From Bacillales bacterium UBA4951 (GTDB lineage: Bacteria; Bacillota_I; Bacilli_A; RFN20; CAG-826): a stretch of DNA of 57,753 nucleotides. The notes below the pieces were generated by a model. That model was not told where the DNA came from. It ran no database searches and saw only the letters and a program-made list of their open reading frames with translations. This document shows, in pieces, positions 1 to 57,753 of the stretch; the stretch's first letter is position 1; each line of letters begins with the position of its first letter. Location of the stretch: positions 1 to 57,753 of the forward strand of contig DHAP01000032.1 in NCBI GenBank assembly GCA_002397465.1, read 5' to 3'. The position numbers and the translations under genes are program-made.

Positions 1-375
1 TTGGATAAGAAGATAGCCGAATACGCCATGGCAGTCACCTATGGCCGCCCATGTTTTCACGCCTCGCTCATAATGGACGTGTCGCCTAACTGCGACTGCC
101 ACAGCGAAAACGACGCCCCAATCATTCCAAACATCGGCATGCTCTGCTCTTTTGACCCTGTTGCCCTCGATCAGGCCTGCGTTGATTTATGCAACAAAGC
201 CGAAGCTCATTACTGTGAGAACTCTCAGTTAGGCGATCATCTCAAACATGGCGAAAAGATGAGCGGAAACATCTTCCTTGATAGCAACGATACCACTGAC
301 CCCGAGACCGCCTTATCGCATGGCGAGAAGATTGGTTTAGGGACGAGAGATTACGAACTTATCACGATTAAATAA
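1..375 (+). CDS. DUF362-domain protein, C-terminal fragment (5' end lies outside the window)
   Basis: The frame is open from base 1 to TAA at 373-375. The Cys-rich core VSPNCDCHSENDAPIIPNIGMLCSFDPVALDQACVDL resembles the conserved DUF362 core. Confidence 0.6.
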   Translation: MDKKIAEYAMAVTYGRPCFHASLIMDVSPNCDCHSENDAPIIPNIGMLCSFDPVALDQACVDLCNKAEAHYCENSQLGDHLKHGEKMSGNIFLDSNDTTDPETALSHGEKIGLGTRDYELITIK

Positions 376-421
376 CATTCATAGATAGCAACATTTTAGA
401 TAACGGCTATATTATTTTTAT

Positions 422-1204
422 ATGGATAAAGTCAGAAGCGTTCAAAGGATGATTGAGATTCTTCTAGAGGAAGAACCAAAACATTCTTTTTATGCCGACG
501 GAACCAGCAAAGACTATGCCATTCAAAGGAAAGTCCTCCGTGGATTGATGAATTTACGCGACCCTCTTCCGATGAATCCGGAGTTTTTGAAACTTCAGGA
601 CGAGCTGCTTCAGGAAGAACTCGAGGAAAGAGGCGTCATCAATGTCTTTTCCTTACCTGGGACATCATATCCAAAAATCGCGCTTTATCAGGGTGACATC
701 ACAAGGCTCAAAGCCGATGCGATAGTGAATGCCGCGAATAGTTCCTTGTTAGGTTGTTTTGTGCCAGGGCATAACTGCATCGACAACTGCATCCATAGCA
801 GGGCTGGGATCCAGCTCCGCGATGAGTGCCACAAATTGATGTTACGTAAAGGACACGAAGAAGAAACCGGGCGTGCCGAGATAACAAAAGGCTACAATCT
901 ACCGGCCAAATACGTCATTCATACCGTTGGGCCGATCGTTGAGACCAGACCGACGTCCAAGAACCAAAACGATTTGGCTTCCTGCTATACATCATGCCTT
1001 GATCTAGCCATCAAATATTCATGCAAGTCCATCGTCTTCCCTTGCCTATCGACCGGGGTCTTCAATTATCCGAAAAAAGAAGCGGCGGAGACGGCCATCA
1101 AGAGCGTAGACTATTACATGGTCAACCATCCAGATTGCCCAGTCGTGGTATTTGACGTTTTTTTAGACGAAGACTTCGCTGTTTATTCAAAACTTTTGGG
1201 ATAG
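422..1204 (+). CDS. Macrodomain protein, protein-ADP-ribose hydrolase type (Zn-binding subclass)
   Basis: Macro motifs DITRLKADAIVNAANSSLLG and IHTVGP are present. A Cys/His cluster GCFVPGHNCIDNCIH follows, and there is a ~70-aa helical N-terminal extension. The 260-aa length is typical of the Firmicute SirTM-operon macrodomains. Confidence 0.75.
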   Translation: MDKVRSVQRMIEILLEEEPKHSFYADGTSKDYAIQRKVLRGLMNLRDPLPMNPEFLKLQDELLQEELEERGVINVFSLPGTSYPKIALYQGDITRLKADAIVNAANSSLLGCFVPGHNCIDNCIHSRAGIQLRDECHKLMLRKGHEEETGRAEITKGYNLPAKYVIHTVGPIVETRPTSKNQNDLASCYTSCLDLAIKYSCKSIVFPCLSTGVFNYPKKEAAETAIKSVDYYMVNHPDCPVVVFDVFLDEDFAVYSKLLG

Positions 1205-1210
1205 CTTGTT

Positions 1211-2599
1211 ATGGAAAAAAAGAAAAAGATTTTTTCGGCATCGATGATGTTCATCGTCTTGATGGCCATCGTATCCCTCTTTTCGGATATGACCCACGAA
1301 GGCGCGAACTCGATGAACGGGACCTACGAGTCCTTGCTCGGCGCGAGCGACATGGTTATCTCCGTGGTCGGAGGCGTCGCCGTATTGCTTGGCTGTTCCT
1401 TAAGGATGTTCACCGGTTGGTTGGCAGACAAGACCAAGAAATATTGGCTCTTCACCATCATCGGTTATGCGATCGATCTGGTAGCGGTGCCTTTATTGGC
1501 ATTATGTCCGCGTGATGGCTGGGTTTTGGCGGTTTCCTTCATCATTCTTGAGAAGGTGGGAAAGGCCATAAAGAAGCCCGCTAAGGACACTATCGTGAGC
1601 TTCGCGGCCAAAGATAATGGCATCGGCAAGAGCTTTGCCTTCGGCGAGGTCCTCGATCAGATCGGCGCGGCTATTGGGCCGATGATTTTGACCCTTACTT
1701 ACATTATCAGAAGCGACCTCTCCGACGATTACGAGAAGATGAGACTTGGCTTCTTGGTCTTAGGAATCCCGGCGGTCATCTGCATGGTCCTTCTGATTCT
1801 TTCCTATAGCAAATTCCCGCATCCGGAAGTCTTTGAGAAAGACGATGACTCCAAAGTCAAAGACACGTCTTTCATGAAAAAGCCGGCTTTTATTTTGTTC
1901 ATCGTGGCTTCTTGTTTCTTGGCCCTTGGTTTCATGGACAGCTTCTCTCTCATCAACAAAGAGATTTACGCGGATGCCTTATTGCCGACGGACTATCTCC
2001 CTCTTCTATATAGCTACGCGATGGTGATAGACGCGATATCGGCGATGGTATTCGGTCTTTTGTATGACAAGATCGGTTTTGTTTCCATCGCCATCGCGAC
2101 TTTGCTGACCTCCACTTATACTTTCTTTATCTTCTATTTCAATGGCTTATGGTCCATCTTCCTCGGCCTCACTTTATGGGGAATTGGGATGGGCGCTGAA
2201 GAAAGCGTCATGAAGAGCGGAATCACCACCCTTTCAGGCAAGAACGAGAGGGCTCGGGCCTTTGGAACCTATGAGCTCTTCTATGGTGTGTTCGTCTTTG
2301 CCGGATCCTTCCTTACTGGCTGGCTTTATACCTCATCAAGACTTGCTTTATCGTTATTATCAACCATCTCGATATTAGTCGGCACGGTCATCTATTTCAT
2401 CTCTGACAAGTATCGGAAGAACGATGATAAGAACGGACCGTCCAATGGCCAAGTAGCCATTGATGAAGTCGAGAAGATGAACTCCCAGGGCTTCAAGAGC
2501 GAGGCCATGGCCAAGCTTGAGGAGACAAAGCGAAAAGGGCTCCTCAGCGACAGCGTCTACAACCATGAAAAAGAACTCATCAACAAAGAAATTGTTTGA
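1211..2599 (+). CDS. MFS-type transporter with a hydrophilic C-terminal tail
   Basis: About 12 hydrophobic segments fall in two halves separated by a charged loop (FEKDDDSKVKD). The start lies 7 nt after the macro gene stop. The last ~60 aa are hydrophilic. Confidence 0.6.
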   Translation: MEKKKKIFSASMMFIVLMAIVSLFSDMTHEGANSMNGTYESLLGASDMVISVVGGVAVLLGCSLRMFTGWLADKTKKYWLFTIIGYAIDLVAVPLLALCPRDGWVLAVSFIILEKVGKAIKKPAKDTIVSFAAKDNGIGKSFAFGEVLDQIGAAIGPMILTLTYIIRSDLSDDYEKMRLGFLVLGIPAVICMVLLILSYSKFPHPEVFEKDDDSKVKDTSFMKKPAFILFIVASCFLALGFMDSFSLINKEIYADALLPTDYLPLLYSYAMVIDAISAMVFGLLYDKIGFVSIAIATLLTSTYTFFIFYFNGLWSIFLGLTLWGIGMGAEESVMKSGITTLSGKNERARAFGTYELFYGVFVFAGSFLTGWLYTSSRLALSLLSTISILVGTVIYFISDKYRKNDDKNGPSNGQVAIDEVEKMNSQGFKSEAMAKLEETKRKGLLSDSVYNHEKELINKEIV

Positions 2600-2659
2600 G
2601 CGTGCCTTTTGAATTGGCCGTTAACTAAGATAAACTATCCATAAGGAAGAATAGTTTTT

Positions 2660-3553
2660 ATGAACGAAACAACTTTATCGCCGGCGCTTCTTAAACAAGC
2701 CCTCAAAAGCGAGCAGGACGAGATAAACGGGTCTGCCCTTTATGAGTTCATGGCGAAACGCGAAGAGAAGAAACATCCGGAGAACGCCAAAATCCTCCAT
2801 CAGATGTCTCTCGATGAGAAGAAACACTACGGAATGTGGGCTTCTTTGACCAAAAAGAAGAAACAGGCCCATATTTTCCTCAACAAGATCGTCACCGTGA
2901 TCATGGGTTTTACCTTCGTCGTCAAATGGATGCAGAAGGGTGAGAAGCTCGGACAGAAGCAATATGAGGAGCTTCAGAAGGAAGTTCCCGAAGCCGCCAG
3001 CATGCTAGAGGACGAGAGAAGACACGAAAAAGAACTCTACGCGATGCTCGATGAAGAAAGGCTGCATTATGTGGGGGCTATGGTTTTGGGCCTCAACGAT
3101 GCCCTCGTGGAGCTGACAGGAACCATAACAGGCGTCACTTTCTCGGTCAAAGACCCACGTTACATCGCCTTGACTGGCATCATCACCGGCGTGGCCGCCA
3201 CTTTGTCGATGATGGCCTCCAACTATTTGGCTGAATCTTCGCAAGGCCATAAAGACGCCTTAAAGAGTTCCTTATACACCGGTGGTGCTTATCTAATCAC
3301 GGTCGCCTTGCTGGTCTTGCCATATATTTGTTTCATCCCGACTGGCGACCCGAACGCCTACATCTACGCTTTCTGCATCATGATCGCCATCGTGATACTT
3401 GAGATCGCCTTCTTCAATTTCTATATCGGCGTCGCCCAAGAGAAGCCTTTCTGGAAGCATTTCCTTCTTATGGCCTCGATTTCCATCGGCGTGGCCGCGA
3501 TCAGCTACGGCATCGGTTTATTGGCCAATATGCTCCTTGGCGTGAACGTCTAA
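2660..3553 (+). CDS. Ferritin-like / VIT1(CCC1)-family iron-manganese transporter fusion
   Basis: The N-terminal half has ferritin/rubrerythrin-like ExxH pairs (DEKKHY, DERRHEKELY). The C-terminal half has VIT1 motifs (GLNDALVELTG, hydrophobic helices). Confidence 0.75.
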   Translation: MNETTLSPALLKQALKSEQDEINGSALYEFMAKREEKKHPENAKILHQMSLDEKKHYGMWASLTKKKKQAHIFLNKIVTVIMGFTFVVKWMQKGEKLGQKQYEELQKEVPEAASMLEDERRHEKELYAMLDEERLHYVGAMVLGLNDALVELTGTITGVTFSVKDPRYIALTGIITGVAATLSMMASNYLAESSQGHKDALKSSLYTGGAYLITVALLVLPYICFIPTGDPNAYIYAFCIMIAIVILEIAFFNFYIGVAQEKPFWKHFLLMASISIGVAAISYGIGLLANMLLGVNV

Positions 3554-3614
3554 AAAGAACGATCGCCTGAAGGCTGTTGGCTCAGTGGGCCGCTCCATTA
3601 TGTTTCAAAAGAAG

Positions 3615-3640
3615 TAAAAAAGAACCGGGGTCCCCGGTTC
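3615..3640. terminator. Bidirectional intrinsic terminator between the convergent VIT1 and fur-family genes
   Basis: An A-run (3615-3621) is followed by the perfect stem GAACCGGGG/CCCCGGTTC (3622-3640). On the minus strand the hairpin is followed by TTTTTT. It overlaps the fur-family stop codon. Confidence 0.75.
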
Positions 3641-4041
3641 TAGTTGTTCTTCAGTTTGCTTTTGCAGTCGGCGCACGTTCCGTGGACGATGATGCTTTGG
3701 ATCGATTGGATCGTGAAGCCTTTTTCCTCGAAGACTTTCTTTATGAGTTCTTCGTTATAGTCGACGTCGAATATCTTGCCACATGTGTCGCAGACAAAGT
3801 GGACGTGCCCGCCTTTTGAATAGTCGTAATGGACCTTGCCATTCGTCTTGATGGAGATGACTTCTCCTTCTTTTTCGTAGCCGTCCAATATCCTATAAAC
3901 GGAGGTGAGTCCGATATGGAACCCGGTTTTCAAGGCTTCCTGGTAGATGTCACTCGCGGTGGGGTGAGTGGTGGTTCTCTTCAGATAGTTGATGACGTAG
4001 GCTTTCTGATTAGTGTGTCTCAGAGTCTTGCTATTTGACAT
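3640..4041 (-). CDS. Fur-family metalloregulator (Fur/PerR/Zur type)
   Basis: A winged-helix N-terminus is followed by HxH-like HVHFVCDTCGK and a C-terminal CADC (CxxC...CxxC Zn site). GGAGG lies at 4047-4051, 5 nt upstream of the ATG at 4041, so I prefer this start over the TTG at 4053 in the ORF track. Confidence 0.8.
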   Translation of the reverse strand: MSNSKTLRHTNQKAYVINYLKRTTTHPTASDIYQEALKTGFHIGLTSVYRILDGYEKEGEVISIKTNGKVHYDYSKGGHVHFVCDTCGKIFDVDYNEELIKKVFEEKGFTIQSIQSIIVHGTCADCKSKLKNN

Positions 4042-4159
4042 GGTGACCTCCAATATCCGTTAGGCCCACTGGCGATGGAGTGTCTAAAGGCATGCAAATT
4101 TACGTTTCCAATTGTAATAACTCAATAGGCTTTTTTAAAGGGAAAGGCTCTAGTTGGAC

Positions 4160-4187
4160 AAAAAAGAGGCACCCTTTCGGATGCCTC
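4160..4187 (-). terminator. Intrinsic terminator of ppdK
   Basis: The minus-strand hairpin GAGGCA...TGCCTC is followed by TTTTTT (the complement of the A-run at 4160-4165). It lies 15 nt after the ppdK stop. Confidence 0.7.
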
Positions 4188-4201
4188 AGTTTAGCGAAAG
4201 G

Positions 4202-6850
4202 CTATTTCCTTCTCTCTTTGAGAATGTTCGCCTGAGCGGCGGCAAGTCTCGCAAGAGGGACACGGAACGGCGAGCAGCTGACATAGTCGAGTCCGACATT
4301 GTCATAGAACTCGATGGAGGCTGGGTCTCCGCCAGTCTCGCCGCAGACACCGATCACGATGTCCGGACGGGTGGCACGTCCACGCTCGACCGCGATCTTG
4401 ACGAGTTCGCCGACGCCATCCTTGTCGATGGTCTGGAACGGATCGAACTCATAGATCTTCTTCTCGTAGTAGTAAGGCAAGAACTGGCCGGAGTCATCAC
4501 GGGAGAATCCCATGGTGAGCTGGGTCAAGTCATTGGTTCCGAAGCTGAAGAACTCGGAATCTTTGGCAAGGTTGCCAGCCTGTAAAGCGCCTCTTGGGAC
4601 CTCGATCATGGTTCCGACGTGGTACTTAAGGGCGTGGCCCTCTTTCTTCATCTCGCCTTCGACGGCCTCAACGACGACTTGCTTGGCATAGCGAAGCTCT
4701 TTCTCTTCGCCAGTGAGCGGGATCATGATCTCCGGCTCAACGTCATGGCCAAGGTCTTTGCTGGCCTTTAAGGCAGCTTGGATGATGGCAGTGGCCTGCA
4801 TGCGGTAGATTTCCGGATAGGCGACGCAGAGACGAACTCCGCGGAAGCCCATCATCGGGTTGGCCTGATGCAACTGGTTGATACGATCGCGGACTTTCTG
4901 CTCGGTGACTCCAAGGGCTTTGGCGATGCCGGAGATCTTGTCATCCTCGTGGATGTCCGGTAAGAATTCGTGGAGAGGTGGGTCAAGCAAACGGATGTTG
5001 ACGTTGAACTCAGGGCAGGACATATACATGGCATAGAAGTCATTGACCTGGTATGGCCTGAGTCTCTCAAGGGCGGCTTCACGCTGCTCGGTTGTGTCGG
5101 AGAGAATCATCGAACGCATATTGAGAATACGGTCTTCGGCGAAGAACATACGCTCAGTGCGGCAGAGACCAATGCCCTCGGCGCCGAACTTGGCGGCGTT
5201 CTCAGCATCGGTAGGAGTATTGCAGTTGGCACGGATCTTGAGTCTTCTGTATTTGTCGGCCCAAGCCATCATGCGGCCAAAGTCGCCGCCTAAATCGGCT
5301 TCGCAGGTCGCGATGGATCCTTCGTAGACGTCACCGGTGTTGCCGTTGACGGAGACGACGTCACCGTCGTTGTAGACCTTGCCATTGATGGTCATGGTCT
5401 TCTTCTCTTCGTCGATGATGGCGCCAGAGCAGCCGGCAGTGCAGCACTTGCCCATTGAACGGGCGACGACGGCTGCGTGCGAGGTCATACCGCCACGGGC
5501 GGTGATGATGGCTTCGGCGTTGACCATGCCGATGATGTCCTCAGGGGAGGTCTCGCTGCGGGCGAGAACGACCTTGATTCCCTTATCGTGCTTTTCCTTG
5601 GCTTCCTCGGCTGTGAAGACGAGGTGTCCGGTGCCAGCACCCGGGGAGGCCGGAAGTCCGGTGATGATCGGGGTGTGTTTCTTTAAATCAGCAGGATCGA
5701 ATGTCGGGTGGAGCAAGTCATTGAGCTGTTTTGGCTCAACGCGTAATGTCGCTTCCTTCTCGTCGATAAGTCCCTCATCGACAAGGTCGCATGCGATCTT
5801 GAGGGCGGCGCGGGCCGTTCTCTTGCCGTTGCGGGTCTGCAAGAAGTAGAGTTTGCCTTTTTCGACGGTGTACTCCATATCCTGCATATCGTGGAAGTAG
5901 TTCTCCATGCGCTTGATGGTCTCGATGAACTGCTCGTAGACTTTTGGCATACGGGTCTTTAACTCATCGATATGAAGCGGGGTGCGAACGCCGGCGACGA
6001 CGTCTTCGCCCTGGGCGTTTGGAAGGAATTCAGCGTAGATCTCTTTTTCGCCGGTCGATGGGTTGCGGGAGAAAGCGACACCAGTGCCGCTGTCTTCGCC
6101 CATGTTGCCGAAGACCATCGTCTGAACGTTGACGGCGGTGCCCCATTCATATGGGATGCCGTTCATCTGACGGTAGACGTTGGCGCGTGGGTTGTCCCAG
6201 CTTCTGAAGACGGCTGCGACAGCCTCTTTGAGCTGAAGGTATGGATCGGTCGGGAAATCCTCGCCGAAGACTTTCTTGTAGTAGGCTTTGTAAGCTTTGA
6301 CGAGCTCTTTGAGCTGGGCGGTCGTAACCTCGGTGTCAAGCTTGTAGCCGTTTTCGGTCTTGAGGGTATCGAGCATCTTGTCCATGTCGGTTCTCGGATG
6401 TCCTTTGGCGATGTTGGTGAACATCAGGATGAAACGACGATAGGAGTCATAGGCAAATCTCTCATTGCCGGTGACTCTGGCGAGAGCCTCGACGGTCACA
6501 TCGTTTAAGCCAAGGTTCAAGATGGTGTCCATCATGCCTGGCATGGACTGTCTGGCGCCAGAACGGACGGAGACGAGCAACGGGTTGCCGGTTCCACCGA
6601 ATTCCTTGCCATCGACTTTTTCGACTTCGTGAAGATGTTTCACGATGTCATTCCAGACTGAATCAGGAATCATCTTTCCGGATTCGTAGTAAAGAGTGCA
6701 GGCTTCAGTAGTGATGGTAAAACCAGCTGGGATGTTGACACCCGCGGCAGTCATCTCACAGAGACCTGCGCCTTTGCCTCCGAGAATGTCCTTGCCGAGC
6801 TTAGCGGCATGGCCTTCCTTGAAGGAGTAGACGTATTTCTTTTCTGACAT
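4202..6850 (-). CDS. ppdK: Pyruvate, phosphate dikinase
   Basis: 882 aa. It has an ATP-grasp N-terminus (GGKGAGLCEM), the phospho-His swivel motif GGMTSHAAVVAR, and a PEP/pyruvate TIM domain (FFSFGTNDLTQ, GVCGE). Confidence 0.95.
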   Translation of the reverse strand: MSEKKYVYSFKEGHAAKLGKDILGGKGAGLCEMTAAGVNIPAGFTITTEACTLYYESGKMIPDSVWNDIVKHLHEVEKVDGKEFGGTGNPLLVSVRSGARQSMPGMMDTILNLGLNDVTVEALARVTGNERFAYDSYRRFILMFTNIAKGHPRTDMDKMLDTLKTENGYKLDTEVTTAQLKELVKAYKAYYKKVFGEDFPTDPYLQLKEAVAAVFRSWDNPRANVYRQMNGIPYEWGTAVNVQTMVFGNMGEDSGTGVAFSRNPSTGEKEIYAEFLPNAQGEDVVAGVRTPLHIDELKTRMPKVYEQFIETIKRMENYFHDMQDMEYTVEKGKLYFLQTRNGKRTARAALKIACDLVDEGLIDEKEATLRVEPKQLNDLLHPTFDPADLKKHTPIITGLPASPGAGTGHLVFTAEEAKEKHDKGIKVVLARSETSPEDIIGMVNAEAIITARGGMTSHAAVVARSMGKCCTAGCSGAIIDEEKKTMTINGKVYNDGDVVSVNGNTGDVYEGSIATCEADLGGDFGRMMAWADKYRRLKIRANCNTPTDAENAAKFGAEGIGLCRTERMFFAEDRILNMRSMILSDTTEQREAALERLRPYQVNDFYAMYMSCPEFNVNIRLLDPPLHEFLPDIHEDDKISGIAKALGVTEQKVRDRINQLHQANPMMGFRGVRLCVAYPEIYRMQATAIIQAALKASKDLGHDVEPEIMIPLTGEEKELRYAKQVVVEAVEGEMKKEGHALKYHVGTMIEVPRGALQAGNLAKDSEFFSFGTNDLTQLTMGFSRDDSGQFLPYYYEKKIYEFDPFQTIDKDGVGELVKIAVERGRATRPDIVIGVCGETGGDPASIEFYDNVGLDYVSCSPFRVPLARLAAAQANILKERRK

Positions 6851-7027
6851 GTTGTCCTCCTATGACAATCATTTCGGATATGCCACGCATATCCTGACGT
6901 AGAAACTATATCACGGGTAAATTCTTCTTAGAAGAAGAACACCAAAGTAATGCTGATTTTGCTAGTGGGGATGACACCCATGATTTTGCTCCGTTACGAT
7001 GTTTACGATTGATGGTAAAATGTAAAT

Positions 7028-7822
7028 ATGCCAAACAAAACAATCCTTTGCCCGGATAAGATTCATTCCGTTGAGCTCATCGCTCCTAAAACATATCGCA
7101 TAGACGAAGCAGGAATTGCCAACTGTTATCTCCTGATAGGCGACAAAAAAGCCTTGTTGATCGATAGCGGCAACGGGGCTGGCAATCTTCTCGAAACCGT
7201 CCAAGCCCTGACGGACCTTCCAGTCGAATTGGTCCTCACGCATAGGCACTGCGACCACGCCGGGGGACGCAACAACTTCAAAGAGTACGGCTTTCACAAA
7301 AACGATAATCATCTGGTATATCGTATCGAAAGCAGCAAACTTGCCTCCAAATCCCTCTGCAAAGGGACTGGACGTGACTTCGTTTACACAAAAAAGCCGT
7401 TTAAGGCCAAGAAACGTCTATTTAAGGACACTGACATTTTCGAACTAGGTGGACGAATCGTTAGACTCATGAACGTGCCGGGGCACACCAAAGGCTCGGT
7501 GGTCTTTCTCGATGAGTCGACCCACTTGATGTTCACCGGCGATGACGTCAATTATTGGTTATGGCTTCAATTACCTGGCTGCACCAGCGTCAAAGAATGG
7601 CTTCCAGGCGCCAAAAAGATCCTTTCGATGATGGACGAATATAAGGCCTATTGCGGCCATAACGACGGCTATATCAGCAAAGAGATGGTCGAGGAGCTGA
7701 TAAAACGCGGCGAAGAGATACTAGCCGGCAAAAAAGGAACGCCGATCGGACATGGCGTCCTTTCATATCCTGACAACAATTTCCAAGACCATTCGGTCAT
7801 TTGGTACAAGAAGGTTCAGTAA
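7028..7822 (+). CDS. MBL-fold metallo-hydrolase
   Basis: The HxHxDH motif is present (LTHRHCDHAGG), as is the downstream His (VPGHTKGS). Confidence 0.75.
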   Translation: MPNKTILCPDKIHSVELIAPKTYRIDEAGIANCYLLIGDKKALLIDSGNGAGNLLETVQALTDLPVELVLTHRHCDHAGGRNNFKEYGFHKNDNHLVYRIESSKLASKSLCKGTGRDFVYTKKPFKAKKRLFKDTDIFELGGRIVRLMNVPGHTKGSVVFLDESTHLMFTGDDVNYWLWLQLPGCTSVKEWLPGAKKILSMMDEYKAYCGHNDGYISKEMVEELIKRGEEILAGKKGTPIGHGVLSYPDNNFQDHSVIWYKKVQ

Positions 7823-7846
7823 AAAAAAGAAAGTCCCCGAAGGGAC
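7821..7846 (-). terminator. Intrinsic terminator of the heptose operon (shared with the convergent MBL gene)
   Basis: The hairpin GTCCC-CGAA-GGGAC (7833-7846) is followed on the minus strand by TTTCTTTTTTTT. Confidence 0.65.
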
Positions 7847-7850
7847 AATC

Positions 7851-8459
7851 TCATTTGTTTATTTTGTAGACGGGATTTTTGCCTTCCCGTTTTTCAAGAT
7901 ACTTCCAGAAGATCTGCATGATCATGTGGTCGAAGCCCATGTGAAGGTCCTCGGTTATCTGCATGTCATCAGCAGGCACATGTAGGTGATAATCGCTCAT
8001 TTTGTCGAGCTTCCCGCCATCATAACCCGTCATGCCCATAATCTCGCATCCGACTTTTTTGGCATATTCGACGGCCTTGATGACGTTGTGGGAATTGCCA
8101 GAGCCGGATATCGCTAGGACAAGGTCTTCTTTCTTAAGCTTGTTCTCAAGCTGGTAATAGAAGACGTCATCGAATGAGACGTCGTTGGCTAAAGCCATCA
8201 TCGTCGGGATGTTGTCGTTGAGGCAGATGAAACGGAAACGCTTCTCGACGTTGTAGCAGGTGCCTTTGTTGAAGTCGCAGACCATGTGTGAGGCGGTCGC
8301 GGAACTGCCCCCGTTCCCAAAGACATAGATGTTGGTCTCTTTTTCGTAATGCTCGAGAAGGGCGTTCATGGCTTTGTTAAGCTCATCGGCGTCGAGCTCT
8401 TCGATGACCTTGATCTCTCGGGCGTAATATTCTTTGATTTCGTTTTTGAAGTCGATCAT
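7851..8459 (-). CDS. gmhA: D-sedoheptulose-7-phosphate isomerase (SIS domain)
   Basis: SIS motifs VFGNGGSSATASHMVCDF and AISGSGNS are present. It is the last gene of the heptose operon. Confidence 0.8.
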   Translation of the reverse strand: MIDFKNEIKEYYAREIKVIEELDADELNKAMNALLEHYEKETNIYVFGNGGSSATASHMVCDFNKGTCYNVEKRFRFICLNDNIPTMMALANDVSFDDVFYYQLENKLKKEDLVLAISGSGNSHNVIKAVEYAKKVGCEIMGMTGYDGGKLDKMSDYHLHVPADDMQITEDLHMGFDHMIMQIFWKYLEKREGKNPVYKINK

Positions 8460-8486
8460 TGTGGTTCTCTCCTTGGCTATTTTAGG

Positions 8487-9788
8487 CTATTTGGCGTTCA
8501 AGATGGTGGAAATAGCATCGTAAAGAGAAGACGAGGTGAATGTTTCCTGGGCTTCTTTGAACTTTTTCTCGGGATGCGGGTCTCCACATGTGAGGAGAAC
8601 GGTTTGGCATCCGGCGTTGATGCCAGTCTGGACGTCTTGCTTGGTGTCGCCGATCATCCAGGACTTCGAAAAGTCGATGTTATAACGTTTTTGGGCCTTG
8701 AGAAGCATCCCGATTTTCGGTTTGCGGCAGTCACAATCGATCTTTAATTCTTTCACTTCGCCCGGGAAGCCTTTGTCTGGGTGGTGGGGGCAGAAGAACA
8801 AGTCATTAAGATAGGCTCCCTCTTTTCCTAAGAGATCCTCCATCTTGTTATGGATGTTCTTGAGCTCTTCGAAAGTGGTTTCGCCCCTAGCGACGACTGG
8901 CTGGTTGGTGACGCATATCGCGATGTATGAAGACTCATTGATGAGCTTGATGGCTTTTGCGGCGTCGGGATTAAGGAAGAGCTTGTCGCTCGAGGTCACG
9001 AAATCGCCGAATTTGTTGATCGTGCCGTCTCTATCGAGGAAGATGCAACGTTGCTTGTTCCGGAGGTTCTTCATGCTGACGATGCCGTTTTTGCTATCTT
9101 CGTTGACGGAGAGATAACGTTCAGGCGTCCCGCAGTCCTTCACGTATTCGCTTGAACGGTAGGCATAAGCCTCGCCCTTCTTGACGTATAAGGATAAGAC
9201 ATCCTTCTCAAAGTCCATTTTGATAGGCGAAGGGACGCTTGATAAGACTTCTTTGCTGACGACATAGACCCCGGCGTTGACGAGGTTCTCGTAGTAGTAA
9301 TCCCTGACGTTGTGCTTGCTGTCGACGCCGGTAATTCTATCGTCGGAATCAGATAGAAGAAGATCGCTGTCGAAGGGGTGGCTGTTCGGGTGGGCGAACG
9401 CGCTGATCATGGCCTTCTTTTCCTTATGGAAGGCGACGAATCTCGTGAAGTCGATGTCGAGCATCAAGTCGCCGAACAAAAGGATGAAATCCTCATTGAA
9501 ACGTTTCTTGAACAAAGATAAAGCCCCGGCGGTGCCTAAAGGCTCCTCTTCCTTTATATAGGAGATACGGACGCCAAACTTCGTCCCATCACCAAAATAA
9601 TTTTCGATTGGCCCTCCGTTCTTGGAGATGACGATCACGATGTCTTTGACGTCTGAGGCTTTCAAAGAATCGATCTGATGTTCAAGAATCGGCTTGCCGT
9701 TGATCAAAACCATCGGCTTCGGCAAAGAGTCGCCGGTGATGGATTTAAGTCTTGTTCCGGCTCCGCCGGCTTGGATGAGGGCAATCAT
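8487..9788 (-). CDS. Bifunctional heptose-1-phosphate nucleotidyl(guanylyl)transferase / D-glycero-D-manno-heptose-1,7-bisphosphate phosphatase (HddC-GmhB fusion)
   Basis: The N-terminus has GGAGTRLKSIT...PKPMV...EEPLGTAGAL (sugar-1-P nucleotidyltransferase). The C-terminus is a HAD phosphatase with FLDRDGTIN, VTNQP, the Zn loop CPHHP...CDCRKPK and GDTKQD (GmhB signature). Confidence 0.8.
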   Translation of the reverse strand: MIALIQAGGAGTRLKSITGDSLPKPMVLINGKPILEHQIDSLKASDVKDIVIVISKNGGPIENYFGDGTKFGVRISYIKEEEPLGTAGALSLFKKRFNEDFILLFGDLMLDIDFTRFVAFHKEKKAMISAFAHPNSHPFDSDLLLSDSDDRITGVDSKHNVRDYYYENLVNAGVYVVSKEVLSSVPSPIKMDFEKDVLSLYVKKGEAYAYRSSEYVKDCGTPERYLSVNEDSKNGIVSMKNLRNKQRCIFLDRDGTINKFGDFVTSSDKLFLNPDAAKAIKLINESSYIAICVTNQPVVARGETTFEELKNIHNKMEDLLGKEGAYLNDLFFCPHHPDKGFPGEVKELKIDCDCRKPKIGMLLKAQKRYNIDFSKSWMIGDTKQDVQTGINAGCQTVLLTCGDPHPEKKFKEAQETFTSSSLYDAISTILNAK

Positions 9789-9790
9789 GC

Positions 9791-10771
9791 TTACTCCATG
9801 AAGATGATGGAGCAGCCAGCCTGATCCAACTCGAATTTCATCTCGGTCAAATAGGATAGAGACTTCCTGACGGCCTCGCGTTTTGCCTCGGTTGGGACAT
9901 AGAAAAGAAGGAATCCGCCGCCTCCGGCTCCGAGGAGTTTTCCTCCGGTCGCGCCGGCCTTTATGCCATTTTCATATGACTTGTCTATGATGGGGTTCGA
10001 TATTCCCTGAGCCAAGGATTTCTTGATCTGCCAACTCGTGTCGAGGATCTCTCCTAAGGCGTCCACGTTGTTGTTCTCTAGTTCGCCTTTGAGGACTCTC
10101 GTCATCTCGCAAAGCTTCTTGGTGCTTTCGATCTTGTCGGTATCGGAGGCGAGGTTCTTGGTCTCTTTGGCCAAGATGTTGTTCGCGTCCCTGACGTCGC
10201 CCGTATAGAACATCATGAGGTTATCCTGAAGCTTCTGATAGGACTCGTGTTTCATGATGATCGGCTCAACCTTCACGAAGCCATCCGGGCAGAACTCGTA
10301 GTAACGGAGCCCTCCGAAAGCCGCGGCGAATTGGTCTTGTTTGCCGATTGGGTTGCCTAGTTGGTTGATCTCGACGTCGCAGGCCTCTTTGGCCACTTTG
10401 TACGTGGAGACGGATTTCTCGGTCCAGGTGTAGAGAAGCTTCAACAAAGCGACGGTAAAAGAAGAGGAACTGCCTAAGCCCGTCCCAGAAGGGATGTCGG
10501 CCATCGAGGTGATCTCAATGCCTTTGATGTTGAAGTCCTTGAGGACCTGCTTGAAGATCCTGTGCTCGATTTTATTGGGATCGGTCACGATCTCGGTCTT
10601 GGAGTATTTGAGGGTTATCGAATCCTTGCTGAACGATTTGTTGATGGCGAGATAGCAATATTTCCTGATGCTGGTCGAAAGGACGCAGCCGCCATACTTT
10701 TCATAGAAGGAAGGAATATCGCTTCCGCCTCCGCAGAAGCTGACCCTGAATGGTGCTCGAGAGATGATCAT
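9791..10771 (-). CDS. hddA: GHMP-family D-glycero-alpha-D-manno-heptose-7-phosphate kinase
   Basis: GHMP motif PSGTGLGSSSSF and C-terminal GATGGKLLGAGGGGFLLFY are present. The stop lies 2 nt before the next gene's ATG. Confidence 0.75.
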   Translation of the reverse strand: MIISRAPFRVSFCGGGSDIPSFYEKYGGCVLSTSIRKYCYLAINKSFSKDSITLKYSKTEIVTDPNKIEHRIFKQVLKDFNIKGIEITSMADIPSGTGLGSSSSFTVALLKLLYTWTEKSVSTYKVAKEACDVEINQLGNPIGKQDQFAAAFGGLRYYEFCPDGFVKVEPIIMKHESYQKLQDNLMMFYTGDVRDANNILAKETKNLASDTDKIESTKKLCEMTRVLKGELENNNVDALGEILDTSWQIKKSLAQGISNPIIDKSYENGIKAGATGGKLLGAGGGGFLLFYVPTEAKREAVRKSLSYLTEMKFELDQAGCSIIFME

Positions 10772-10876
10772 GGCTAATGTGTTCTCCTTGTCTTATCTAT
10801 ATAAAGGCGATTTCTTCGCGCCTAATTCTAGCACTTGGGTTTATTCTTTCGTGATAAAATCAAAAAGAGGGATTTT

Positions 10877-12460
10877 ATGGATAGCAAAGAAAGATATATT
10901 TTGGCGATTGATTTTGGCACACAAAGCGTTCGTGTGGCCATCTACGATCAGAATGGCGATGACGTGGCCATGGAGAAAGAAAAGTATTCCCCGGCCTACT
11001 ATTCGACGCTTCCTAATTACGCTGAGCAGGATCCTCATTATTACTATGAATGCCTTTGCCTTTGCTCAAACCGCTTAGTCAAAAAGAACCCTGCGCTCAT
11101 CAAGAAGGTTGAGGGTATCACCCTCACCTGTTTCAGGGATTCGGCTGTCCTTCTCGACAAAGATAGGAATGTCATCCGTCCGATGATCATCTGGCTCGAC
11201 CAGAGAAACGCCGAATGCAAGAAGCCCCTTCCTTTGTTGGACAGGACCATCTTCCGTCTCATCGGCAAGAGCGACACGATCAACTTCAACCGCAAGAGAG
11301 CCATCTCGAACTGGCTGATTGAGAATGAGCCGGAGAACTGGGCCAAACTCGACAAATACGTCAATGTCTCAACCTATTTCATCTATCTATTGACCGGGGA
11401 GCTCAAAGACAGTTCCTCCAATCAAAGCGGCCATTACCCAATCGATTTCAAGAATAAGCGGTGGTACCCGCATCCTGAAAAGAATCTCACGGGCCAGATT
11501 TTCTCTTTGGACGCCACAAAACTTTGTGAGATCGTCCCCGAAGGCTCTTTGATCGGGGCCATTACCGAGAAGTCCAGCAAGGAGACGGGATTACCAGTCG
11601 GGCTTAAGATGTACGCCTGCGGGTCCGATAAATCATGTGAGACCTTGGGCTTAGGCATCAACACCGACAAGGTGGCGGCGATCAGCTATGGGACTGCCTC
11701 GAGCGTTGAGACAACCAGAAAGAAATACACCGAGTCGGAGCCGTTCTTGCCGGGTTACCCATCATGCATTCCCGGCTATTACAACATGGACATCCAGATC
11801 TATCGCGGTTATTGGATGATCAACTGGTTCCTTAAGGAATTCGGCGGCAAGAAGAGCGACGAATCTCTCATATCCGATGTTTCTCCGATGGAATTTAACA
11901 GCAAGCTCAAAGAAGTTCCGCCGGGATGCGATGGCTTGGTCCTTCAGCCTTATTGGGGCCCAGGGCTTTCAAGGCCGTTGGCCAAAGGCGCGATCATCGG
12001 TTTCTCCGACTCTATCACCCAGGAGCATTTCTATCGGGCCATCATCGAGGGCATTGCTTATGCCTTAAGAGAAGGACTGGAGCACTTCGAAAAGAAGATA
12101 CACCATAAGATTCCGGAGCTAAGGATCAGCGGCGGCGGCTCCCAAAGCGACGAGATCTGCCAAATCACTGCGGATGTCTTCGGACGTCCGGTCTATCGGG
12201 TCCAAACCTATGAGACATCATCCTTAGGCGCGGCCATCGCCGGCTTCTTGGCCATCGGGGTCTACAAGAACTCCGACGAAGCCATCGCCAAGATGGTCAG
12301 AACCACCACGAAGTTCGTCCCGAACCTCGAGGTGACGAAGAAGTACGATTATCTCTTCGAGAATGCCTATATGAAGATGTATCCGTCCTTAAAAGGCATC
12401 TATAAAGACATCAAACGCTTCAACCACAAGGAAGAAGACGAAAAGAGACATAAGAAGTAA
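10877..12460 (+). CDS. FGGY-family sugar kinase (substrate unknown)
   Basis: ILAIDFGTQSVRVAIYD is the phosphate-1 motif. ISGGGSQSDEICQITADVFGRPV is the FGGY C-terminal signature. The ATG at 10877 is preceded by AAAGAGGG, so I prefer it over the 10835 start in the ORF track. Confidence 0.8.
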   Translation: MDSKERYILAIDFGTQSVRVAIYDQNGDDVAMEKEKYSPAYYSTLPNYAEQDPHYYYECLCLCSNRLVKKNPALIKKVEGITLTCFRDSAVLLDKDRNVIRPMIIWLDQRNAECKKPLPLLDRTIFRLIGKSDTINFNRKRAISNWLIENEPENWAKLDKYVNVSTYFIYLLTGELKDSSSNQSGHYPIDFKNKRWYPHPEKNLTGQIFSLDATKLCEIVPEGSLIGAITEKSSKETGLPVGLKMYACGSDKSCETLGLGINTDKVAAISYGTASSVETTRKKYTESEPFLPGYPSCIPGYYNMDIQIYRGYWMINWFLKEFGGKKSDESLISDVSPMEFNSKLKEVPPGCDGLVLQPYWGPGLSRPLAKGAIIGFSDSITQEHFYRAIIEGIAYALREGLEHFEKKIHHKIPELRISGGGSQSDEICQITADVFGRPVYRVQTYETSSLGAAIAGFLAIGVYKNSDEAIAKMVRTTTKFVPNLEVTKKYDYLFENAYMKMYPSLKGIYKDIKRFNHKEEDEKRHKK

Positions 12461-12476
12461 AGGAAGACCACGCAAT

Positions 12477-12506
12477 AAAAAAGTCCCGCAGGAACGGGGC
12501 TTTTTT
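12477..12506. terminator. Bidirectional intrinsic terminator (FGGY kinase gene / small ORF)
   Basis: The layout is AAAAAA - GTCCCG - CAGGAA - CGGGGC - TTTTTT. The stem is 6 bp including one G:U pair. U-tracts are available in both orientations. Confidence 0.7.
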
Positions 12507-12545
12507 AACTTTAGATTTCCAACAATATTTACAGGGGGAGGGTTT

Positions 12546-12647
12546 TTATAAAATGTTGCTGGCAATCGGCGTAAGACAAAAGGCGAGGAACGTAACTACG
12601 AATGTGACGATCACAAACACGTTAGTTAGAATTTTTGTCTTCAGCAT
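12546..12647 (-). CDS. Unannotated 33-aa hydrophobic peptide (MLKTKILTNVFVIVTFVVTFLAFCLTPIASNIL)
   Basis: Read by hand because it is below the ORF-track cutoff. ATG at 12647 is preceded by GGAGG (12656-12660) with an 8-nt spacer. It has its own TTGACG-17-TAAATT promoter, TAA at 12546-12548, and a bidirectional terminator 40 nt downstream. The peptide is one predicted TM helix with a Lys-rich N-terminus. Confidence 0.5.
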   Translation of the reverse strand: MLKTKILTNVFVIVTFVVTFLAFCLTPIASNIL

Positions 12648-12670
12648 CGTTTTTTCCTCCTTACGCAATC

Positions 12671-12699
12671 AATTTAATGAAGAAAACGAATAACGTCAA
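12671..12699 (-). promoter_or_regulatory. Candidate sigma-A-type promoter of the 33-codon ORF
   Basis: On the minus strand the layout is TTGACG (12694-12699), a 17-nt spacer, then TAAATT (12671-12676). It lies about 24 nt upstream of the ATG. Confidence 0.45.
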
Positions 12700-13028
12700 A
12701 TCTTTATCGATTAAAAACTTTTTACAACTAATCTCCGATGGCGTGTGAGTTTCCCACAACAAAATTAAAAAGCAGTTGCTCGTTAATTCAAAAAGCAGTC
12801 ACTAGTATAAAAAAATAGTGATTACTTTTATATACGGAAAAAAGCCAAATACTGAAATCGCTTTCAGCGAGAAAGTAAGAACACATGGCGGTTTTTTGAA
12901 CTGGTGTCTTAATTTTCACGTTTTTCAATAGTGTTTGCTTTTTAAGAAACGTGTCGATGAACCACTAGAAAAAATAACATCACGTAAAAATGTGGATAAC
13001 TTTTCGTTCGCACTTTTTAAGAAGGAAA

Positions 13029-13051
13029 TGTAAAGAATTGAAATCTTTACA
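13029..13051. repeat. Perfect 8-bp inverted repeat TGTAAAGA-N7-TCTTTACA in the AT-rich spacer
   Basis: Read directly from the sequence. It is flanked by T-rich tracts on both strands. It could be the tetR 3' terminator or a protein-binding site. Confidence 0.5.
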
Positions 13052-13124
13052 ATATTTTATCTAATGTGGCGGCGCCAAGTGTTTATCTATTTATTGATGA
13101 AACTGGTTCTCAATATTTCAACGA

Positions 13125-13153
13125 TTGACATTTCTTAAGAATTACTATATTAA
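13125..13153 (+). promoter_or_regulatory. Orphan near-consensus promoter pointing into the 3' end of tetR (antisense)
   Basis: The layout is TTGACA (13125-13130), a 17-nt spacer, then TATTAA (13148-13153). No plus-strand ORF lies downstream. Confidence 0.35.
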
Positions 13154-13226
13154 ACACTATTATTTCGTGGAATTTCGTCTACTTTTGGCCTGTTAATTAA
13201 TGGTTTTAAATGAATCGCCGATTTTC

Positions 13227-13820
13227 TTATTTTGAAAAAATGCGAAGGATATTTTCACTATGAATCGTTACGAACCGTTCCTTGCCGACCAAAATGCGTC
13301 TGGACATGGCTCCATTGCAGAAATCGATGAAGAAGTGGGCTAGTTCCATGGGATCGCCTGCGACGACGTCTCCATCCTTTTGGCCTTCCTTAATCAGCTT
13401 GGTAAGCGGGCCAAAAACATCATCGCCTATGATGGCGTTGTTGACCATCGACGTGCAGAAGTGGCGGTTGGCGGCTAAGTTGGCGAAATAAACGACGTTG
13501 TCGCTGGCCTGACAGATTTTCTCACAATACTCGGCGATGATCTTAAGCCCAGCGTATCCACCGGCTTTGATCATTTCTTCGCGTGGGATCAAATAATCCT
13601 TATATTGTTGTTTTTTGAGTTCCATCAAGGCGAGATAAACATCTTCTTTGTTCTTGAAGTAGTGATAAAAAAGACCATGCGAGCAATTGCTCGCGAGTGT
13701 TATGTCGTCGACGCTGACGTTATCGAACCCTTTTGTGGCGAATAGGCGGAGACTCTTGTCCAAAATCTTCGTCTTTCTTTGGTCCCTAATTGCGGCGTTT
13801 TGCTCCTCGTTTCGTGGCAT
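13227..13820 (-). CDS. TetR/AcrR-family transcriptional regulator
   Basis: The N-terminal HTH is FATKGFDNVSVDDITLASNCSHGLFYHYFKNKEDV. Confidence 0.85.
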   Translation of the reverse strand: MPRNEEQNAAIRDQRKTKILDKSLRLFATKGFDNVSVDDITLASNCSHGLFYHYFKNKEDVYLALMELKKQQYKDYLIPREEMIKAGGYAGLKIIAEYCEKICQASDNVVYFANLAANRHFCTSMVNNAIIGDDVFGPLTKLIKEGQKDGDVVAGDPMELAHFFIDFCNGAMSRRILVGKERFVTIHSENILRIFSK

Positions 13821-13852
13821 ATTAAGACCCCCTATTAATCAAGTTTAATTGC

Positions 13853-13869
13853 TTGACCAAAAGTGTCAA
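13853..13869. promoter_or_regulatory. Candidate TetR operator TTGAC-N7-GTCAA in the tetR/DUF368 divergent region
   Basis: It is a perfect 5-bp inverted repeat 33 nt upstream of the tetR ATG. It overlaps a TTGACC -35-like hexamer. Confidence 0.4.
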
Positions 13870-14127
13870 TAATAATGCTTAACATTTACCGGAAAACTTA
13901 TATCAGCACTAAACAAATTCAGTATTTGTCGGCAGTTTATGTTAACAATTTTAATCGGAAAATTCGCCATTAACATTTTGTTTGTGGGTTTATCGAAAAT
14001 TCGTTGGACGAAACGATGATTAGATTTCATGAAACAGGCCTCTTGATTTAAGATGCACAACATTTGGCCCACACAGAGAGGCTGTCTCCATATTCCTTTT
14101 ATGAACGATAAATAAGATAATGAACCC

Positions 14128-15099
14128 ATGAAAATTAAAACTTGGTTATTGGACATGCTCAAGGGGACGACGATAGGCTTCGCCATCCCGATTCCGGGCG
14201 TCAGCGGTGGGACGATGGCTGTGTTGACTGGCTTGTTTGACAAAATCAGCGACGCCGTCAGCAACATGAAGAAACATTTCGGCGAATCGATCAGGACTCT
14301 CATTCCGATCGGGCTTGGGGCTTTGCTCATGGCCATCATCGGATTCATCGGCATCAAGAAAGGCTTTGATTATGCGCCTTTTGCCTTATCCTCTTTGTTC
14401 GCTGGTTTGATAAGCGGGTCGACTCCGGTTATCACCAACGAACTCAAGAAAAGCACTTGGAGCCCGAAAGCCATCACCAGAACCGTTATCGGCTTTGTGG
14501 TTGCCGCAGGCGTGGGTATCGCGAGCGCGCTTATCTATTATTTCTATGACTTCTCCATTGGGAGCTACCTTCTATCGGGCGTCTGGTGGGTTTATCCAAT
14601 TATGTTTGTGGCTGGCTTCATCGGCGCTTTAGCGGCCGTCGTCCCTGGCATCTCCGGCTCGATGATCATGTACCTGATGGGCTTATACGTACCGCTCGTC
14701 AGCCTGTTCACGACCTTCTCCAACTACAAGAACTCCGCCTTATATGGCGTTATCTTCGGTGGGGGCGCCCTGCTTATCCTAGGATGCCTTGTCGGATTCA
14801 TCCTCACGAACGTCTGGATGAAAAAACTTCTGACAGTCAAGCACGACGAGACCTATCAAGTGATCCTTGGTTTCATCCTCGGTTCGTTAATCTCCATGTT
14901 TGTGAACCCTCAGATGATCAAGACGAACGCGGATACAGGCGCCAGATATTGGATTTACGAGACCACCCCGGTTTGGGAATGGATCGTTGGCGTCGCCCTC
15001 TTCATCATCTCGGCTTGCGTCCTCTTCTATCTCACCAAACGAAGCCAAAAGAAAAAAGAAGAGAAACTCGCGATCGAAAACGTGAGCAAAGAAGACTGA
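14128..15099 (+). CDS. DUF368-family membrane protein (candidate undecaprenyl-phosphate translocase class)
   Basis: The motif is duplicated: PIPGVSGGTMAV in the first half and VVPGISGSMIMY in the second. The protein is polytopic and hydrophobic throughout. Confidence 0.75.
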   Translation: MKIKTWLLDMLKGTTIGFAIPIPGVSGGTMAVLTGLFDKISDAVSNMKKHFGESIRTLIPIGLGALLMAIIGFIGIKKGFDYAPFALSSLFAGLISGSTPVITNELKKSTWSPKAITRTVIGFVVAAGVGIASALIYYFYDFSIGSYLLSGVWWVYPIMFVAGFIGALAAVVPGISGSMIMYLMGLYVPLVSLFTTFSNYKNSALYGVIFGGGALLILGCLVGFILTNVWMKKLLTVKHDETYQVILGFILGSLISMFVNPQMIKTNADTGARYWIYETTPVWEWIVGVALFIISACVLFYLTKRSQKKKEEKLAIENVSKED

Positions 15100-15108
15100 C
15101 ATACGAAA

Positions 15109-15136
15109 AGAGGACGCATCGCGCGCCCTCTTTTTT
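15109..15136. terminator. Intrinsic terminator between the convergent DUF368 gene and ABC ATPase gene
   Basis: The stem is AGAGG-a-CGC [ATCGC] GCG-c-CCTCT, followed by TTTTTT on the plus strand. On the minus strand it is followed by TTTTCG. Confidence 0.75.
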
Positions 15137-15144
15137 GTCGTATC

Positions 15145-16782
15145 TTATTCGATGCTTCCTAAGGTTATGAGCTTCTGCGACTTCCTTGAGAAGAGCATGA
15201 TCTCCTTGCCTTCGAAACTCATGGCCACGTTCTGATCAAGTGAGAAGAGAAGTCCGCCGAAGATGACTCCGGTCAAGAGATACCCGTCGATGTTGACGCG
15301 GACGGTCGTCTCCATACCGGTCGGCATGGAGCTGTAGATCGTGCCTTTGATCTTGCCTTTTTCGGCGATTTTGAGGGCTTCTGGCCTGATGGCCAAAACG
15401 TAATCCTCATCTGTTGGGACGTATTCTTCCTGGACGACGTTTTCCTCGACTTTCGCGATGTGATAGTTGAAGGCGCTGTCCTTGTTGGCTTTCTCGACAT
15501 AGCCTTTCACGGATGATTTCTCATTCATCTCGGCTTGACGTTCTTCCTCTTCTTTCTTCTCACCCTCACGCCACTTCTTGAGGTCGATTTTCTTCTCAGG
15601 CTTGAAGGAGAACTTCTCCTTGCCTCCGAAGATGGATAACTCGACGCTGCCATCGTCTTTTTGTTTGCCGGTGGCTTCGATGAAGTTGATGGATGGGTTG
15701 CCAACGAAGTCGGCGACGAAGAGGTTCTTTGGCCTCTTGTAGACGTCGAGCGGGGCCTCGTATTGCTGGAGGACGCCATTGTTGATAAGGCAGATTCTCG
15801 TGGCTAAGGTCATGGCCTCGAGCTGGTCATGGGTGACGTAGACGAAGGTGGCGCCTAAGTCGGCGTGCAAACGCTGGAGCTCGGCTCTCATCTCGAGACG
15901 GAGTTTGGCGTCAAGGTTGCTTAGCGGCTCATCCATGAAGAGGACTTTCGGTCCCGGGGCCAGGGTTCTCGCGATGGCGACACGCTGCTGCTGTCCGCCT
16001 GATAACTCAGAGGGATAACGGTCCATGAACTCGCCTATCTTGACGATGCGGCTGCTCCTTCTTACTTTCCTGTCGAGTTCCTCTTTGCTGAGGCGGCGCA
16101 CCTTCTTAAGGGGCGTGCCATCCTTGAGGATCTCGCCATTCGAGCCGACGGTGAAGCCTTTGGACTCTTCTTTTGCCACCGCGTCTTTGCTCTTCTGCTC
16201 GAAGTCGGAGATGAAGTCCGCGACGGCGTTCTCAGGATTCGCGATGCCTTCTAGATGAAGGTTGAAGAGAGTCTGGGCCTCTCTCATCGTGAGATCGAAA
16301 AGGTCGATCAAATGGGCCAAGGCCCTTTCTTTGTTGATCTTGTCCTTCTCGAGGGTGTCATTGACGCACTTGATGGCTTCCTTATAGCGTTTCAGGGCTT
16401 TCTTGAGGTTTTCGGCCAGGATGTAGTCCTCATCATATAAGGACATTTCCTCTTTGACGTTCTTTAGTCCGAACGAGATGTTCTGATAGACCGTCATGTT
16501 GGGCCAGAGGGCGTAGTTCTGGAAGAGGAAGCCTACTCTTCTTTTGGCGGCGGGGATGTTGATTCCGGCGTCGCTGTCGAAGACGACTTGATCGCCGATC
16601 GTGATCTTGCCGCTGGTCGGGGTCTCAAGGCCCGCGATCATTCTGAGGGTCGTGGTCTTGCCGCATCCTGATGGGCCGAGCAAGGTGATGAAGGAATGGT
16701 CCTCCATCTCCAACGAAAGGTCATCGACGGCATAGAAACCTCCCCATTTTTTGCTGACGTGTTCGAGCGTGATTTTTGACAT
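15145..16782 (-). CDS. ABC importer ATPase (PotA/MalK class) with large internal insertions
   Basis: Walker A GPSGCGKTT, Q-loop FLFQNYALWP, signature LSGGQQQRVAIA, Walker B VLFMDEPLSNLD and H-loop VYVTHDQ are all present. GGAGG lies 8 nt upstream of the ATG at 16782 and overlaps the permease stop, so I prefer this start over 16803. Confidence 0.85.
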   Translation of the reverse strand: MSKITLEHVSKKWGGFYAVDDLSLEMEDHSFITLLGPSGCGKTTTLRMIAGLETPTSGKITIGDQVVFDSDAGINIPAAKRRVGFLFQNYALWPNMTVYQNISFGLKNVKEEMSLYDEDYILAENLKKALKRYKEAIKCVNDTLEKDKINKERALAHLIDLFDLTMREAQTLFNLHLEGIANPENAVADFISDFEQKSKDAVAKEESKGFTVGSNGEILKDGTPLKKVRRLSKEELDRKVRRSSRIVKIGEFMDRYPSELSGGQQQRVAIARTLAPGPKVLFMDEPLSNLDAKLRLEMRAELQRLHADLGATFVYVTHDQLEAMTLATRICLINNGVLQQYEAPLDVYKRPKNLFVADFVGNPSINFIEATGKQKDDGSVELSIFGGKEKFSFKPEKKIDLKKWREGEKKEEEERQAEMNEKSSVKGYVEKANKDSAFNYHIAKVEENVVQEEYVPTDEDYVLAIRPEALKIAEKGKIKGTIYSSMPTGMETTVRVNIDGYLLTGVIFGGLLFSLDQNVAMSFEGKEIMLFSRKSQKLITLGSIE

Positions 16783-16783
16783 G

Positions 16784-18625
16784 TTATTTTCCTCCAATGC
16801 CACTGTCGATCGTTGCGCCAGTGAGCAAATTGACGAGTCCGTTTATGAGTAAGATGAAGACGATGAGCAAGAGGTTGATGCCTGAGCTTAAGGCATATAA
16901 GCCCATCTCATCGAAGTAGTCGAGCATCGTGGTCACGAGATATGACTGCGGCGCGAGAAGCATGAAGAGGTTGAGTTCACGCATCGCGGTGATGAACGGC
17001 AAGAGATAGCCTGAGAGTATCGAAGCCTTTTGGATCGGGACGATGATGCGTGTCATACGTTTCCACCATGGGGTGCCGCTGATCACGGCGGCCTCTTCGA
17101 TTTCTCCTGATAGCTGCATCATCGCGCTTAAGGACGATCTAGAGGCAAACGGTATGTATTTCATCGTGCCGGCCAATATCAACAACAAGAGACACATCGG
17201 CACGGTCGTCCAGCCCATCCTCGTTCCGAAGATAAAGAAGGCGACGCCGACGGCGATGGATGGTAGTAGATATGGCAGGAAGCTGACGCCATTGACGTAG
17301 GCGGCCAGTTTGCTCTTTCGTTTCTTGCTGACGGCATAGCCGACCAAGAAGCCTAAGGTTCCGGCCAATATCGAGCAGATGAAGGCCACGAGCACCTGGT
17401 GGCCGAAGCCACTCCAGATGGTTGAGTTATACAAGATGCCGAATTGGCCATACATGCCAACGTCCTGGGAGCCGCCATGGAAGACCCACCATTTGGTGGT
17501 GAACTGGGTGTAGTCGCCGGGGTTGGCAAGGAAGGTCTCGATGCCGAATGAGATAAGAGGATAAATAGACGTCATGGCCGTGCAGATGATAAGGAAGACG
17601 GCGATGACCCACTTGGAGACTTTTCCAAGTTGGACTTTGCTGGCTTGAGCGGATTTGCCAGAGACGGTGATGTATTGCTTTCTTGAGGAGGTCATCCTTT
17701 GGTTCATGAGAAGGATCAAGACCCCGATAAGTCCCATGATGATGGCCACGATTGAGGCCTCACCTGGCAAACTTACCTTCAAGTCGATGTATTTCGTGGC
17801 GAAGACCTGGAAATACTTGCCGCCCAAATAGTGGGGGACGGGGTAAGAGCCCATGGCGCTTGAGAAGACAAGCAGGATGGTCGAAAGGATGGCTGGCATC
17901 ACCAGAGGCAAAGTGACTCTCGTGAAGGTTTTCCATTTCGGGGTGTTGAGAATCGTGGCGGCTTCTTCAAGCGAAGCGTCCATGTTCTTGAAAACACCGC
18001 CTATCAATATGTAGGCGAATGGGGCGTAGTGCATGCCGAGGACCATGGCGCTCGGGAAGAGGCCTTGGCACCACCATAGAGGCATGTTGATTCCGAGGGT
18101 CGCGGCGAGTAAGCCATTCGATCCTCCGGTTATCGCGTTGCTCCAGAATAGGTTTTTCCAGACGATGGCCAGCGTCCACTGAGGCATGATGTAAGGAAAA
18201 ATGAAGATGGAGCTCAAATACTTTCGGCAGGGGAGGTTGGTCCTGGTGACGAGATACGCCACAAGGCCTCCGAAGACGAGGGCGAAGATGCAGCTTAGGG
18301 CCGCAAGAGCCATCGTGTTGCCAAATGGTTTCCAGAAATTGATAACCGAGTTGGTGCCGCTGAAGATATCGATCCAGTTTGTGATGTTATAGGTTCCGCC
18401 TTTGATGGAGCCAAAGCCGATATCCGCGGCGATATAAGGCTCATATGTTCCGATGTGAAGCAAAAATGAGTCGACGATGATAAGAACCATCGGATAGAAA
18501 ACGATGAAAGTCAAAGCCAATCCGAGGATCACCAAAATGCAATTCTCGGGCTTACTGAACCAAGAGCCCGCTTTGTTCATGCCCCGCTTGAACGGGGAAA
18601 TGGCGCTTGTGGATGAACCGCTCAT
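16784..18625 (-). CDS. Fused two-module ABC importer permease
   Basis: 613 aa with about 12 TM segments. It carries two EAA loops (LEEAATILNTPKWKTFTRVTLP and IEEAAVISGTPWWKRMTRIIVP). Confidence 0.8.
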   Translation of the reverse strand: MSGSSTSAISPFKRGMNKAGSWFSKPENCILVILGLALTFIVFYPMVLIIVDSFLLHIGTYEPYIAADIGFGSIKGGTYNITNWIDIFSGTNSVINFWKPFGNTMALAALSCIFALVFGGLVAYLVTRTNLPCRKYLSSIFIFPYIMPQWTLAIVWKNLFWSNAITGGSNGLLAATLGINMPLWWCQGLFPSAMVLGMHYAPFAYILIGGVFKNMDASLEEAATILNTPKWKTFTRVTLPLVMPAILSTILLVFSSAMGSYPVPHYLGGKYFQVFATKYIDLKVSLPGEASIVAIIMGLIGVLILLMNQRMTSSRKQYITVSGKSAQASKVQLGKVSKWVIAVFLIICTAMTSIYPLISFGIETFLANPGDYTQFTTKWWVFHGGSQDVGMYGQFGILYNSTIWSGFGHQVLVAFICSILAGTLGFLVGYAVSKKRKSKLAAYVNGVSFLPYLLPSIAVGVAFFIFGTRMGWTTVPMCLLLLILAGTMKYIPFASRSSLSAMMQLSGEIEEAAVISGTPWWKRMTRIIVPIQKASILSGYLLPFITAMRELNLFMLLAPQSYLVTTMLDYFDEMGLYALSSGINLLLIVFILLINGLVNLLTGATIDSGIGGK

Positions 18626-18706
18626 ACCATATGTACCTCTCTATGAGAATAAGGCCGCGGGAAGAAAGCCCCCGCGGCCTTATGGTTTCAGAAACGAATA
18701 TCGAAA

Positions 18707-20044
18707 CTAGGCCGCTAAACCGTCGATCCAAGAACCGACTTTGTAGCTGACCTTGGCGCAATAGGTCGGATCCTCGATGACGAGGTTGCCTTTGCCAGCG
18801 CCGGTTCCGGTCCACCAGTCATATCCTTTGTCGTTGAGGACCGGATAGTCGGTGCCTCCGTCATTGGAATGGTCTTGGTTGATGCCAGAATTGGTGTTGG
18901 AGCAGTAGCCGCCAATGTCCTTGCCCCAGGCCTTGAAGCCGTCATAAGTGCAAGTCATGAAGTTGATGAAAGCGCAGGAAGCATATGGGTACGGAGAAGT
19001 CTTGAGGACTTGGAGATAATGCTTGTACATGTATCCGCCGATTCCCTTGTAGCCGTCTTGGTAAGCCGCGACGGTGACGTTCTTCTTGCTCACGCCATCG
19101 CTCTCGCTGACTGAACGGAGCTTCGAATAGACGAGAAGTCCGCTCGATCCGACTGACGAGCTCTTGACGAGTTCGTTGCAGATTGGGCCGTCATCGGTCT
19201 GGACGCTGTATTGCTTCATCCAGAATTGGATGTAGGCCAAAGCGTATTTGGCGTTGGCCCCTAAGCCAAGGTCTGTGGCCTTGGTGGCTAAGGCATCAGC
19301 GGCATCGCCAACGCGCTTTTTCTCGGTGGCATCGCTGATTCCATCATAGGCGTCTTTGAGAATGGCACTGTAGGTGTCATTGGTCATCATAAGCATCCAG
19401 TTCTTGCCGACTGGCTCGCTGTTCGGGGCCATGAACATCGGGGTCTCGCCTGTGCGGACGAAGTCCCAGCAGTTCTTGTAGGTCTTATCTCCGAGGTTAT
19501 TGAACTCGAAGATCTTGTTGAGGGACTGAAGGGCGAACGGTTCTTTGTTACTGGCTGAGCCTTTCCATTCCTTCGGTACGTAGTTAAGAAGGTTGCCAGT
19601 GTCGAGCTCTTTGCTCTGGATTTGGTTGGCATCCTGGATGAGAGTCATGGAGATGTTGTGGTCGCTTGAGGCGATGTCGGCATCGATGGCTTCAAAGATG
19701 GTGTTGTTCTTCGGCTGAGTCCAAGAAATAGTGGCGCTGAAATCTGGGTCATAGTCCGGGAAGGCGGCGCGGATTGTCGCGCTTTCCTTTCCATCGGCGT
19801 CTAGGCCTTTGAGGTAATTGATAAAGTACTCTTGGGCGGTCTTTCCACGTGAAGAGTTACCAATTCCGGTCATGGTCTTGCCCCTGATCTCCTCCATTGC
19901 CTTCTTGTAGAGAGTTGCTTGATCCATACCCTCCGCGGCGGCGATGGCGGCTTCGACCTCAGTTTTGGCGGTGCTGCAACCGGTCATCAACGGCGCTACT
20001 AACGTAAGCGCAGCCAACAACACGACTGAACGAGTGTGCTTCAT
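18707..20044 (-). CDS. ABC importer substrate-binding lipoprotein (substrate unknown)
   Basis: It has a signal peptide with lipobox LMTGC. It is the first gene of an SBP-permease-ATPase operon. GGAGG lies upstream of the ATG at 20044. Confidence 0.7.
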   Translation of the reverse strand: MKHTRSVVLLAALTLVAPLMTGCSTAKTEVEAAIAAAEGMDQATLYKKAMEEIRGKTMTGIGNSSRGKTAQEYFINYLKGLDADGKESATIRAAFPDYDPDFSATISWTQPKNNTIFEAIDADIASSDHNISMTLIQDANQIQSKELDTGNLLNYVPKEWKGSASNKEPFALQSLNKIFEFNNLGDKTYKNCWDFVRTGETPMFMAPNSEPVGKNWMLMMTNDTYSAILKDAYDGISDATEKKRVGDAADALATKATDLGLGANAKYALAYIQFWMKQYSVQTDDGPICNELVKSSSVGSSGLLVYSKLRSVSESDGVSKKNVTVAAYQDGYKGIGGYMYKHYLQVLKTSPYPYASCAFINFMTCTYDGFKAWGKDIGGYCSNTNSGINQDHSNDGGTDYPVLNDKGYDWWTGTGAGKGNLVIEDPTYCAKVSYKVGSWIDGLAA

Positions 20045-20132
20045 GTTTGTTAAATTCCTCCTTACATGAGCATGAACAAAAAGGTCTCCCCCTAGTTTCT
20101 TGAGAAAACTTTTTCGTTGCCCTTATATTAAA

Positions 20133-20146
20133 TGTAAGCGGTTTCG
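20133..20146. promoter_or_regulatory. cre-like (CcpA/LacI-type) site upstream of the SBP-permease-ATPase operon
   Basis: TGTAAGCGGTTTCG matches the cre consensus TGWAANCGNTNWCA at 13 of 14 positions. It lies about 90 nt upstream of the SBP ATG. Confidence 0.4.
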
Positions 20147-20536
20147 TTGTCAAAGGAAACTATATCGGTAAAACAATTATTAAGTCGGTAAAATGCCATG
20201 AATGATATCAATTGTAAGCATTTTGTTTACGAATAAATTTACTCACAAATAAATTTGTTACAATGCCTTTTTATTGTCCATGACATGGAAATCCACGGGA
20301 AAAATGTTTTAGTTCGGGGCGAGAACAAACGATGAGGAAAAATCAATTAATCAACTTCGGAAATCGGTGTTTTATCGATGACATAATTTTTGGTAAATCA
20401 AAATCGTCAGCGGTGGTTAACCGCCTTTAATACAAGCTGATTTACACGGCCGAAAACCACACTTATGCCAATCCCAACAAAGTATGGATAACGTTCGTTT
20501 CTTTTATTAATAAAAGGGTGGTACACTTCTCTCGAC

Positions 20537-21091
20537 ATGAAAACCTTAATACTCTATCAAAGCAAGTGCGGCAGCACGAAAGCCTACGCCGAAGACATCG
20601 CGAAAGCCACCGGAGCGGACGTTTATCCACTCAAGGGCTTCCGTTTAAAGAAGATGAAGGACTATGACACAATCGTGTTTGGTGGCTGGGTTCAGGGCGG
20701 CAGCATTCAAGGGCTCGACAAGTTCCTCAGCGAATACGAGTCCATCAAAGACAAGAACGTCCTTATTTTCTCGACTGGCATGGCCTTTCCGACCAGCGAC
20801 GGACGTTCGTTATTGATCGAACAAAACCTTTTGGACATGTACCACATCCGTTTCTATATGCTCCAGGGCTCATTCGACATCAAGAAGCTGAGGCCTCTTG
20901 AGAGAATATTGATTCAACGCTCGCTCACCAACTTGGTGAACGACCCCGCCAACGTCAATCAGAAAGAGTCGCTTGAGAAACTCTCGAGCGAACCTTTGGT
21001 CGTCTATGACCACCAGGGGATCGACAAGATCGTCCGCGTCATCAACACTCTGTCTCTCACCGTCGAAGTGAACGTCAAGGACAAGGCATGA
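20537..21091 (+). CDS. Flavodoxin-domain protein (HemG-like short flavodoxin fold)
   Basis: N-terminal LILYQSKCGSTKAYAEDIA and TIVFGGWV are present. The stop overlaps the pth start (ATGA). Confidence 0.6.
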   Translation: MKTLILYQSKCGSTKAYAEDIAKATGADVYPLKGFRLKKMKDYDTIVFGGWVQGGSIQGLDKFLSEYESIKDKNVLIFSTGMAFPTSDGRSLLIEQNLLDMYHIRFYMLQGSFDIKKLRPLERILIQRSLTNLVNDPANVNQKESLEKLSSEPLVVYDHQGIDKIVRVINTLSLTVEVNVKDKA

Positions 21092-21663
21092 AACTCTTCG
21101 TCGGTTTAGGCAATTACGGCCAAGAATACGTCGGCACCCGTCATAACATGGGATTTTTAAGCGTCGACAAATTCATGGATCTCGCCGGCGGAGTCTTTGA
21201 CAAGAGCGACTTCAAAGGCGTCTATGGCATCGTCCGCAACCCGATGTTCTCCGAACCGATCGTGGTCGTGAAGCCTCAGACCTACATGAACTTATCCGGC
21301 ACCTGCGTGAGACCTCTTGCCGACTTCTACAAGATACCCCTTGAGGACATCGTGGTGGTCTATGACGAGATGGCTCTTCCAGTCGGGACGATCAGACTCC
21401 GCGAGAATGGTTCAAGCGGTGGCCATAAAGGCATTCAGAACATAATCGACCAATACGGAAGCGACAAGATCAAACGCATCCGCATCGGCATTGGCGAACC
21501 GCCCTTCAAAAACGCGATCGACTATGTGTTAGGCAAGCCAAAGGGCGAAGAATTAGATAAAATAAACGAGGCGACCGACCGGGCCGCCAAAGCCTTGCGA
21601 GACATTGAAGTCAAAGGCTTCCCATACGCGATGAGCATCTACAACGCCCCAGCTAAGGAGTGA
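21088..21663 (+). CDS. pth: Peptidyl-tRNA hydrolase
   Basis: GLGNYGQEYVGTRHNMGF and the catalytic His motif are present, at a typical length of 191 aa. Confidence 0.95.
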   Translation: MKLFVGLGNYGQEYVGTRHNMGFLSVDKFMDLAGGVFDKSDFKGVYGIVRNPMFSEPIVVVKPQTYMNLSGTCVRPLADFYKIPLEDIVVVYDEMALPVGTIRLRENGSSGGHKGIQNIIDQYGSDKIKRIRIGIGEPPFKNAIDYVLGKPKGEELDKINEATDRAAKALRDIEVKGFPYAMSIYNAPAKE

Positions 21664-21702
21664 ACGACGACGGACCTCTACGAGGAACTGAAAAAACTTA
21701 AT

Positions 21703-24700
21703 GTGACCTCCCCCCTCTTGGACAAGAAGGGGCATTTCGTCGTGGACGATACGATCGGGGTCTCTCTCTTGTTCGCCTTCATTTACCACGAAAGAAAAGA
21801 GAGTTACGCCATAGTCAGCAACAACCTCTACAGCGCTCAAAAGAGCTATGAGTTCCTTTTGAATTTCCTGCCGGAAGAGGATGTCGTATTCTTCCCGGCG
21901 GATGAATTATTAAGAGCTGCCAAACTCTCATCCAGCAAGGAACTGATGGCCCAAAGGCTCTATGCGATGGGCCAGTTATCTTCTCCGGGCGCCAAGATAT
22001 TAATCACCCATCCAGCCGCGTTATTACGTTATTTGCCAGATCCAAAAGCCTTTCAGAAGTCGATGATTTCCTTGCAAAAGGGCTCTAAGTGCGACTTAGG
22101 AGAACTAAAAAGCCAACTTGTGGAAATGGGCTATCAGAAGGTCAACAAGATAGACCAGTCCTTGGAGTTCGCCTCCCGTGGCGACATCTTGGACATCTTC
22201 TCCGTCAACTATCTGAAGCCAGTCAGGATCGAGTTCTTTGACGATGAGATCGAAAGCGTCCGTTTCTTTGACGTCGCCACCCAGTCCTCGCTTGAGGACG
22301 TGGAGAGATTCTCGATATTGCCTGCGAACGATTTCTTGATGGACGACGACACCATCACGAGCTTCGCCCACCGTTTGAAAGAAAGGCTTGATGAAGATTG
22401 CAAGACCCTTCCTTTGGACGCCTCGGAACAGTTACGTGACAACGTTATGCGTGACCTTGAGGACGTCGTGAACAGGAACTACAACCCATCCTTATATAAG
22501 TATTATGGATTCGCGCTTGAGAAGCCCCATTCGATCCTTTCTTATTTTGCCCCGGCCCTTACTTTCGTGGCTGAGAAAGAAGGGTTCGTCGCCTCGACTG
22601 ATTTGCTCATTAACGAGGCACATGAATATTTAGGCGAACTCAAATTATCCAACATCACCGTCTCCCATCTAGAGGAATACATGGAGGTCGACGAGGCCTT
22701 GGGCGACTACCGGAAAGTCTACTATGGGGTCAAATACGCCGAGAGCGCCGATGACTTCTCTTTCTCCGTCCGCCCCATCGTAAACGCAGGCGGAGGAATC
22801 GCCTCCATCATCCCGACGATCGAAAGCTATCTGAAGAACGACGACAAAGTAATCTTGTCTTTGCCTGAGCCCCACCAAAAAGAGACGGTCATCGGTTTCT
22901 TGAATGAGAGCAAGATTCCTTACGAGGAAGTCAAAGGCCTTGAGATGCCTAAGGGTAAACTGGGGATCACTTCGCTTCCGCTAAGCCAAGGCTTCGAGGT
23001 CTCGTCTTTGAAGATCGCCTACATCTCTTCAAGCGAGATGTTCGGGCATAGGATCGCCAACACGAGATTCACCTCGCGTTTCAAGGACGCGACCATCTTG
23101 AAGAGCTACGAGGATTTGAAGCCGGGTGACTATGTCGTCCATGAATACAACGGCATCGGCCAGTTCATCGAGATCAAGACCTTGGAGGTCGAAGGCATCC
23201 ATAGGGATTATTTAAGAATCGCCTATGCCGGCAATGAGACGCTTTATGTCCCGTTGGAACAATTCAGATTAGTCAGAAAATACTCAGGACGAGAAGGGGC
23301 GGCCCCACGCTTGTCCCATCTTTCGGGCGGCGAATGGAAAAAGAAGAAAGAGCATATCAAGGAGAGGGTCAACGAATTGGCGGACCGCCTCATCGCCCTC
23401 TATGGCGCGAGGACCCAGATCAAAGGTTTTGCCTTTCCGCCCGATGACGAGCTCCAGAAGAAGTTCGAGGGCGAGTTCCCGTATGAATTGACCCCCGATC
23501 AAAAAAAGTCGCTCGACGAGATCAAAGCCGACATGGAGAAAGACACCATCATGGACCGCCTTTTGTGCGGGGACGTGGGCTTTGGCAAAACCGAGATCGC
23601 CTTCCGTTCCGCCTTCAAGGCCATCTCTGCGGGTAAGCAGGTCGCCCTCTTATGCCCGACCACCTTGTTAGCGAGGCAGCATTACGAGGTCGCGATCGAA
23701 AGATTCGCCTCCTTTGGGATTCACATCGCTCTCTTTTCGAGGCTGGTGCCTTTATCGATCCAGAAAAAGAACATCAAAGAGATATATGAGGGCAAGATCG
23801 ATCTCGTGATCGGAACCCACAGGCTTTTGTCCAAAGAGATCGTCTATAAGGATTTAGGCTTGCTCATCGTGGATGAGGAACAAAGGTTCGGCGTCGAGCA
23901 GAAAGAGAAGATAAAAGAGCTGAAGAAGAACGTCGACGTCCTCACTTTGAGCGCCACGCCGATCCCAAGGACCATGCAGATGTCCCTCGTGGGCATAAGG
24001 CCTCTTTCGGAGATCAACACGGCCCCGGAATCAAGGATGCCGATCCAGACTTATGTCGCCCCATACAAGGCCGATGTGGCCTATGAGCTGATTCAAAGGG
24101 AACTAGCCAGGAACGGCCAGGTCTTTTATGTCTATAACAAAGTGGCGACCATCTACTCCAAGGCCGCGGAGATAGCGAGGAACATCCCGAGTGCCAAAGT
24201 CGGGGTCGTCCATGGCCAGATGGACAAAGACGAAAGCGAAGAGGTGATGTCGAAGTTCTACGATAACGAGATCAACGTCCTCGTCTGCACCTCGATCGTC
24301 GAAAACGGGATAGACATCCCCAACGCCAACATGCTGATCGTGGAAGATGCCGACCATTTTGGTTTGTCACAGCTCTACCAAATCAAAGGCAGAGTCGGAA
24401 GGGGCGACCGCATCGCCTATGCCTATTTGATGTACAAGCCGCAGAAACAGATGAACGAGGATGCCCAAAAAAGACTTCAGGCCATCCAGGAGTTCACCGA
24501 GCTAGGAAGCGGCTACAAAATAGCCCAAAGAGACCTCATGATCCGGGGTGCCGGAGACATACTGGGGGCTGAGCAGGCCGGCTTCATCGACACGGTTGGC
24601 TTAGACCTTTACATGAAGATGCTGAACGAGGCCATCACCGAGAAGAAAACCGGCGTGCCAAGAGAAGAGCCAAAACCCAATAAAATATTCAACATAGACG

Positions 24701-25149
24701 CTTATATTCCGAAGGGCTACGCGATCAATAGCGACAAGATCGAACTCTACCAGGAGCTTGAGAACATCTCGAATGAGGATGAACTCGCTAAATACAGCAA
24801 GCACCTTCGTGACGTCTATGGCAAGATACCCAAAGAGACCGAGCTTCTTTTGAAGAAGAAACGGATCGACATCTACGCCAACAAAGAGGAGTTCTCTTCA
24901 GTTGAGGAAGGCGAAGGCTACATCGACATCCTGATGAGCGACACCTTCTCGAGGATCAATGGCATTGGGGTGGAGCTCTTTGACGTCATTCTTCCTTATA
25001 TGAGTTTCATCAAGGTCAACTTCCTTGAGAAGAAACTAAGGATAAGGATCGCCAAACGCGATAGTTGGCTCGATGACCTTGAGAAGATCGTCAAAGGAAT
25101 CGACGCTCTCTATAGCCGACACAAAGAGGGGGATGTTGTGCTAAACTAA
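21703..25149 (+). CDS. mfd: Transcription-repair coupling factor
   Basis: 1148 aa. It has a UvrB-homology N-terminus, an RNAP-interacting region, and superfamily-2 helicase motifs GDVGFGKTE, LLIVDEEQRFG, ATPIPRT and QLYQIKGRVGR. The exact start is uncertain: GTG at 21703, with the frame open from 21664. Confidence 0.93.
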   Translation: MTSPLLDKKGHFVVDDTIGVSLLFAFIYHERKESYAIVSNNLYSAQKSYEFLLNFLPEEDVVFFPADELLRAAKLSSSKELMAQRLYAMGQLSSPGAKILITHPAALLRYLPDPKAFQKSMISLQKGSKCDLGELKSQLVEMGYQKVNKIDQSLEFASRGDILDIFSVNYLKPVRIEFFDDEIESVRFFDVATQSSLEDVERFSILPANDFLMDDDTITSFAHRLKERLDEDCKTLPLDASEQLRDNVMRDLEDVVNRNYNPSLYKYYGFALEKPHSILSYFAPALTFVAEKEGFVASTDLLINEAHEYLGELKLSNITVSHLEEYMEVDEALGDYRKVYYGVKYAESADDFSFSVRPIVNAGGGIASIIPTIESYLKNDDKVILSLPEPHQKETVIGFLNESKIPYEEVKGLEMPKGKLGITSLPLSQGFEVSSLKIAYISSSEMFGHRIANTRFTSRFKDATILKSYEDLKPGDYVVHEYNGIGQFIEIKTLEVEGIHRDYLRIAYAGNETLYVPLEQFRLVRKYSGREGAAPRLSHLSGGEWKKKKEHIKERVNELADRLIALYGARTQIKGFAFPPDDELQKKFEGEFPYELTPDQKKSLDEIKADMEKDTIMDRLLCGDVGFGKTEIAFRSAFKAISAGKQVALLCPTTLLARQHYEVAIERFASFGIHIALFSRLVPLSIQKKNIKEIYEGKIDLVIGTHRLLSKEIVYKDLGLLIVDEEQRFGVEQKEKIKELKKNVDVLTLSATPIPRTMQMSLVGIRPLSEINTAPESRMPIQTYVAPYKADVAYELIQRELARNGQVFYVYNKVATIYSKAAEIARNIPSAKVGVVHGQMDKDESEEVMSKFYDNEINVLVCTSIVENGIDIPNANMLIVEDADHFGLSQLYQIKGRVGRGDRIAYAYLMYKPQKQMNEDAQKRLQAIQEFTELGSGYKIAQRDLMIRGAGDILGAEQAGFIDTVGLDLYMKMLNEAITEKKTGVPREEPKPNKIFNIDAYIPKGYAINSDKIELYQELENISNEDELAKYSKHLRDVYGKIPKETELLLKKKRIDIYANKEEFSSVEEGEGYIDILMSDTFSRINGIGVELFDVILPYMSFIKVNFLEKKLRIRIAKRDSWLDDLEKIVKGIDALYSRHKEGDVVLN

Positions 25150-25153
25150 GCCG

Positions 25154-25420
25154 ATGAGAATCGATAAATTCCTAAAGGTCTCCCGTCTTATCAAAAGAAG
25201 GGAAACCGCCAAAGAGCTCTGCGACGACGGAGACGTCATCATCAATGGCAAAAAAGCCAAAGCCATGAGCGAAATCCTTCCAAACGACACCATCATTATC
25301 CTGTTAGGGCGCCACAAAATCACCGCAAAGGTCAATTTTGTGAAAGAATTCGCCCGCAAGGAAGAAGCTAGTACGATGTATACGATACTTGAAGACCTGA
25401 TCATAGAAAGAGGGGAATGA
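25154..25420 (+). CDS. rqcP: S4-domain RNA-binding protein, YabO/RqcP type
   Basis: 88 aa. MRIDKFLKVSRLIKRRETAKELCDDGDVIINGKKAK is an S4 fold. The gene occupies the conserved position after mfd. Confidence 0.75.
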   Translation: MRIDKFLKVSRLIKRRETAKELCDDGDVIINGKKAKAMSEILPNDTIIILLGRHKITAKVNFVKEFARKEEASTMYTILEDLIIERGE

Positions 25421-26685
25421 AAATGCTCACTTCAAAAGTGCTCGATTACAAATTCGGCGAGGACAACGTCTACCTATTGCCCGTCACCTATGGGGCCGCT
25501 TCGATGGCCTTGCTCGACATGATGCAAAAGGAAGGCAAGAAGCCTGTCGTCTGTTTCGTCAATTACCATTTCGGCGAGGACATCGACAAAGCCGAGACCG
25601 CCCTTAAGCAGTACTGCCAGCAAAACGATCTGACCCTTGAGATCTGTGACACCCGTTTCGTCTCGCAAGAAGGCAAAGACGACGACTACATCGATTGGCA
25701 GAGGAAGACCCGTTACAACTTCTTCACCGAGACCTATAAGAAATATGACGCGGCCGCCATCTTCATCGCCCATATCCAGGACGACATCATCGAAAGCTAT
25801 CTCCGGACTAAGGCCGATGGCATCAAAAAGATCAATTACGGTTACACGAAAATCTCCCAGAACCACGGGATGGTCGTCGTGAGGCCTTTGCTTGATTTCA
25901 CTAGACAGGACCTCCAGGAATATTGCGAGGGCAACAACGTCCCCTTCCTTCCGGAGGCCGTCGACTTCGAACACGCCAATTCATCATCCATCCGCAAGCA
26001 CGTCGACTCTCTCAACGAAGTCGAAAGAGGGCAACTATTGGACGAGATGAAAAAAGAGAATTCCGAGAAGATCAACTTCATCCGAGACATCGACAATTCC
26101 ATCAGCGAGGTCAACGAATTAGAGATCCGAGCCATCCTCGCCTTGAACCAAGACGAGTTTCTCGAAACCCTCATCAACTTCGTGAACCACGCCTCCCCGA
26201 TCCACATAACCATCACCCCCGAATTAGCGAAGAGCATCAGGAAGATGTGCCTCGACAAGAAGAGCAACATGTCGATCAAGCTCAAAGGCGATGTCTACCT
26301 CGTGAAGGAATACGACATCATCTCCATCGACAAGGACGGCCTCGACATGCCTTATAGCTACGTGATCGAAAAACCAGGCAAGTTCTCGTGTGAGAGCTTC
26401 GACCTCGATTTCTCGATGGGGGCCGAGGATAGGAACATCAAAGACAGCGATTATCCTCTCACCGTGAGAAGCGCCCTCCCACAGGACAATTACAACTATG
26501 GCGGCTACCTCGCCCCAGTGAGAAGAATGTTGGTGGCGGCAGGCATCTCTCCGCGTTTATTGCATATTTGGCCGGTCTTTTTGAACAAAGACGGCAAAAT
26601 CATCTATGTGCCCCGCTATAAGAAGGGGTTCAGTGAATATCATTCGAGCGTGCTGAACATTCACGTGAAAAACGATGAGAAATGA
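25417..26685 (+). CDS. tilS: tRNA(Ile)-lysidine synthetase homologue with a degenerate PP-loop
   Basis: TilS family landmarks are retained (VNYHF, RKTRYNFF, AHIQDDIIESYL, VVRPLL) and the position before ftsH is conserved. The SGGxDS motif reads TYGAAS. Confidence 0.7.
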   Translation: MKMLTSKVLDYKFGEDNVYLLPVTYGAASMALLDMMQKEGKKPVVCFVNYHFGEDIDKAETALKQYCQQNDLTLEICDTRFVSQEGKDDDYIDWQRKTRYNFFTETYKKYDAAAIFIAHIQDDIIESYLRTKADGIKKINYGYTKISQNHGMVVVRPLLDFTRQDLQEYCEGNNVPFLPEAVDFEHANSSSIRKHVDSLNEVERGQLLDEMKKENSEKINFIRDIDNSISEVNELEIRAILALNQDEFLETLINFVNHASPIHITITPELAKSIRKMCLDKKSNMSIKLKGDVYLVKEYDIISIDKDGLDMPYSYVIEKPGKFSCESFDLDFSMGAEDRNIKDSDYPLTVRSALPQDNYNYGGYLAPVRRMLVAAGISPRLLHIWPVFLNKDGKIIYVPRYKKGFSEYHSSVLNIHVKNDEK

Positions 26686-26780
26686 GTAAAGTTGTTGTAC
26701 GCCCCACCCATAGGGTGTATTGTGCGTAATGTTAGAAACAGCGCTAGAAAAAAGCAGTCGAAAATGAATGGAGGTCTCCT

Positions 26781-29015
26781 ATGAACGAGAACAACAATAA
26801 GAGAAGCGTTTGGTCGTACATCCTTCCTTATTTCTTTACCGCTTTATGTGTCTTCTTAATCATCTATTTCATCGTGGCCCAAATGTCGAACCGCGTCTAT
26901 TCGTGGTCCGAGAGCAGCCTTGATACTTATCTTCGTGTCAGTTCGAGCACCGACACTGCCAACAACACGACTTTCTACGTGAGGACCGCCGAGGTTTCGA
27001 CCAACATCTCGACCACGACCGTCTCTGGCGAGGCCTACACCTATAACGGACACGAGAAGATTTCCTATCAGGTCATCATGCCGCGTGAGGATTGGACGAC
27101 CTCAGCCGCCCACACAAGCGAAATCACCTTGAACGGAGGAGATGGCAACAAGCTTAGCCAGACCGCTTCCTGGAGCGAGGTTTTCGCCGTCCGCGTCAAT
27201 GAGTGGAACACCCTTAGAAAATCCGGTGACTCCGCCTATTCTTGGATGAATAGCGGAGCCCTTGCCTCCTCTGGCGAAGGCTACCTCACCAACAGCGATC
27301 CTTATACTTCCACTTGGTGGGAGACCTGGGGACCGACCATCATCAACGCCGGCATCATCATCCTCTTTGCCTTATTCTTCTTCAGCCGTCTCAACAACTC
27401 CGTCAACGGAGCCAACAGGCAAGCCATGGACTTCAACAAGTCCCCAGCCCGCCGCGAAGACGCCTCGAAGGTTCATTTCTCCGACGTCGCTGGATGCGAT
27501 GAGGAGAAAGCCGAGATGGTCGAGATGGTCGAATACCTCAAAGACCCGAAGAAATATTCCAAATATGGCGCGAGACTTCCAAAAGGCGTCCTTCTCATCG
27601 GCAACCCTGGCACCGGCAAGACCCTTCTTGCCAAGGCCGTGGCTGGCGAAGCTGGAGTCCCTTTCTACAGCATCTCCGGCTCTGATTTCGTCGAGATGTT
27701 CGTCGGCGTCGGCGCAGGCCGTGTCCGCGATCTCTTCCACAAAGCCAAACAAACCGCACCATGCATCATCTTCATCGATGAAATCGACGCGGTCGGCCGC
27801 CAAAGAGGCGCTGGCTTAGGCGGAGGCAACGACGAAAGGGAACAGACCCTCAACCAGTTGCTCGTCGAGATGGATGGCTTTGAGTACAACTCCGGCATCC
27901 TCGTGATGGCCGCCACCAACCGTGACGACGTCTTGGACCCAGCTTTGCTGAGACCTGGCCGTTTCGACCGTATCATCACAGTTTCCTTACCAGATGCCGC
28001 CGGACGTGAGGCCATCTTCAAAGTCCATGCGAGAAACAAGAAGATCGACCCAAGCGTCAACTTCGCGGCTCTTGCCAAACGCACCGTTGGTTTCAGCGGC
28101 GCCGACATCGAGAACATCCTCAACGAGGCTGCCATCTTGGCCGTCCGTTTCCACAAAGAGAGCGTTGGCATGGCAGAGATCGATGAAGCCATCGACCGCC
28201 GCATCGCCGGACCTGCCAAATCAGGCAAAGGCATGAACGAGCTCGAAAGAAAAGAAGTGGCCTTCCACGAAGCGGGACACGCCGTGATCGGCTTGGTCCT
28301 CCCGCACAGCGACAAAGTCCAAAAGATCACCATCATCCCACGTGGACGCACAGGCGGCCATGTCCTTATGACGCCTGAGGACGATAGGTTCCTTCTCACG
28401 AAGAAAGAGCTTCTCGCCGAGATCACCGGCTTACTTGGCGGACGTGCTTCCGAAGAGATCTTCTTCGATGACATTTCCACCGGCGCCGAGAACGACATCC
28501 AGCAGGCCACAAGATTAGCGAGGCTCATGGTCACCCAGTTCGGTATGTCCGAATTAGGACCTATCCAATACGAGACGAACTCCGGTTCCGTCTTCCTTGG
28601 AAGAGACTATGCCAACACCCAGAAGAACTTCTCCAGCGAAGTCGCCTTCGAGATCGACAAGGCCGTGCGTCAGATAATCGATGACGCCCACACCCAGGCG
28701 ATTGAGATCTTGACCAAGCACCGTCAGGAAGTGACTTTGATCGCCACGACCTTGCTTGAGAAAGAGACCATCACCGCCGAGGAGATCGATGCCTTGGTCA
28801 AGAATGGCTCGCTCAGCGAGAAAAAAGTCGAGAACGTCAAAGAGGTCGAACCGCTTGAGGAAAAACAGGTCCTCAATGGCGAAATCTCCGCCGAAACCCA
28901 ATTAAAGGACGAGGAAAAGCCGACTGCGGCCGCGCCTAAGAAGGCCGCCCCAAAGAAAGCTTCGCCCAAGAAAAAGGCTCCGAGCAAGAAGAAAGCCGAT
29001 ACCACCAAAAAATAA
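26781..29015 (+). CDS. ftsH: ATP-dependent zinc metalloprotease FtsH
   Basis: Two TM segments, AAA+ motifs [18 protein letters not shown] and [15 protein letters not shown], an SRH region, and the Zn site HEAGHA are present. Confidence 0.95.
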
Positions 29016-29018
29016 GAG

Positions 29019-29044
29019 GAAGGCCGCGAGGCCTTCTTTCTTTG
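29019..29044 (+). terminator. Terminator-like hairpin after ftsH, abutting the dusB start
   Basis: GAAGGCC-GCGA-GGCCTTC (29019-29036) is followed by TTTCTTTG. The dusB ATG is at 29048. Confidence 0.6.
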
Positions 29045-29047
29045 CAT

Positions 29048-30022
29048 ATGAAAATCGCAGATATCGAAATCAAGACTCCGGTGATCTTGGCCCCGATGGC
29101 AGGGGTCACCACTTTGGCGTATCGCGAATTCATGAAGCCATTCGGAGTCGGCCTCAGCTACAGCGAGATGATCAGCGACTGCGGGCTCGTCTATGGGAAT
29201 GCCCTCACGAGGGAATACGCGAAGACCTCGAAGATCGACCATCCGGTCGGCCTCCAGCTTTTCGGCAGCGATCCCGCGATCGCAAAGAAAGCCATCGCCA
29301 TCCTCGAGGGCATTGCCTCTTATGACATCCTCGACGTCAACCTTGGCTGCCCAGTCTACAAAGTCACCAAGACCGGAGCGGGTTCGGCGATGCTCAAAGA
29401 CCCTAATACCTTATATACGTACATGCGCGAGGTGGTGAGCTCATCACATAAGCCAGTTAGCACCAAGATTCGTTTAGGCTGGGACTCACAGTCTATCAAC
29501 GTGAGAGAGGTGGCGTCCTTGCTAGAAAAGGCTGGCGTCTCATTGATTTCCATCCACGCGAGGACCGCCAAACAAGCCTATTCAGGCACGCCTGATTATT
29601 CGAAGATCGAGAATCTCGCCTCCGAGCTCAGCGTGCCTTTATGCGTCTCAGGCGATATCTACACGCCGGAAGACGCCAAGAAAGCCATGGACATCAGCGG
29701 CGCCAAATTCGTGATGGTCGCCAGGGGTGGCTTAGGCAATCCAAAGCTCGTCACCAACATCAATCATCTATTAATGGGCGAGGATTTGGAACCTCCGTCC
29801 ACGCTTCTAGAAGAAGTAGATTATGCCGAGAGATTCGCCAAGATGCTGATCGAGCAAGATGGCGAGCATAGCGCCATCATGCAGCTCCGCGGATTGATCC
29901 CTCATTTCTTTTCGGGCTTTCCTGGCTATAAGAAAATCAGGGCCGAGATCAGCGTCAACATCAAGACCTATGAGGACCTACAGAAGATCTTCACGGGCAT
30001 TAGAAACCGTTCCAGATTATGA
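29048..30022 (+). CDS. dusB: tRNA-dihydrouridine synthase
   Basis: LAPMAGVT, DVNLGCP, KIRLGWD and IHARTAKQ are present. I prefer the ATG at 29048 over the TTG at 29042. Confidence 0.9.
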   Translation: MKIADIEIKTPVILAPMAGVTTLAYREFMKPFGVGLSYSEMISDCGLVYGNALTREYAKTSKIDHPVGLQLFGSDPAIAKKAIAILEGIASYDILDVNLGCPVYKVTKTGAGSAMLKDPNTLYTYMREVVSSSHKPVSTKIRLGWDSQSINVREVASLLEKAGVSLISIHARTAKQAYSGTPDYSKIENLASELSVPLCVSGDIYTPEDAKKAMDISGAKFVMVARGGLGNPKLVTNINHLLMGEDLEPPSTLLEEVDYAERFAKMLIEQDGEHSAIMQLRGLIPHFFSGFPGYKKIRAEISVNIKTYEDLQKIFTGIRNRSRL

Positions 30023-30044
30023 AAACGCTTTTATCGGAAGTGTA

Positions 30045-30086
30045 TTGATAATAATAAGTCAGTTCATATAATGTTCGTACACGAAC
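30045..30086 (+). promoter_or_regulatory. marR promoter with an overlapping inverted repeat (candidate autoregulatory operator)
   Basis: The layout is TTGATA (30045-30050), a 16-nt spacer, then TATAAT (30067-30072). The repeat GTTCG-TACA-CGAAC (30073-30086) follows immediately. Confidence 0.6.
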
Positions 30087-30094
30087 GATTATTT

Positions 30095-30538
30095 ATGGCT
30101 GAAACAAAACCCTTAGGATACCAAATCAGGCTGACAGCCAACCAGATAAAATGCTATATCGACCAGAAAGTCACCGTCGGCGTCGGGAGCAATCTCACCG
30201 GCATCGAGGGAATGACGATGGGCTTTCTCTTCCATCATAAGAATGAAGAGGTCACCTGCAAGAGGCTGATGGAAAGAGACGGTGCCTCCAAAGCCACGGT
30301 CTCCCAAACCCTTAAGGGGCTTGAGAAAAAGGGCTTCATCGAGATGGTCCATCCGAAGGACGACAAAAGAAAAAAGATCATCTCCCTCACGCCAAAGGGA
30401 CAGGAGATAGAAAGAGAGTTCGACGAGATATTCAAAGAGATCAATCAGAACATCGAGTCGGGATTAGACGAAAAGGAAATCGAAACGTTGCGGTCGCTCC
30501 TAATGAGGATCCGCGAGAACGTCAGTATGGAGAAATAG
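30095..30538 (+). CDS. MarR-family transcriptional regulator
   Basis: The winged helix is SKATVSQTLKGLEKKGFIEMVHPKDDKRKKIISLTPKG. The ATG at 30071 in the ORF track overlaps the predicted -10/TSS, so I prefer the ATG at 30095. Confidence 0.8.
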   Translation: MAETKPLGYQIRLTANQIKCYIDQKVTVGVGSNLTGIEGMTMGFLFHHKNEEVTCKRLMERDGASKATVSQTLKGLEKKGFIEMVHPKDDKRKKIISLTPKGQEIEREFDEIFKEINQNIESGLDEKEIETLRSLLMRIRENVSMEK

Positions 30539-30541
30539 AGT

Positions 30542-32374
30542 ATGTTCAAGACCTATGCTTATTTGATGAAGAGCCTCAAAGGCTATAAAAAGGACACCGC
30601 TTGGACGTGGTTTTTCGTGGTGTTTGAGACTTTCTGCGAGATTCTCGTCCCGTTCTTCATGCAGTTCCTGATCGACTCAATCAACAAAATCGGCGATATT
30701 TCCGCCCCATCCAGCGCGGATAAATACGGCGGAATCATCAAGAGCTTCGTCACGTGGGTCGACTCCTTCGCCGGCGTCACCTATTCCCCGTATGTCTATG
30801 GCGCCTTCATGGCGGCCGCGGCCATCTTGGGCGCGGTGTTCGGCGTCTTCGCCGGTTATTGGGCGGCCTCGGCCTCATCGGGTTTGGGCCATAACCTCAG
30901 GAAGGACATGTACTACCACCTTCAGGACTATTCATTCAACAACATCGACAAGTTCTCGACCTCGTCCATCGTCACGAGGCTTACCACCGACGTCACCAAC
31001 GTTCAGTTCGCCTTCCAGTCGTCCATCAGGGCCGTCTTAAGGGCACCGCTCATCATGATATTCGCTCTCATAATGAGCTTTGTGACCTCATGGAAATTGG
31101 CTTTGGTCTTCCTTTGCATCATCCCAGTCATTCTCTTCATCCTTATTTTCTTGGCCACGATCGTTCACCCGATCTTCGTGGCGGTCTTCAACAAGTACGA
31201 CGACCTCAACCAGGAAGTCCAAGAGGACCTCTCCGGCATCAGGGTCGTCAAATCATTCGGCCGGCAAGAAGAGGAGAAGAGCAAGTTCTCCTCCATCAGC
31301 GACTTCATCTACAAGAAGTTCACCAAGGCCGAGCAGATCATGGCCTTCCAGAACCCCGCCATGCAGTTACTTGTCTATGCCTCAATCCTTACCATCGTGG
31401 TCTTTGGCTCCAGCATCATCATCTCCTCAAACGGAACCGAGCTCACCGCCGGCGGTTTGAGCACGCTTATCTCCTATGTCATGCAGATCATGATGGCCGT
31501 CATGCTCGCGAGCATGGTCTACGTCATGATCATCGTCTCGAGGAACTCGGCCGAACGTATCGAGGCCGTCCTCCGCGAGGTCCCGGATTTGGCCAACCCC
31601 GAGAACCCGGTATACGAGGTCAAAGACAGCTCCGTCTCCTTCAAGGACGTGAGCTTCCATTATGAGAACGGCAAAGATGTCCTGAATGACATTAATCTAA
31701 GCTTCAAGCCCGGCGAAAGCGTGGGCATCGTCGGCTCGACCGGTTCCAGCAAGACCACTTTGATGTCCTTGATCGCCAGATTATATGACGCGACTGGAGG
31801 CGAGGTCATGGTCGGCGGGCTCAACGTCAAAGACTATGACATCAAGAGCCTCCGTGAATCCGTCGCCGTCGTCCTTCAGAAGAACACCTTGTTCTCCGGC
31901 ACGATTGCCTCCAATCTCCGTTGGGGCAACGAAAAGGCCACGGACGAGGAAATCAAACAAGCCTGTGAGATTGCCCAGGCCGACTCGTTCATCTCCTCAT
32001 TCCCCGATGGCTATGACACCATGCTGGATGAAGGCGGCACGAACGTATCCGGCGGGCAAAAGCAAAGGATATGCATCGCGAGGGCTCTCATCAAGAACCC
32101 CAAGATCATCATCCTCGATGACTCGACCTCCGCGGTCGACACCCACACGGACGCTCTCATCAGGGCGGGTCTAAAAAAGAAGCTCCCGGGCACCACGAGC
32201 TTCATCGTGGCCGAGAGGATTCTCTCAGTCAAAGACTGCGACACCATCTTGGTCATGGACAATGGCAAAGTGGTGGGCAAAGGGACCAACGACGAGCTTA
32301 TGAAGAGCTCGAAGATCTATAACGAACTGTGTACTTCACAATTAGGGGGAGGTGATTTCGATGCCAGGAGCTAG
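30542..32374 (+). CDS. ABC exporter, fused TMD-NBD half transporter (subunit 1 of a heterodimer)
   Basis: Six TM helices are followed by GSTGSSKTT, VSGGQKQRICIARAL and IIILDDSTSAVD. Confidence 0.88.
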   Translation: MFKTYAYLMKSLKGYKKDTAWTWFFVVFETFCEILVPFFMQFLIDSINKIGDISAPSSADKYGGIIKSFVTWVDSFAGVTYSPYVYGAFMAAAAILGAVFGVFAGYWAASASSGLGHNLRKDMYYHLQDYSFNNIDKFSTSSIVTRLTTDVTNVQFAFQSSIRAVLRAPLIMIFALIMSFVTSWKLALVFLCIIPVILFILIFLATIVHPIFVAVFNKYDDLNQEVQEDLSGIRVVKSFGRQEEEKSKFSSISDFIYKKFTKAEQIMAFQNPAMQLLVYASILTIVVFGSSIIISSNGTELTAGGLSTLISYVMQIMMAVMLASMVYVMIIVSRNSAERIEAVLREVPDLANPENPVYEVKDSSVSFKDVSFHYENGKDVLNDINLSFKPGESVGIVGSTGSSKTTLMSLIARLYDATGGEVMVGGLNVKDYDIKSLRESVAVVLQKNTLFSGTIASNLRWGNEKATDEEIKQACEIAQADSFISSFPDGYDTMLDEGGTNVSGGQKQRICIARALIKNPKIIILDDSTSAVDTHTDALIRAGLKKKLPGTTSFIVAERILSVKDCDTILVMDNGKVVGKGTNDELMKSSKIYNELCTSQLGGGDFDARS

Positions 32375-34292
32375 AATGGGAAAATCAGACGGCAAGAGAG
32401 CCAATCCAAAGGATGTCATCAAGTCCGTCAAAAGAATATTCGTCTACGCGACCAAATACTTCCCGGTCGAGTTCTATCTTTCGATTCTTTGCATCATCAT
32501 CAGCGGCGTCGCCTCGATCGTCCCGACTTTGTTCGTCGGAGTCGCGGTTGACCAACTAGATGACATTCTTTCGAATAACCTCGCTCAAACTACTTCCGTT
32601 TATTCATTAGGCTACATCGGGGCCGAAGCCGGCGTGGTGGCCGCGATCGTCTTTGTGGGACTATGCGCCAACTACTTCTATAACTTCCTGATGTCGAGGG
32701 TCGCCCAAGGCGTCCAAAAGAAAATCAGGGACGATCTTTTCAACCACATGCAGGATCTTCCGTTATCCTATTTCGACTCCAGGACGCGCGGCGACATCAT
32801 GAGCGTCTACACCAACGACGTCGATACCCTCCGCGAGGCCATGTCCCGCAGCTGGCCGATGATTGTGAGCGGCGTCGTCACCATCGTGGTCGTCATCATC
32901 GCCATGTTCGTCTACAACTGGCTCATGGCCATCATCGTGATTCTCATCACCATCCCGACCATGTACATCTCGAAAGTCCTCTCTGGAAAGAGCGGACGTT
33001 ACTTCGTGAACCAGCAGATGGCTTTGGCCAAAACGAACGGTTACGTCGAAGAGCTCACCAACGGCCAGAGGGTCGTCAAGGTCTTCAATTATGAGGAACG
33101 CGCGGAACGCGGCTTCGACGCGGTCAACGACGAGCTTTATATCCAATCCACCAAAGCCAACCGTTACGCGAACATCCTGATGCCGATCGTCAATCAGATC
33201 GGAAACCTCCAATACGTCATCCTCGCGATGGTCGGGGCCTTCATCTACACGAACCAAGATAATTGGAGCATCTCGATCGGGCTGACTCTTGGCACCATCA
33301 TCAGCTTCCTTTCGCTTTCCAAATCCTTCACTCAGCCGATAGGCCAGGTGGCCCAGCAGGTCAACTCCATCGCCATGGCTCTCGCCGGCGCGGTCCGTAT
33401 CTTTGATCTGATCGACCAGCCTAGCGAAGTAGACGATGGCTATGTCGAACTCTGCAACGCTAAAGAAGGGCCTTCAGGCGAGCCGATCGAAGTGAATGAA
33501 AGAACCGGCAAATGGGCTTGGAAACATCCGCATAAAGATGGGACCCCGACCAGTTATACCTGGCTTAAGGGCAAGATCGATTTCTATGACGTCGACTTCT
33601 CTTATGTTCCGGGCAAAACCGTCCTCCATGACATCACTTTGTATGCAGAACCCGGCCAGAAAGTCGCTTTCGTCGGCCCAACTGGAGCCGGAAAGACGAC
33701 GATAACGAACCTCATCAACCGTTTCTATGACATTGAGGACGGCAAGATCAGATACGATGACATCAACATCAACAAGATCAAGAAACAGGACTTAAGAAGA
33801 TCCTTGGGCATGGTCCTTCAGGACACCGAGCTCTTCACTGGGACCGTCAAAGAGAACATTCGTTATGGAAGGCTAGACGCGAGTGATGAGGAAGTGGTTG
33901 CCGCGGCCAAACTCGCCAACGCCGATTCCTTCATCAGCAAGCTTCCAAAAGGCTATGACACGATGCTAGAAAAAGCCGGCGAGAACCTTTCGCAGGGCCA
34001 ACGCCAGCTCTTGTCGATCGCCAGGGCCGCCATCGCGAACCCTCCGGTCATGATCCTTGATGAGGCCACCTCATCCATCGACAGCAGAACCGAGAAACTC
34101 GTTCAAGAAGGCATGGACGCCATCATGAAAGGCCGCACGGTCTTCGTGATCGCCCACCGTCTATCAACCGTCAAGAACAGCGACGTCATCATGGTCATCT
34201 CCGATGGGAGAATCATCGAAAGAGGCTCACATGACGAGCTTCTCTCGAAGAAAGGCGTCTACTACCAGCTCTACACTGGCAAGAAAGCCTAA
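32361..34292 (+). CDS. ABC exporter, fused TMD-NBD half transporter (subunit 2)
   Basis: GPTGAGKTT, LSQGQRQLLSIARA and VMILDEATSSID are present. GGAGGTG lies about 8 nt upstream of the ATG at 32361. The gene overlaps the end of the upstream gene. Confidence 0.88.
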   Translation: MPGARMGKSDGKRANPKDVIKSVKRIFVYATKYFPVEFYLSILCIIISGVASIVPTLFVGVAVDQLDDILSNNLAQTTSVYSLGYIGAEAGVVAAIVFVGLCANYFYNFLMSRVAQGVQKKIRDDLFNHMQDLPLSYFDSRTRGDIMSVYTNDVDTLREAMSRSWPMIVSGVVTIVVVIIAMFVYNWLMAIIVILITIPTMYISKVLSGKSGRYFVNQQMALAKTNGYVEELTNGQRVVKVFNYEERAERGFDAVNDELYIQSTKANRYANILMPIVNQIGNLQYVILAMVGAFIYTNQDNWSISIGLTLGTIISFLSLSKSFTQPIGQVAQQVNSIAMALAGAVRIFDLIDQPSEVDDGYVELCNAKEGPSGEPIEVNERTGKWAWKHPHKDGTPTSYTWLKGKIDFYDVDFSYVPGKTVLHDITLYAEPGQKVAFVGPTGAGKTTITNLINRFYDIEDGKIRYDDININKIKKQDLRRSLGMVLQDTELFTGTVKENIRYGRLDASDEEVVAAAKLANADSFISKLPKGYDTMLEKAGENLSQGQRQLLSIARAAIANPPVMILDEATSSIDSRTEKLVQEGMDAIMKGRTVFVIAHRLSTVKNSDVIMVISDGRIIERGSHDELLSKKGVYYQLYTGKKA

Positions 34293-34657
34293 TCTTCGTC
34301 GATCCGCTTATACAGAACCTCTTTCTGAGCCTTGTCTAGATGCGAATACTCTTCAAGCAGACCCCTGGCCGCCAACGAAAGGTCATCGCTGTCGAGGGAG
34401 AGTATTTTCTTTAGGCTTGCGATGGTGGGATTCCCGACGACCAATAAGGCAGAGTCGTTCTTGTGACAACGGAGCTGATGTCTTTTCGTCCAAGTTAACT
34501 CGCTATAAATGGTGGGGTGCGAGGCCGCCAAATCGATGATCAATTTGGCGAACTCCGAACTGGCGGGGACGCTTTTGTCTTCCTCAAAATCATTGAGGTC
34601 GTTGACGAAAGAGAAGTACTGCTGGAGGGTGATTTTCAACGTGGTTTGACTGTTCAT
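34289..34657 (-). CDS. Hypothetical 122-aa soluble protein, translationally coupled to the antiporter
   Basis: Its ATG overlaps the antiporter stop (ATGA, 34654-34657). I recognise no motif in it. Confidence 0.5.
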   Translation of the reverse strand: MNSQTTLKITLQQYFSFVNDLNDFEEDKSVPASSEFAKLIIDLAASHPTIYSELTWTKRHQLRCHKNDSALLVVGNPTIASLKKILSLDSDDLSLAARGLLEEYSHLDKAQKEVLYKRIDED

Positions 34658-36030
34658 GGACGAATCTCTCCTTTCTTTCCGTTAGAGTTGTCTTTGATGA
34701 TGGGGACGTCCTCTCCTTGGATGTGTTCCGTCGGATGGGGCGTGGCAATTTCTTTAACAAGAGGAGGGTTTTGCAAGGCTTCTCTTGAGATAGAACCGCT
34801 TTTGATGAGGGCTAGTTTGGCTAGTCCTGGGCCAATAAGCTCATAGAGTATCGATGAGCAGATGATAATGGCGTAGAACTCATTTCCGATTTCCGTCGGG
34901 AGCATTCTTTGGCCTAAGACGGCAAGTCCTATGGCCACGCCGGCCTGTGGGATCAAGGCCATGCCCAAGTAGTCTCTGGTCTTTTTCTCCTCTCTTGTGG
35001 CAAGGCAGCCTAAGTAGGCTCCGCCATACTTGCCAAGGATTCTTACGAAGAAATAGATGACCCCGATCAAACCGACCTCCGCGAAAGAGGCAAAGTCCAT
35101 GTTCATGCCGCTCATGACGAAGAAGAGACACATTATCGGAGGGGCGAAGATATCCATTTGGGAATAGATCTCCTGATCCTTTTTGACGTTGACGTATGTG
35201 GCGCCGAAGACCATGCAACTCATAAGCGGCGAGACCCCGACGATCGCACAAGCCCCATCAAGGATCAGAAGCATGGCAAGCGTGAGGATCAGCCTGTTGT
35301 CAGGGCTGCGTTTTGGGGACATGAGACGCGAATGGATGAAGCCAAACAAGAAACCCAGGCCGATGAAGGCCAAGTTCCAGATGACCGGCATCAAGATGTC
35401 CATGGCGTTGGAAGAACCGGAATCGGCATTGATGACCGTGATGGCCAAGGTGTAGCAGATAAGGCAAACGGCATCGTCTAAGGAAACCACTTCGAGAAGC
35501 ACGTTGACGAAGTTGCCTTTTGCTCCATATTGTCTGATGGTCATCATGGTTGAGGCCGGAGCGGTCGCGGTGGCGATGGCACCCAACAAAAGGGCGAAGT
35601 TCCATCCTTTGCTTGGGAAGGCGAACCCAATGACGAGAGTAACTAAGACGCCAGCCAAGACAGACTCAAGAAGAGTGATGAGGAAGACGCCGGGGCCCGT
35701 CTCTTTGATGGTGGAGATCTTGAAGTAGCGGCCAACTCCGAAAGCGATGAACGACAAAGCGACATCCGAGATAAAAGACATGTGGGTGATGACGCTAGTG
35801 TCTATGGCTCCTAAAACCCAAGGGCCAAGAATGACGCCGGCGATGATGTAGGCCGTGACATTAGGGAGTTTCAATAGTTTGGTGAGACGGGTCACGAGGA
35901 AGCCCGTGAAAAGCATTATTGATAAACCGATGAGGACGCTGGGGACTTCGCCAAACTGGGAATAGTATTGCGAAAGATTCCAGTTCGTTCCCACGAATAT
36001 CGTCGGTTTGATGGCTGTAGAAAAATACAT
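34654..36030 (-). CDS. Cation:proton antiporter (CPA2 / Na+-H+ exchanger family)
   Basis: The protein is polytopic (about 12-13 TM). N-terminal LPNVTAYIIAGVILGP is typical of Kef/NapA-type antiporters. GGAGG lies 9 nt upstream of the ATG. Confidence 0.8.
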   Translation of the reverse strand: MYFSTAIKPTIFVGTNWNLSQYYSQFGEVPSVLIGLSIMLFTGFLVTRLTKLLKLPNVTAYIIAGVILGPWVLGAIDTSVITHMSFISDVALSFIAFGVGRYFKISTIKETGPGVFLITLLESVLAGVLVTLVIGFAFPSKGWNFALLLGAIATATAPASTMMTIRQYGAKGNFVNVLLEVVSLDDAVCLICYTLAITVINADSGSSNAMDILMPVIWNLAFIGLGFLFGFIHSRLMSPKRSPDNRLILTLAMLLILDGACAIVGVSPLMSCMVFGATYVNVKKDQEIYSQMDIFAPPIMCLFFVMSGMNMDFASFAEVGLIGVIYFFVRILGKYGGAYLGCLATREEKKTRDYLGMALIPQAGVAIGLAVLGQRMLPTEIGNEFYAIIICSSILYELIGPGLAKLALIKSGSISREALQNPPLVKEIATPHPTEHIQGEDVPIIKDNSNGKKGEIRP

Positions 36031-36153
36031 CTGAGGAGACCTCCAAATCGTTGCTCGAAATCTCGGGCTGAGGACATTATGGCTACAATAAAAATAAGAT
36101 GATATTATAGAAAGAGCAGGTTCGATAAAGATTGCTTATAAGGAGTGTTTACC

Positions 36154-37050
36154 ATGATTGACTCAAAGCTCGAAACGTTGATCGCCGTCAGCGAAGTCGG
36201 CTCCTACACCAAGGCGGCCGAAAGGCTATCTTTGACGCAGCCTGCCGTCTCCCAGCACATCAAAGCTTTGGAAAAAGAGTTGGGAATCAAGATATTCAAT
36301 AGGACTGAAAATGGTATAAAACCCACACCTGAAGGGATAATTGCCATCAGATATGCCAAAAGAATCAAGGCTCTGTACATCACTGAGAATCAAAGGATCG
36401 CCGACTCCAAAAGGAACATGGAGTCCCTTATCGTCGGGATCACCCACACCGCCGAGAGTTCAACTGTTGGCGAAGCCCTGGCCCATTACGCCTATAAAAC
36501 TCCCGGTTTACGCATAACGATAATTTCTGACAACATAAAAAACCTTTATCAAAAGCTTGAAGATTATGAACTTGACCTGATTGTGGTGGAGGGGAGAAAC
36601 ATCGACCCTTTATACTCATCGCTTCTTTTGGACACCGACTCCTTGGCCTTGGTCACGGCTCCGGATTCTCCGCTTGGAAAGAAGAGCATGATCTCCATCG
36701 ATGAGCTGAAGCACCAGAAAATGATTCTTCGAGGCGAGAACAGCGCGACCCGCGACCTCTTCGAAAGGGCCCTCCATAACAACGGATTGTTCTTAAGCGA
36801 CCTCAACGTCATCCTCGAGGTCGACAACATCGCCACGATAAAGGAGCTTGTCATGAAGAACATCGGCGTTTCCGTCTTGGCGAGGTCAGCCTGCTTGGAC
36901 GAAGAAAGATCCGGTAAGCTGAAACTCTTGCCGATAGAGGGCTTAGGAATGATCCGCGAAGTCAACCTCGTCTATCCAAAAGACTTTGGTCACATGGCAA
37001 TTTTGAATGGGATCGTCGAAGCCTATAAGGAAGTCAATGTCAGGCACTGA
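36154..37050 (+). CDS. LysR-family transcriptional regulator
   Basis: The HTH is LETLIAVSEVGSYTKAAERLSLTQPAVSQHIKALEKELG. AAGGAG lies 7 nt upstream of the ATG at 36154. The gene is divergent from the antiporter. Confidence 0.88.
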   Translation: MIDSKLETLIAVSEVGSYTKAAERLSLTQPAVSQHIKALEKELGIKIFNRTENGIKPTPEGIIAIRYAKRIKALYITENQRIADSKRNMESLIVGITHTAESSTVGEALAHYAYKTPGLRITIISDNIKNLYQKLEDYELDLIVVEGRNIDPLYSSLLLDTDSLALVTAPDSPLGKKSMISIDELKHQKMILRGENSATRDLFERALHNNGLFLSDLNVILEVDNIATIKELVMKNIGVSVLARSACLDEERSGKLKLLPIEGLGMIREVNLVYPKDFGHMAILNGIVEAYKEVNVRH

Positions 37051-37125
37051 TATGGGATTTTCATATCTTTATAAAGACACGGGGATGTTGCCTTTTGCTC
37101 CAGTAAGAAGTATTTTGGTTTCACT

Positions 37126-38148
37126 ATGAGCGCCAAAGTCAGCATTTATGATGTCGCCAACGAGGTCGGGGTTTCCCCAGCCACCGTTAGTTATGTCATC
37201 AACGGAAAAGGGAAGGTCAGCGAGTCGACCAAGAAGAAAATCATCGCGGCCATGAAGCGGGTCGGCTATACCCCGAACAACGCCGCAATCTCTCTGAGCA
37301 CAGGCAAAAGCCGCCTCGTCGGCGTGTGTCTTCCTTATGGCGACGCTTCCAATGGTTTTGTGAACAACCCTTTCTACGCCGAGTTCATCGGCTCCTTCCA
37401 AAAAGAGATGTCCTCACGTTCCTATGATGTCGTCATGGGCTCGATAAGAAGCGAAAAACTATTCTGCTCCTGGGTCCAATCCCGTGGATTGGACGCCTTG
37501 GTTTTGTTTGGTTTATACAGCAACAAGATTCTCGGGGCCATCAAAAAACTTAAGATCCCATGCGTCCTTGTCGATGTCTATAACGACAAGATGCAAGGTT
37601 TTACCAATGTCAGGGTCAATGACTATCTCGGCTCTTATTTGGCCACCAACTACCTGATTGAACAAGGACACAAAGACATCGGCTTCGTCAGCGGAACCGT
37701 CGAGTCAATCCTTGATCAAAAACGTTACGAGGGATTCAAGAAAGCCATGTTCTATCATGGCTATCCAGTTAAGGACGAATTGGTCTTCCATACCGCGACA
37801 ACTCTTGAAGGCGGAGAAGAGGCTGCGATAAAACTCCTCCCCAAACTTAAAGAGATGACGGCTTTGGTATGCGACGCCGACATCATCGCCATCGGCGTGA
37901 TCAGAAAGCTCCAAGAACTAAAAGTGTCGATTCCTGGCCAGCTATCGATAATCGGCTTCGACGATATTTCGGCTGCCAAATACATCTACCCATCGCTTAC
38001 CACCATCAGGCAGGACATCTCTGAGAAAGGACGTCTCTCGGCAAGGGCTATTTTGTCGGAACTCGATGATGGGAATGCCGCTACGGAAACGATCGTCATT
38101 GAGCCGAAAATCGTGGTTCGTGACTCGGTCAAAAAGCTGAAATTGTAA
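37126..38148 (+). CDS. LacI-family transcriptional regulator
   Basis: The HTH is VSIYDVANEVGVSPATVSYVINGKG, followed by a periplasmic-binding-fold sugar sensor domain. Confidence 0.9.
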   Translation: MSAKVSIYDVANEVGVSPATVSYVINGKGKVSESTKKKIIAAMKRVGYTPNNAAISLSTGKSRLVGVCLPYGDASNGFVNNPFYAEFIGSFQKEMSSRSYDVVMGSIRSEKLFCSWVQSRGLDALVLFGLYSNKILGAIKKLKIPCVLVDVYNDKMQGFTNVRVNDYLGSYLATNYLIEQGHKDIGFVSGTVESILDQKRYEGFKKAMFYHGYPVKDELVFHTATTLEGGEEAAIKLLPKLKEMTALVCDADIIAIGVIRKLQELKVSIPGQLSIIGFDDISAAKYIYPSLTTIRQDISEKGRLSARAILSELDDGNAATETIVIEPKIVVRDSVKKLKL

Positions 38149-38215
38149 GGCGTTTCAAGTTAATTTGTTAATCTTTGGCAAATAATAAATACAAAGTATT
38201 TAACAAACGAAAAAT

Positions 38216-38231
38216 AGTTAACCGATTAACT
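38216..38231. promoter_or_regulatory. 16-bp imperfect palindrome AGTTAACCGATTAACT, candidate LacI-family operator
   Basis: It has a central CG and 14 of 16 positions are symmetric. It lies in the spacer between lacI and the first glycosidase gene. Confidence 0.4.
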
Positions 38232-38270
38232 TATTCTTTTTTTGCTTTGTCCGAGGTGTTTTAATATTAG

Positions 38271-38284
38271 CGAAAGCGGTTTCA
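38271..38284. promoter_or_regulatory. Second cre/LacI-type site CGAAAGCGGTTTCA immediately upstream of the glycosidase ATG
   Basis: It matches TGWAANCGNTNWCA at 13 of 14 positions. It ends 3 nt before the ATG at 38288, where an SD would be expected. Confidence 0.4.
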
Positions 38285-38287
38285 AAC

Positions 38288-40945
38288 ATGAAAAAAGCAG
38301 GTCACTTAATTACGTTGGCTTTGATTCTCTTACTTTCAGGCAGCCTTCTCGCTTCATGCGGTGGAGACACTTCCTCAGAATCGCCGTCCTCAATTGATTC
38401 CACGGATTCCAAGACCTCTTATTATGATGCCGACAATTTCGTCACCCCGTCCAACCAAGTGACGACCACAAAGCTCGTCACCTATGAGGGACCCTCCATC
38501 ATGAAGAGCTCCGCAAGCATGGACGTCAAAGTAAACGGAATCGATCTTTTCGTCTACGAGACGAGGATGAACCAACGCCGTGAATTCTCCTGGGCGGCCT
38601 CAACGGACATGACGAAAGCCGTCATCTTCGACTTTGAGGGCAAAGTCCATCTCGATGTCACGATAAACGAAGACGTCACTCTCTCGAGCGCGCTTCTTAG
38701 GCCGCTCGTCTATGGCATCCAGCCCAGCATATCCGGCAAAGTGATATCTTTTGACCTTTCATCCAGCGGCAGCTACGTCCTCGAATACAACGATGACCCC
38801 TCGACTGCCTTGCAGATATTCGCCAATCCGATTGAAACCGATCCACTGACGGAAGAAGAAGCCGGGAAGGACTCAAACGTCATCTACGTCGGCCCAGGCG
38901 TCTACAAGGCCGACGCCTTCCCAATCAAAGACAACACGACTATTTATTTAGCCGGCGGTTCTTATGTCTATGGCCAATTCTCCGCTGAAGGCGTCAAAAA
39001 CGTCACCATCAGAGGACGCGGTATCGTCTCCGGCTCCATCTATAGCCGTGGCTCAAGCTCCGAATACACGATTCCGGTCGTGATGCGTAACGTCAAGAAC
39101 CTCACCATTGAGGGCGTGGCGTTCTTTGACCCAGCCGGATGGGCCCTCCATCTATGGAAATGCGACGGGGTCCTCGTCGACAATGTCAAGATCATCACCG
39201 CGAGAAGCAATGGCGATGGCATCTCCATCCAATCCTGCAGCAACGTCGAAGTCTCCGGCGGATACGTCCGTTCATGGGACGACTCGATCGTCGTCAAAAA
39301 CACTGATCAGGGCAGCACCTCTCATATCAACGTCCATGACGTCGTCATCTGGACCGACCTCGCCCAATCGATGGAAGTCGGTTATGAGACGTATGGACCA
39401 ACCATGGATGACATCGTTTTTCAGGACATCACCGTGGTCCACGCTTTCCACAAAGCCGTCATCAGCCTTCATAACTGCGACAACGCCCACATCAGCAACC
39501 TCGTCTACAAGAACATCACTTTGGAAGACGGCCAAATGCTCGGCGATTCCAGAGATGACCTCCAGAACGACTATCTCTTGGATTTCAGTATTGCCTACAA
39601 CGCCGAATGGACTCAATCAGGCGGGGCCAGAGGCTCCGTTGACGGAGTTACCGTCGAAAACGTCAAAGTCTATTCGATGGCGGATTCGATCGGAGGCAAC
39701 ATGAGGGGCGAAGACGCCACCTCGTCCATCAACAACGTGTCGATCAAGGGTTTGGAGATAGCGGGCAAACAAGCTGGTTCATTATCCGAAATCGGAACCG
39801 GCGTGGTCACGAACGAATTCGTCTATGGCACAAGCGTCACCAAAATGAGCAAGGTCACGGGGTCCTTGATCCATCTTCCTTATTCTTTGAACCTCGCGAA
39901 CGAGGAAGTCGCCAAAACCGAGAACAAGAACATCGAGCAAGAAGGGCTGATCGTTCCTGACTTTGCAAGATACACCGGCGAGGAATCCTTCATCGGCGTC
40001 AAGACAACCGCCAGCGGCAGCATCGCCTCAAGCCATGGCGTCGGCAACAAGACTTCAACGCCAGTAAGTGACGGCACTGGCGATTTCGTGAGAAGCGGAA
40101 GCTCTGGAAACTACGCCTACGACGGGAACGCCAATACATCATACGAGACCGGAACCTGGGTAGGGGATGACAACGAATTCGCCGGATTGACCTACGATTT
40201 CACCACCCCGATCACCATCGGTGTCCTGAGGATCAAAGGCAATCCGAATAACGTCTACGCCTATGATTACAACATCTCGGTCTGGTCGAGAAAACTCAAG
40301 AGCGATGGCACGATGAACGCCAACTACACGAGGCTCATCACCCCGAAGTCCTACACAATGTCGCCTTCCAATGGCAACATCATCGACATCAATCTCCCGA
40401 CCCAGGAGTTTGGTGGCATTCAGCTCCGTCTATATAGAGAGGATGATATCGCCTCTCCAAGCTACTATTCGATTTCGGAGATTGAGTTCTACCCACCATC
40501 ATTGACGTTTGGAAAAGCCATTGTCGATTCTACCGAGCATAACGACGTCTACCCAGTCACCAAGCTAGTGGATGGGGATCCGACTGGAACGAGTTACTAC
40601 GAGTCAAAGAAGCTCCCGGCCACCGTCGTGATCGACCTCGAGGATGTCTACAAACTCTCGAAGTTGGTCCTCTGTTTGCCGCCGATTCTCACCTGGTCAA
40701 AGAGAACACAGGCCATCGAGGTCTCCGTCAGCGATTCCTTGGCCACATACGATGCCTCTACGACAAGTTTCACAACAGTAAAGGAAAGGACGGACTATGT
40801 CTTCGACCCAACGCAGGGCAACCGCGTGATGATCGATCTCGACGATGTTCCGTGCCGATTCTTGAAGTTAGTTATTTTCTCCAATGACGCGAACGGAGGG
40901 TATGGGGCCCAATTATCCGAAGTTAGCGCGTATGGGGTCAAATAA
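38288..40945 (+). CDS. Surface lipoprotein glycoside hydrolase: N-terminal beta-sandwich + right-handed beta-helix (GH28/GH49-clan-like) + two F5/8-type-C (discoidin/CBM32-like) domains
   Basis: The lipobox is LLASC. The beta-helix catalytic region has SNGDGISIQ and, about 21 aa later, SWDDSIVVKN, a carboxylate spacing like that of clan GH-N enzymes. Two C-terminal discoidin-like modules follow (AYDGNANTSYETGTW...EIEFY and LVDGDPTGTSYYES...LSEVSAYG). Confidence 0.65.
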   Translation: MKKAGHLITLALILLLSGSLLASCGGDTSSESPSSIDSTDSKTSYYDADNFVTPSNQVTTTKLVTYEGPSIMKSSASMDVKVNGIDLFVYETRMNQRREFSWAASTDMTKAVIFDFEGKVHLDVTINEDVTLSSALLRPLVYGIQPSISGKVISFDLSSSGSYVLEYNDDPSTALQIFANPIETDPLTEEEAGKDSNVIYVGPGVYKADAFPIKDNTTIYLAGGSYVYGQFSAEGVKNVTIRGRGIVSGSIYSRGSSSEYTIPVVMRNVKNLTIEGVAFFDPAGWALHLWKCDGVLVDNVKIITARSNGDGISIQSCSNVEVSGGYVRSWDDSIVVKNTDQGSTSHINVHDVVIWTDLAQSMEVGYETYGPTMDDIVFQDITVVHAFHKAVISLHNCDNAHISNLVYKNITLEDGQMLGDSRDDLQNDYLLDFSIAYNAEWTQSGGARGSVDGVTVENVKVYSMADSIGGNMRGEDATSSINNVSIKGLEIAGKQAGSLSEIGTGVVTNEFVYGTSVTKMSKVTGSLIHLPYSLNLANEEVAKTENKNIEQEGLIVPDFARYTGEESFIGVKTTASGSIASSHGVGNKTSTPVSDGTGDFVRSGSSGNYAYDGNANTSYETGTWVGDDNEFAGLTYDFTTPITIGVLRIKGNPNNVYAYDYNISVWSRKLKSDGTMNANYTRLITPKSYTMSPSNGNIIDINLPTQEFGGIQLRLYREDDIASPSYYSISEIEFYPPSLTFGKAIVDSTEHNDVYPVTKLVDGDPTGTSYYESKKLPATVVIDLEDVYKLSKLVLCLPPILTWSKRTQAIEVSVSDSLATYDASTTSFTTVKERTDYVFDPTQGNRVMIDLDDVPCRFLKLVIFSNDANGGYGAQLSEVSAYGVK

Positions 40946-40978
40946 TTCGTGCACCCAAAATATCAAAGGAGGAAATGC

Positions 40979-43588
40979 ATGAAAAAAAGAATATTCGTCA
41001 TGGCCGCAACCACGCTCTTAGCGTTGGCTGGATTGGCCGCGTGCGAACCAGCCGATCAATCATCAACGCCGGGCCCGGACTCAACTCCAACCACCAGCGA
41101 CAACACGACATCTAACCCAACCACCAGCGATGAGCCGACTTCAAACGACAGCAATTCTCAGCCAGAGGTCATCACCCATCGCAATGAATGGACTAAGAGC
41201 GTCCCAGAAGGCGCCATCACCAGGGATTATGACAAGAGATTCGACGAGGAAGTTGAGGATTTCTCAACTGCTACCTTAGCGGGATCATCGACAGTTAACG
41301 TTCATAACGGATTCCTCAGAAGCGTCGTGGACAGCAACTTGGATTCATTCTCCAAAGACGCCGGCAGCGCCATCTACAAAGTGGCCGCCGGAACCTTCGA
41401 GGCCATGAATCTCGGCACCAACGGAATCGGATTCCGCATGAGGGTCAAAGAAGGAAAGCTTTCTTTGTCCAATCTCGTGCTTGAACTCCGCGGCGACGAT
41501 GCCTTCAAGACTTATCCGATTCAACTATCAGCCGCCAAAGACGGCGATGGCGAAGCCCTTCCTGAGCTTACGTCTGAATATCAGGATTTCATCATCAACC
41601 CAGGACAGACCATCGAAGACGCCGACACCGTCTACACCAATACAGATGGGACCGCTTCTTCGACCAAAGTGTTAGACAAGATCGTCGGATTCCACCTCCG
41701 CGCCAATGACGAGGAAGTGAGCGCCGTCTTGGATATCGATGAGGTCTTCACCTATACCGGCACGACCCGCACGACCCTTGATGACTTCAACCGCGAGGAG
41801 CTCAACAAAATTCCTGGCGCTTGGTGGGGCGGCAACGACTCCGGTGCTTCGATCCTTGTGAGAAAAGGCCTCTCCTTAGCGGGCGGAGCCTCTTATACCA
41901 CCGCGGATCTTGACGCGACGGAAGCCGCCGAAAGCCACATCGTCATGAGTTTGCTTGGCGATAGCAGCGGTGCGACCGTGACCGTCAAGTACACCGACGA
42001 CTCCACAGTCTCGCATCCTTGGTCCGAACTAAAGGCCAAGACGAGCAACAGCGTGGTCTCAACAATTGACGGAGCCTATATCAACCTTGCCATCGACGTC
42101 AGCGTCTTCGGCGAGAAGACCATCAAGAACGTCAGCATCGCCAACTCCGGCACTAACCCATTAGAGGTCAGCAACGTCTTTGTGACCAGCTTCGAAGAGC
42201 CGTCTCTCGACCTCAGCTTCCCACGCCTAGACACCGAGAACTCCGTGACCTTTGACAACTTCAACCGCACGATCAACTCCTTAGGCACCGATTGGGATGC
42301 CTCAGCCGCCTTAAGCGCCAACGTCGATGCCGGCATCAATGGCTTTGTCTCCTATAACCATGGTGCGGACATCAAGACCGACGGAAGCGATCTATTGCTT
42401 CCAGCCGCCCCATCCCCAGACTATGACGAGGTGACGATCGGCTCCCAGCACACCATGGCCGGAGCCCAATACATCGTCTTTGCCATCAAGGGCGAGGAAG
42501 GCTATGACGCCTCAGAGTTCCGTTTCCAGATTGGCAGCCAAAGCACTCTCTATCTCAACCAAGCCCATGCCGCCGAGGGTGTCAAAACCATCAATGGCGA
42601 CGTCGAGAATCCTTACCTTGGGGTGGACGGATACGACTGGTATGTCGTTGACCTCAACTATGAGAAGATGACTGCCGGTGACCTCATCAACATGTACTAC
42701 ACCGGTGATAAAGCCATCAAGGTTGGCTCGATATTCTATGCAAATCAGGCCTCTTCCAAGATCGAAGGCGCCTCAAATGACGTCAGCGCCAACTGCACTG
42801 ACATCAACCTTGCCGACTATCATTACGTCGGTGGGCTCGATAACTTTGCCTCCGCTTACTATGGCATCGACATCAAAGGCGATGGCACAGCGACGTTTGA
42901 TTCTCTCCGCGTCGAATATAACGGAGCCACCAAATGGATCAAAGACGGCGAAGTCGTCGGCAAGCTCTCCGATGGGACCGCTCTTAGTAAAGAGATGGTC
43001 ATCCCGACAAGTGAGACGACATTATGGATTGACGTGAAGGCTTCTGGCTACAGCGTGGCCAGCGGCACCGCCCATCTCCATGTCGGCGGTGGATTTACCG
43101 GAGTCATCAGCGTCTCAAAGCTCCATGCGGCCGATAACGGCTACAAGGAAACCTACACAGGCGGAGCCGTCGTCACGATCCCAGCCGCAGGCGGATACAC
43201 CTATGGATTCGGCATTGTCACGACCAACGCCGTCGATAGGCTCTACTTCACCCTCAGCGGTGACGGAACTGAAAATCTGAAGTATTTCCGTCTAGAATAT
43301 AATTCGAAGACCTTATATCCGGGCCACGAAGGCGCCGAGCATCTCACGATCCATAAAGCCAGCGATGGCAGTGAGCTCTCGAGCACTGACGCCGTCCCGA
43401 GTGAAGCCGCTCTCTACTACGTCGATTTCGCCGAGAACGGATATGTCGCCAAAGCCGGCGCGACCGCCCATTTCCACTTTAATGACGCGGCTGATGTCGG
43501 TGGCGTGCTGACCTTCTCCGATTTCTATGGAACTGCCTCTGTGCTTCCTTATTCTGCATCCGCGAGCGGCTATTCCGACGCTTTCTAG
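40979..43588 (+). CDS. 869-aa surface lipoprotein of unknown function, built from about five beta-sandwich-like repeat modules
   Basis: AGGAGG lies 6 nt upstream of the ATG at 40979. The lipobox LAAC is followed by an S/T/P/D/N-rich linker. Internal repeats are described in the findings. No catalytic motif is recognised. Confidence 0.6.
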   Translation: MKKRIFVMAATTLLALAGLAACEPADQSSTPGPDSTPTTSDNTTSNPTTSDEPTSNDSNSQPEVITHRNEWTKSVPEGAITRDYDKRFDEEVEDFSTATLAGSSTVNVHNGFLRSVVDSNLDSFSKDAGSAIYKVAAGTFEAMNLGTNGIGFRMRVKEGKLSLSNLVLELRGDDAFKTYPIQLSAAKDGDGEALPELTSEYQDFIINPGQTIEDADTVYTNTDGTASSTKVLDKIVGFHLRANDEEVSAVLDIDEVFTYTGTTRTTLDDFNREELNKIPGAWWGGNDSGASILVRKGLSLAGGASYTTADLDATEAAESHIVMSLLGDSSGATVTVKYTDDSTVSHPWSELKAKTSNSVVSTIDGAYINLAIDVSVFGEKTIKNVSIANSGTNPLEVSNVFVTSFEEPSLDLSFPRLDTENSVTFDNFNRTINSLGTDWDASAALSANVDAGINGFVSYNHGADIKTDGSDLLLPAAPSPDYDEVTIGSQHTMAGAQYIVFAIKGEEGYDASEFRFQIGSQSTLYLNQAHAAEGVKTINGDVENPYLGVDGYDWYVVDLNYEKMTAGDLINMYYTGDKAIKVGSIFYANQASSKIEGASNDVSANCTDINLADYHYVGGLDNFASAYYGIDIKGDGTATFDSLRVEYNGATKWIKDGEVVGKLSDGTALSKEMVIPTSETTLWIDVKASGYSVASGTAHLHVGGGFTGVISVSKLHAADNGYKETYTGGAVVTIPAAGGYTYGFGIVTTNAVDRLYFTLSGDGTENLKYFRLEYNSKTLYPGHEGAEHLTIHKASDGSELSSTDAVPSEAALYYVDFAENGYVAKAGATAHFHFNDAADVGGVLTFSDFYGTASVLPYSASASGYSDAF

Positions 43589-43606
43589 ACTAACTGATTC
43601 TAATCG

Positions 43607-43629
43607 CCTGGGGGGTCACACCCCCTGGG
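43607..43629 (+). other. GC-rich 10-bp hairpin without a U-tract between the lipoprotein and SBP genes
   Basis: CCTGGGGGGT-CAC-ACCCCCTGGG includes two G:U pairs. It lies 19 nt after the stop and 22 nt before the SBP ATG. Confidence 0.6.
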
Positions 43630-43651
43630 CGAAGTTGGAGGAAACCCCTTT

Positions 43652-45055
43652 ATGAAATCCAAAAAACACGTTCTGAGCCTTTTGTTTCCCTTATGCTTCA
43701 GCTGCCTTTTCTCTTGTGGTGGATCATCTAACAAGATCGTCCTCTCCATCGGGTTCTGGCCTGAAAGCGCCGAGACGAAAGACGTCGCGATGTATCAGTC
43801 GTGGAAAGAGAGCTTCGAGAAGGATTTCCCCCAATATACGATCAAAGGTTCGCCTTATACATATAGCCCCGACACCGTGGCCGCCAAAGCCCAGGGAAAT
43901 CAGCTCCCTGACGTTTTTCAGACCTGGTTCACCGAGCCGGAGACCTTGAAGAACTCAGGGTTCATCCGCCCGATCACGTCCTTCCTCAAAGAGAAGGGCT
44001 GGGACGAGAAGATGGACGACGAGATGAAGGACTCCCTAACATTCGATGGCGAGATATATGGCATCCCCCGCGATGGTTATGGATTAGGCTTACTGATCAA
44101 CAAGAAGATCCTCGGGGACAATGGTTTGCTCCCGGAGATCAACGGGTCTTATTCGATCTATAACGAAGACGGAACTCCCGCTTACCCAACCACTTGGGAA
44201 CAGGTCAAGGAATATAGCGAAACCATCGTGAGCCAAGACTCCGCGAAAGGCTTCATCATGTATACCACCAACAAGAATGGTGGGTGGGTCTTTTCCAACA
44301 TCGCTTGGAATTACGGGGCCGAATTAGAGACGGTTGAGAATGGGACCATCAAAGCCAACCTCAACTGCCAAGGGGCCGTGAACGCCCTCGACTGGATCAA
44401 GAGCATGGCCAATGCCGACGCCCTCACAAGCGGGGCTGGCATCGTCTATAACGATTGGTATTCCAATATCGGCGAACGTGTCGCCATGGCCGTCGTCGGA
44501 AGCGACGTCCTCCAAAACGCCAAGCTTCAGGGTGGGGTCAACATGGATGAGCTTGCCTTTGTCCCTATGCCGACAGGCGATGGGGTCAACCACTATTCCT
44601 TATATGGCGGCACCCCTTTCGTCTTCTCCAAGAACTGCTCAGACGAGAAGGTCAAAGGCATCCTCGAGTTCTTCAATTACATCGGGCGTTCTCCAGAGAC
44701 CAGCGACATCAACTTTGGCGCCAAGAAGGTCGGTTACGAGACCGCGAAGTCCAAAGGCCAGCCGATACTTCCATCGATCCTCCCATGGAAAAACGAGGAT
44801 TACGTGAGCAAAGCCAAAGAGCTTGAGAACCAATACATCAACGTCAAAATCGAAGACTACAATCCTTTCTTCGACAACATCCAGACCAACAAAAAGAGCG
44901 AAGAGCCCTATGCCGCCCAGGATATGTACAACGCTCTCGACAGCGTCATCCAAAGCGTCCTCTTAAGCCCCGAGACCGCGAACTCCTCGGCCTTACTAAC
45001 GACCGCGAATGCCTCATTCCAGAAAATACTTGATGACTCCTACAACAAGAAATAG
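43652..45055 (+). CDS. Carbohydrate ABC importer substrate-binding lipoprotein
   Basis: It has a signal peptide with lipobox-like LFSCGG and family-1 SBP features. GGAGG lies upstream. It is followed by two MalF/G-type permease genes. Confidence 0.8.
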   Translation: MKSKKHVLSLLFPLCFSCLFSCGGSSNKIVLSIGFWPESAETKDVAMYQSWKESFEKDFPQYTIKGSPYTYSPDTVAAKAQGNQLPDVFQTWFTEPETLKNSGFIRPITSFLKEKGWDEKMDDEMKDSLTFDGEIYGIPRDGYGLGLLINKKILGDNGLLPEINGSYSIYNEDGTPAYPTTWEQVKEYSETIVSQDSAKGFIMYTTNKNGGWVFSNIAWNYGAELETVENGTIKANLNCQGAVNALDWIKSMANADALTSGAGIVYNDWYSNIGERVAMAVVGSDVLQNAKLQGGVNMDELAFVPMPTGDGVNHYSLYGGTPFVFSKNCSDEKVKGILEFFNYIGRSPETSDINFGAKKVGYETAKSKGQPILPSILPWKNEDYVSKAKELENQYINVKIEDYNPFFDNIQTNKKSEEPYAAQDMYNALDSVIQSVLLSPETANSSALLTTANASFQKILDDSYNKK

Positions 45056-45057
45056 CT

Positions 45058-45996
45058 ATGAAAGCGCAACAAAGCCCCCGCACCAAAAGAAAAAAGAACT
45101 GGAAAAGCACCCTGAAAAGAAATATTTTCGCGTGGTGTCTCATCATCGTTCCTTTGGCTTTGTTCGCCTTCTATGTCTGGGTCCCGCTTGGAAGGAACAT
45201 CCTCTTAAGCTTCCAAAAGAGCTATGACGACCCAAGTTTCGTCGGCTTCGACAATTACATCGCCGTCTTTCAGGACGAGAAGTTCCTCACCGCCTTCGTC
45301 AACACCTTCAAATACATCGCCCGGTCGTTGGTGCTCGGTTACTTGATCCCGGTGTTCTTGGGATTCTTGTTATCAGAGGTCATCCACGCGAAGGGCTTTT
45401 TCCGTTTGGTCTTATACCTTCCCTGCATGATATCTGGCATCGCCGTCGTCTTCCTTTTCAAGAACATGTTCGGCGATGATTCGACTTCTTTGTTCAATGT
45501 CATCTATACGGCCTTCGGCGGGGAGTCGCGTTTTTGGAAGAGCGACACCAACCTCATCATCCCCCTCATCGTTTTGGCGATGACGTGGCGGGGGGCTGGC
45601 TCGACCGCCTTGATTTATCTATCGAGCTTCCAGAGCATCGACGACTCGATGTATGAGGCGGCGAGGATGGACGGGGCCAGTTCCGTCCAACGTTTCGCCA
45701 AGATCACGATCCCAGCCTTAAGAGGGACCTTGATCACTTTGTTCGTCTTACAGATAATATCCGTCTTCCAAGTCTTCTATGAACCGTTGATCATCGGGCC
45801 CAAAGGCGGGCCGAACAACGCCTCGATGTCCTTGATGCTTCTTTCTTATCTCTACGCGTTTGATTCAACGAGCAGCGGTTTCCAGTATGGCAAGAGCGCG
45901 GCGACCGCCATCATACTCGCTTTGATCATCATGGCCTTCACGACCGTTTATTCCTTCCTTCAAAAGGCTTTGCTCAAGAAAGACGAGGGCCGTTAA
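45058..45996 (+). CDS. Carbohydrate ABC importer permease (MalF/UgpA type)
   Basis: Six TM segments and the EAA loop YEAARMDGASSVQRFAKITIPALRG are present. Confidence 0.88.
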   Translation: MKAQQSPRTKRKKNWKSTLKRNIFAWCLIIVPLALFAFYVWVPLGRNILLSFQKSYDDPSFVGFDNYIAVFQDEKFLTAFVNTFKYIARSLVLGYLIPVFLGFLLSEVIHAKGFFRLVLYLPCMISGIAVVFLFKNMFGDDSTSLFNVIYTAFGGESRFWKSDTNLIIPLIVLAMTWRGAGSTALIYLSSFQSIDDSMYEAARMDGASSVQRFAKITIPALRGTLITLFVLQIISVFQVFYEPLIIGPKGGPNNASMSLMLLSYLYAFDSTSSGFQYGKSAATAIILALIIMAFTTVYSFLQKALLKKDEGR

Positions 45997-46928
45997 TGGA
46001 AAACGCGAAAGCCAAAAAACATTTCGTCTTCCCCCGTCTGAAGGATAAGCGGGGCGGATTCCTGAACTTCTCGGATTACCGCAATCCATCCCATCGGATC
46101 GGATACGCCTTCATCATCATTTTCCTTTTGCTTTTCTCTTTCTTGGCCCTCTTCCCAATCATCTATTTGTTCGCCTCCTCCATGAAGAGCGTCACGGAGA
46201 TCAACTCCTCTCACTACACCTTCTTCCCGATCTATTGGGATTGGAACAAACTCCCGGTTTTATGGAGCAAAATCAACTTCGGCCGTTACTACCTGAATAC
46301 CTTGATATATGTCATTGGATGCGTCTTTTGCGGAGTTTTATTCAATTCATTGCTCGCTTATGGGGTCAATATCCTTAAGCCATTCGGCTACAAACTCATC
46401 GATAAGCTCATCTTCATCGGCTACATGATCCCAGCCACCTTGAACATCCTTCCCTTGTTCAAGGAGATCGTGGCGACGGGCATCCTCAACATGGATCAAG
46501 ACAGTTATCTTTTGTATCTGCCCTTATGGCTCAGCTTTGGCTCGAACGCCTATTACTACATGCTCTTCAAAGACTATTTTCTCCGTCTTCCAAAGTATCT
46601 ATTGGAAGCCGCGAAGATGGATGGCAGCAACGACGTCAAAGTCTTCACGAGGGTCGTGATCCCTCTTTCAAAACCCATCATCGGGATCGTGGCCATCTTC
46701 GCCATGACGGCTTCCTATTCCGATTTCTTATTGCCGTATCTCTGCCTCAGCAACCAGAACTATCAGACGGTCATGGTGGCCGTCTATAACCTCAGCAGCA
46801 CCACCGTCTTGGACACCAGCGAGTTCCTCTTGTTGCTCGTGATGTCGATCGTCCCTCAAATCGTTATTTTCCTCTTGTTCCAGCGCCAGATCATGGGTGC
46901 CGGCATGAGCAAGGGAAGCAAGGAGTGA
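45996..46928 (+). CDS. Carbohydrate ABC importer permease (MalG/UgpE type)
   Basis: The EAA loop is LEAAKMDGSNDVKVFTRVVIPLSKP. The start overlaps the upstream stop by 1 nt (TAATG). Confidence 0.88.
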   Translation: MENAKAKKHFVFPRLKDKRGGFLNFSDYRNPSHRIGYAFIIIFLLLFSFLALFPIIYLFASSMKSVTEINSSHYTFFPIYWDWNKLPVLWSKINFGRYYLNTLIYVIGCVFCGVLFNSLLAYGVNILKPFGYKLIDKLIFIGYMIPATLNILPLFKEIVATGILNMDQDSYLLYLPLWLSFGSNAYYYMLFKDYFLRLPKYLLEAAKMDGSNDVKVFTRVVIPLSKPIIGIVAIFAMTASYSDFLLPYLCLSNQNYQTVMVAVYNLSSTTVLDTSEFLLLLVMSIVPQIVIFLLFQRQIMGAGMSKGSKE

Positions 46929-46930
46929 AT

Positions 46931-49192
46931 ATGGCCAAGAAAAGCGATTCTTATCTGAGCGTGGAGAAAAACGCGATAGTCGAGAATGGGTTTCACAAAG
47001 AGAAAAACCAGGTCTCGGAATCTCTCTTTTCCCTTGGTAACGAATACTCGGGCGTCAGGGGGTTCTTTGAAGAGGGGGTCTCTCTTCCTTCTCTTATCGG
47101 GACTTACTATAACGGCATCATCGAGTATGGCCTAAAGGACACGCCGAACGCATATCTAGGCATCGCCAAAAGGACCCACTTCACCATCAACAGCACCAAC
47201 TACCTCAAAGCCATCATCATCATCGACGGGGTGAGGTTGGACTTAGGAAAAGAAGAAGTGGAGAGTTTCAAAAGAAGCCTCTCGTTCGATAACGGATTAT
47301 ATGAACGTTCTTTTTTCCTACATAGAGGCAAGAAGAAAATCGAGGTCTCCTTCAAAAGGATGCTGGGGATGAATAGTCCACATGAGGCCGTTCAAGAGAT
47401 AAGTTTCCTCTCATCCGAAGACGCGGATCTCGACATCACGATGTCCCTCGACGGGACGATCCTTCACTGGGGCGACCACAACTACTGGGAGAAGGGCGAC
47501 CATTATGAGTCTGATTGCGAGTATGGGCTATATCTCAAGACCCCGACCACCAAGCAAAGCCTTTTGAGTTTGATGAAGATCGAAGCCCCATGTTTGCCCA
47601 TCAAGACGGACAGTTTGGATAAAGAGATCGACGTCCATTATCATCTGACGCTCAAGAAAGGCATCAAAACCACCTTCACCCGTTACGTGATAAACATCGC
47701 CGACAAAAAAGGCACGCTTGATTACCCCTCTACCAAGAAGTCGGCATCAGAAGAACTTGATAGATTAGTCCACAAAGGACTGTTCGGCTTAACAAAGGAA
47801 AACGAGGAGTTCTTTGCTTTACGAAAGACAGCCAGCGACATCGAAATCGATGGCGACGAAAAAGACCAGCAGGGCATCAGGTTCTGCCTCTTCAACCTGC
47901 TCCAGGCTTACACGGGCTTGGACGGGGACGACAACATCGGGGCCAAAGGGCTGACGGGCGAGGCTTATAGCGGACATGCCTTCTGGGACTCCGAGACCTA
48001 TTGCCTGCCTTACTACCTATTCTCCAATGAGCAAGCCGCGAAAGATTTGCTTCTCTTCCGTTACCACACCTTGGAACAAGCTAAGAAGAGGGCCAAAGAG
48101 CTCGACTGCGAAGGGGCATGCTTTCCGATTGCCACAAGAAACGGCGAGGAGGCCTGCACGTTATGGCAGCACGCCTCAACCCAGCTTCAGCCCACCTCCG
48201 CGGTCGGCTACGCCATCTTCCATTACATGAACCTGTATGATGATGAATCCTTCTTGAGGGAATACGGGCTAGAGATGCTTTTGGAGATCTCGAAGTTCTT
48301 ATTGACCAGAGGGCAGTGGAATCAAACCCATACCCGCTTCGGATATTATGGCGTGATGGGCCCAGACGAATTTGAGGTCATGGTCAACCACAATACCTAC
48401 ACGAACTACATGGGCAAACGCATCATGTCTTATACCTTGTCGATCCTTCAGGATCCTAAGTACGAGAACAAGACTTTGCTAAAGCGTTGCGGTTATGATC
48501 AAAAACTTATCAACGAGATGAAAGAAGCCATCGAGAAGATGTGCATCCTTTATGACCCCAAGACCAAGCTTTACGAACAGCATCAGGGCTTCTATGATCT
48601 GCCCCATATCGACGTCGACAAGATCCCAGTCAGCGATTTCCCTCTCTATAGCCATTGGGCTTATGACCGCATCTTCAGGAACGACATGATCAAGCAGCCG
48701 GATGTCTTGATGTTCTTGTTCCTCTATGCGAGCGATTTCTCCAAAGAGGTCAAAAAAGCCAACTATGAATACTATGAGCCTCGCTGCATCCACGAGTCGT
48801 CTTTGTCGCCTTCCGTCCATTCCATCATCGCCGAGGAGATAGGCAAGGACGATGAGGCTTTGTCCTTCTTTGGCTTTGCCACCAGACTCGACCTCGATGA
48901 CTATAACCGCAACACCTCCGAGGGCCTTCATATGACCTCCATCGCCGCGGCCTGGATGAACATCGTCTATGGCTTCCTTGGATTACGTAGCGACAGGACT
49001 CCCTTGGCCATCAACCCCAAGCTCCCGAAACGTTGGAGCCATTATTCGGTCCGCCTCATGTACCATCACCGTCATCTGAAGTTTGACGTCTATCCTAACA
49101 AGCTGACGATCACTAACGAGGACGCCCCGGTGTCTTTGATCGTCTATGGTCAAAGCGTCATGGTCGACAAGCTCTATGAGGTCAATAGATGA
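46931..49192 (+). CDS. GH65-family disaccharide phosphorylase-like enzyme (kojibiose/nigerose/maltose phosphorylase class), copy 1
   Basis: SLGNEYSGVRGFFEEG (N-domain), GEAYSGHAFWDSETY, GPDEFEV (catalytic Glu motif) and YYEPRCIHESSLSPS are present. AAGGAG lies 7 nt upstream of the ATG at 46931. Confidence 0.8.
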   Translation: MAKKSDSYLSVEKNAIVENGFHKEKNQVSESLFSLGNEYSGVRGFFEEGVSLPSLIGTYYNGIIEYGLKDTPNAYLGIAKRTHFTINSTNYLKAIIIIDGVRLDLGKEEVESFKRSLSFDNGLYERSFFLHRGKKKIEVSFKRMLGMNSPHEAVQEISFLSSEDADLDITMSLDGTILHWGDHNYWEKGDHYESDCEYGLYLKTPTTKQSLLSLMKIEAPCLPIKTDSLDKEIDVHYHLTLKKGIKTTFTRYVINIADKKGTLDYPSTKKSASEELDRLVHKGLFGLTKENEEFFALRKTASDIEIDGDEKDQQGIRFCLFNLLQAYTGLDGDDNIGAKGLTGEAYSGHAFWDSETYCLPYYLFSNEQAAKDLLLFRYHTLEQAKKRAKELDCEGACFPIATRNGEEACTLWQHASTQLQPTSAVGYAIFHYMNLYDDESFLREYGLEMLLEISKFLLTRGQWNQTHTRFGYYGVMGPDEFEVMVNHNTYTNYMGKRIMSYTLSILQDPKYENKTLLKRCGYDQKLINEMKEAIEKMCILYDPKTKLYEQHQGFYDLPHIDVDKIPVSDFPLYSHWAYDRIFRNDMIKQPDVLMFLFLYASDFSKEVKKANYEYYEPRCIHESSLSPSVHSIIAEEIGKDDEALSFFGFATRLDLDDYNRNTSEGLHMTSIAAAWMNIVYGFLGLRSDRTPLAINPKLPKRWSHYSVRLMYHHRHLKFDVYPNKLTITNEDAPVSLIVYGQSVMVDKLYEVNR

Positions 49193-51276
49193 AGCCCTTC
49201 ATCGTGAACGGTTTTGATTATGAGAAGCACCTGCAGGAAGGCAATTCCTTTCTTATTGGCAATGGCCATTTAGGCTATAGAGGCACCCTTGAAGAGTATG
49301 GCAAAAAGGAAATGGGTTCTTTCAATCTAGTGGGGGTTTACGACCAATATCAGGACAAATGGCGGGAATCTTTGAATATGCCAAACCCTCTTTCGGTGAA
49401 GGCTTATGTCGATGATAAGGAAGAAAGTGTCCTAACAACAAAACCAAAATCACACCAGCTCAGCTTGTCTCTTGAAGAGGGCGTTCTTTCTAGAAAGAGC
49501 GAGTTCGAGGACTTCCTTTTCAGTAGCGAGAGATTCCTTTCTTCGAAGGATGATTCGCTTCTATGTTCCAAGATCGAAATCAAGGCTAAGAAGAACGTTT
49601 CTCTTTCTTTGAGGTATGGGATCGACACCGACATCTATGAGATCAATGGCCCGCACTTCAAAAAAGAGAACATCTCAGAAGATGGCCATTGCCTATATTG
49701 GATGGGGACCACGAACGAGGAAAAAATTCTCTTCGAGAGCGTCTCCTACCTCTTGTCCAAAAACGTTGAAACCACTTATTCAGATGGCTTCTTCATCAGC
49801 AAGGCAAACCTCAAACGCGGCGAGTCCCTCAAACTAGAAATCTTTGCGAGGGTGAACGAGCAAGCGGATGATTTTTCCACCTTGTTGGACGAAGACGAGA
49901 TAAGCGGTTTTGAGACCCGTAAAAAAGAACATGTCTCGATCTTCAAAAAGAAGTTTCATGATTCTCTCACGAGCTTCAAAGGGGATGAGGATGACTTTCC
50001 TTTGGCCTACAGCATTTATCAACTAAGGATTTTAGCGGACGAGAAAAGATGCCGTGGCATCCCCGCCAGAGGCGTTTCGGGCGAGGTCTATAAAGGCGCG
50101 AGTTTCTGGGACAGCGAGATCTTCCTTTTGCCTTTCTTTGCCTTGACTGACCCAGCGGTGGCCAAGAACCTTCTTTTATATAGGATCAAGACTCTTCCGG
50201 GAGCCAAGTCCAAGGCGGAGTCCTTTGGCTATAAGGGCGCTTTCTATGCTTGGGAGAGCCAAGAAGACGGAGTGGAACGTTGCAGCAAGTACAATGTCAC
50301 CGACCCCGTGAGCGGAGAGAAGATAAGAACCTACTTCAACGAGAAGCAAATCCACATCTCCGCGGACATCCCCTTTGCCTTCGAGAAGTATTTCTCTTTG
50401 ACCGGCGATTATTCCTTGTTGGACGAAGGGGCCAAGGACGTCTTGTGCGAGTGCGCGTTGTTCTTCCTTTCTTATTCAATTAAAGGTGATGACGGCTTAT
50501 ATCATCTTAACGACGTGATCGGGCCTGACGAATATCATGAACGGGTCAATGACAACGCCTTCACGAATTACATGGCCCACAACGCGGCCAAGCTGGCCCT
50601 CAAATACCTCGATGAGGATGATCCATCAAGAAAAGACATCGAGGATTTTGAGGAACATGTCTATCTGCCTAAGCCCAACGAAAAAGGAATCATTGAACAA
50701 TTCTCCGGTTACTTCAAACTCAAGGAGTCGACGCCCGACATCTTGAGGAAGAGCCTTAGAAACCCCCAAGACTATTGGGGAGGCAAAAACGGGGTGGCCA
50801 CCCCGACCCAAGTCATCAAACAAGCCGACGTCGTCGCGATGCTTGCCTTGTTGAAGGATGACTTCTCTTATGAGCTCAAGAAGGCCAATTACGATTATTA
50901 TTTCCCTAGGACGGAACATGGTTCCAGTTTGAGCGCCTCCATGTATTCGTTATTGGGGATTGAGGTCAAAGAAGAAAACTACGCCCTCAAGATGTATCAG
51001 AAGTCGGCGATGATCGACATCGTCGGGTCCTCAAAGGAGTTCGCCGGCGGGATCTATATCGGTGGCACCCACCCGGCCGCGAACGCCGGGGCCTACATCG
51101 CGATGGTCTATGGCTTTGCCGGTTGCAGCGTCGACGAAAAGCATCGCATCTCCTTCCAGGACCATCTCCCGAAAGGCATCGATAGCCTAGAGATCCACTA
51201 TTACGAGAAGGGCAAAAGAAAGGTTGCGACGCTGAACAAGAATTCGGCGATCTTCTACAAGGAGGAACAAAGATGA
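49189..51276 (+). CDS. GH65-family disaccharide phosphorylase-like enzyme, copy 2 (shorter, divergent)
   Basis: IGNGHLGYRGTLEE, GEVYKGASFWDSEIF, GPDEYHE and YYFPRTEHGSSLSAS are present. The start overlaps the copy-1 stop (ATGA). Confidence 0.8.
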   Translation: MKPFIVNGFDYEKHLQEGNSFLIGNGHLGYRGTLEEYGKKEMGSFNLVGVYDQYQDKWRESLNMPNPLSVKAYVDDKEESVLTTKPKSHQLSLSLEEGVLSRKSEFEDFLFSSERFLSSKDDSLLCSKIEIKAKKNVSLSLRYGIDTDIYEINGPHFKKENISEDGHCLYWMGTTNEEKILFESVSYLLSKNVETTYSDGFFISKANLKRGESLKLEIFARVNEQADDFSTLLDEDEISGFETRKKEHVSIFKKKFHDSLTSFKGDEDDFPLAYSIYQLRILADEKRCRGIPARGVSGEVYKGASFWDSEIFLLPFFALTDPAVAKNLLLYRIKTLPGAKSKAESFGYKGAFYAWESQEDGVERCSKYNVTDPVSGEKIRTYFNEKQIHISADIPFAFEKYFSLTGDYSLLDEGAKDVLCECALFFLSYSIKGDDGLYHLNDVIGPDEYHERVNDNAFTNYMAHNAAKLALKYLDEDDPSRKDIEDFEEHVYLPKPNEKGIIEQFSGYFKLKESTPDILRKSLRNPQDYWGGKNGVATPTQVIKQADVVAMLALLKDDFSYELKKANYDYYFPRTEHGSSLSASMYSLLGIEVKEENYALKMYQKSAMIDIVGSSKEFAGGIYIGGTHPAANAGAYIAMVYGFAGCSVDEKHRISFQDHLPKGIDSLEIHYYEKGKRKVATLNKNSAIFYKEEQR

Positions 51277-53069
51277 TAAAAGGAATCGTGTTTGATTTGG
51301 ATGGGGTCATCGTCTCGACCGACCATTATCATTATCTGGCTTGGAAGAGCATCGCCGACGAGGAGAAAATCCCTTTTGACGAAGAGACCAACAACCGCCT
51401 CCGCGGAGTGTCGAGAATGGCTTCTTTGGACATCATCCTCGAGAAGGCCAAGAAGGCTTATTCCCCAGAGGAAAAAGCTAAGTTGGCTGAGAAGAAAAAT
51501 GACATTTACCGTTCATTGTTAGCGAAGATGAGCCCAAAGGACGTGGACCCCGAAAATTTGGAAACCATCAAGGAATTACGGGCAAAAGGCCTCAAAACCG
51601 CGATTGGAAGCTCCAGCAAAAACGCCCCGTTCATTCTTGAAAAAATCGGTTTGGACAAGGCTTTTGACTATATTGTCGACGGCTCGATGATCAGCCACTC
51701 GAAACCAGACCCCGAAGTCTTTTTGAAGGCCGCGGCCGGATTAGGTTTGAAGCCTGAGGAATGTCTTGTGACGGAAGATGCTTATGCTGGCGTCGAGGCG
51801 GCCAAGAACGGCGGCTTCCTCGCCGTCGGAATCGGCGATGCCTCCAAAGACCCGGAGACCGACTATCCCATCAAGTCGTTGAAGGACATCTTCGAGGTCA
51901 TAAAGAAAAAGAATACCCCACGCATCCAGATATCACACCTTTATAAGACATACCCGAACGGGGTGGAGGCCACCAAGGATTTTTCTCTTGATGTCTATGA
52001 CCAGGAGTTCGTGTTTTTCGTCGGCCCTTCAGGGTGCGGCAAAAGCACGGTCCTAAGAATGATCGCCGGACTTGAGGACGTCACCTCGGGAAGCATCACT
52101 TTGGATGGGGAAGACATCACGGACAAAGAATCCAGCAAACGCGATTTGGCCATGGTCTTCCAGAACTACGCCTTGTATCCACATCTCTCGGTGAGGAAAA
52201 ACATCGCTTTCCCTCTTAACGTCAGCTCCGTTCCTTTTAAGCATTTCCTCGATTTCAAATACCGGAAAGCAAGAAAAGAAGAGATCGACAAAAAGGTCAA
52301 CGAGGCGGCAGAGATCATCGGCCTCACTGAATACCTAGACAGGAAGCCAGAGAATCTTTCGGGTGGGCAAAGGCAGAGGGTGGCCTTAGGGCGCGCCATC
52401 GTGAGAAACCCCAAAGCCTTCTTGCTTGATGAGCCGTTGAGTAACCTCGACGCGAAGATGCGCGTCAGCATGAGAAGCGAGATATCCCATCTCCACGAGA
52501 GACTCAAAGCCATCTTCATCTATGTCACCCACGACCAGACGGAAGCCATGACGATGGGCAGCAAAATCGTCGTTTTGAAAGAAGGAAGCATTCAGCAGGT
52601 AGGGACGCCGGAGAATATCTTCCTCAACCCAGTCAACACCTTTGTCGCCGGCTTCATCGGGACCCCTCAGATGAATTTCCTCTCGGGCATCGTCAGTAGG
52701 TCCAACGGCAAATACGTCATCAGCATCATGGGGCAAAAAGAGAAAATCGCCCTTCCTGTTGAGAGGATGAAAAATTTCAACGACAAGCATTGCAACGAAA
52801 AGCTCATCGTCGGAGTGAGGCCAAAGGCCATCTCCATCAAAGGCGACCTCTCATATGATCCAAAGCATTGCTTCGATGGCAAGATCTCGCTTTTTGAGCA
52901 GCTTGGAGAAGAGACGATCGTCTATCTTGACTACGAAGGGATGAAAGACGAACTCATCGCCTCGACGACGGGATTAGGACGTTTCCACAAAGGCGAGAAC
53001 ATCAGCTTCTCGATTGATTTGTCCTCGCTTTGCCTATTCGACGAGACCACCGGAGCGTCCTTGCTTTGA
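51273..53069 (+). CDS. Fusion protein: beta-phosphoglucomutase (HAD) domain + MalK/MsmX-type ABC importer ATPase with TOBE-like C-terminus
   Basis: aa 1-210 carry FDLDGVIVST, RGVSR, GSSSKN, SKPDPEVF and TEDAYAGVEAAKNGG. aa ~217-598 carry GPSGCGKST, VFQNYALYPH, LSGGQRQRVALGRA, FLLDEPLSNLDA and YVTHDQ. The frame is a single one with no stop. Confidence 0.85.
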   Translation: MIKGIVFDLDGVIVSTDHYHYLAWKSIADEEKIPFDEETNNRLRGVSRMASLDIILEKAKKAYSPEEKAKLAEKKNDIYRSLLAKMSPKDVDPENLETIKELRAKGLKTAIGSSSKNAPFILEKIGLDKAFDYIVDGSMISHSKPDPEVFLKAAAGLGLKPEECLVTEDAYAGVEAAKNGGFLAVGIGDASKDPETDYPIKSLKDIFEVIKKKNTPRIQISHLYKTYPNGVEATKDFSLDVYDQEFVFFVGPSGCGKSTVLRMIAGLEDVTSGSITLDGEDITDKESSKRDLAMVFQNYALYPHLSVRKNIAFPLNVSSVPFKHFLDFKYRKARKEEIDKKVNEAAEIIGLTEYLDRKPENLSGGQRQRVALGRAIVRNPKAFLLDEPLSNLDAKMRVSMRSEISHLHERLKAIFIYVTHDQTEAMTMGSKIVVLKEGSIQQVGTPENIFLNPVNTFVAGFIGTPQMNFLSGIVSRSNGKYVISIMGQKEKIALPVERMKNFNDKHCNEKLIVGVRPKAISIKGDLSYDPKHCFDGKISLFEQLGEETIVYLDYEGMKDELIASTTGLGRFHKGENISFSIDLSSLCLFDETTGASLL

Positions 53070-54769
53070 AGTGGAAGAGCCTTCTCATAGCCTTCTTTTC
53101 CTTTATGGTTTTATGTGTGCCCTCATGCGTAGCGGCGGGCGGTTCATCAACTGATTCAACAGTTAACTCAAACGACTCGGAAGTTAGCTCATACGAGAAA
53201 GACGAGGATGGCTTTTGCGTCCTTGAGGACGGTTATTTCGATAACAGCGTTGACCCATCAGACAAAGGCGAAGTCAGCCAAGTGAAGGTGGCCCCATTAT
53301 GCGATGGCATCGACATATATAAGAAGATGCGTCTATACGTGGCCGGGGTCCAAGTGCCTCTTTATCAGGTCATGGTAAATGAGTCCCACGCTTTCGACGC
53401 CGAGGCCAAGAACCGAATCCAAAACGCCTACGCTTCAGTTTCCTTAAAAGGCAAAGCCGAGTTCAGCCTTCAATGTGGTTTCAACCCTCAGAACGATTGC
53501 ACGATAAGACCGTCCTCTTTGGGCGTTAGTCCAAAGTTCGATGAGAATAGAAGGGTTGTCAAATTCACCATCACGACCCCTGGGCAATACACGATTGAGT
53601 TCCGCTCCAGCAGAGCCCTTCATCTTTTTGTCGATGAACTCAAAGAAGAGACATACAATTCATCCAATTGCGTCTACTTCGGTCCAGGTATTCACGATTC
53701 ATCCAATGACTCGAGAATCAATTCCAGCAACATCGTTAACTTAAAGAGCAATCAGACGGCTTATCTGGCATCCGGGGCTTTCGTGAAGGCCACATTCTCT
53801 TCTTATTCTTCATCCAACGTTTCGATATTAGGCCCTGGGGTAATCCTTCTATCGGGGTTCACCCGCTCCGTGGATCCAGATGAGCATACGTTAGGGATAG
53901 ACCTCTCTTTTGTCACAGGCGCCAGGCTTCAGGATTTCTCGATCATCGACCCGGCGGGGTGGGGGATGAATCTCTATTTTGATTCCGACGTCGATATCTC
54001 TAACTGCAAAATAATCTCTTCGAGGGCCAATGGAGACGGGATATCCGTTCAGTCATGCCAAGACGTTCATGTGAGCGGCTGTTTCGTCCGGACTTATGAC
54101 GATTCATTGGTGGTCAAAAACTATCCGATGTGGAGTGACAAGAGCGTCGAGGGCGTAACCAAGAACATCCATTTCGAGTCCTGTCTCATCTGGACTGACT
54201 TAGCCCAATCGATGGAGGTCGGCTATGAGACAGTCGGAGAGACGATGGATGATATTCTCTTCAACGACATCACCGTTTTGCATAACAACCATTTGGCGAT
54301 TTTCTCCATCCACAACGCGAACAACGCCCACATCAAAAACGTGACTTTCTCGAACATAACCGTCGAGAATGCCGATGAGGTCAATAACGGCGGAAAAAGG
54401 AAGATATTGGACTTTTGCAACGTTTTTCATCCCACTTGGAGCGTGAATCACAAGGTTACTTCCTTAGGCGATATCGATGGTGTGAATGTCAAAAACGTCA
54501 AAGTCATCAAGGCCGTCCAAGGCTTATGCCTCTCTATCAACGGGACAAGTGAAACACGTTCCGCCTACCCTAACGTCGAGCATCTTGTGAAGAATGTTTC
54601 GATTGAGGATTTTGAGATTTATGGATCCGTTCTCGCGAGGCCAAACGACATCATAGACGAAAGCCTTGATGAAAATGTCAGCTTCACCAAAAGCGGCGAT
54701 CCCGTGACCGGCGCGAGCATAAAAACTTCTGACGTCTCATCGTTCGGTTCTAATATCCAAGCCATCTAA
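53066..54769 (+). CDS. Beta-helix glycoside hydrolase lipoprotein, paralogue of 38288..40945 lacking the discoidin modules
   Basis: It has the same N-sandwich plus beta-helix core (SRANGDGISVQSC, TYDDSLVVKN, WTDLAQSMEVGYET identical to the paralogue). The start is uncertain. TTG at 53066 gives MKWKSLLIAFFSFMVLCVPSC, a signal or lipoprotein-like peptide. The ORF-track start at 53030 would overlap the upstream gene by 40 nt. Confidence 0.65.
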   Translation: MKWKSLLIAFFSFMVLCVPSCVAAGGSSTDSTVNSNDSEVSSYEKDEDGFCVLEDGYFDNSVDPSDKGEVSQVKVAPLCDGIDIYKKMRLYVAGVQVPLYQVMVNESHAFDAEAKNRIQNAYASVSLKGKAEFSLQCGFNPQNDCTIRPSSLGVSPKFDENRRVVKFTITTPGQYTIEFRSSRALHLFVDELKEETYNSSNCVYFGPGIHDSSNDSRINSSNIVNLKSNQTAYLASGAFVKATFSSYSSSNVSILGPGVILLSGFTRSVDPDEHTLGIDLSFVTGARLQDFSIIDPAGWGMNLYFDSDVDISNCKIISSRANGDGISVQSCQDVHVSGCFVRTYDDSLVVKNYPMWSDKSVEGVTKNIHFESCLIWTDLAQSMEVGYETVGETMDDILFNDITVLHNNHLAIFSIHNANNAHIKNVTFSNITVENADEVNNGGKRKILDFCNVFHPTWSVNHKVTSLGDIDGVNVKNVKVIKAVQGLCLSINGTSETRSAYPNVEHLVKNVSIEDFEIYGSVLARPNDIIDESLDENVSFTKSGDPVTGASIKTSDVSSFGSNIQAI

Positions 54770-54887
54770 AACATCATCTTTTTGACGGTTTTCAGTTCGT
54801 TGCCTAGACATTAATGTCTAAGCCTCTCTCGTTTTTTACGTCGATAAGCGATAGACTATCAAGGCTAAGAAGCAATTGAGGATTTTT

Positions 54888-56402
54888 ATGGAAGAGAAAC
54901 AGACGCCGAACAATCAGCAGGCCTCCTTGAACGATCAGGAACAGGCCCGTTTTGACAAACTAGCCAAATATCAGGAACTAGGAGTCGATCCTTTTGGTTC
55001 CCGTTTTGAATGGAAAGACCGCATCGTCGACATCAGAAAGAACTATGGCTCATTGAAGGCGGAAGAGCTTGAAGAGAAGCCCGTCACCGTCATCGTGGCC
55101 GGACGCCTTATGGCCATCAGAAGGATGGGCAAGGCCAGCTTCGTCAACTTGAAGGACGAGTATGGCTCAATCCAGGCCTGGATCGGTCTCAACGTCATCG
55201 GAGAGCATGACTATTCGGTTTTCAAACTCGCTGACTTAGGCGACATCGTCGGACTTGAGGGCACCTTGATGCTCACGAGGACCGGCGAGCTCACCATCAG
55301 GGTCAACAAATACACCCACATCACCAAATGCCTCAAACCGCTTCCGGAGAAATTCCACGGACTCACCGACACCGAGGATCGTTACAGGAAGAGGTATCTC
55401 GACTTGCTCGTGAACGATGACTCAAGAAAGATCGCTTTGACGAGGCCAAGGATCATCCGTGGCATTCAGAAATATTGCGATGATTTAGGATTCGTCGAGG
55501 TCGAGACCTCGGTCTTCTCACCGATTTTAGGCGGCGCGAGCGCCAAGCCGTTCATCACCCATTTCAACGCCCTCGACAGAGACTTCTATCTCCGTATCGC
55601 CACCGAGCTCAACCTCAAGAAGTGCATGGTCGGCGGCATCGACAGGGTCTATGAGATCGGCCGTATCTTCAGAAACGAAGGCATCGACACCAGACATAAC
55701 CCGGAGTTCACCACCATCGAGCTTTATCAGGCTTATGGCGATTTGAGCGATATGCGTCACTGGCTCGAAGGCCTGTTCCATTACATCGCCAAAGAGGTGA
55801 TCGGCAAAGAGGTCTATCACTATGCCGGAAACGACATCGACGTTTCAAAGCCGTTCGCTTGGGTTGACCAAGCCGAGAGCATCAAAAACGTCTGCGGCGT
55901 CGACTTCAAAGAGCACATCAGCTACGAAGAAGCGGTGTCCCTTGCCAAAAAGTTCAACGTCCCGCTTCAGAAATCCTGGAACAGCGTCGGCTACATCCAG
56001 CAGGCTTTCTTCGACGAGTTAGTCGAGAAGACCTTGATCCAGCCAACCTTCATCCACACCTATCCGATCGAGGTCTCGCCGCTTACCAAGAAGACTTCTG
56101 ACCCACGCTTCGTCGACAGATTTGAACTCTTCATCGCCGGAACCGAATTCGGCAACGCCTATAGCGAGCTCAACAACCCCTTCGACCAGAAGGAACGCTT
56201 CGAGGCTCAGTTGGCCGCCAAAGAAAGAGGCGACGACGAGGCCAACGAGATGGACGAATCCTTCCTCGACGCCCTCAGCTATGGCATGCCGCCAGCTGGT
56301 GGAATCGGAGTCGGCGTCGACCGTTTCACGATGCTCTTCACTGAGCAGGACAACATCCGTGAAGTCCTTCTCTTCCCGACTTTGAAGACCATCGACAAAT
56401 AG
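54888..56402 (+). CDS. lysS: Lysine--tRNA ligase, class II
   Basis: An OB anticodon-binding N-domain, motif 2 FRNEGIDTRHNPEFTTIE and motif 3 GGIGVGVDRFTMLF are present. GAGGA lies 5 nt upstream of the ATG at 54888. Confidence 0.95.
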   Translation: MEEKQTPNNQQASLNDQEQARFDKLAKYQELGVDPFGSRFEWKDRIVDIRKNYGSLKAEELEEKPVTVIVAGRLMAIRRMGKASFVNLKDEYGSIQAWIGLNVIGEHDYSVFKLADLGDIVGLEGTLMLTRTGELTIRVNKYTHITKCLKPLPEKFHGLTDTEDRYRKRYLDLLVNDDSRKIALTRPRIIRGIQKYCDDLGFVEVETSVFSPILGGASAKPFITHFNALDRDFYLRIATELNLKKCMVGGIDRVYEIGRIFRNEGIDTRHNPEFTTIELYQAYGDLSDMRHWLEGLFHYIAKEVIGKEVYHYAGNDIDVSKPFAWVDQAESIKNVCGVDFKEHISYEEAVSLAKKFNVPLQKSWNSVGYIQQAFFDELVEKTLIQPTFIHTYPIEVSPLTKKTSDPRFVDRFELFIAGTEFGNAYSELNNPFDQKERFEAQLAAKERGDDEANEMDESFLDALSYGMPPAGGIGVGVDRFTMLFTEQDNIREVLLFPTLKTIDK

Positions 56403-56425
56403 TCTTTGCCTTTCTGAATAAATCA

Positions 56426-56452
56426 GGCTCGCCACAAGAGGCGGGCCTTTTT
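56426..56452 (+). terminator. Intrinsic terminator of lysS
   Basis: The stem GGCTCGCC/GGCGGGCC is 8 bp with one G:U pair. The loop is ACAAGA and TTTTT follows. Confidence 0.75.
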
Positions 56453-56568
56453 GAATATCTTGGGCAAATAGAGAAAATGGGGCCTATAAATAGATGTAGG
56501 TCACCATGGTGGCCCACTTAACAAACGCAGTCTTAGTCAGTGTGCTTTTCGATCCGAGGAAACTCTAT

Positions 56569-56597
56569 TTGCTTATGCCCCTCCGTCATAATATAAT
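56569..56597 (+). promoter_or_regulatory. rpsF operon promoter
   Basis: The layout is TTGCTT (56569-56574), a 17-nt spacer, then a perfect TATAAT (56592-56597). Confidence 0.6.
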
Positions 56598-56604
56598 TAT
56601 GACC

Positions 56605-56626
56605 GCCTCTAAGAAGGAATAGAGGC
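56605..56626 (+). promoter_or_regulatory. Hairpin at the 5' end of the ~90-nt rpsF leader
   Basis: It has a perfect 7-bp stem GCCTCTA/TAGAGGC with the loop AGAAGGAA. It starts at about the predicted TSS. Confidence 0.5.
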
Positions 56627-56694
56627 CACATACTCTTATGGTCACACGTGTTTCACGAGGTGATCCTTAAGACCAAAATTAGGAGGTGTAAGCC

Positions 56695-56982
56695 ATGAAA
56701 AAGTACGAGATCATGTACATCCTTACCGCAACGTTAGATGATAACGCCCGCAAGGATGAGATCGCCAAACTCCAGGGAATCCTTGAATCTAACAAAGCCA
56801 AGGTCACCGATGTCAAGGAGTGGGGCGTCAAAGATTTCGCTTACCCGATCAAAAAGCAAACCAAGGGTTATTACGTCATTCTCAAAGTCAGCGCCGAGAA
56901 TGCCGCCCTCAAGGAATTTGATCGCTTAGCGAAGCTTGACAACAACGTCATCCGCCACTTGGTTACGAACGATCAAGACTAA
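56695..56982 (+). CDS. rpsF: 30S ribosomal protein S6
   Basis: MKKYEIMYIL... is 95 aa. AGGAGG lies at 56681-56686. It is the first gene of the conserved rpsF-ssb-rpsR operon. Confidence 0.95.
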   Translation: MKKYEIMYILTATLDDNARKDEIAKLQGILESNKAKVTDVKEWGVKDFAYPIKKQTKGYYVILKVSAENAALKEFDRLAKLDNNVIRHLVTNDQD

Positions 56983-57012
56983 GATTGAAGATCAAGAGGA
57001 GGATCATTAGAA

Positions 57013-57471
57013 ATGTTAAACCGTGTTGTGTTGATTGGTCGTATGACCAGGGATCCGGAACTTCGCAAAACGACTTCCGGACTGTCAGTCGCTTCCTTCG
57101 CGATTGCCGTCGACGATTCCTACAAACAGCCTGATGGGACGAAGAATACGCTCTTCATGAACTGCTCGATCTTTGGCAATAAAGCCGAGAACGTCGCAAA
57201 GTTCACCCGCAAAGGTTCGCTCGTGGCCGTCGAAGGACGTCTTAACCAAAGAAAATACACTCGCAAAACGGACAACGTCCAGATCAGCGTCGTCGAAGTC
57301 ATTGCCGACAATGTCGAATTCTTAGACCCGAAAGGCTCACAGCCCAGTGACAACGGAGGCTATAGTGCCGACCGCAACGCACCGAGCGCACCAGCCAGCC
57401 AGGTCGAAGAAAAGAAAGATTCCGGCAATCTTGACTCCATCGATGTCGTGGATGACGATCTTCCATTCTAA
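57013..57471 (+). CDS. ssb: Single-stranded DNA-binding protein
   Basis: The OB fold MLNRVVLIGRMTRDPELRKT and the acidic C-terminal tip DDDLPF are present. Confidence 0.95.
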   Translation: MLNRVVLIGRMTRDPELRKTTSGLSVASFAIAVDDSYKQPDGTKNTLFMNCSIFGNKAENVAKFTRKGSLVAVEGRLNQRKYTRKTDNVQISVVEVIADNVEFLDPKGSQPSDNGGYSADRNAPSAPASQVEEKKDSGNLDSIDVVDDDLPF

Positions 57472-57492
57472 AAATAGAAAGGATATCAAGTT

Positions 57493-57723
57493 ATGGGATT
57501 CAAGAAAATGAGGCCGAGGAAAAAGGTCTGCTACTTCACAAAGAACCATATCGCATACGTCGATTATAAGGATGTCGAGCTTCTCACCAGGTTTGTTAAC
57601 CCGGATGGCAAGATTTCCCCACGTAGTGCGACTGGAACTTGCGCCAAGTATCAGCGCCAGTTAGCCAAAGCCGTCAAGAACGCCCGCTTCATGGGATTAC
57701 TCCCTGAGCCGGGACAAAAATAA
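57493..57723 (+). CDS. rpsR: 30S ribosomal protein S18
   Basis: [15 protein letters not shown]...[31 protein letters not shown] is present. Confidence 0.95.
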
Positions 57724-57753
57724 TCGTTTTTGTGACAGGACGAAGTCGTTCTT

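What the first reader, a model, noticed from the sequence alone, without database searches (positions are those of the whole stretch)
51273..53069. In-frame fusion of beta-phosphoglucomutase to the ABC importer ATPase: metabolic enzyme tethered to the transport motor
One uninterrupted 598-codon frame spans both domains. Residues 1 to ~210 are a complete beta-PGM-type HAD domain with the catalytic set intact. This comprises FDLDGVIVST (the Asp nucleophile and Asp+2 acid/base), RGVSR, GSSSKN, SKPDPEVF and TEDAYAGVEAAKNGG. With no linker and no in-frame ATG at the junction (...FEVIKKKNTPRIQISHLYKTYPNG..., about 51900-51930) it continues into a full MalK/MsmX-type ATPase. That domain has Walker A, Q-loop, LSGGQ, Walker B, H-loop and a TOBE-like C-terminal domain. 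It also carries a ~15-aa extra segment (SSVPFKHFLDFKYRKARK) before the signature helix. The gene overlaps the second GH65 gene (ATGA). GH65 phosphorylases release beta-glucose-1-phosphate, and beta-PGM is the dedicated enzyme converting it to glucose-6-P. The fusion therefore places the last catabolic step on the cytoplasmic face of the importer at fixed 2:1 stoichiometry per transporter. It could also couple transport energisation or regulation to pathway flux. I am not aware of this domain architecture having been described. The ATPase gene also sits after the cytosolic enzymes rather than next to the permeases.
Basis: partly seen in the sequence, partly recalled or inferred. Interest (0 to 1): 0.72.

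Follow-up and report, generated by a model that had tools for sequence, protein, structure and literature searches.

The report
Sugar enzyme fused to transporter ATPase
One gene really does encode a sugar-phosphate enzyme (beta-phosphoglucomutase) joined to the ATP motor of a sugar importer; the fusion is conserved in many uncultured gut-type Bacilli but is unstudied and named for only one half in databases.

Summary
Window 51273-53069 (+) is one 598-codon ORF with a strong ribosome-binding site. Residues 2-188 pass NCBI's curated beta-phosphoglucomutase model. Residues 217-594 are a complete MsmX/MalK-type ABC ATPase with its C-terminal regulatory domain. No usable internal start exists at the junction.

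It is not an assembly artefact. At least 120 protein clusters, 146 sequences in hand, carry the same full-length architecture at 55-99% identity. All catalytic residues of both halves are invariant in a 26-sequence sample. The cassette binding protein, two permeases, two GH65 enzymes, fusion recurs in five independent genomic contexts.

The unfused equivalent is E. coli ycjT-ycjU-ycjV, in the same gene order with a 13-nt gap.

The enzyme half has no fusion-specific conserved residues, and the linker length varies. This favours a simple tether (equal synthesis, membrane co-localisation) over an allosteric interface.

A 13-residue insert in the ATPase helical subdomain marks the main clade, but one divergent fusion lacks it.

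Seven full-text searches found no paper describing the architecture. Public records name only one half.

Verdict: a real, conserved, uncharacterised bifunctional protein, and a new variant of known kinds. Interest is moderate.

The parts
51273..53069 (+). Whole fusion gene (598 aa plus stop): beta-phosphoglucomutase joined to an MsmX/MalK-type ABC ATPase
   Evidence: ORF and translation. Pfam and NCBIfam domains. At least 120 full-length homologous clusters.
51261..51265 (+). Ribosome-binding site GGAGG, 7 nt upstream of the ATG
   Evidence: Sequence read directly.
51273..51914 (+). Beta-PGM (HAD, C1-cap) domain, residues 1-214. Includes D8/D10 (51294-51302), the cap motif R44-G45-V46-S47-R48, S113/S115/N117, K144 and E168-D169. 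Ends in the usual C-terminal helix (203-214).
   Evidence: TIGR01990 scores 249 bits against a cut-off of 189. These residues are invariant in 26 fused sequences. 41% identity to E. coli YcjU. PDB beta-PGMs 3nas and 1lvh match at E about 1e-45. Helix 203-214 appears in the AF2 model.
51915..51923 (+). Junction, residues 215-217 (N-T-P). About 3 residues lie between the last HAD helix and the first ATPase strand. This is the position where relatives vary in length.
   Evidence: Secondary structure of the AF2 model. Alignment columns 213-226 are variable, with 0-12 extra residues. No start codon with an SD sequence.
51924..52658 (+). ABC nucleotide-binding domain, residues 218-462. Walker A GPSGCGKS 251-258 (52023-52046), Q297, LSGGQ 362-366 (52356-52370), Walker B FLLDE 383-387 (with P388), H420.
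   Evidence: Pfam ABC_tran. Motifs invariant. Foldseek match to MsmX 6yir and 7x0q with target-normalised TM-score (TMt) 0.88-0.91.
52236..52274 (+). 13-residue insertion F322-R334 (FKHFLDFKYRKAR) in the helical subdomain. R331, K332 and R334 are invariant in the main fused clade.
   Evidence: Absent from about 75 unfused MsmX-type ATPases and present in main-clade fusions. Absent from the divergent fusion P0148.
52659..53066 (+). C-terminal MalK-type regulatory (OB/TOBE-like) domain, residues 463-598
   Evidence: Pfam OB_MalK 463-519. Structural alignment to full-length MsmX/MalK.
40949..43588 (+). 879-aa predicted lipoprotein of unknown family that heads the conserved cassette
   Evidence: No Pfam, NCBIfam or PDB hit. 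Lipobox signal peptide. Orthologues next to the cassette in L081, L084, L087 and L001.
43652..45055 (+). Solute-binding lipoprotein of the importer
   Evidence: Pfam SBP_bac_1. Lipobox. Conserved position.
45058..46928 (+). Two permease genes (45058-45996 and 45996-46928)
   Evidence: Pfam BPD_transp_1 in each. Conserved position.
46925..49192 (+). GH65 enzyme 1 (755 aa), kojibiose-phosphorylase-like
   Evidence: Pfam GH65 N, m and C domains. 881 bits to PDB 6w0p 'kojibiose phosphorylase'. GPDEF acid motif and H-E-SSLS loop as in YcjT.
49189..51276 (+). GH65 enzyme 2 (695 aa). Its stop codon overlaps the fusion's ATG.
   Evidence: Pfam GH65 N and m domains. Best PDB hits are 4ktp/4ktr and kojibiose phosphorylase 3wiq. 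GPDEY and H-G-SSLS retained.

Best explanation
The gene encodes a bifunctional protein. It most likely arose when the stop codon between an adjacent beta-phosphoglucomutase gene and the operon's ABC ATPase gene was lost. The unfused arrangement is seen in E. coli ycjU-ycjV.

Proposed working:
- The C-terminal 380 residues dimerise as the nucleotide-binding subunits of the CUT1-type importer formed by the operon's binding lipoprotein and two permeases. They power uptake of an alpha-glucoside, probably of the kojibiose/nigerose type.
- The two cytosolic GH65 phosphorylases split the sugar into beta-glucose-1-phosphate plus an acceptor.
- The N-terminal 214 residues, an ordinary active beta-PGM hanging from the ATPase N-terminus on a 3-15 residue tether, convert beta-G1P to glucose-6-phosphate.

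The fusion guarantees equimolar synthesis and puts two mutase copies at each transporter.

Shown here: the ORF, both domain identities, invariant catalytic residues, conservation of the fusion, and conservation of the operon. Inferred: both activities, assembly with these permeases, the substrate class, and the view that the benefit is co-expression and co-localisation rather than allostery.
For: - Uninterrupted ORF with an RBS and no internal start.
- The beta-PGM equivalog model is passed, and a full MsmX-type ATPase is present.
- D8, D10, T16, H20, R44, G45, S47, R48, S113, S115, N117, K144, E168, D169 are invariant across 26 fused proteins at 55-69% identity. So are Walker A, Q297, LSGGQ, Walker B with E387, and H420.
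- Both halves are conserved to a similar degree in relatives (HAD 58-60%, ATPase 43-64%).
- At least 120 full-length clusters exist.
- The operon has no other ATPase gene and is orthologous in five contexts.
- The E. coli ycj cluster has the same order, with ycjU and ycjV separated by 13 nt (PMC11543891).
- Both GH65s keep the acid and phosphate-loop motifs of YcjT.
- No HAD residue is conserved specifically in fused proteins, and linker length varies, as expected for a passive tether.
- The same window holds another gene fusion, a 612-aa double permease, so the lineage tolerates fusions.
Against: - No biochemical, proteomic or transcript evidence is available.
- The AF2 model has pTM 0.77. 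That is higher than expected if the HAD domain were placed at random, so a defined packing cannot be excluded.
- The main clade carries a conserved basic insert (YRKxRK) in the helical subdomain whose role is unknown.
- The fusion has been kept over deep divergence, and a second form exists whose ATPase groups with unfused proteins. This hints at selection beyond neutral fusion.
- The window encodes a second MsmX-type ATPase (15145-16803), so ATPase-permease pairing is inferred from operon membership only.
Confidence: 0.75

Rival explanations
1. Regulatory coupling. The HAD domain packs against the ATPase, possibly through the clade-specific basic insert. Its cap opening and closing on beta-G1P or glucose-1,6-bisphosphate would gate ATPase dimer closure. 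Uptake would then be throttled or stimulated according to downstream flux. This would be an enzyme-based analogue of EIIAGlc inhibition of MalK, or of trans-inhibition by C-terminal ligand-binding domains.
For: - The tether in this protein is very short, about 3 residues between the HAD helix and ATPase strand 1.
- pTM 0.77 suggests a preferred inter-domain arrangement.
- The conserved insert with invariant R331, K332 and R334 is found only in fused main-clade proteins among those compared.
- MalK is known to be regulated by protein binding to its NBD and regulatory domain (PMC6906923).
Against: - No HAD residue is conserved specifically in fused proteins when compared with 119 unfused beta-PGMs.
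- Linker length varies by up to about 12 residues among relatives.
- The divergent fusion P0148 lacks the insert altogether.
- The insert site is a general hot-spot. The window's other ATPase has a ~115-residue insertion there, a CAG-826 paralogue has a longer, unrelated insertion, and L001 has one more than 20 residues longer than the window's. The helical subdomain is the most variable part of NBDs (PMC6906923).
Confidence: 0.15
2. Effectively neutral fusion. Stop-codon loss between two overlapping or adjacent operon genes was fixed by drift in a reduced-genome lineage. It persists only because it does no harm, with no benefit from tethering.
For: - Adjacent unfused genes exist elsewhere.
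- Genes in this operon overlap by 1-4 nt, so a single mutation can fuse them.
- Another fusion, the double permease, lies in the same window.
- CAG-826-type Bacilli have undergone reductive evolution (PMC10868615).
- The HAD half is indistinguishable from free beta-PGMs.
Against: - The fusion is retained across at least 120 clusters down to 55% identity, and no split version was seen among the retrieved relatives.
- A second fusion type has an ATPase that never groups with the main clade (0 of 200 bootstraps). This is compatible with recurrence.
- This rival overlaps the best explanation mechanistically and differs only on whether there is a selective benefit.
Confidence: 0.08
3. Artefact. Two separate genes were joined by a sequencing or assembly error at about 51900-51930.
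For: None found.
Against: The same frame is kept in an independent 99% contig and in more than 140 homologues at 47-69% identity from NCBI, ENA, JGI and Logan assemblies. No start codon for a separate ATPase exists.
Confidence: 0.01

Closest known systems
E. coli ycj cluster: YcjT (GH65 kojibiose phosphorylase), YcjU (beta-phosphoglucomutase), YcjV (ABC ATPase), with YcjNOP as binding protein and permeases
   Same: The gene order is the same: binding protein, two permeases..., GH65, beta-PGM, ATPase. The HAD half is 41% identical to YcjU, and the ATPase half is about 49% identical to the ycjV reading frame. The pathway logic matches: phosphorolysis to beta-G1P, then mutase (PMC11543891).
   Different: ycjU and ycjV are separate genes 13 nt apart, and ycjV is a pseudogene in K-12. 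GH65 enzyme 1 here is only 27% identical to YcjT. The E. coli cluster also carries dehydrogenase and epimerase genes and a porin gene, which are absent here.
Bacillus subtilis MsmX (PDB 6yir) and Clostridium thermocellum Clo1313_2554 (PDB 7x0q), sugar ABC ATPases of Bacillota
   Same: These are the best sequence and structure matches to residues 218-598 (356 and 325 bits; TMt 0.88-0.91 at 45-46% identity). They share the NBD plus regulatory-domain architecture.
   Different: Both are free-standing proteins of about 365 aa. From my own knowledge, MsmX is shared among several importers and is encoded apart from them. They have no N-terminal enzyme domain and no 13-residue helical-subdomain insert.
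Lactococcus lactis PgmB (PDB 1lvh) and B. subtilis beta-PGM (PDB 3nas)
   Same: Residues 1-190/206 align end to end at E about 1e-45. The catalytic residue set matches, with nearly identical numbering (residue roles from established beta-PGM literature, recalled).
   Different: The known enzymes are soluble proteins of about 220 aa. Here the C-terminal helix runs straight into an ABC ATPase.
E. coli MalK with regulation through EIIAGlc and MalT. More generally, ABC importer ATPases with C-terminal ligand-sensing domains such as MetN, ModC and OpuA (the last three recalled from memory).
   Same: These are precedents for extra domains or partner proteins on an importer ATPase that link transport to metabolic state (PMC6906923).
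   Different: Those modules are C-terminal, non-catalytic ligand or protein binders. Here the added module is N-terminal and is a complete pathway enzyme. No evidence of regulation was found.

Membership tests
Beta-phosphoglucomutase (NCBIfam TIGR01990; HAD superfamily, C1 cap) | Scores above the curated equivalog cut-off over the full model | tested here: met
   249.2 bits against a cut-off of 189.4, model positions 1-187 of 187, residues 2-188. The subfamily model TIGR02009 scores 202 against 153.
Beta-phosphoglucomutase (NCBIfam TIGR01990; HAD superfamily, C1 cap) | HAD motifs: DxD nucleophile and acid/base, Ser/Thr motif II, Lys motif III, acidic motif IV | tested here: met
   D8 and D10, S113/S115 (with N117), K144 and E168-D169 are all present and invariant in 26 fused homologues.
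Beta-phosphoglucomutase (NCBIfam TIGR01990; HAD superfamily, C1 cap) | Cap-domain substrate-binding and hinge residues (T16, H20, and the R-G-V-S-R loop) | tested here: met
   T16, H20, R44, G45, S47 and R48 are invariant. Assignment of roles rests on recalled L. lactis PgmB literature.
Beta-phosphoglucomutase (NCBIfam TIGR01990; HAD superfamily, C1 cap) | Catalyses beta-G1P to G6P via a beta-G1,6-bisP intermediate | not testable with these tools
   Needs an enzyme assay.
MsmX/MalK-type (CUT1) ABC importer ATPase | Walker A, Q-loop, LSGGQ signature, Walker B with catalytic Glu, D-loop, H-switch | tested here: met
   GPSGCGKS 251-258, Q297, LSGGQ 362-366, FLLDE 383-387 (E387) followed by P388, SNLD 390-393 and H420 are all invariant. 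Pfam ABC_tran E = 8.5e-35.
MsmX/MalK-type (CUT1) ABC importer ATPase | C-terminal MalK-type OB/TOBE regulatory domain and overall MsmX fold | tested here: met
   Pfam OB_MalK 463-519, 30.4 bits against a cut-off of 27. Foldseek TMt 0.88-0.91 to 6yir and 7x0q over about 380 columns.
MsmX/MalK-type (CUT1) ABC importer ATPase | Orthology to a named transporter ATPase (NCBIfam UgpC subfamily or MalK equivalog cut-offs) | tested here: not met
   UgpC scores 407 against a cut-off of 432, and MalK 375 against 568. It belongs to the broad MsmX/MalK/UgpC group but not to either curated orthologue set.
MsmX/MalK-type (CUT1) ABC importer ATPase | Assembles with the operon's two permeases and powers uptake | not testable with these tools
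   Inferred only from operon membership and the absence of another ATPase gene in the cassette.
GH65 phosphorylase / beta-PGM catabolic cassette | GH65 enzymes with the general-acid motif and the phosphate-binding H-x-SSLS loop, encoded next to a beta-PGM | tested here: met
   GPDEF and HESSLS in enzyme 1; GPDEY and HGSSLS in enzyme 2, aligned to YcjT GPDEY and HDSSLS. Best PDB hits are phosphorylases. Assigning the loop to phosphate binding rests on recalled literature; no activity was tested.

The most novel reading that the evidence does not exclude
The fusion is a natural 'transport metabolon' with feedback. The tethered beta-PGM acts as a flux sensor. Its substrate-dependent cap closure, relayed through the short junction and the clade-specific basic insert in the helical subdomain, would gate closure of the ATPase dimer. 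Sugar uptake would then be matched directly to the cell's capacity to clear beta-G1P. This would be a new, enzyme-based mode of ABC importer control.
Probability: 0.12. Interest if true: 0.72.

Novelty: new variant of a known kind. Interest (0 to 1): 0.45.

Why it matters
- **A rare architecture, worth characterising.** A complete pathway enzyme fused to the N-terminus of an ABC importer ATPase is, as far as seven full-text searches and the PDB show, uncharacterised. It is a ready-made natural system for asking whether tethering a downstream enzyme to a transporter changes flux or control.
- **Annotation consequences.** NCBI records call the protein only 'beta-phosphoglucomutase'. JGI and one NCBI record call it only an ABC ATP-binding protein. 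Metabolic reconstructions of these uncultured gut Bacilli will therefore appear to lack either the mutase or the transporter motor.
- **A functional link to exploit.** As a Rosetta-stone link, the fusion ties this importer, an unknown 879-aa surface lipoprotein and GH28-like proteins to a beta-G1P-yielding alpha-glucoside pathway. That gives a handle on the unknown substrate.

Tried and rejected
- **GTDB genome scan.** The peptide patterns included the generic ATPase motif DQTEAMTM. As a result, 79 of the 80 loci were unfused MsmX-type ATPases, and only L001 was a fusion.
- **HAD-domain tree.** The NJ tree was uninformative: even the main fused clade was not recovered in any of 200 bootstraps. 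The origin of the fusion could not be tested from that half. A first attempt with Biopython's NJ timed out.
- **Independent origin of the P0148-type fusion.** The ATPase tree never joins it to the main clade (0 of 200) and places it with unfused proteins. The whole operon in L086 is nevertheless orthologous. A single ancient fusion with unequal rates, or an ATPase swap, is equally possible. I left this unresolved rather than claim convergence.
- **Insert as a HAD-docking element.** I rejected this as a firm claim. P0148 lacks the insert, and the site is an insertion hot-spot in unfused paralogues.
- **Inter-domain contacts in the AF2 model.** Coordinates and PAE are not exposed, so only pLDDT, pTM and secondary structure could be used.
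- **6w0p as E. coli YcjT.** Not supported. GH65 enzyme 1 is only 27% identical to YcjT, against 881 bits to 6w0p.
- **Rfam scan of the window.** No hits.
- **Literature.** Seven searches found no description of the architecture.

Full report
**1. The observation**

Window 51273-53069 (+) is a single ATG-initiated ORF of 598 codons with no internal stop. GGAGG lies 7 nt upstream, at 51261-51265. The ATG overlaps the TGA of the preceding GH65 gene as ATGA.

Pfam places HAD_2/Hydrolase on residues 2-183, ABC_tran on 235-389 and OB_MalK on 463-519. NCBI's curated beta-phosphoglucomutase equivalog model TIGR01990 is matched end to end at 249 bits, against a cut-off of 189. UgpC/MalK-type ATPase models cover residues 217-594.

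Near the junction the only in-frame ATG/GTG/TTG codons are TTG203, GTG231, GTG247 and ATG263. None has a Shine-Dalgarno sequence, and the last three would remove essential ATPase elements. A separate ATPase cannot be made by internal initiation.

**2. Real or artefact**

A search of 5.8 billion clustered proteins returned at least 120 clusters, which is the list limit. Each covers 96-100% of the query, is 572-603 residues long, shares 55-99% identity, and carries HAD + ABC_tran + OB_MalK. With cluster members I hold 146 full-length fused sequences. They come from NCBI, ENA, JGI and Logan assemblies. An independent JGI contig is 99% identical. An error at the junction is excluded.

In the library of 50%-identity representatives, only three of the top 150 hits carry the fusion:
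- P0029, which represents the main family.
- P0148, a divergent 618-residue form.
- P0156, a fragment.

The family is therefore real but phylogenetically narrow.

Source names are 'Coprobacillus sp. CAG:826', 'Bacilli bacterium' and 'Firmicutes bacterium'. CAG-826 is a family of the order RFN20, wall-less Bacilli that have undergone reductive evolution (PMC10868615). The taxon of the window itself was not determined.

**3. Anatomy and conservation**

In a 26-sequence alignment spanning 55-69% identity, the following are invariant:
- In the beta-PGM half: D8, D10, T16, H20, R44, G45, S47, R48, S113, S115, N117, K144, E168 and D169.
- In the ATPase half: Walker A (251-258), Q297, LSGGQ (362-366), Walker B with E387, the D-loop and H420.

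Both halves are conserved to a similar extent in distant relatives, the HAD half at 58-60% and the ATPase half at 43-64%. That argues both are under purifying selection.

An AlphaFold2 model built on this alignment has mean pLDDT 89.7 and pTM 0.77. The last HAD helix (203-214) is followed after about three residues by ATPase strand 1 (218-226). Among relatives this junction varies by up to about 12 residues.

The ATPase half superposes on B. subtilis MsmX (6yir) and C. thermocellum 7x0q with TM-scores of 0.88-0.91 normalised to the target (TMt). No PDB chain covers both halves; the score normalised to the query (TMq) is 0.56 or lower.

**4. The extra segment**

Relative to about 75 unfused MsmX-type ATPases, the protein has a 13-residue insertion, F322-R334 (FKHFLDFKYRKAR), in the helical subdomain. 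R331, K332 and R334 are invariant in the main clade.

The insertion is not a requirement of the fusion, because the divergent fusion P0148 lacks it. The site is also a general insertion hot-spot:
- L001's fusion has an insertion more than 20 residues longer than the window's.
- An unfused 465-aa paralogue in CAG-826 has a longer, unrelated insertion.
- The window's own second MsmX-type ATPase (15145-16803, minus strand) has about 115 extra residues at the same place.

The helical subdomain is the most variable part of ABC ATPases and docks the permease coupling helices (PMC6906923).

**5. Context**

The cassette recurs, with orthologous proteins throughout, in the window, L087, L081-83 (CAG-826), L084-85, L001 and L086. 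Its order is binding lipoprotein, permease, permease, GH65 (about 755 aa), GH65 (about 695 aa), fusion. An 879-aa lipoprotein with no detectable homology and GH28-like proteins usually flank it. The cassette contains no other ATPase gene.

GH65 enzyme 1 scores 881 bits to PDB 6w0p ('kojibiose phosphorylase'). Enzyme 2 is closest to 4ktp/4ktr and to kojibiose phosphorylase 3wiq. Both keep the GPDE[FY] acid motif and the H-x-SSLS loop seen in E. coli YcjT, which is consistent with phosphorylases that release beta-G1P.

The best unfused analogue is the E. coli ycj cluster: ycjNOP ... ycjT (kojibiose phosphorylase), ycjU (beta-PGM), ycjV (ATPase). The order is the same, and ycjU and ycjV are 13 nt apart (functions per PMC11543891). 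The HAD half is 41% identical to YcjU.

**6. How it most likely works**

The simplest account, at confidence 0.75, is a bifunctional protein made by fusing two adjacent operon genes.

The ATPase half dimerises as the motor of the operon's importer. The HAD half is an ordinary beta-PGM that converts the beta-G1P produced by the two GH65 enzymes into G6P. The fusion fixes a 1:1 synthesis ratio and places two mutase copies at each transporter.

Two results argue against a dedicated interface. Comparing 146 fused proteins with 119 free beta-PGMs, no HAD position is conserved specifically in the fused set. The linker length also varies. The ATPase half does have 16 clade-specific positions, but these are the insert plus conservative swaps.

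The regulatory rival (0.15) draws support from three points: the very short tether, the pTM of 0.77, and the conserved basic insert. It cannot be excluded without a multimer model or biochemistry. A purely neutral fusion (0.08) is possible, and the same window has a fused double permease. Deep retention without any observed fission argues for at least some benefit. An artefact is excluded.

**7. One origin or two**

In a neighbour-joining tree of the ATPase halves (357 columns, 200 bootstraps):
- The main clade plus L001 is monophyletic in 183 of 200 replicates.
- P0148 never joins them (0 of 200) and groups with unfused ATPases.

The HAD tree is uninformative. The whole L086 operon is orthologous to the window's. 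I therefore cannot distinguish a second independent fusion from a single old fusion followed by rate differences or an ATPase swap. P0148 is known from one contig only.

**8. Novelty and score**

Both domains and the pathway are well known, and fusions of operon neighbours are common. Neither the PDB nor seven full-text literature searches contain an N-terminal pathway enzyme on an ABC importer ATPase.

The architecture sits in public databases under half-names: 'beta-phosphoglucomutase' for HBB05635.1 and MBR0294482.1, and 'carbohydrate ABC transporter ATP-binding protein' for CDD93930.1.

I rate it a new variant of a known kind, with interest 0.45. The most novel reading not excluded is enzyme-gated transport, at a probability of about 0.12.

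Noticed in passing
window 15145-16803 (-): A second MsmX/UgpC-type ATPase (551 aa) carries a ~115-residue insertion (about residues 118-232). It sits at the same helical-subdomain position where the fusion protein has its 13-residue insert. The inserted sequence has no Pfam hit.
   Followed up: partly
window 16784-18625 (-): A 612-aa protein has two BPD_transp_1 stretches, meaning two ABC permeases fused into one polypeptide. It lies between the 551-aa ATPase and a 444-aa protein with no Pfam hit (18707-20044) that may be the binding protein. This is a second gene fusion in the same window.
   Followed up: no
window 40949-43588 (+): An 879-aa predicted lipoprotein (signal MKKRIFVMAATTLLALAGLAAC) has no Pfam, NCBIfam or PDB sequence match. 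It is nevertheless conserved beside the GH65/fusion cassette in L001, L081, L084 and L087. It is a candidate surface glycanase or glycan binder for the unknown substrate.
   Followed up: partly
window 38288-40945 (+) and 53030-54769 (+): Two weakly GH28-like proteins, probably beta-helix (fold not checked), flank the cassette. The first also has an F5/8 type C domain. Both recur next to it in L001, L081 and L087. The downstream gene may start at a TTG at 53066 that overlaps the fusion's stop (TTGA), as called in L087. GH28-type enzymes next to an alpha-glucoside phosphorylase pathway are an odd pairing.
   Followed up: no
proteins P0151, P0152, P0154, P0172, P0186 (representative library): Many MsmX-type ATPases in the 50%-identity library have C-terminal extensions of 250-480 residues with no Pfam hit. 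Others have large insertions starting near query position 327-334. Accessory regions on sugar ABC ATPases may be more common than is appreciated.
   Followed up: partly
L081 16574-17971 (-): Coprobacillus sp. CAG:826-type genomes encode, 5 kb from the fusion, an unfused 465-aa MsmX-type ATPase. It has its own longer, unrelated insertion at the same helical-subdomain site.
   Followed up: no
L001 and L020 (same MAG, JALCRV01): One Bacilli MAG carries both a fused beta-PGM-ATPase, whose insertion at that site is more than 20 residues longer than the window's, and an ordinary unfused MsmX-type ATPase without an insert. The fusion therefore coexists with a generic ATPase.
   Followed up: partly
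database records for P0029, P0045, P0106, P0001: Annotation is inconsistent. NCBI calls some members only 'beta-phosphoglucomutase'. JGI and one NCBI record call others only a sugar ABC ATP-binding protein. Each name hides one function.
   Followed up: yes
proteins P0191, P0283, P0276, P0285: The unfused ATPases nearest to the P0148-type fusion have 20-50-residue Lys/Glu-rich N-terminal extensions before strand 1. So the ATPase N-terminus tolerates appendages in other lineages too.
   Followed up: no
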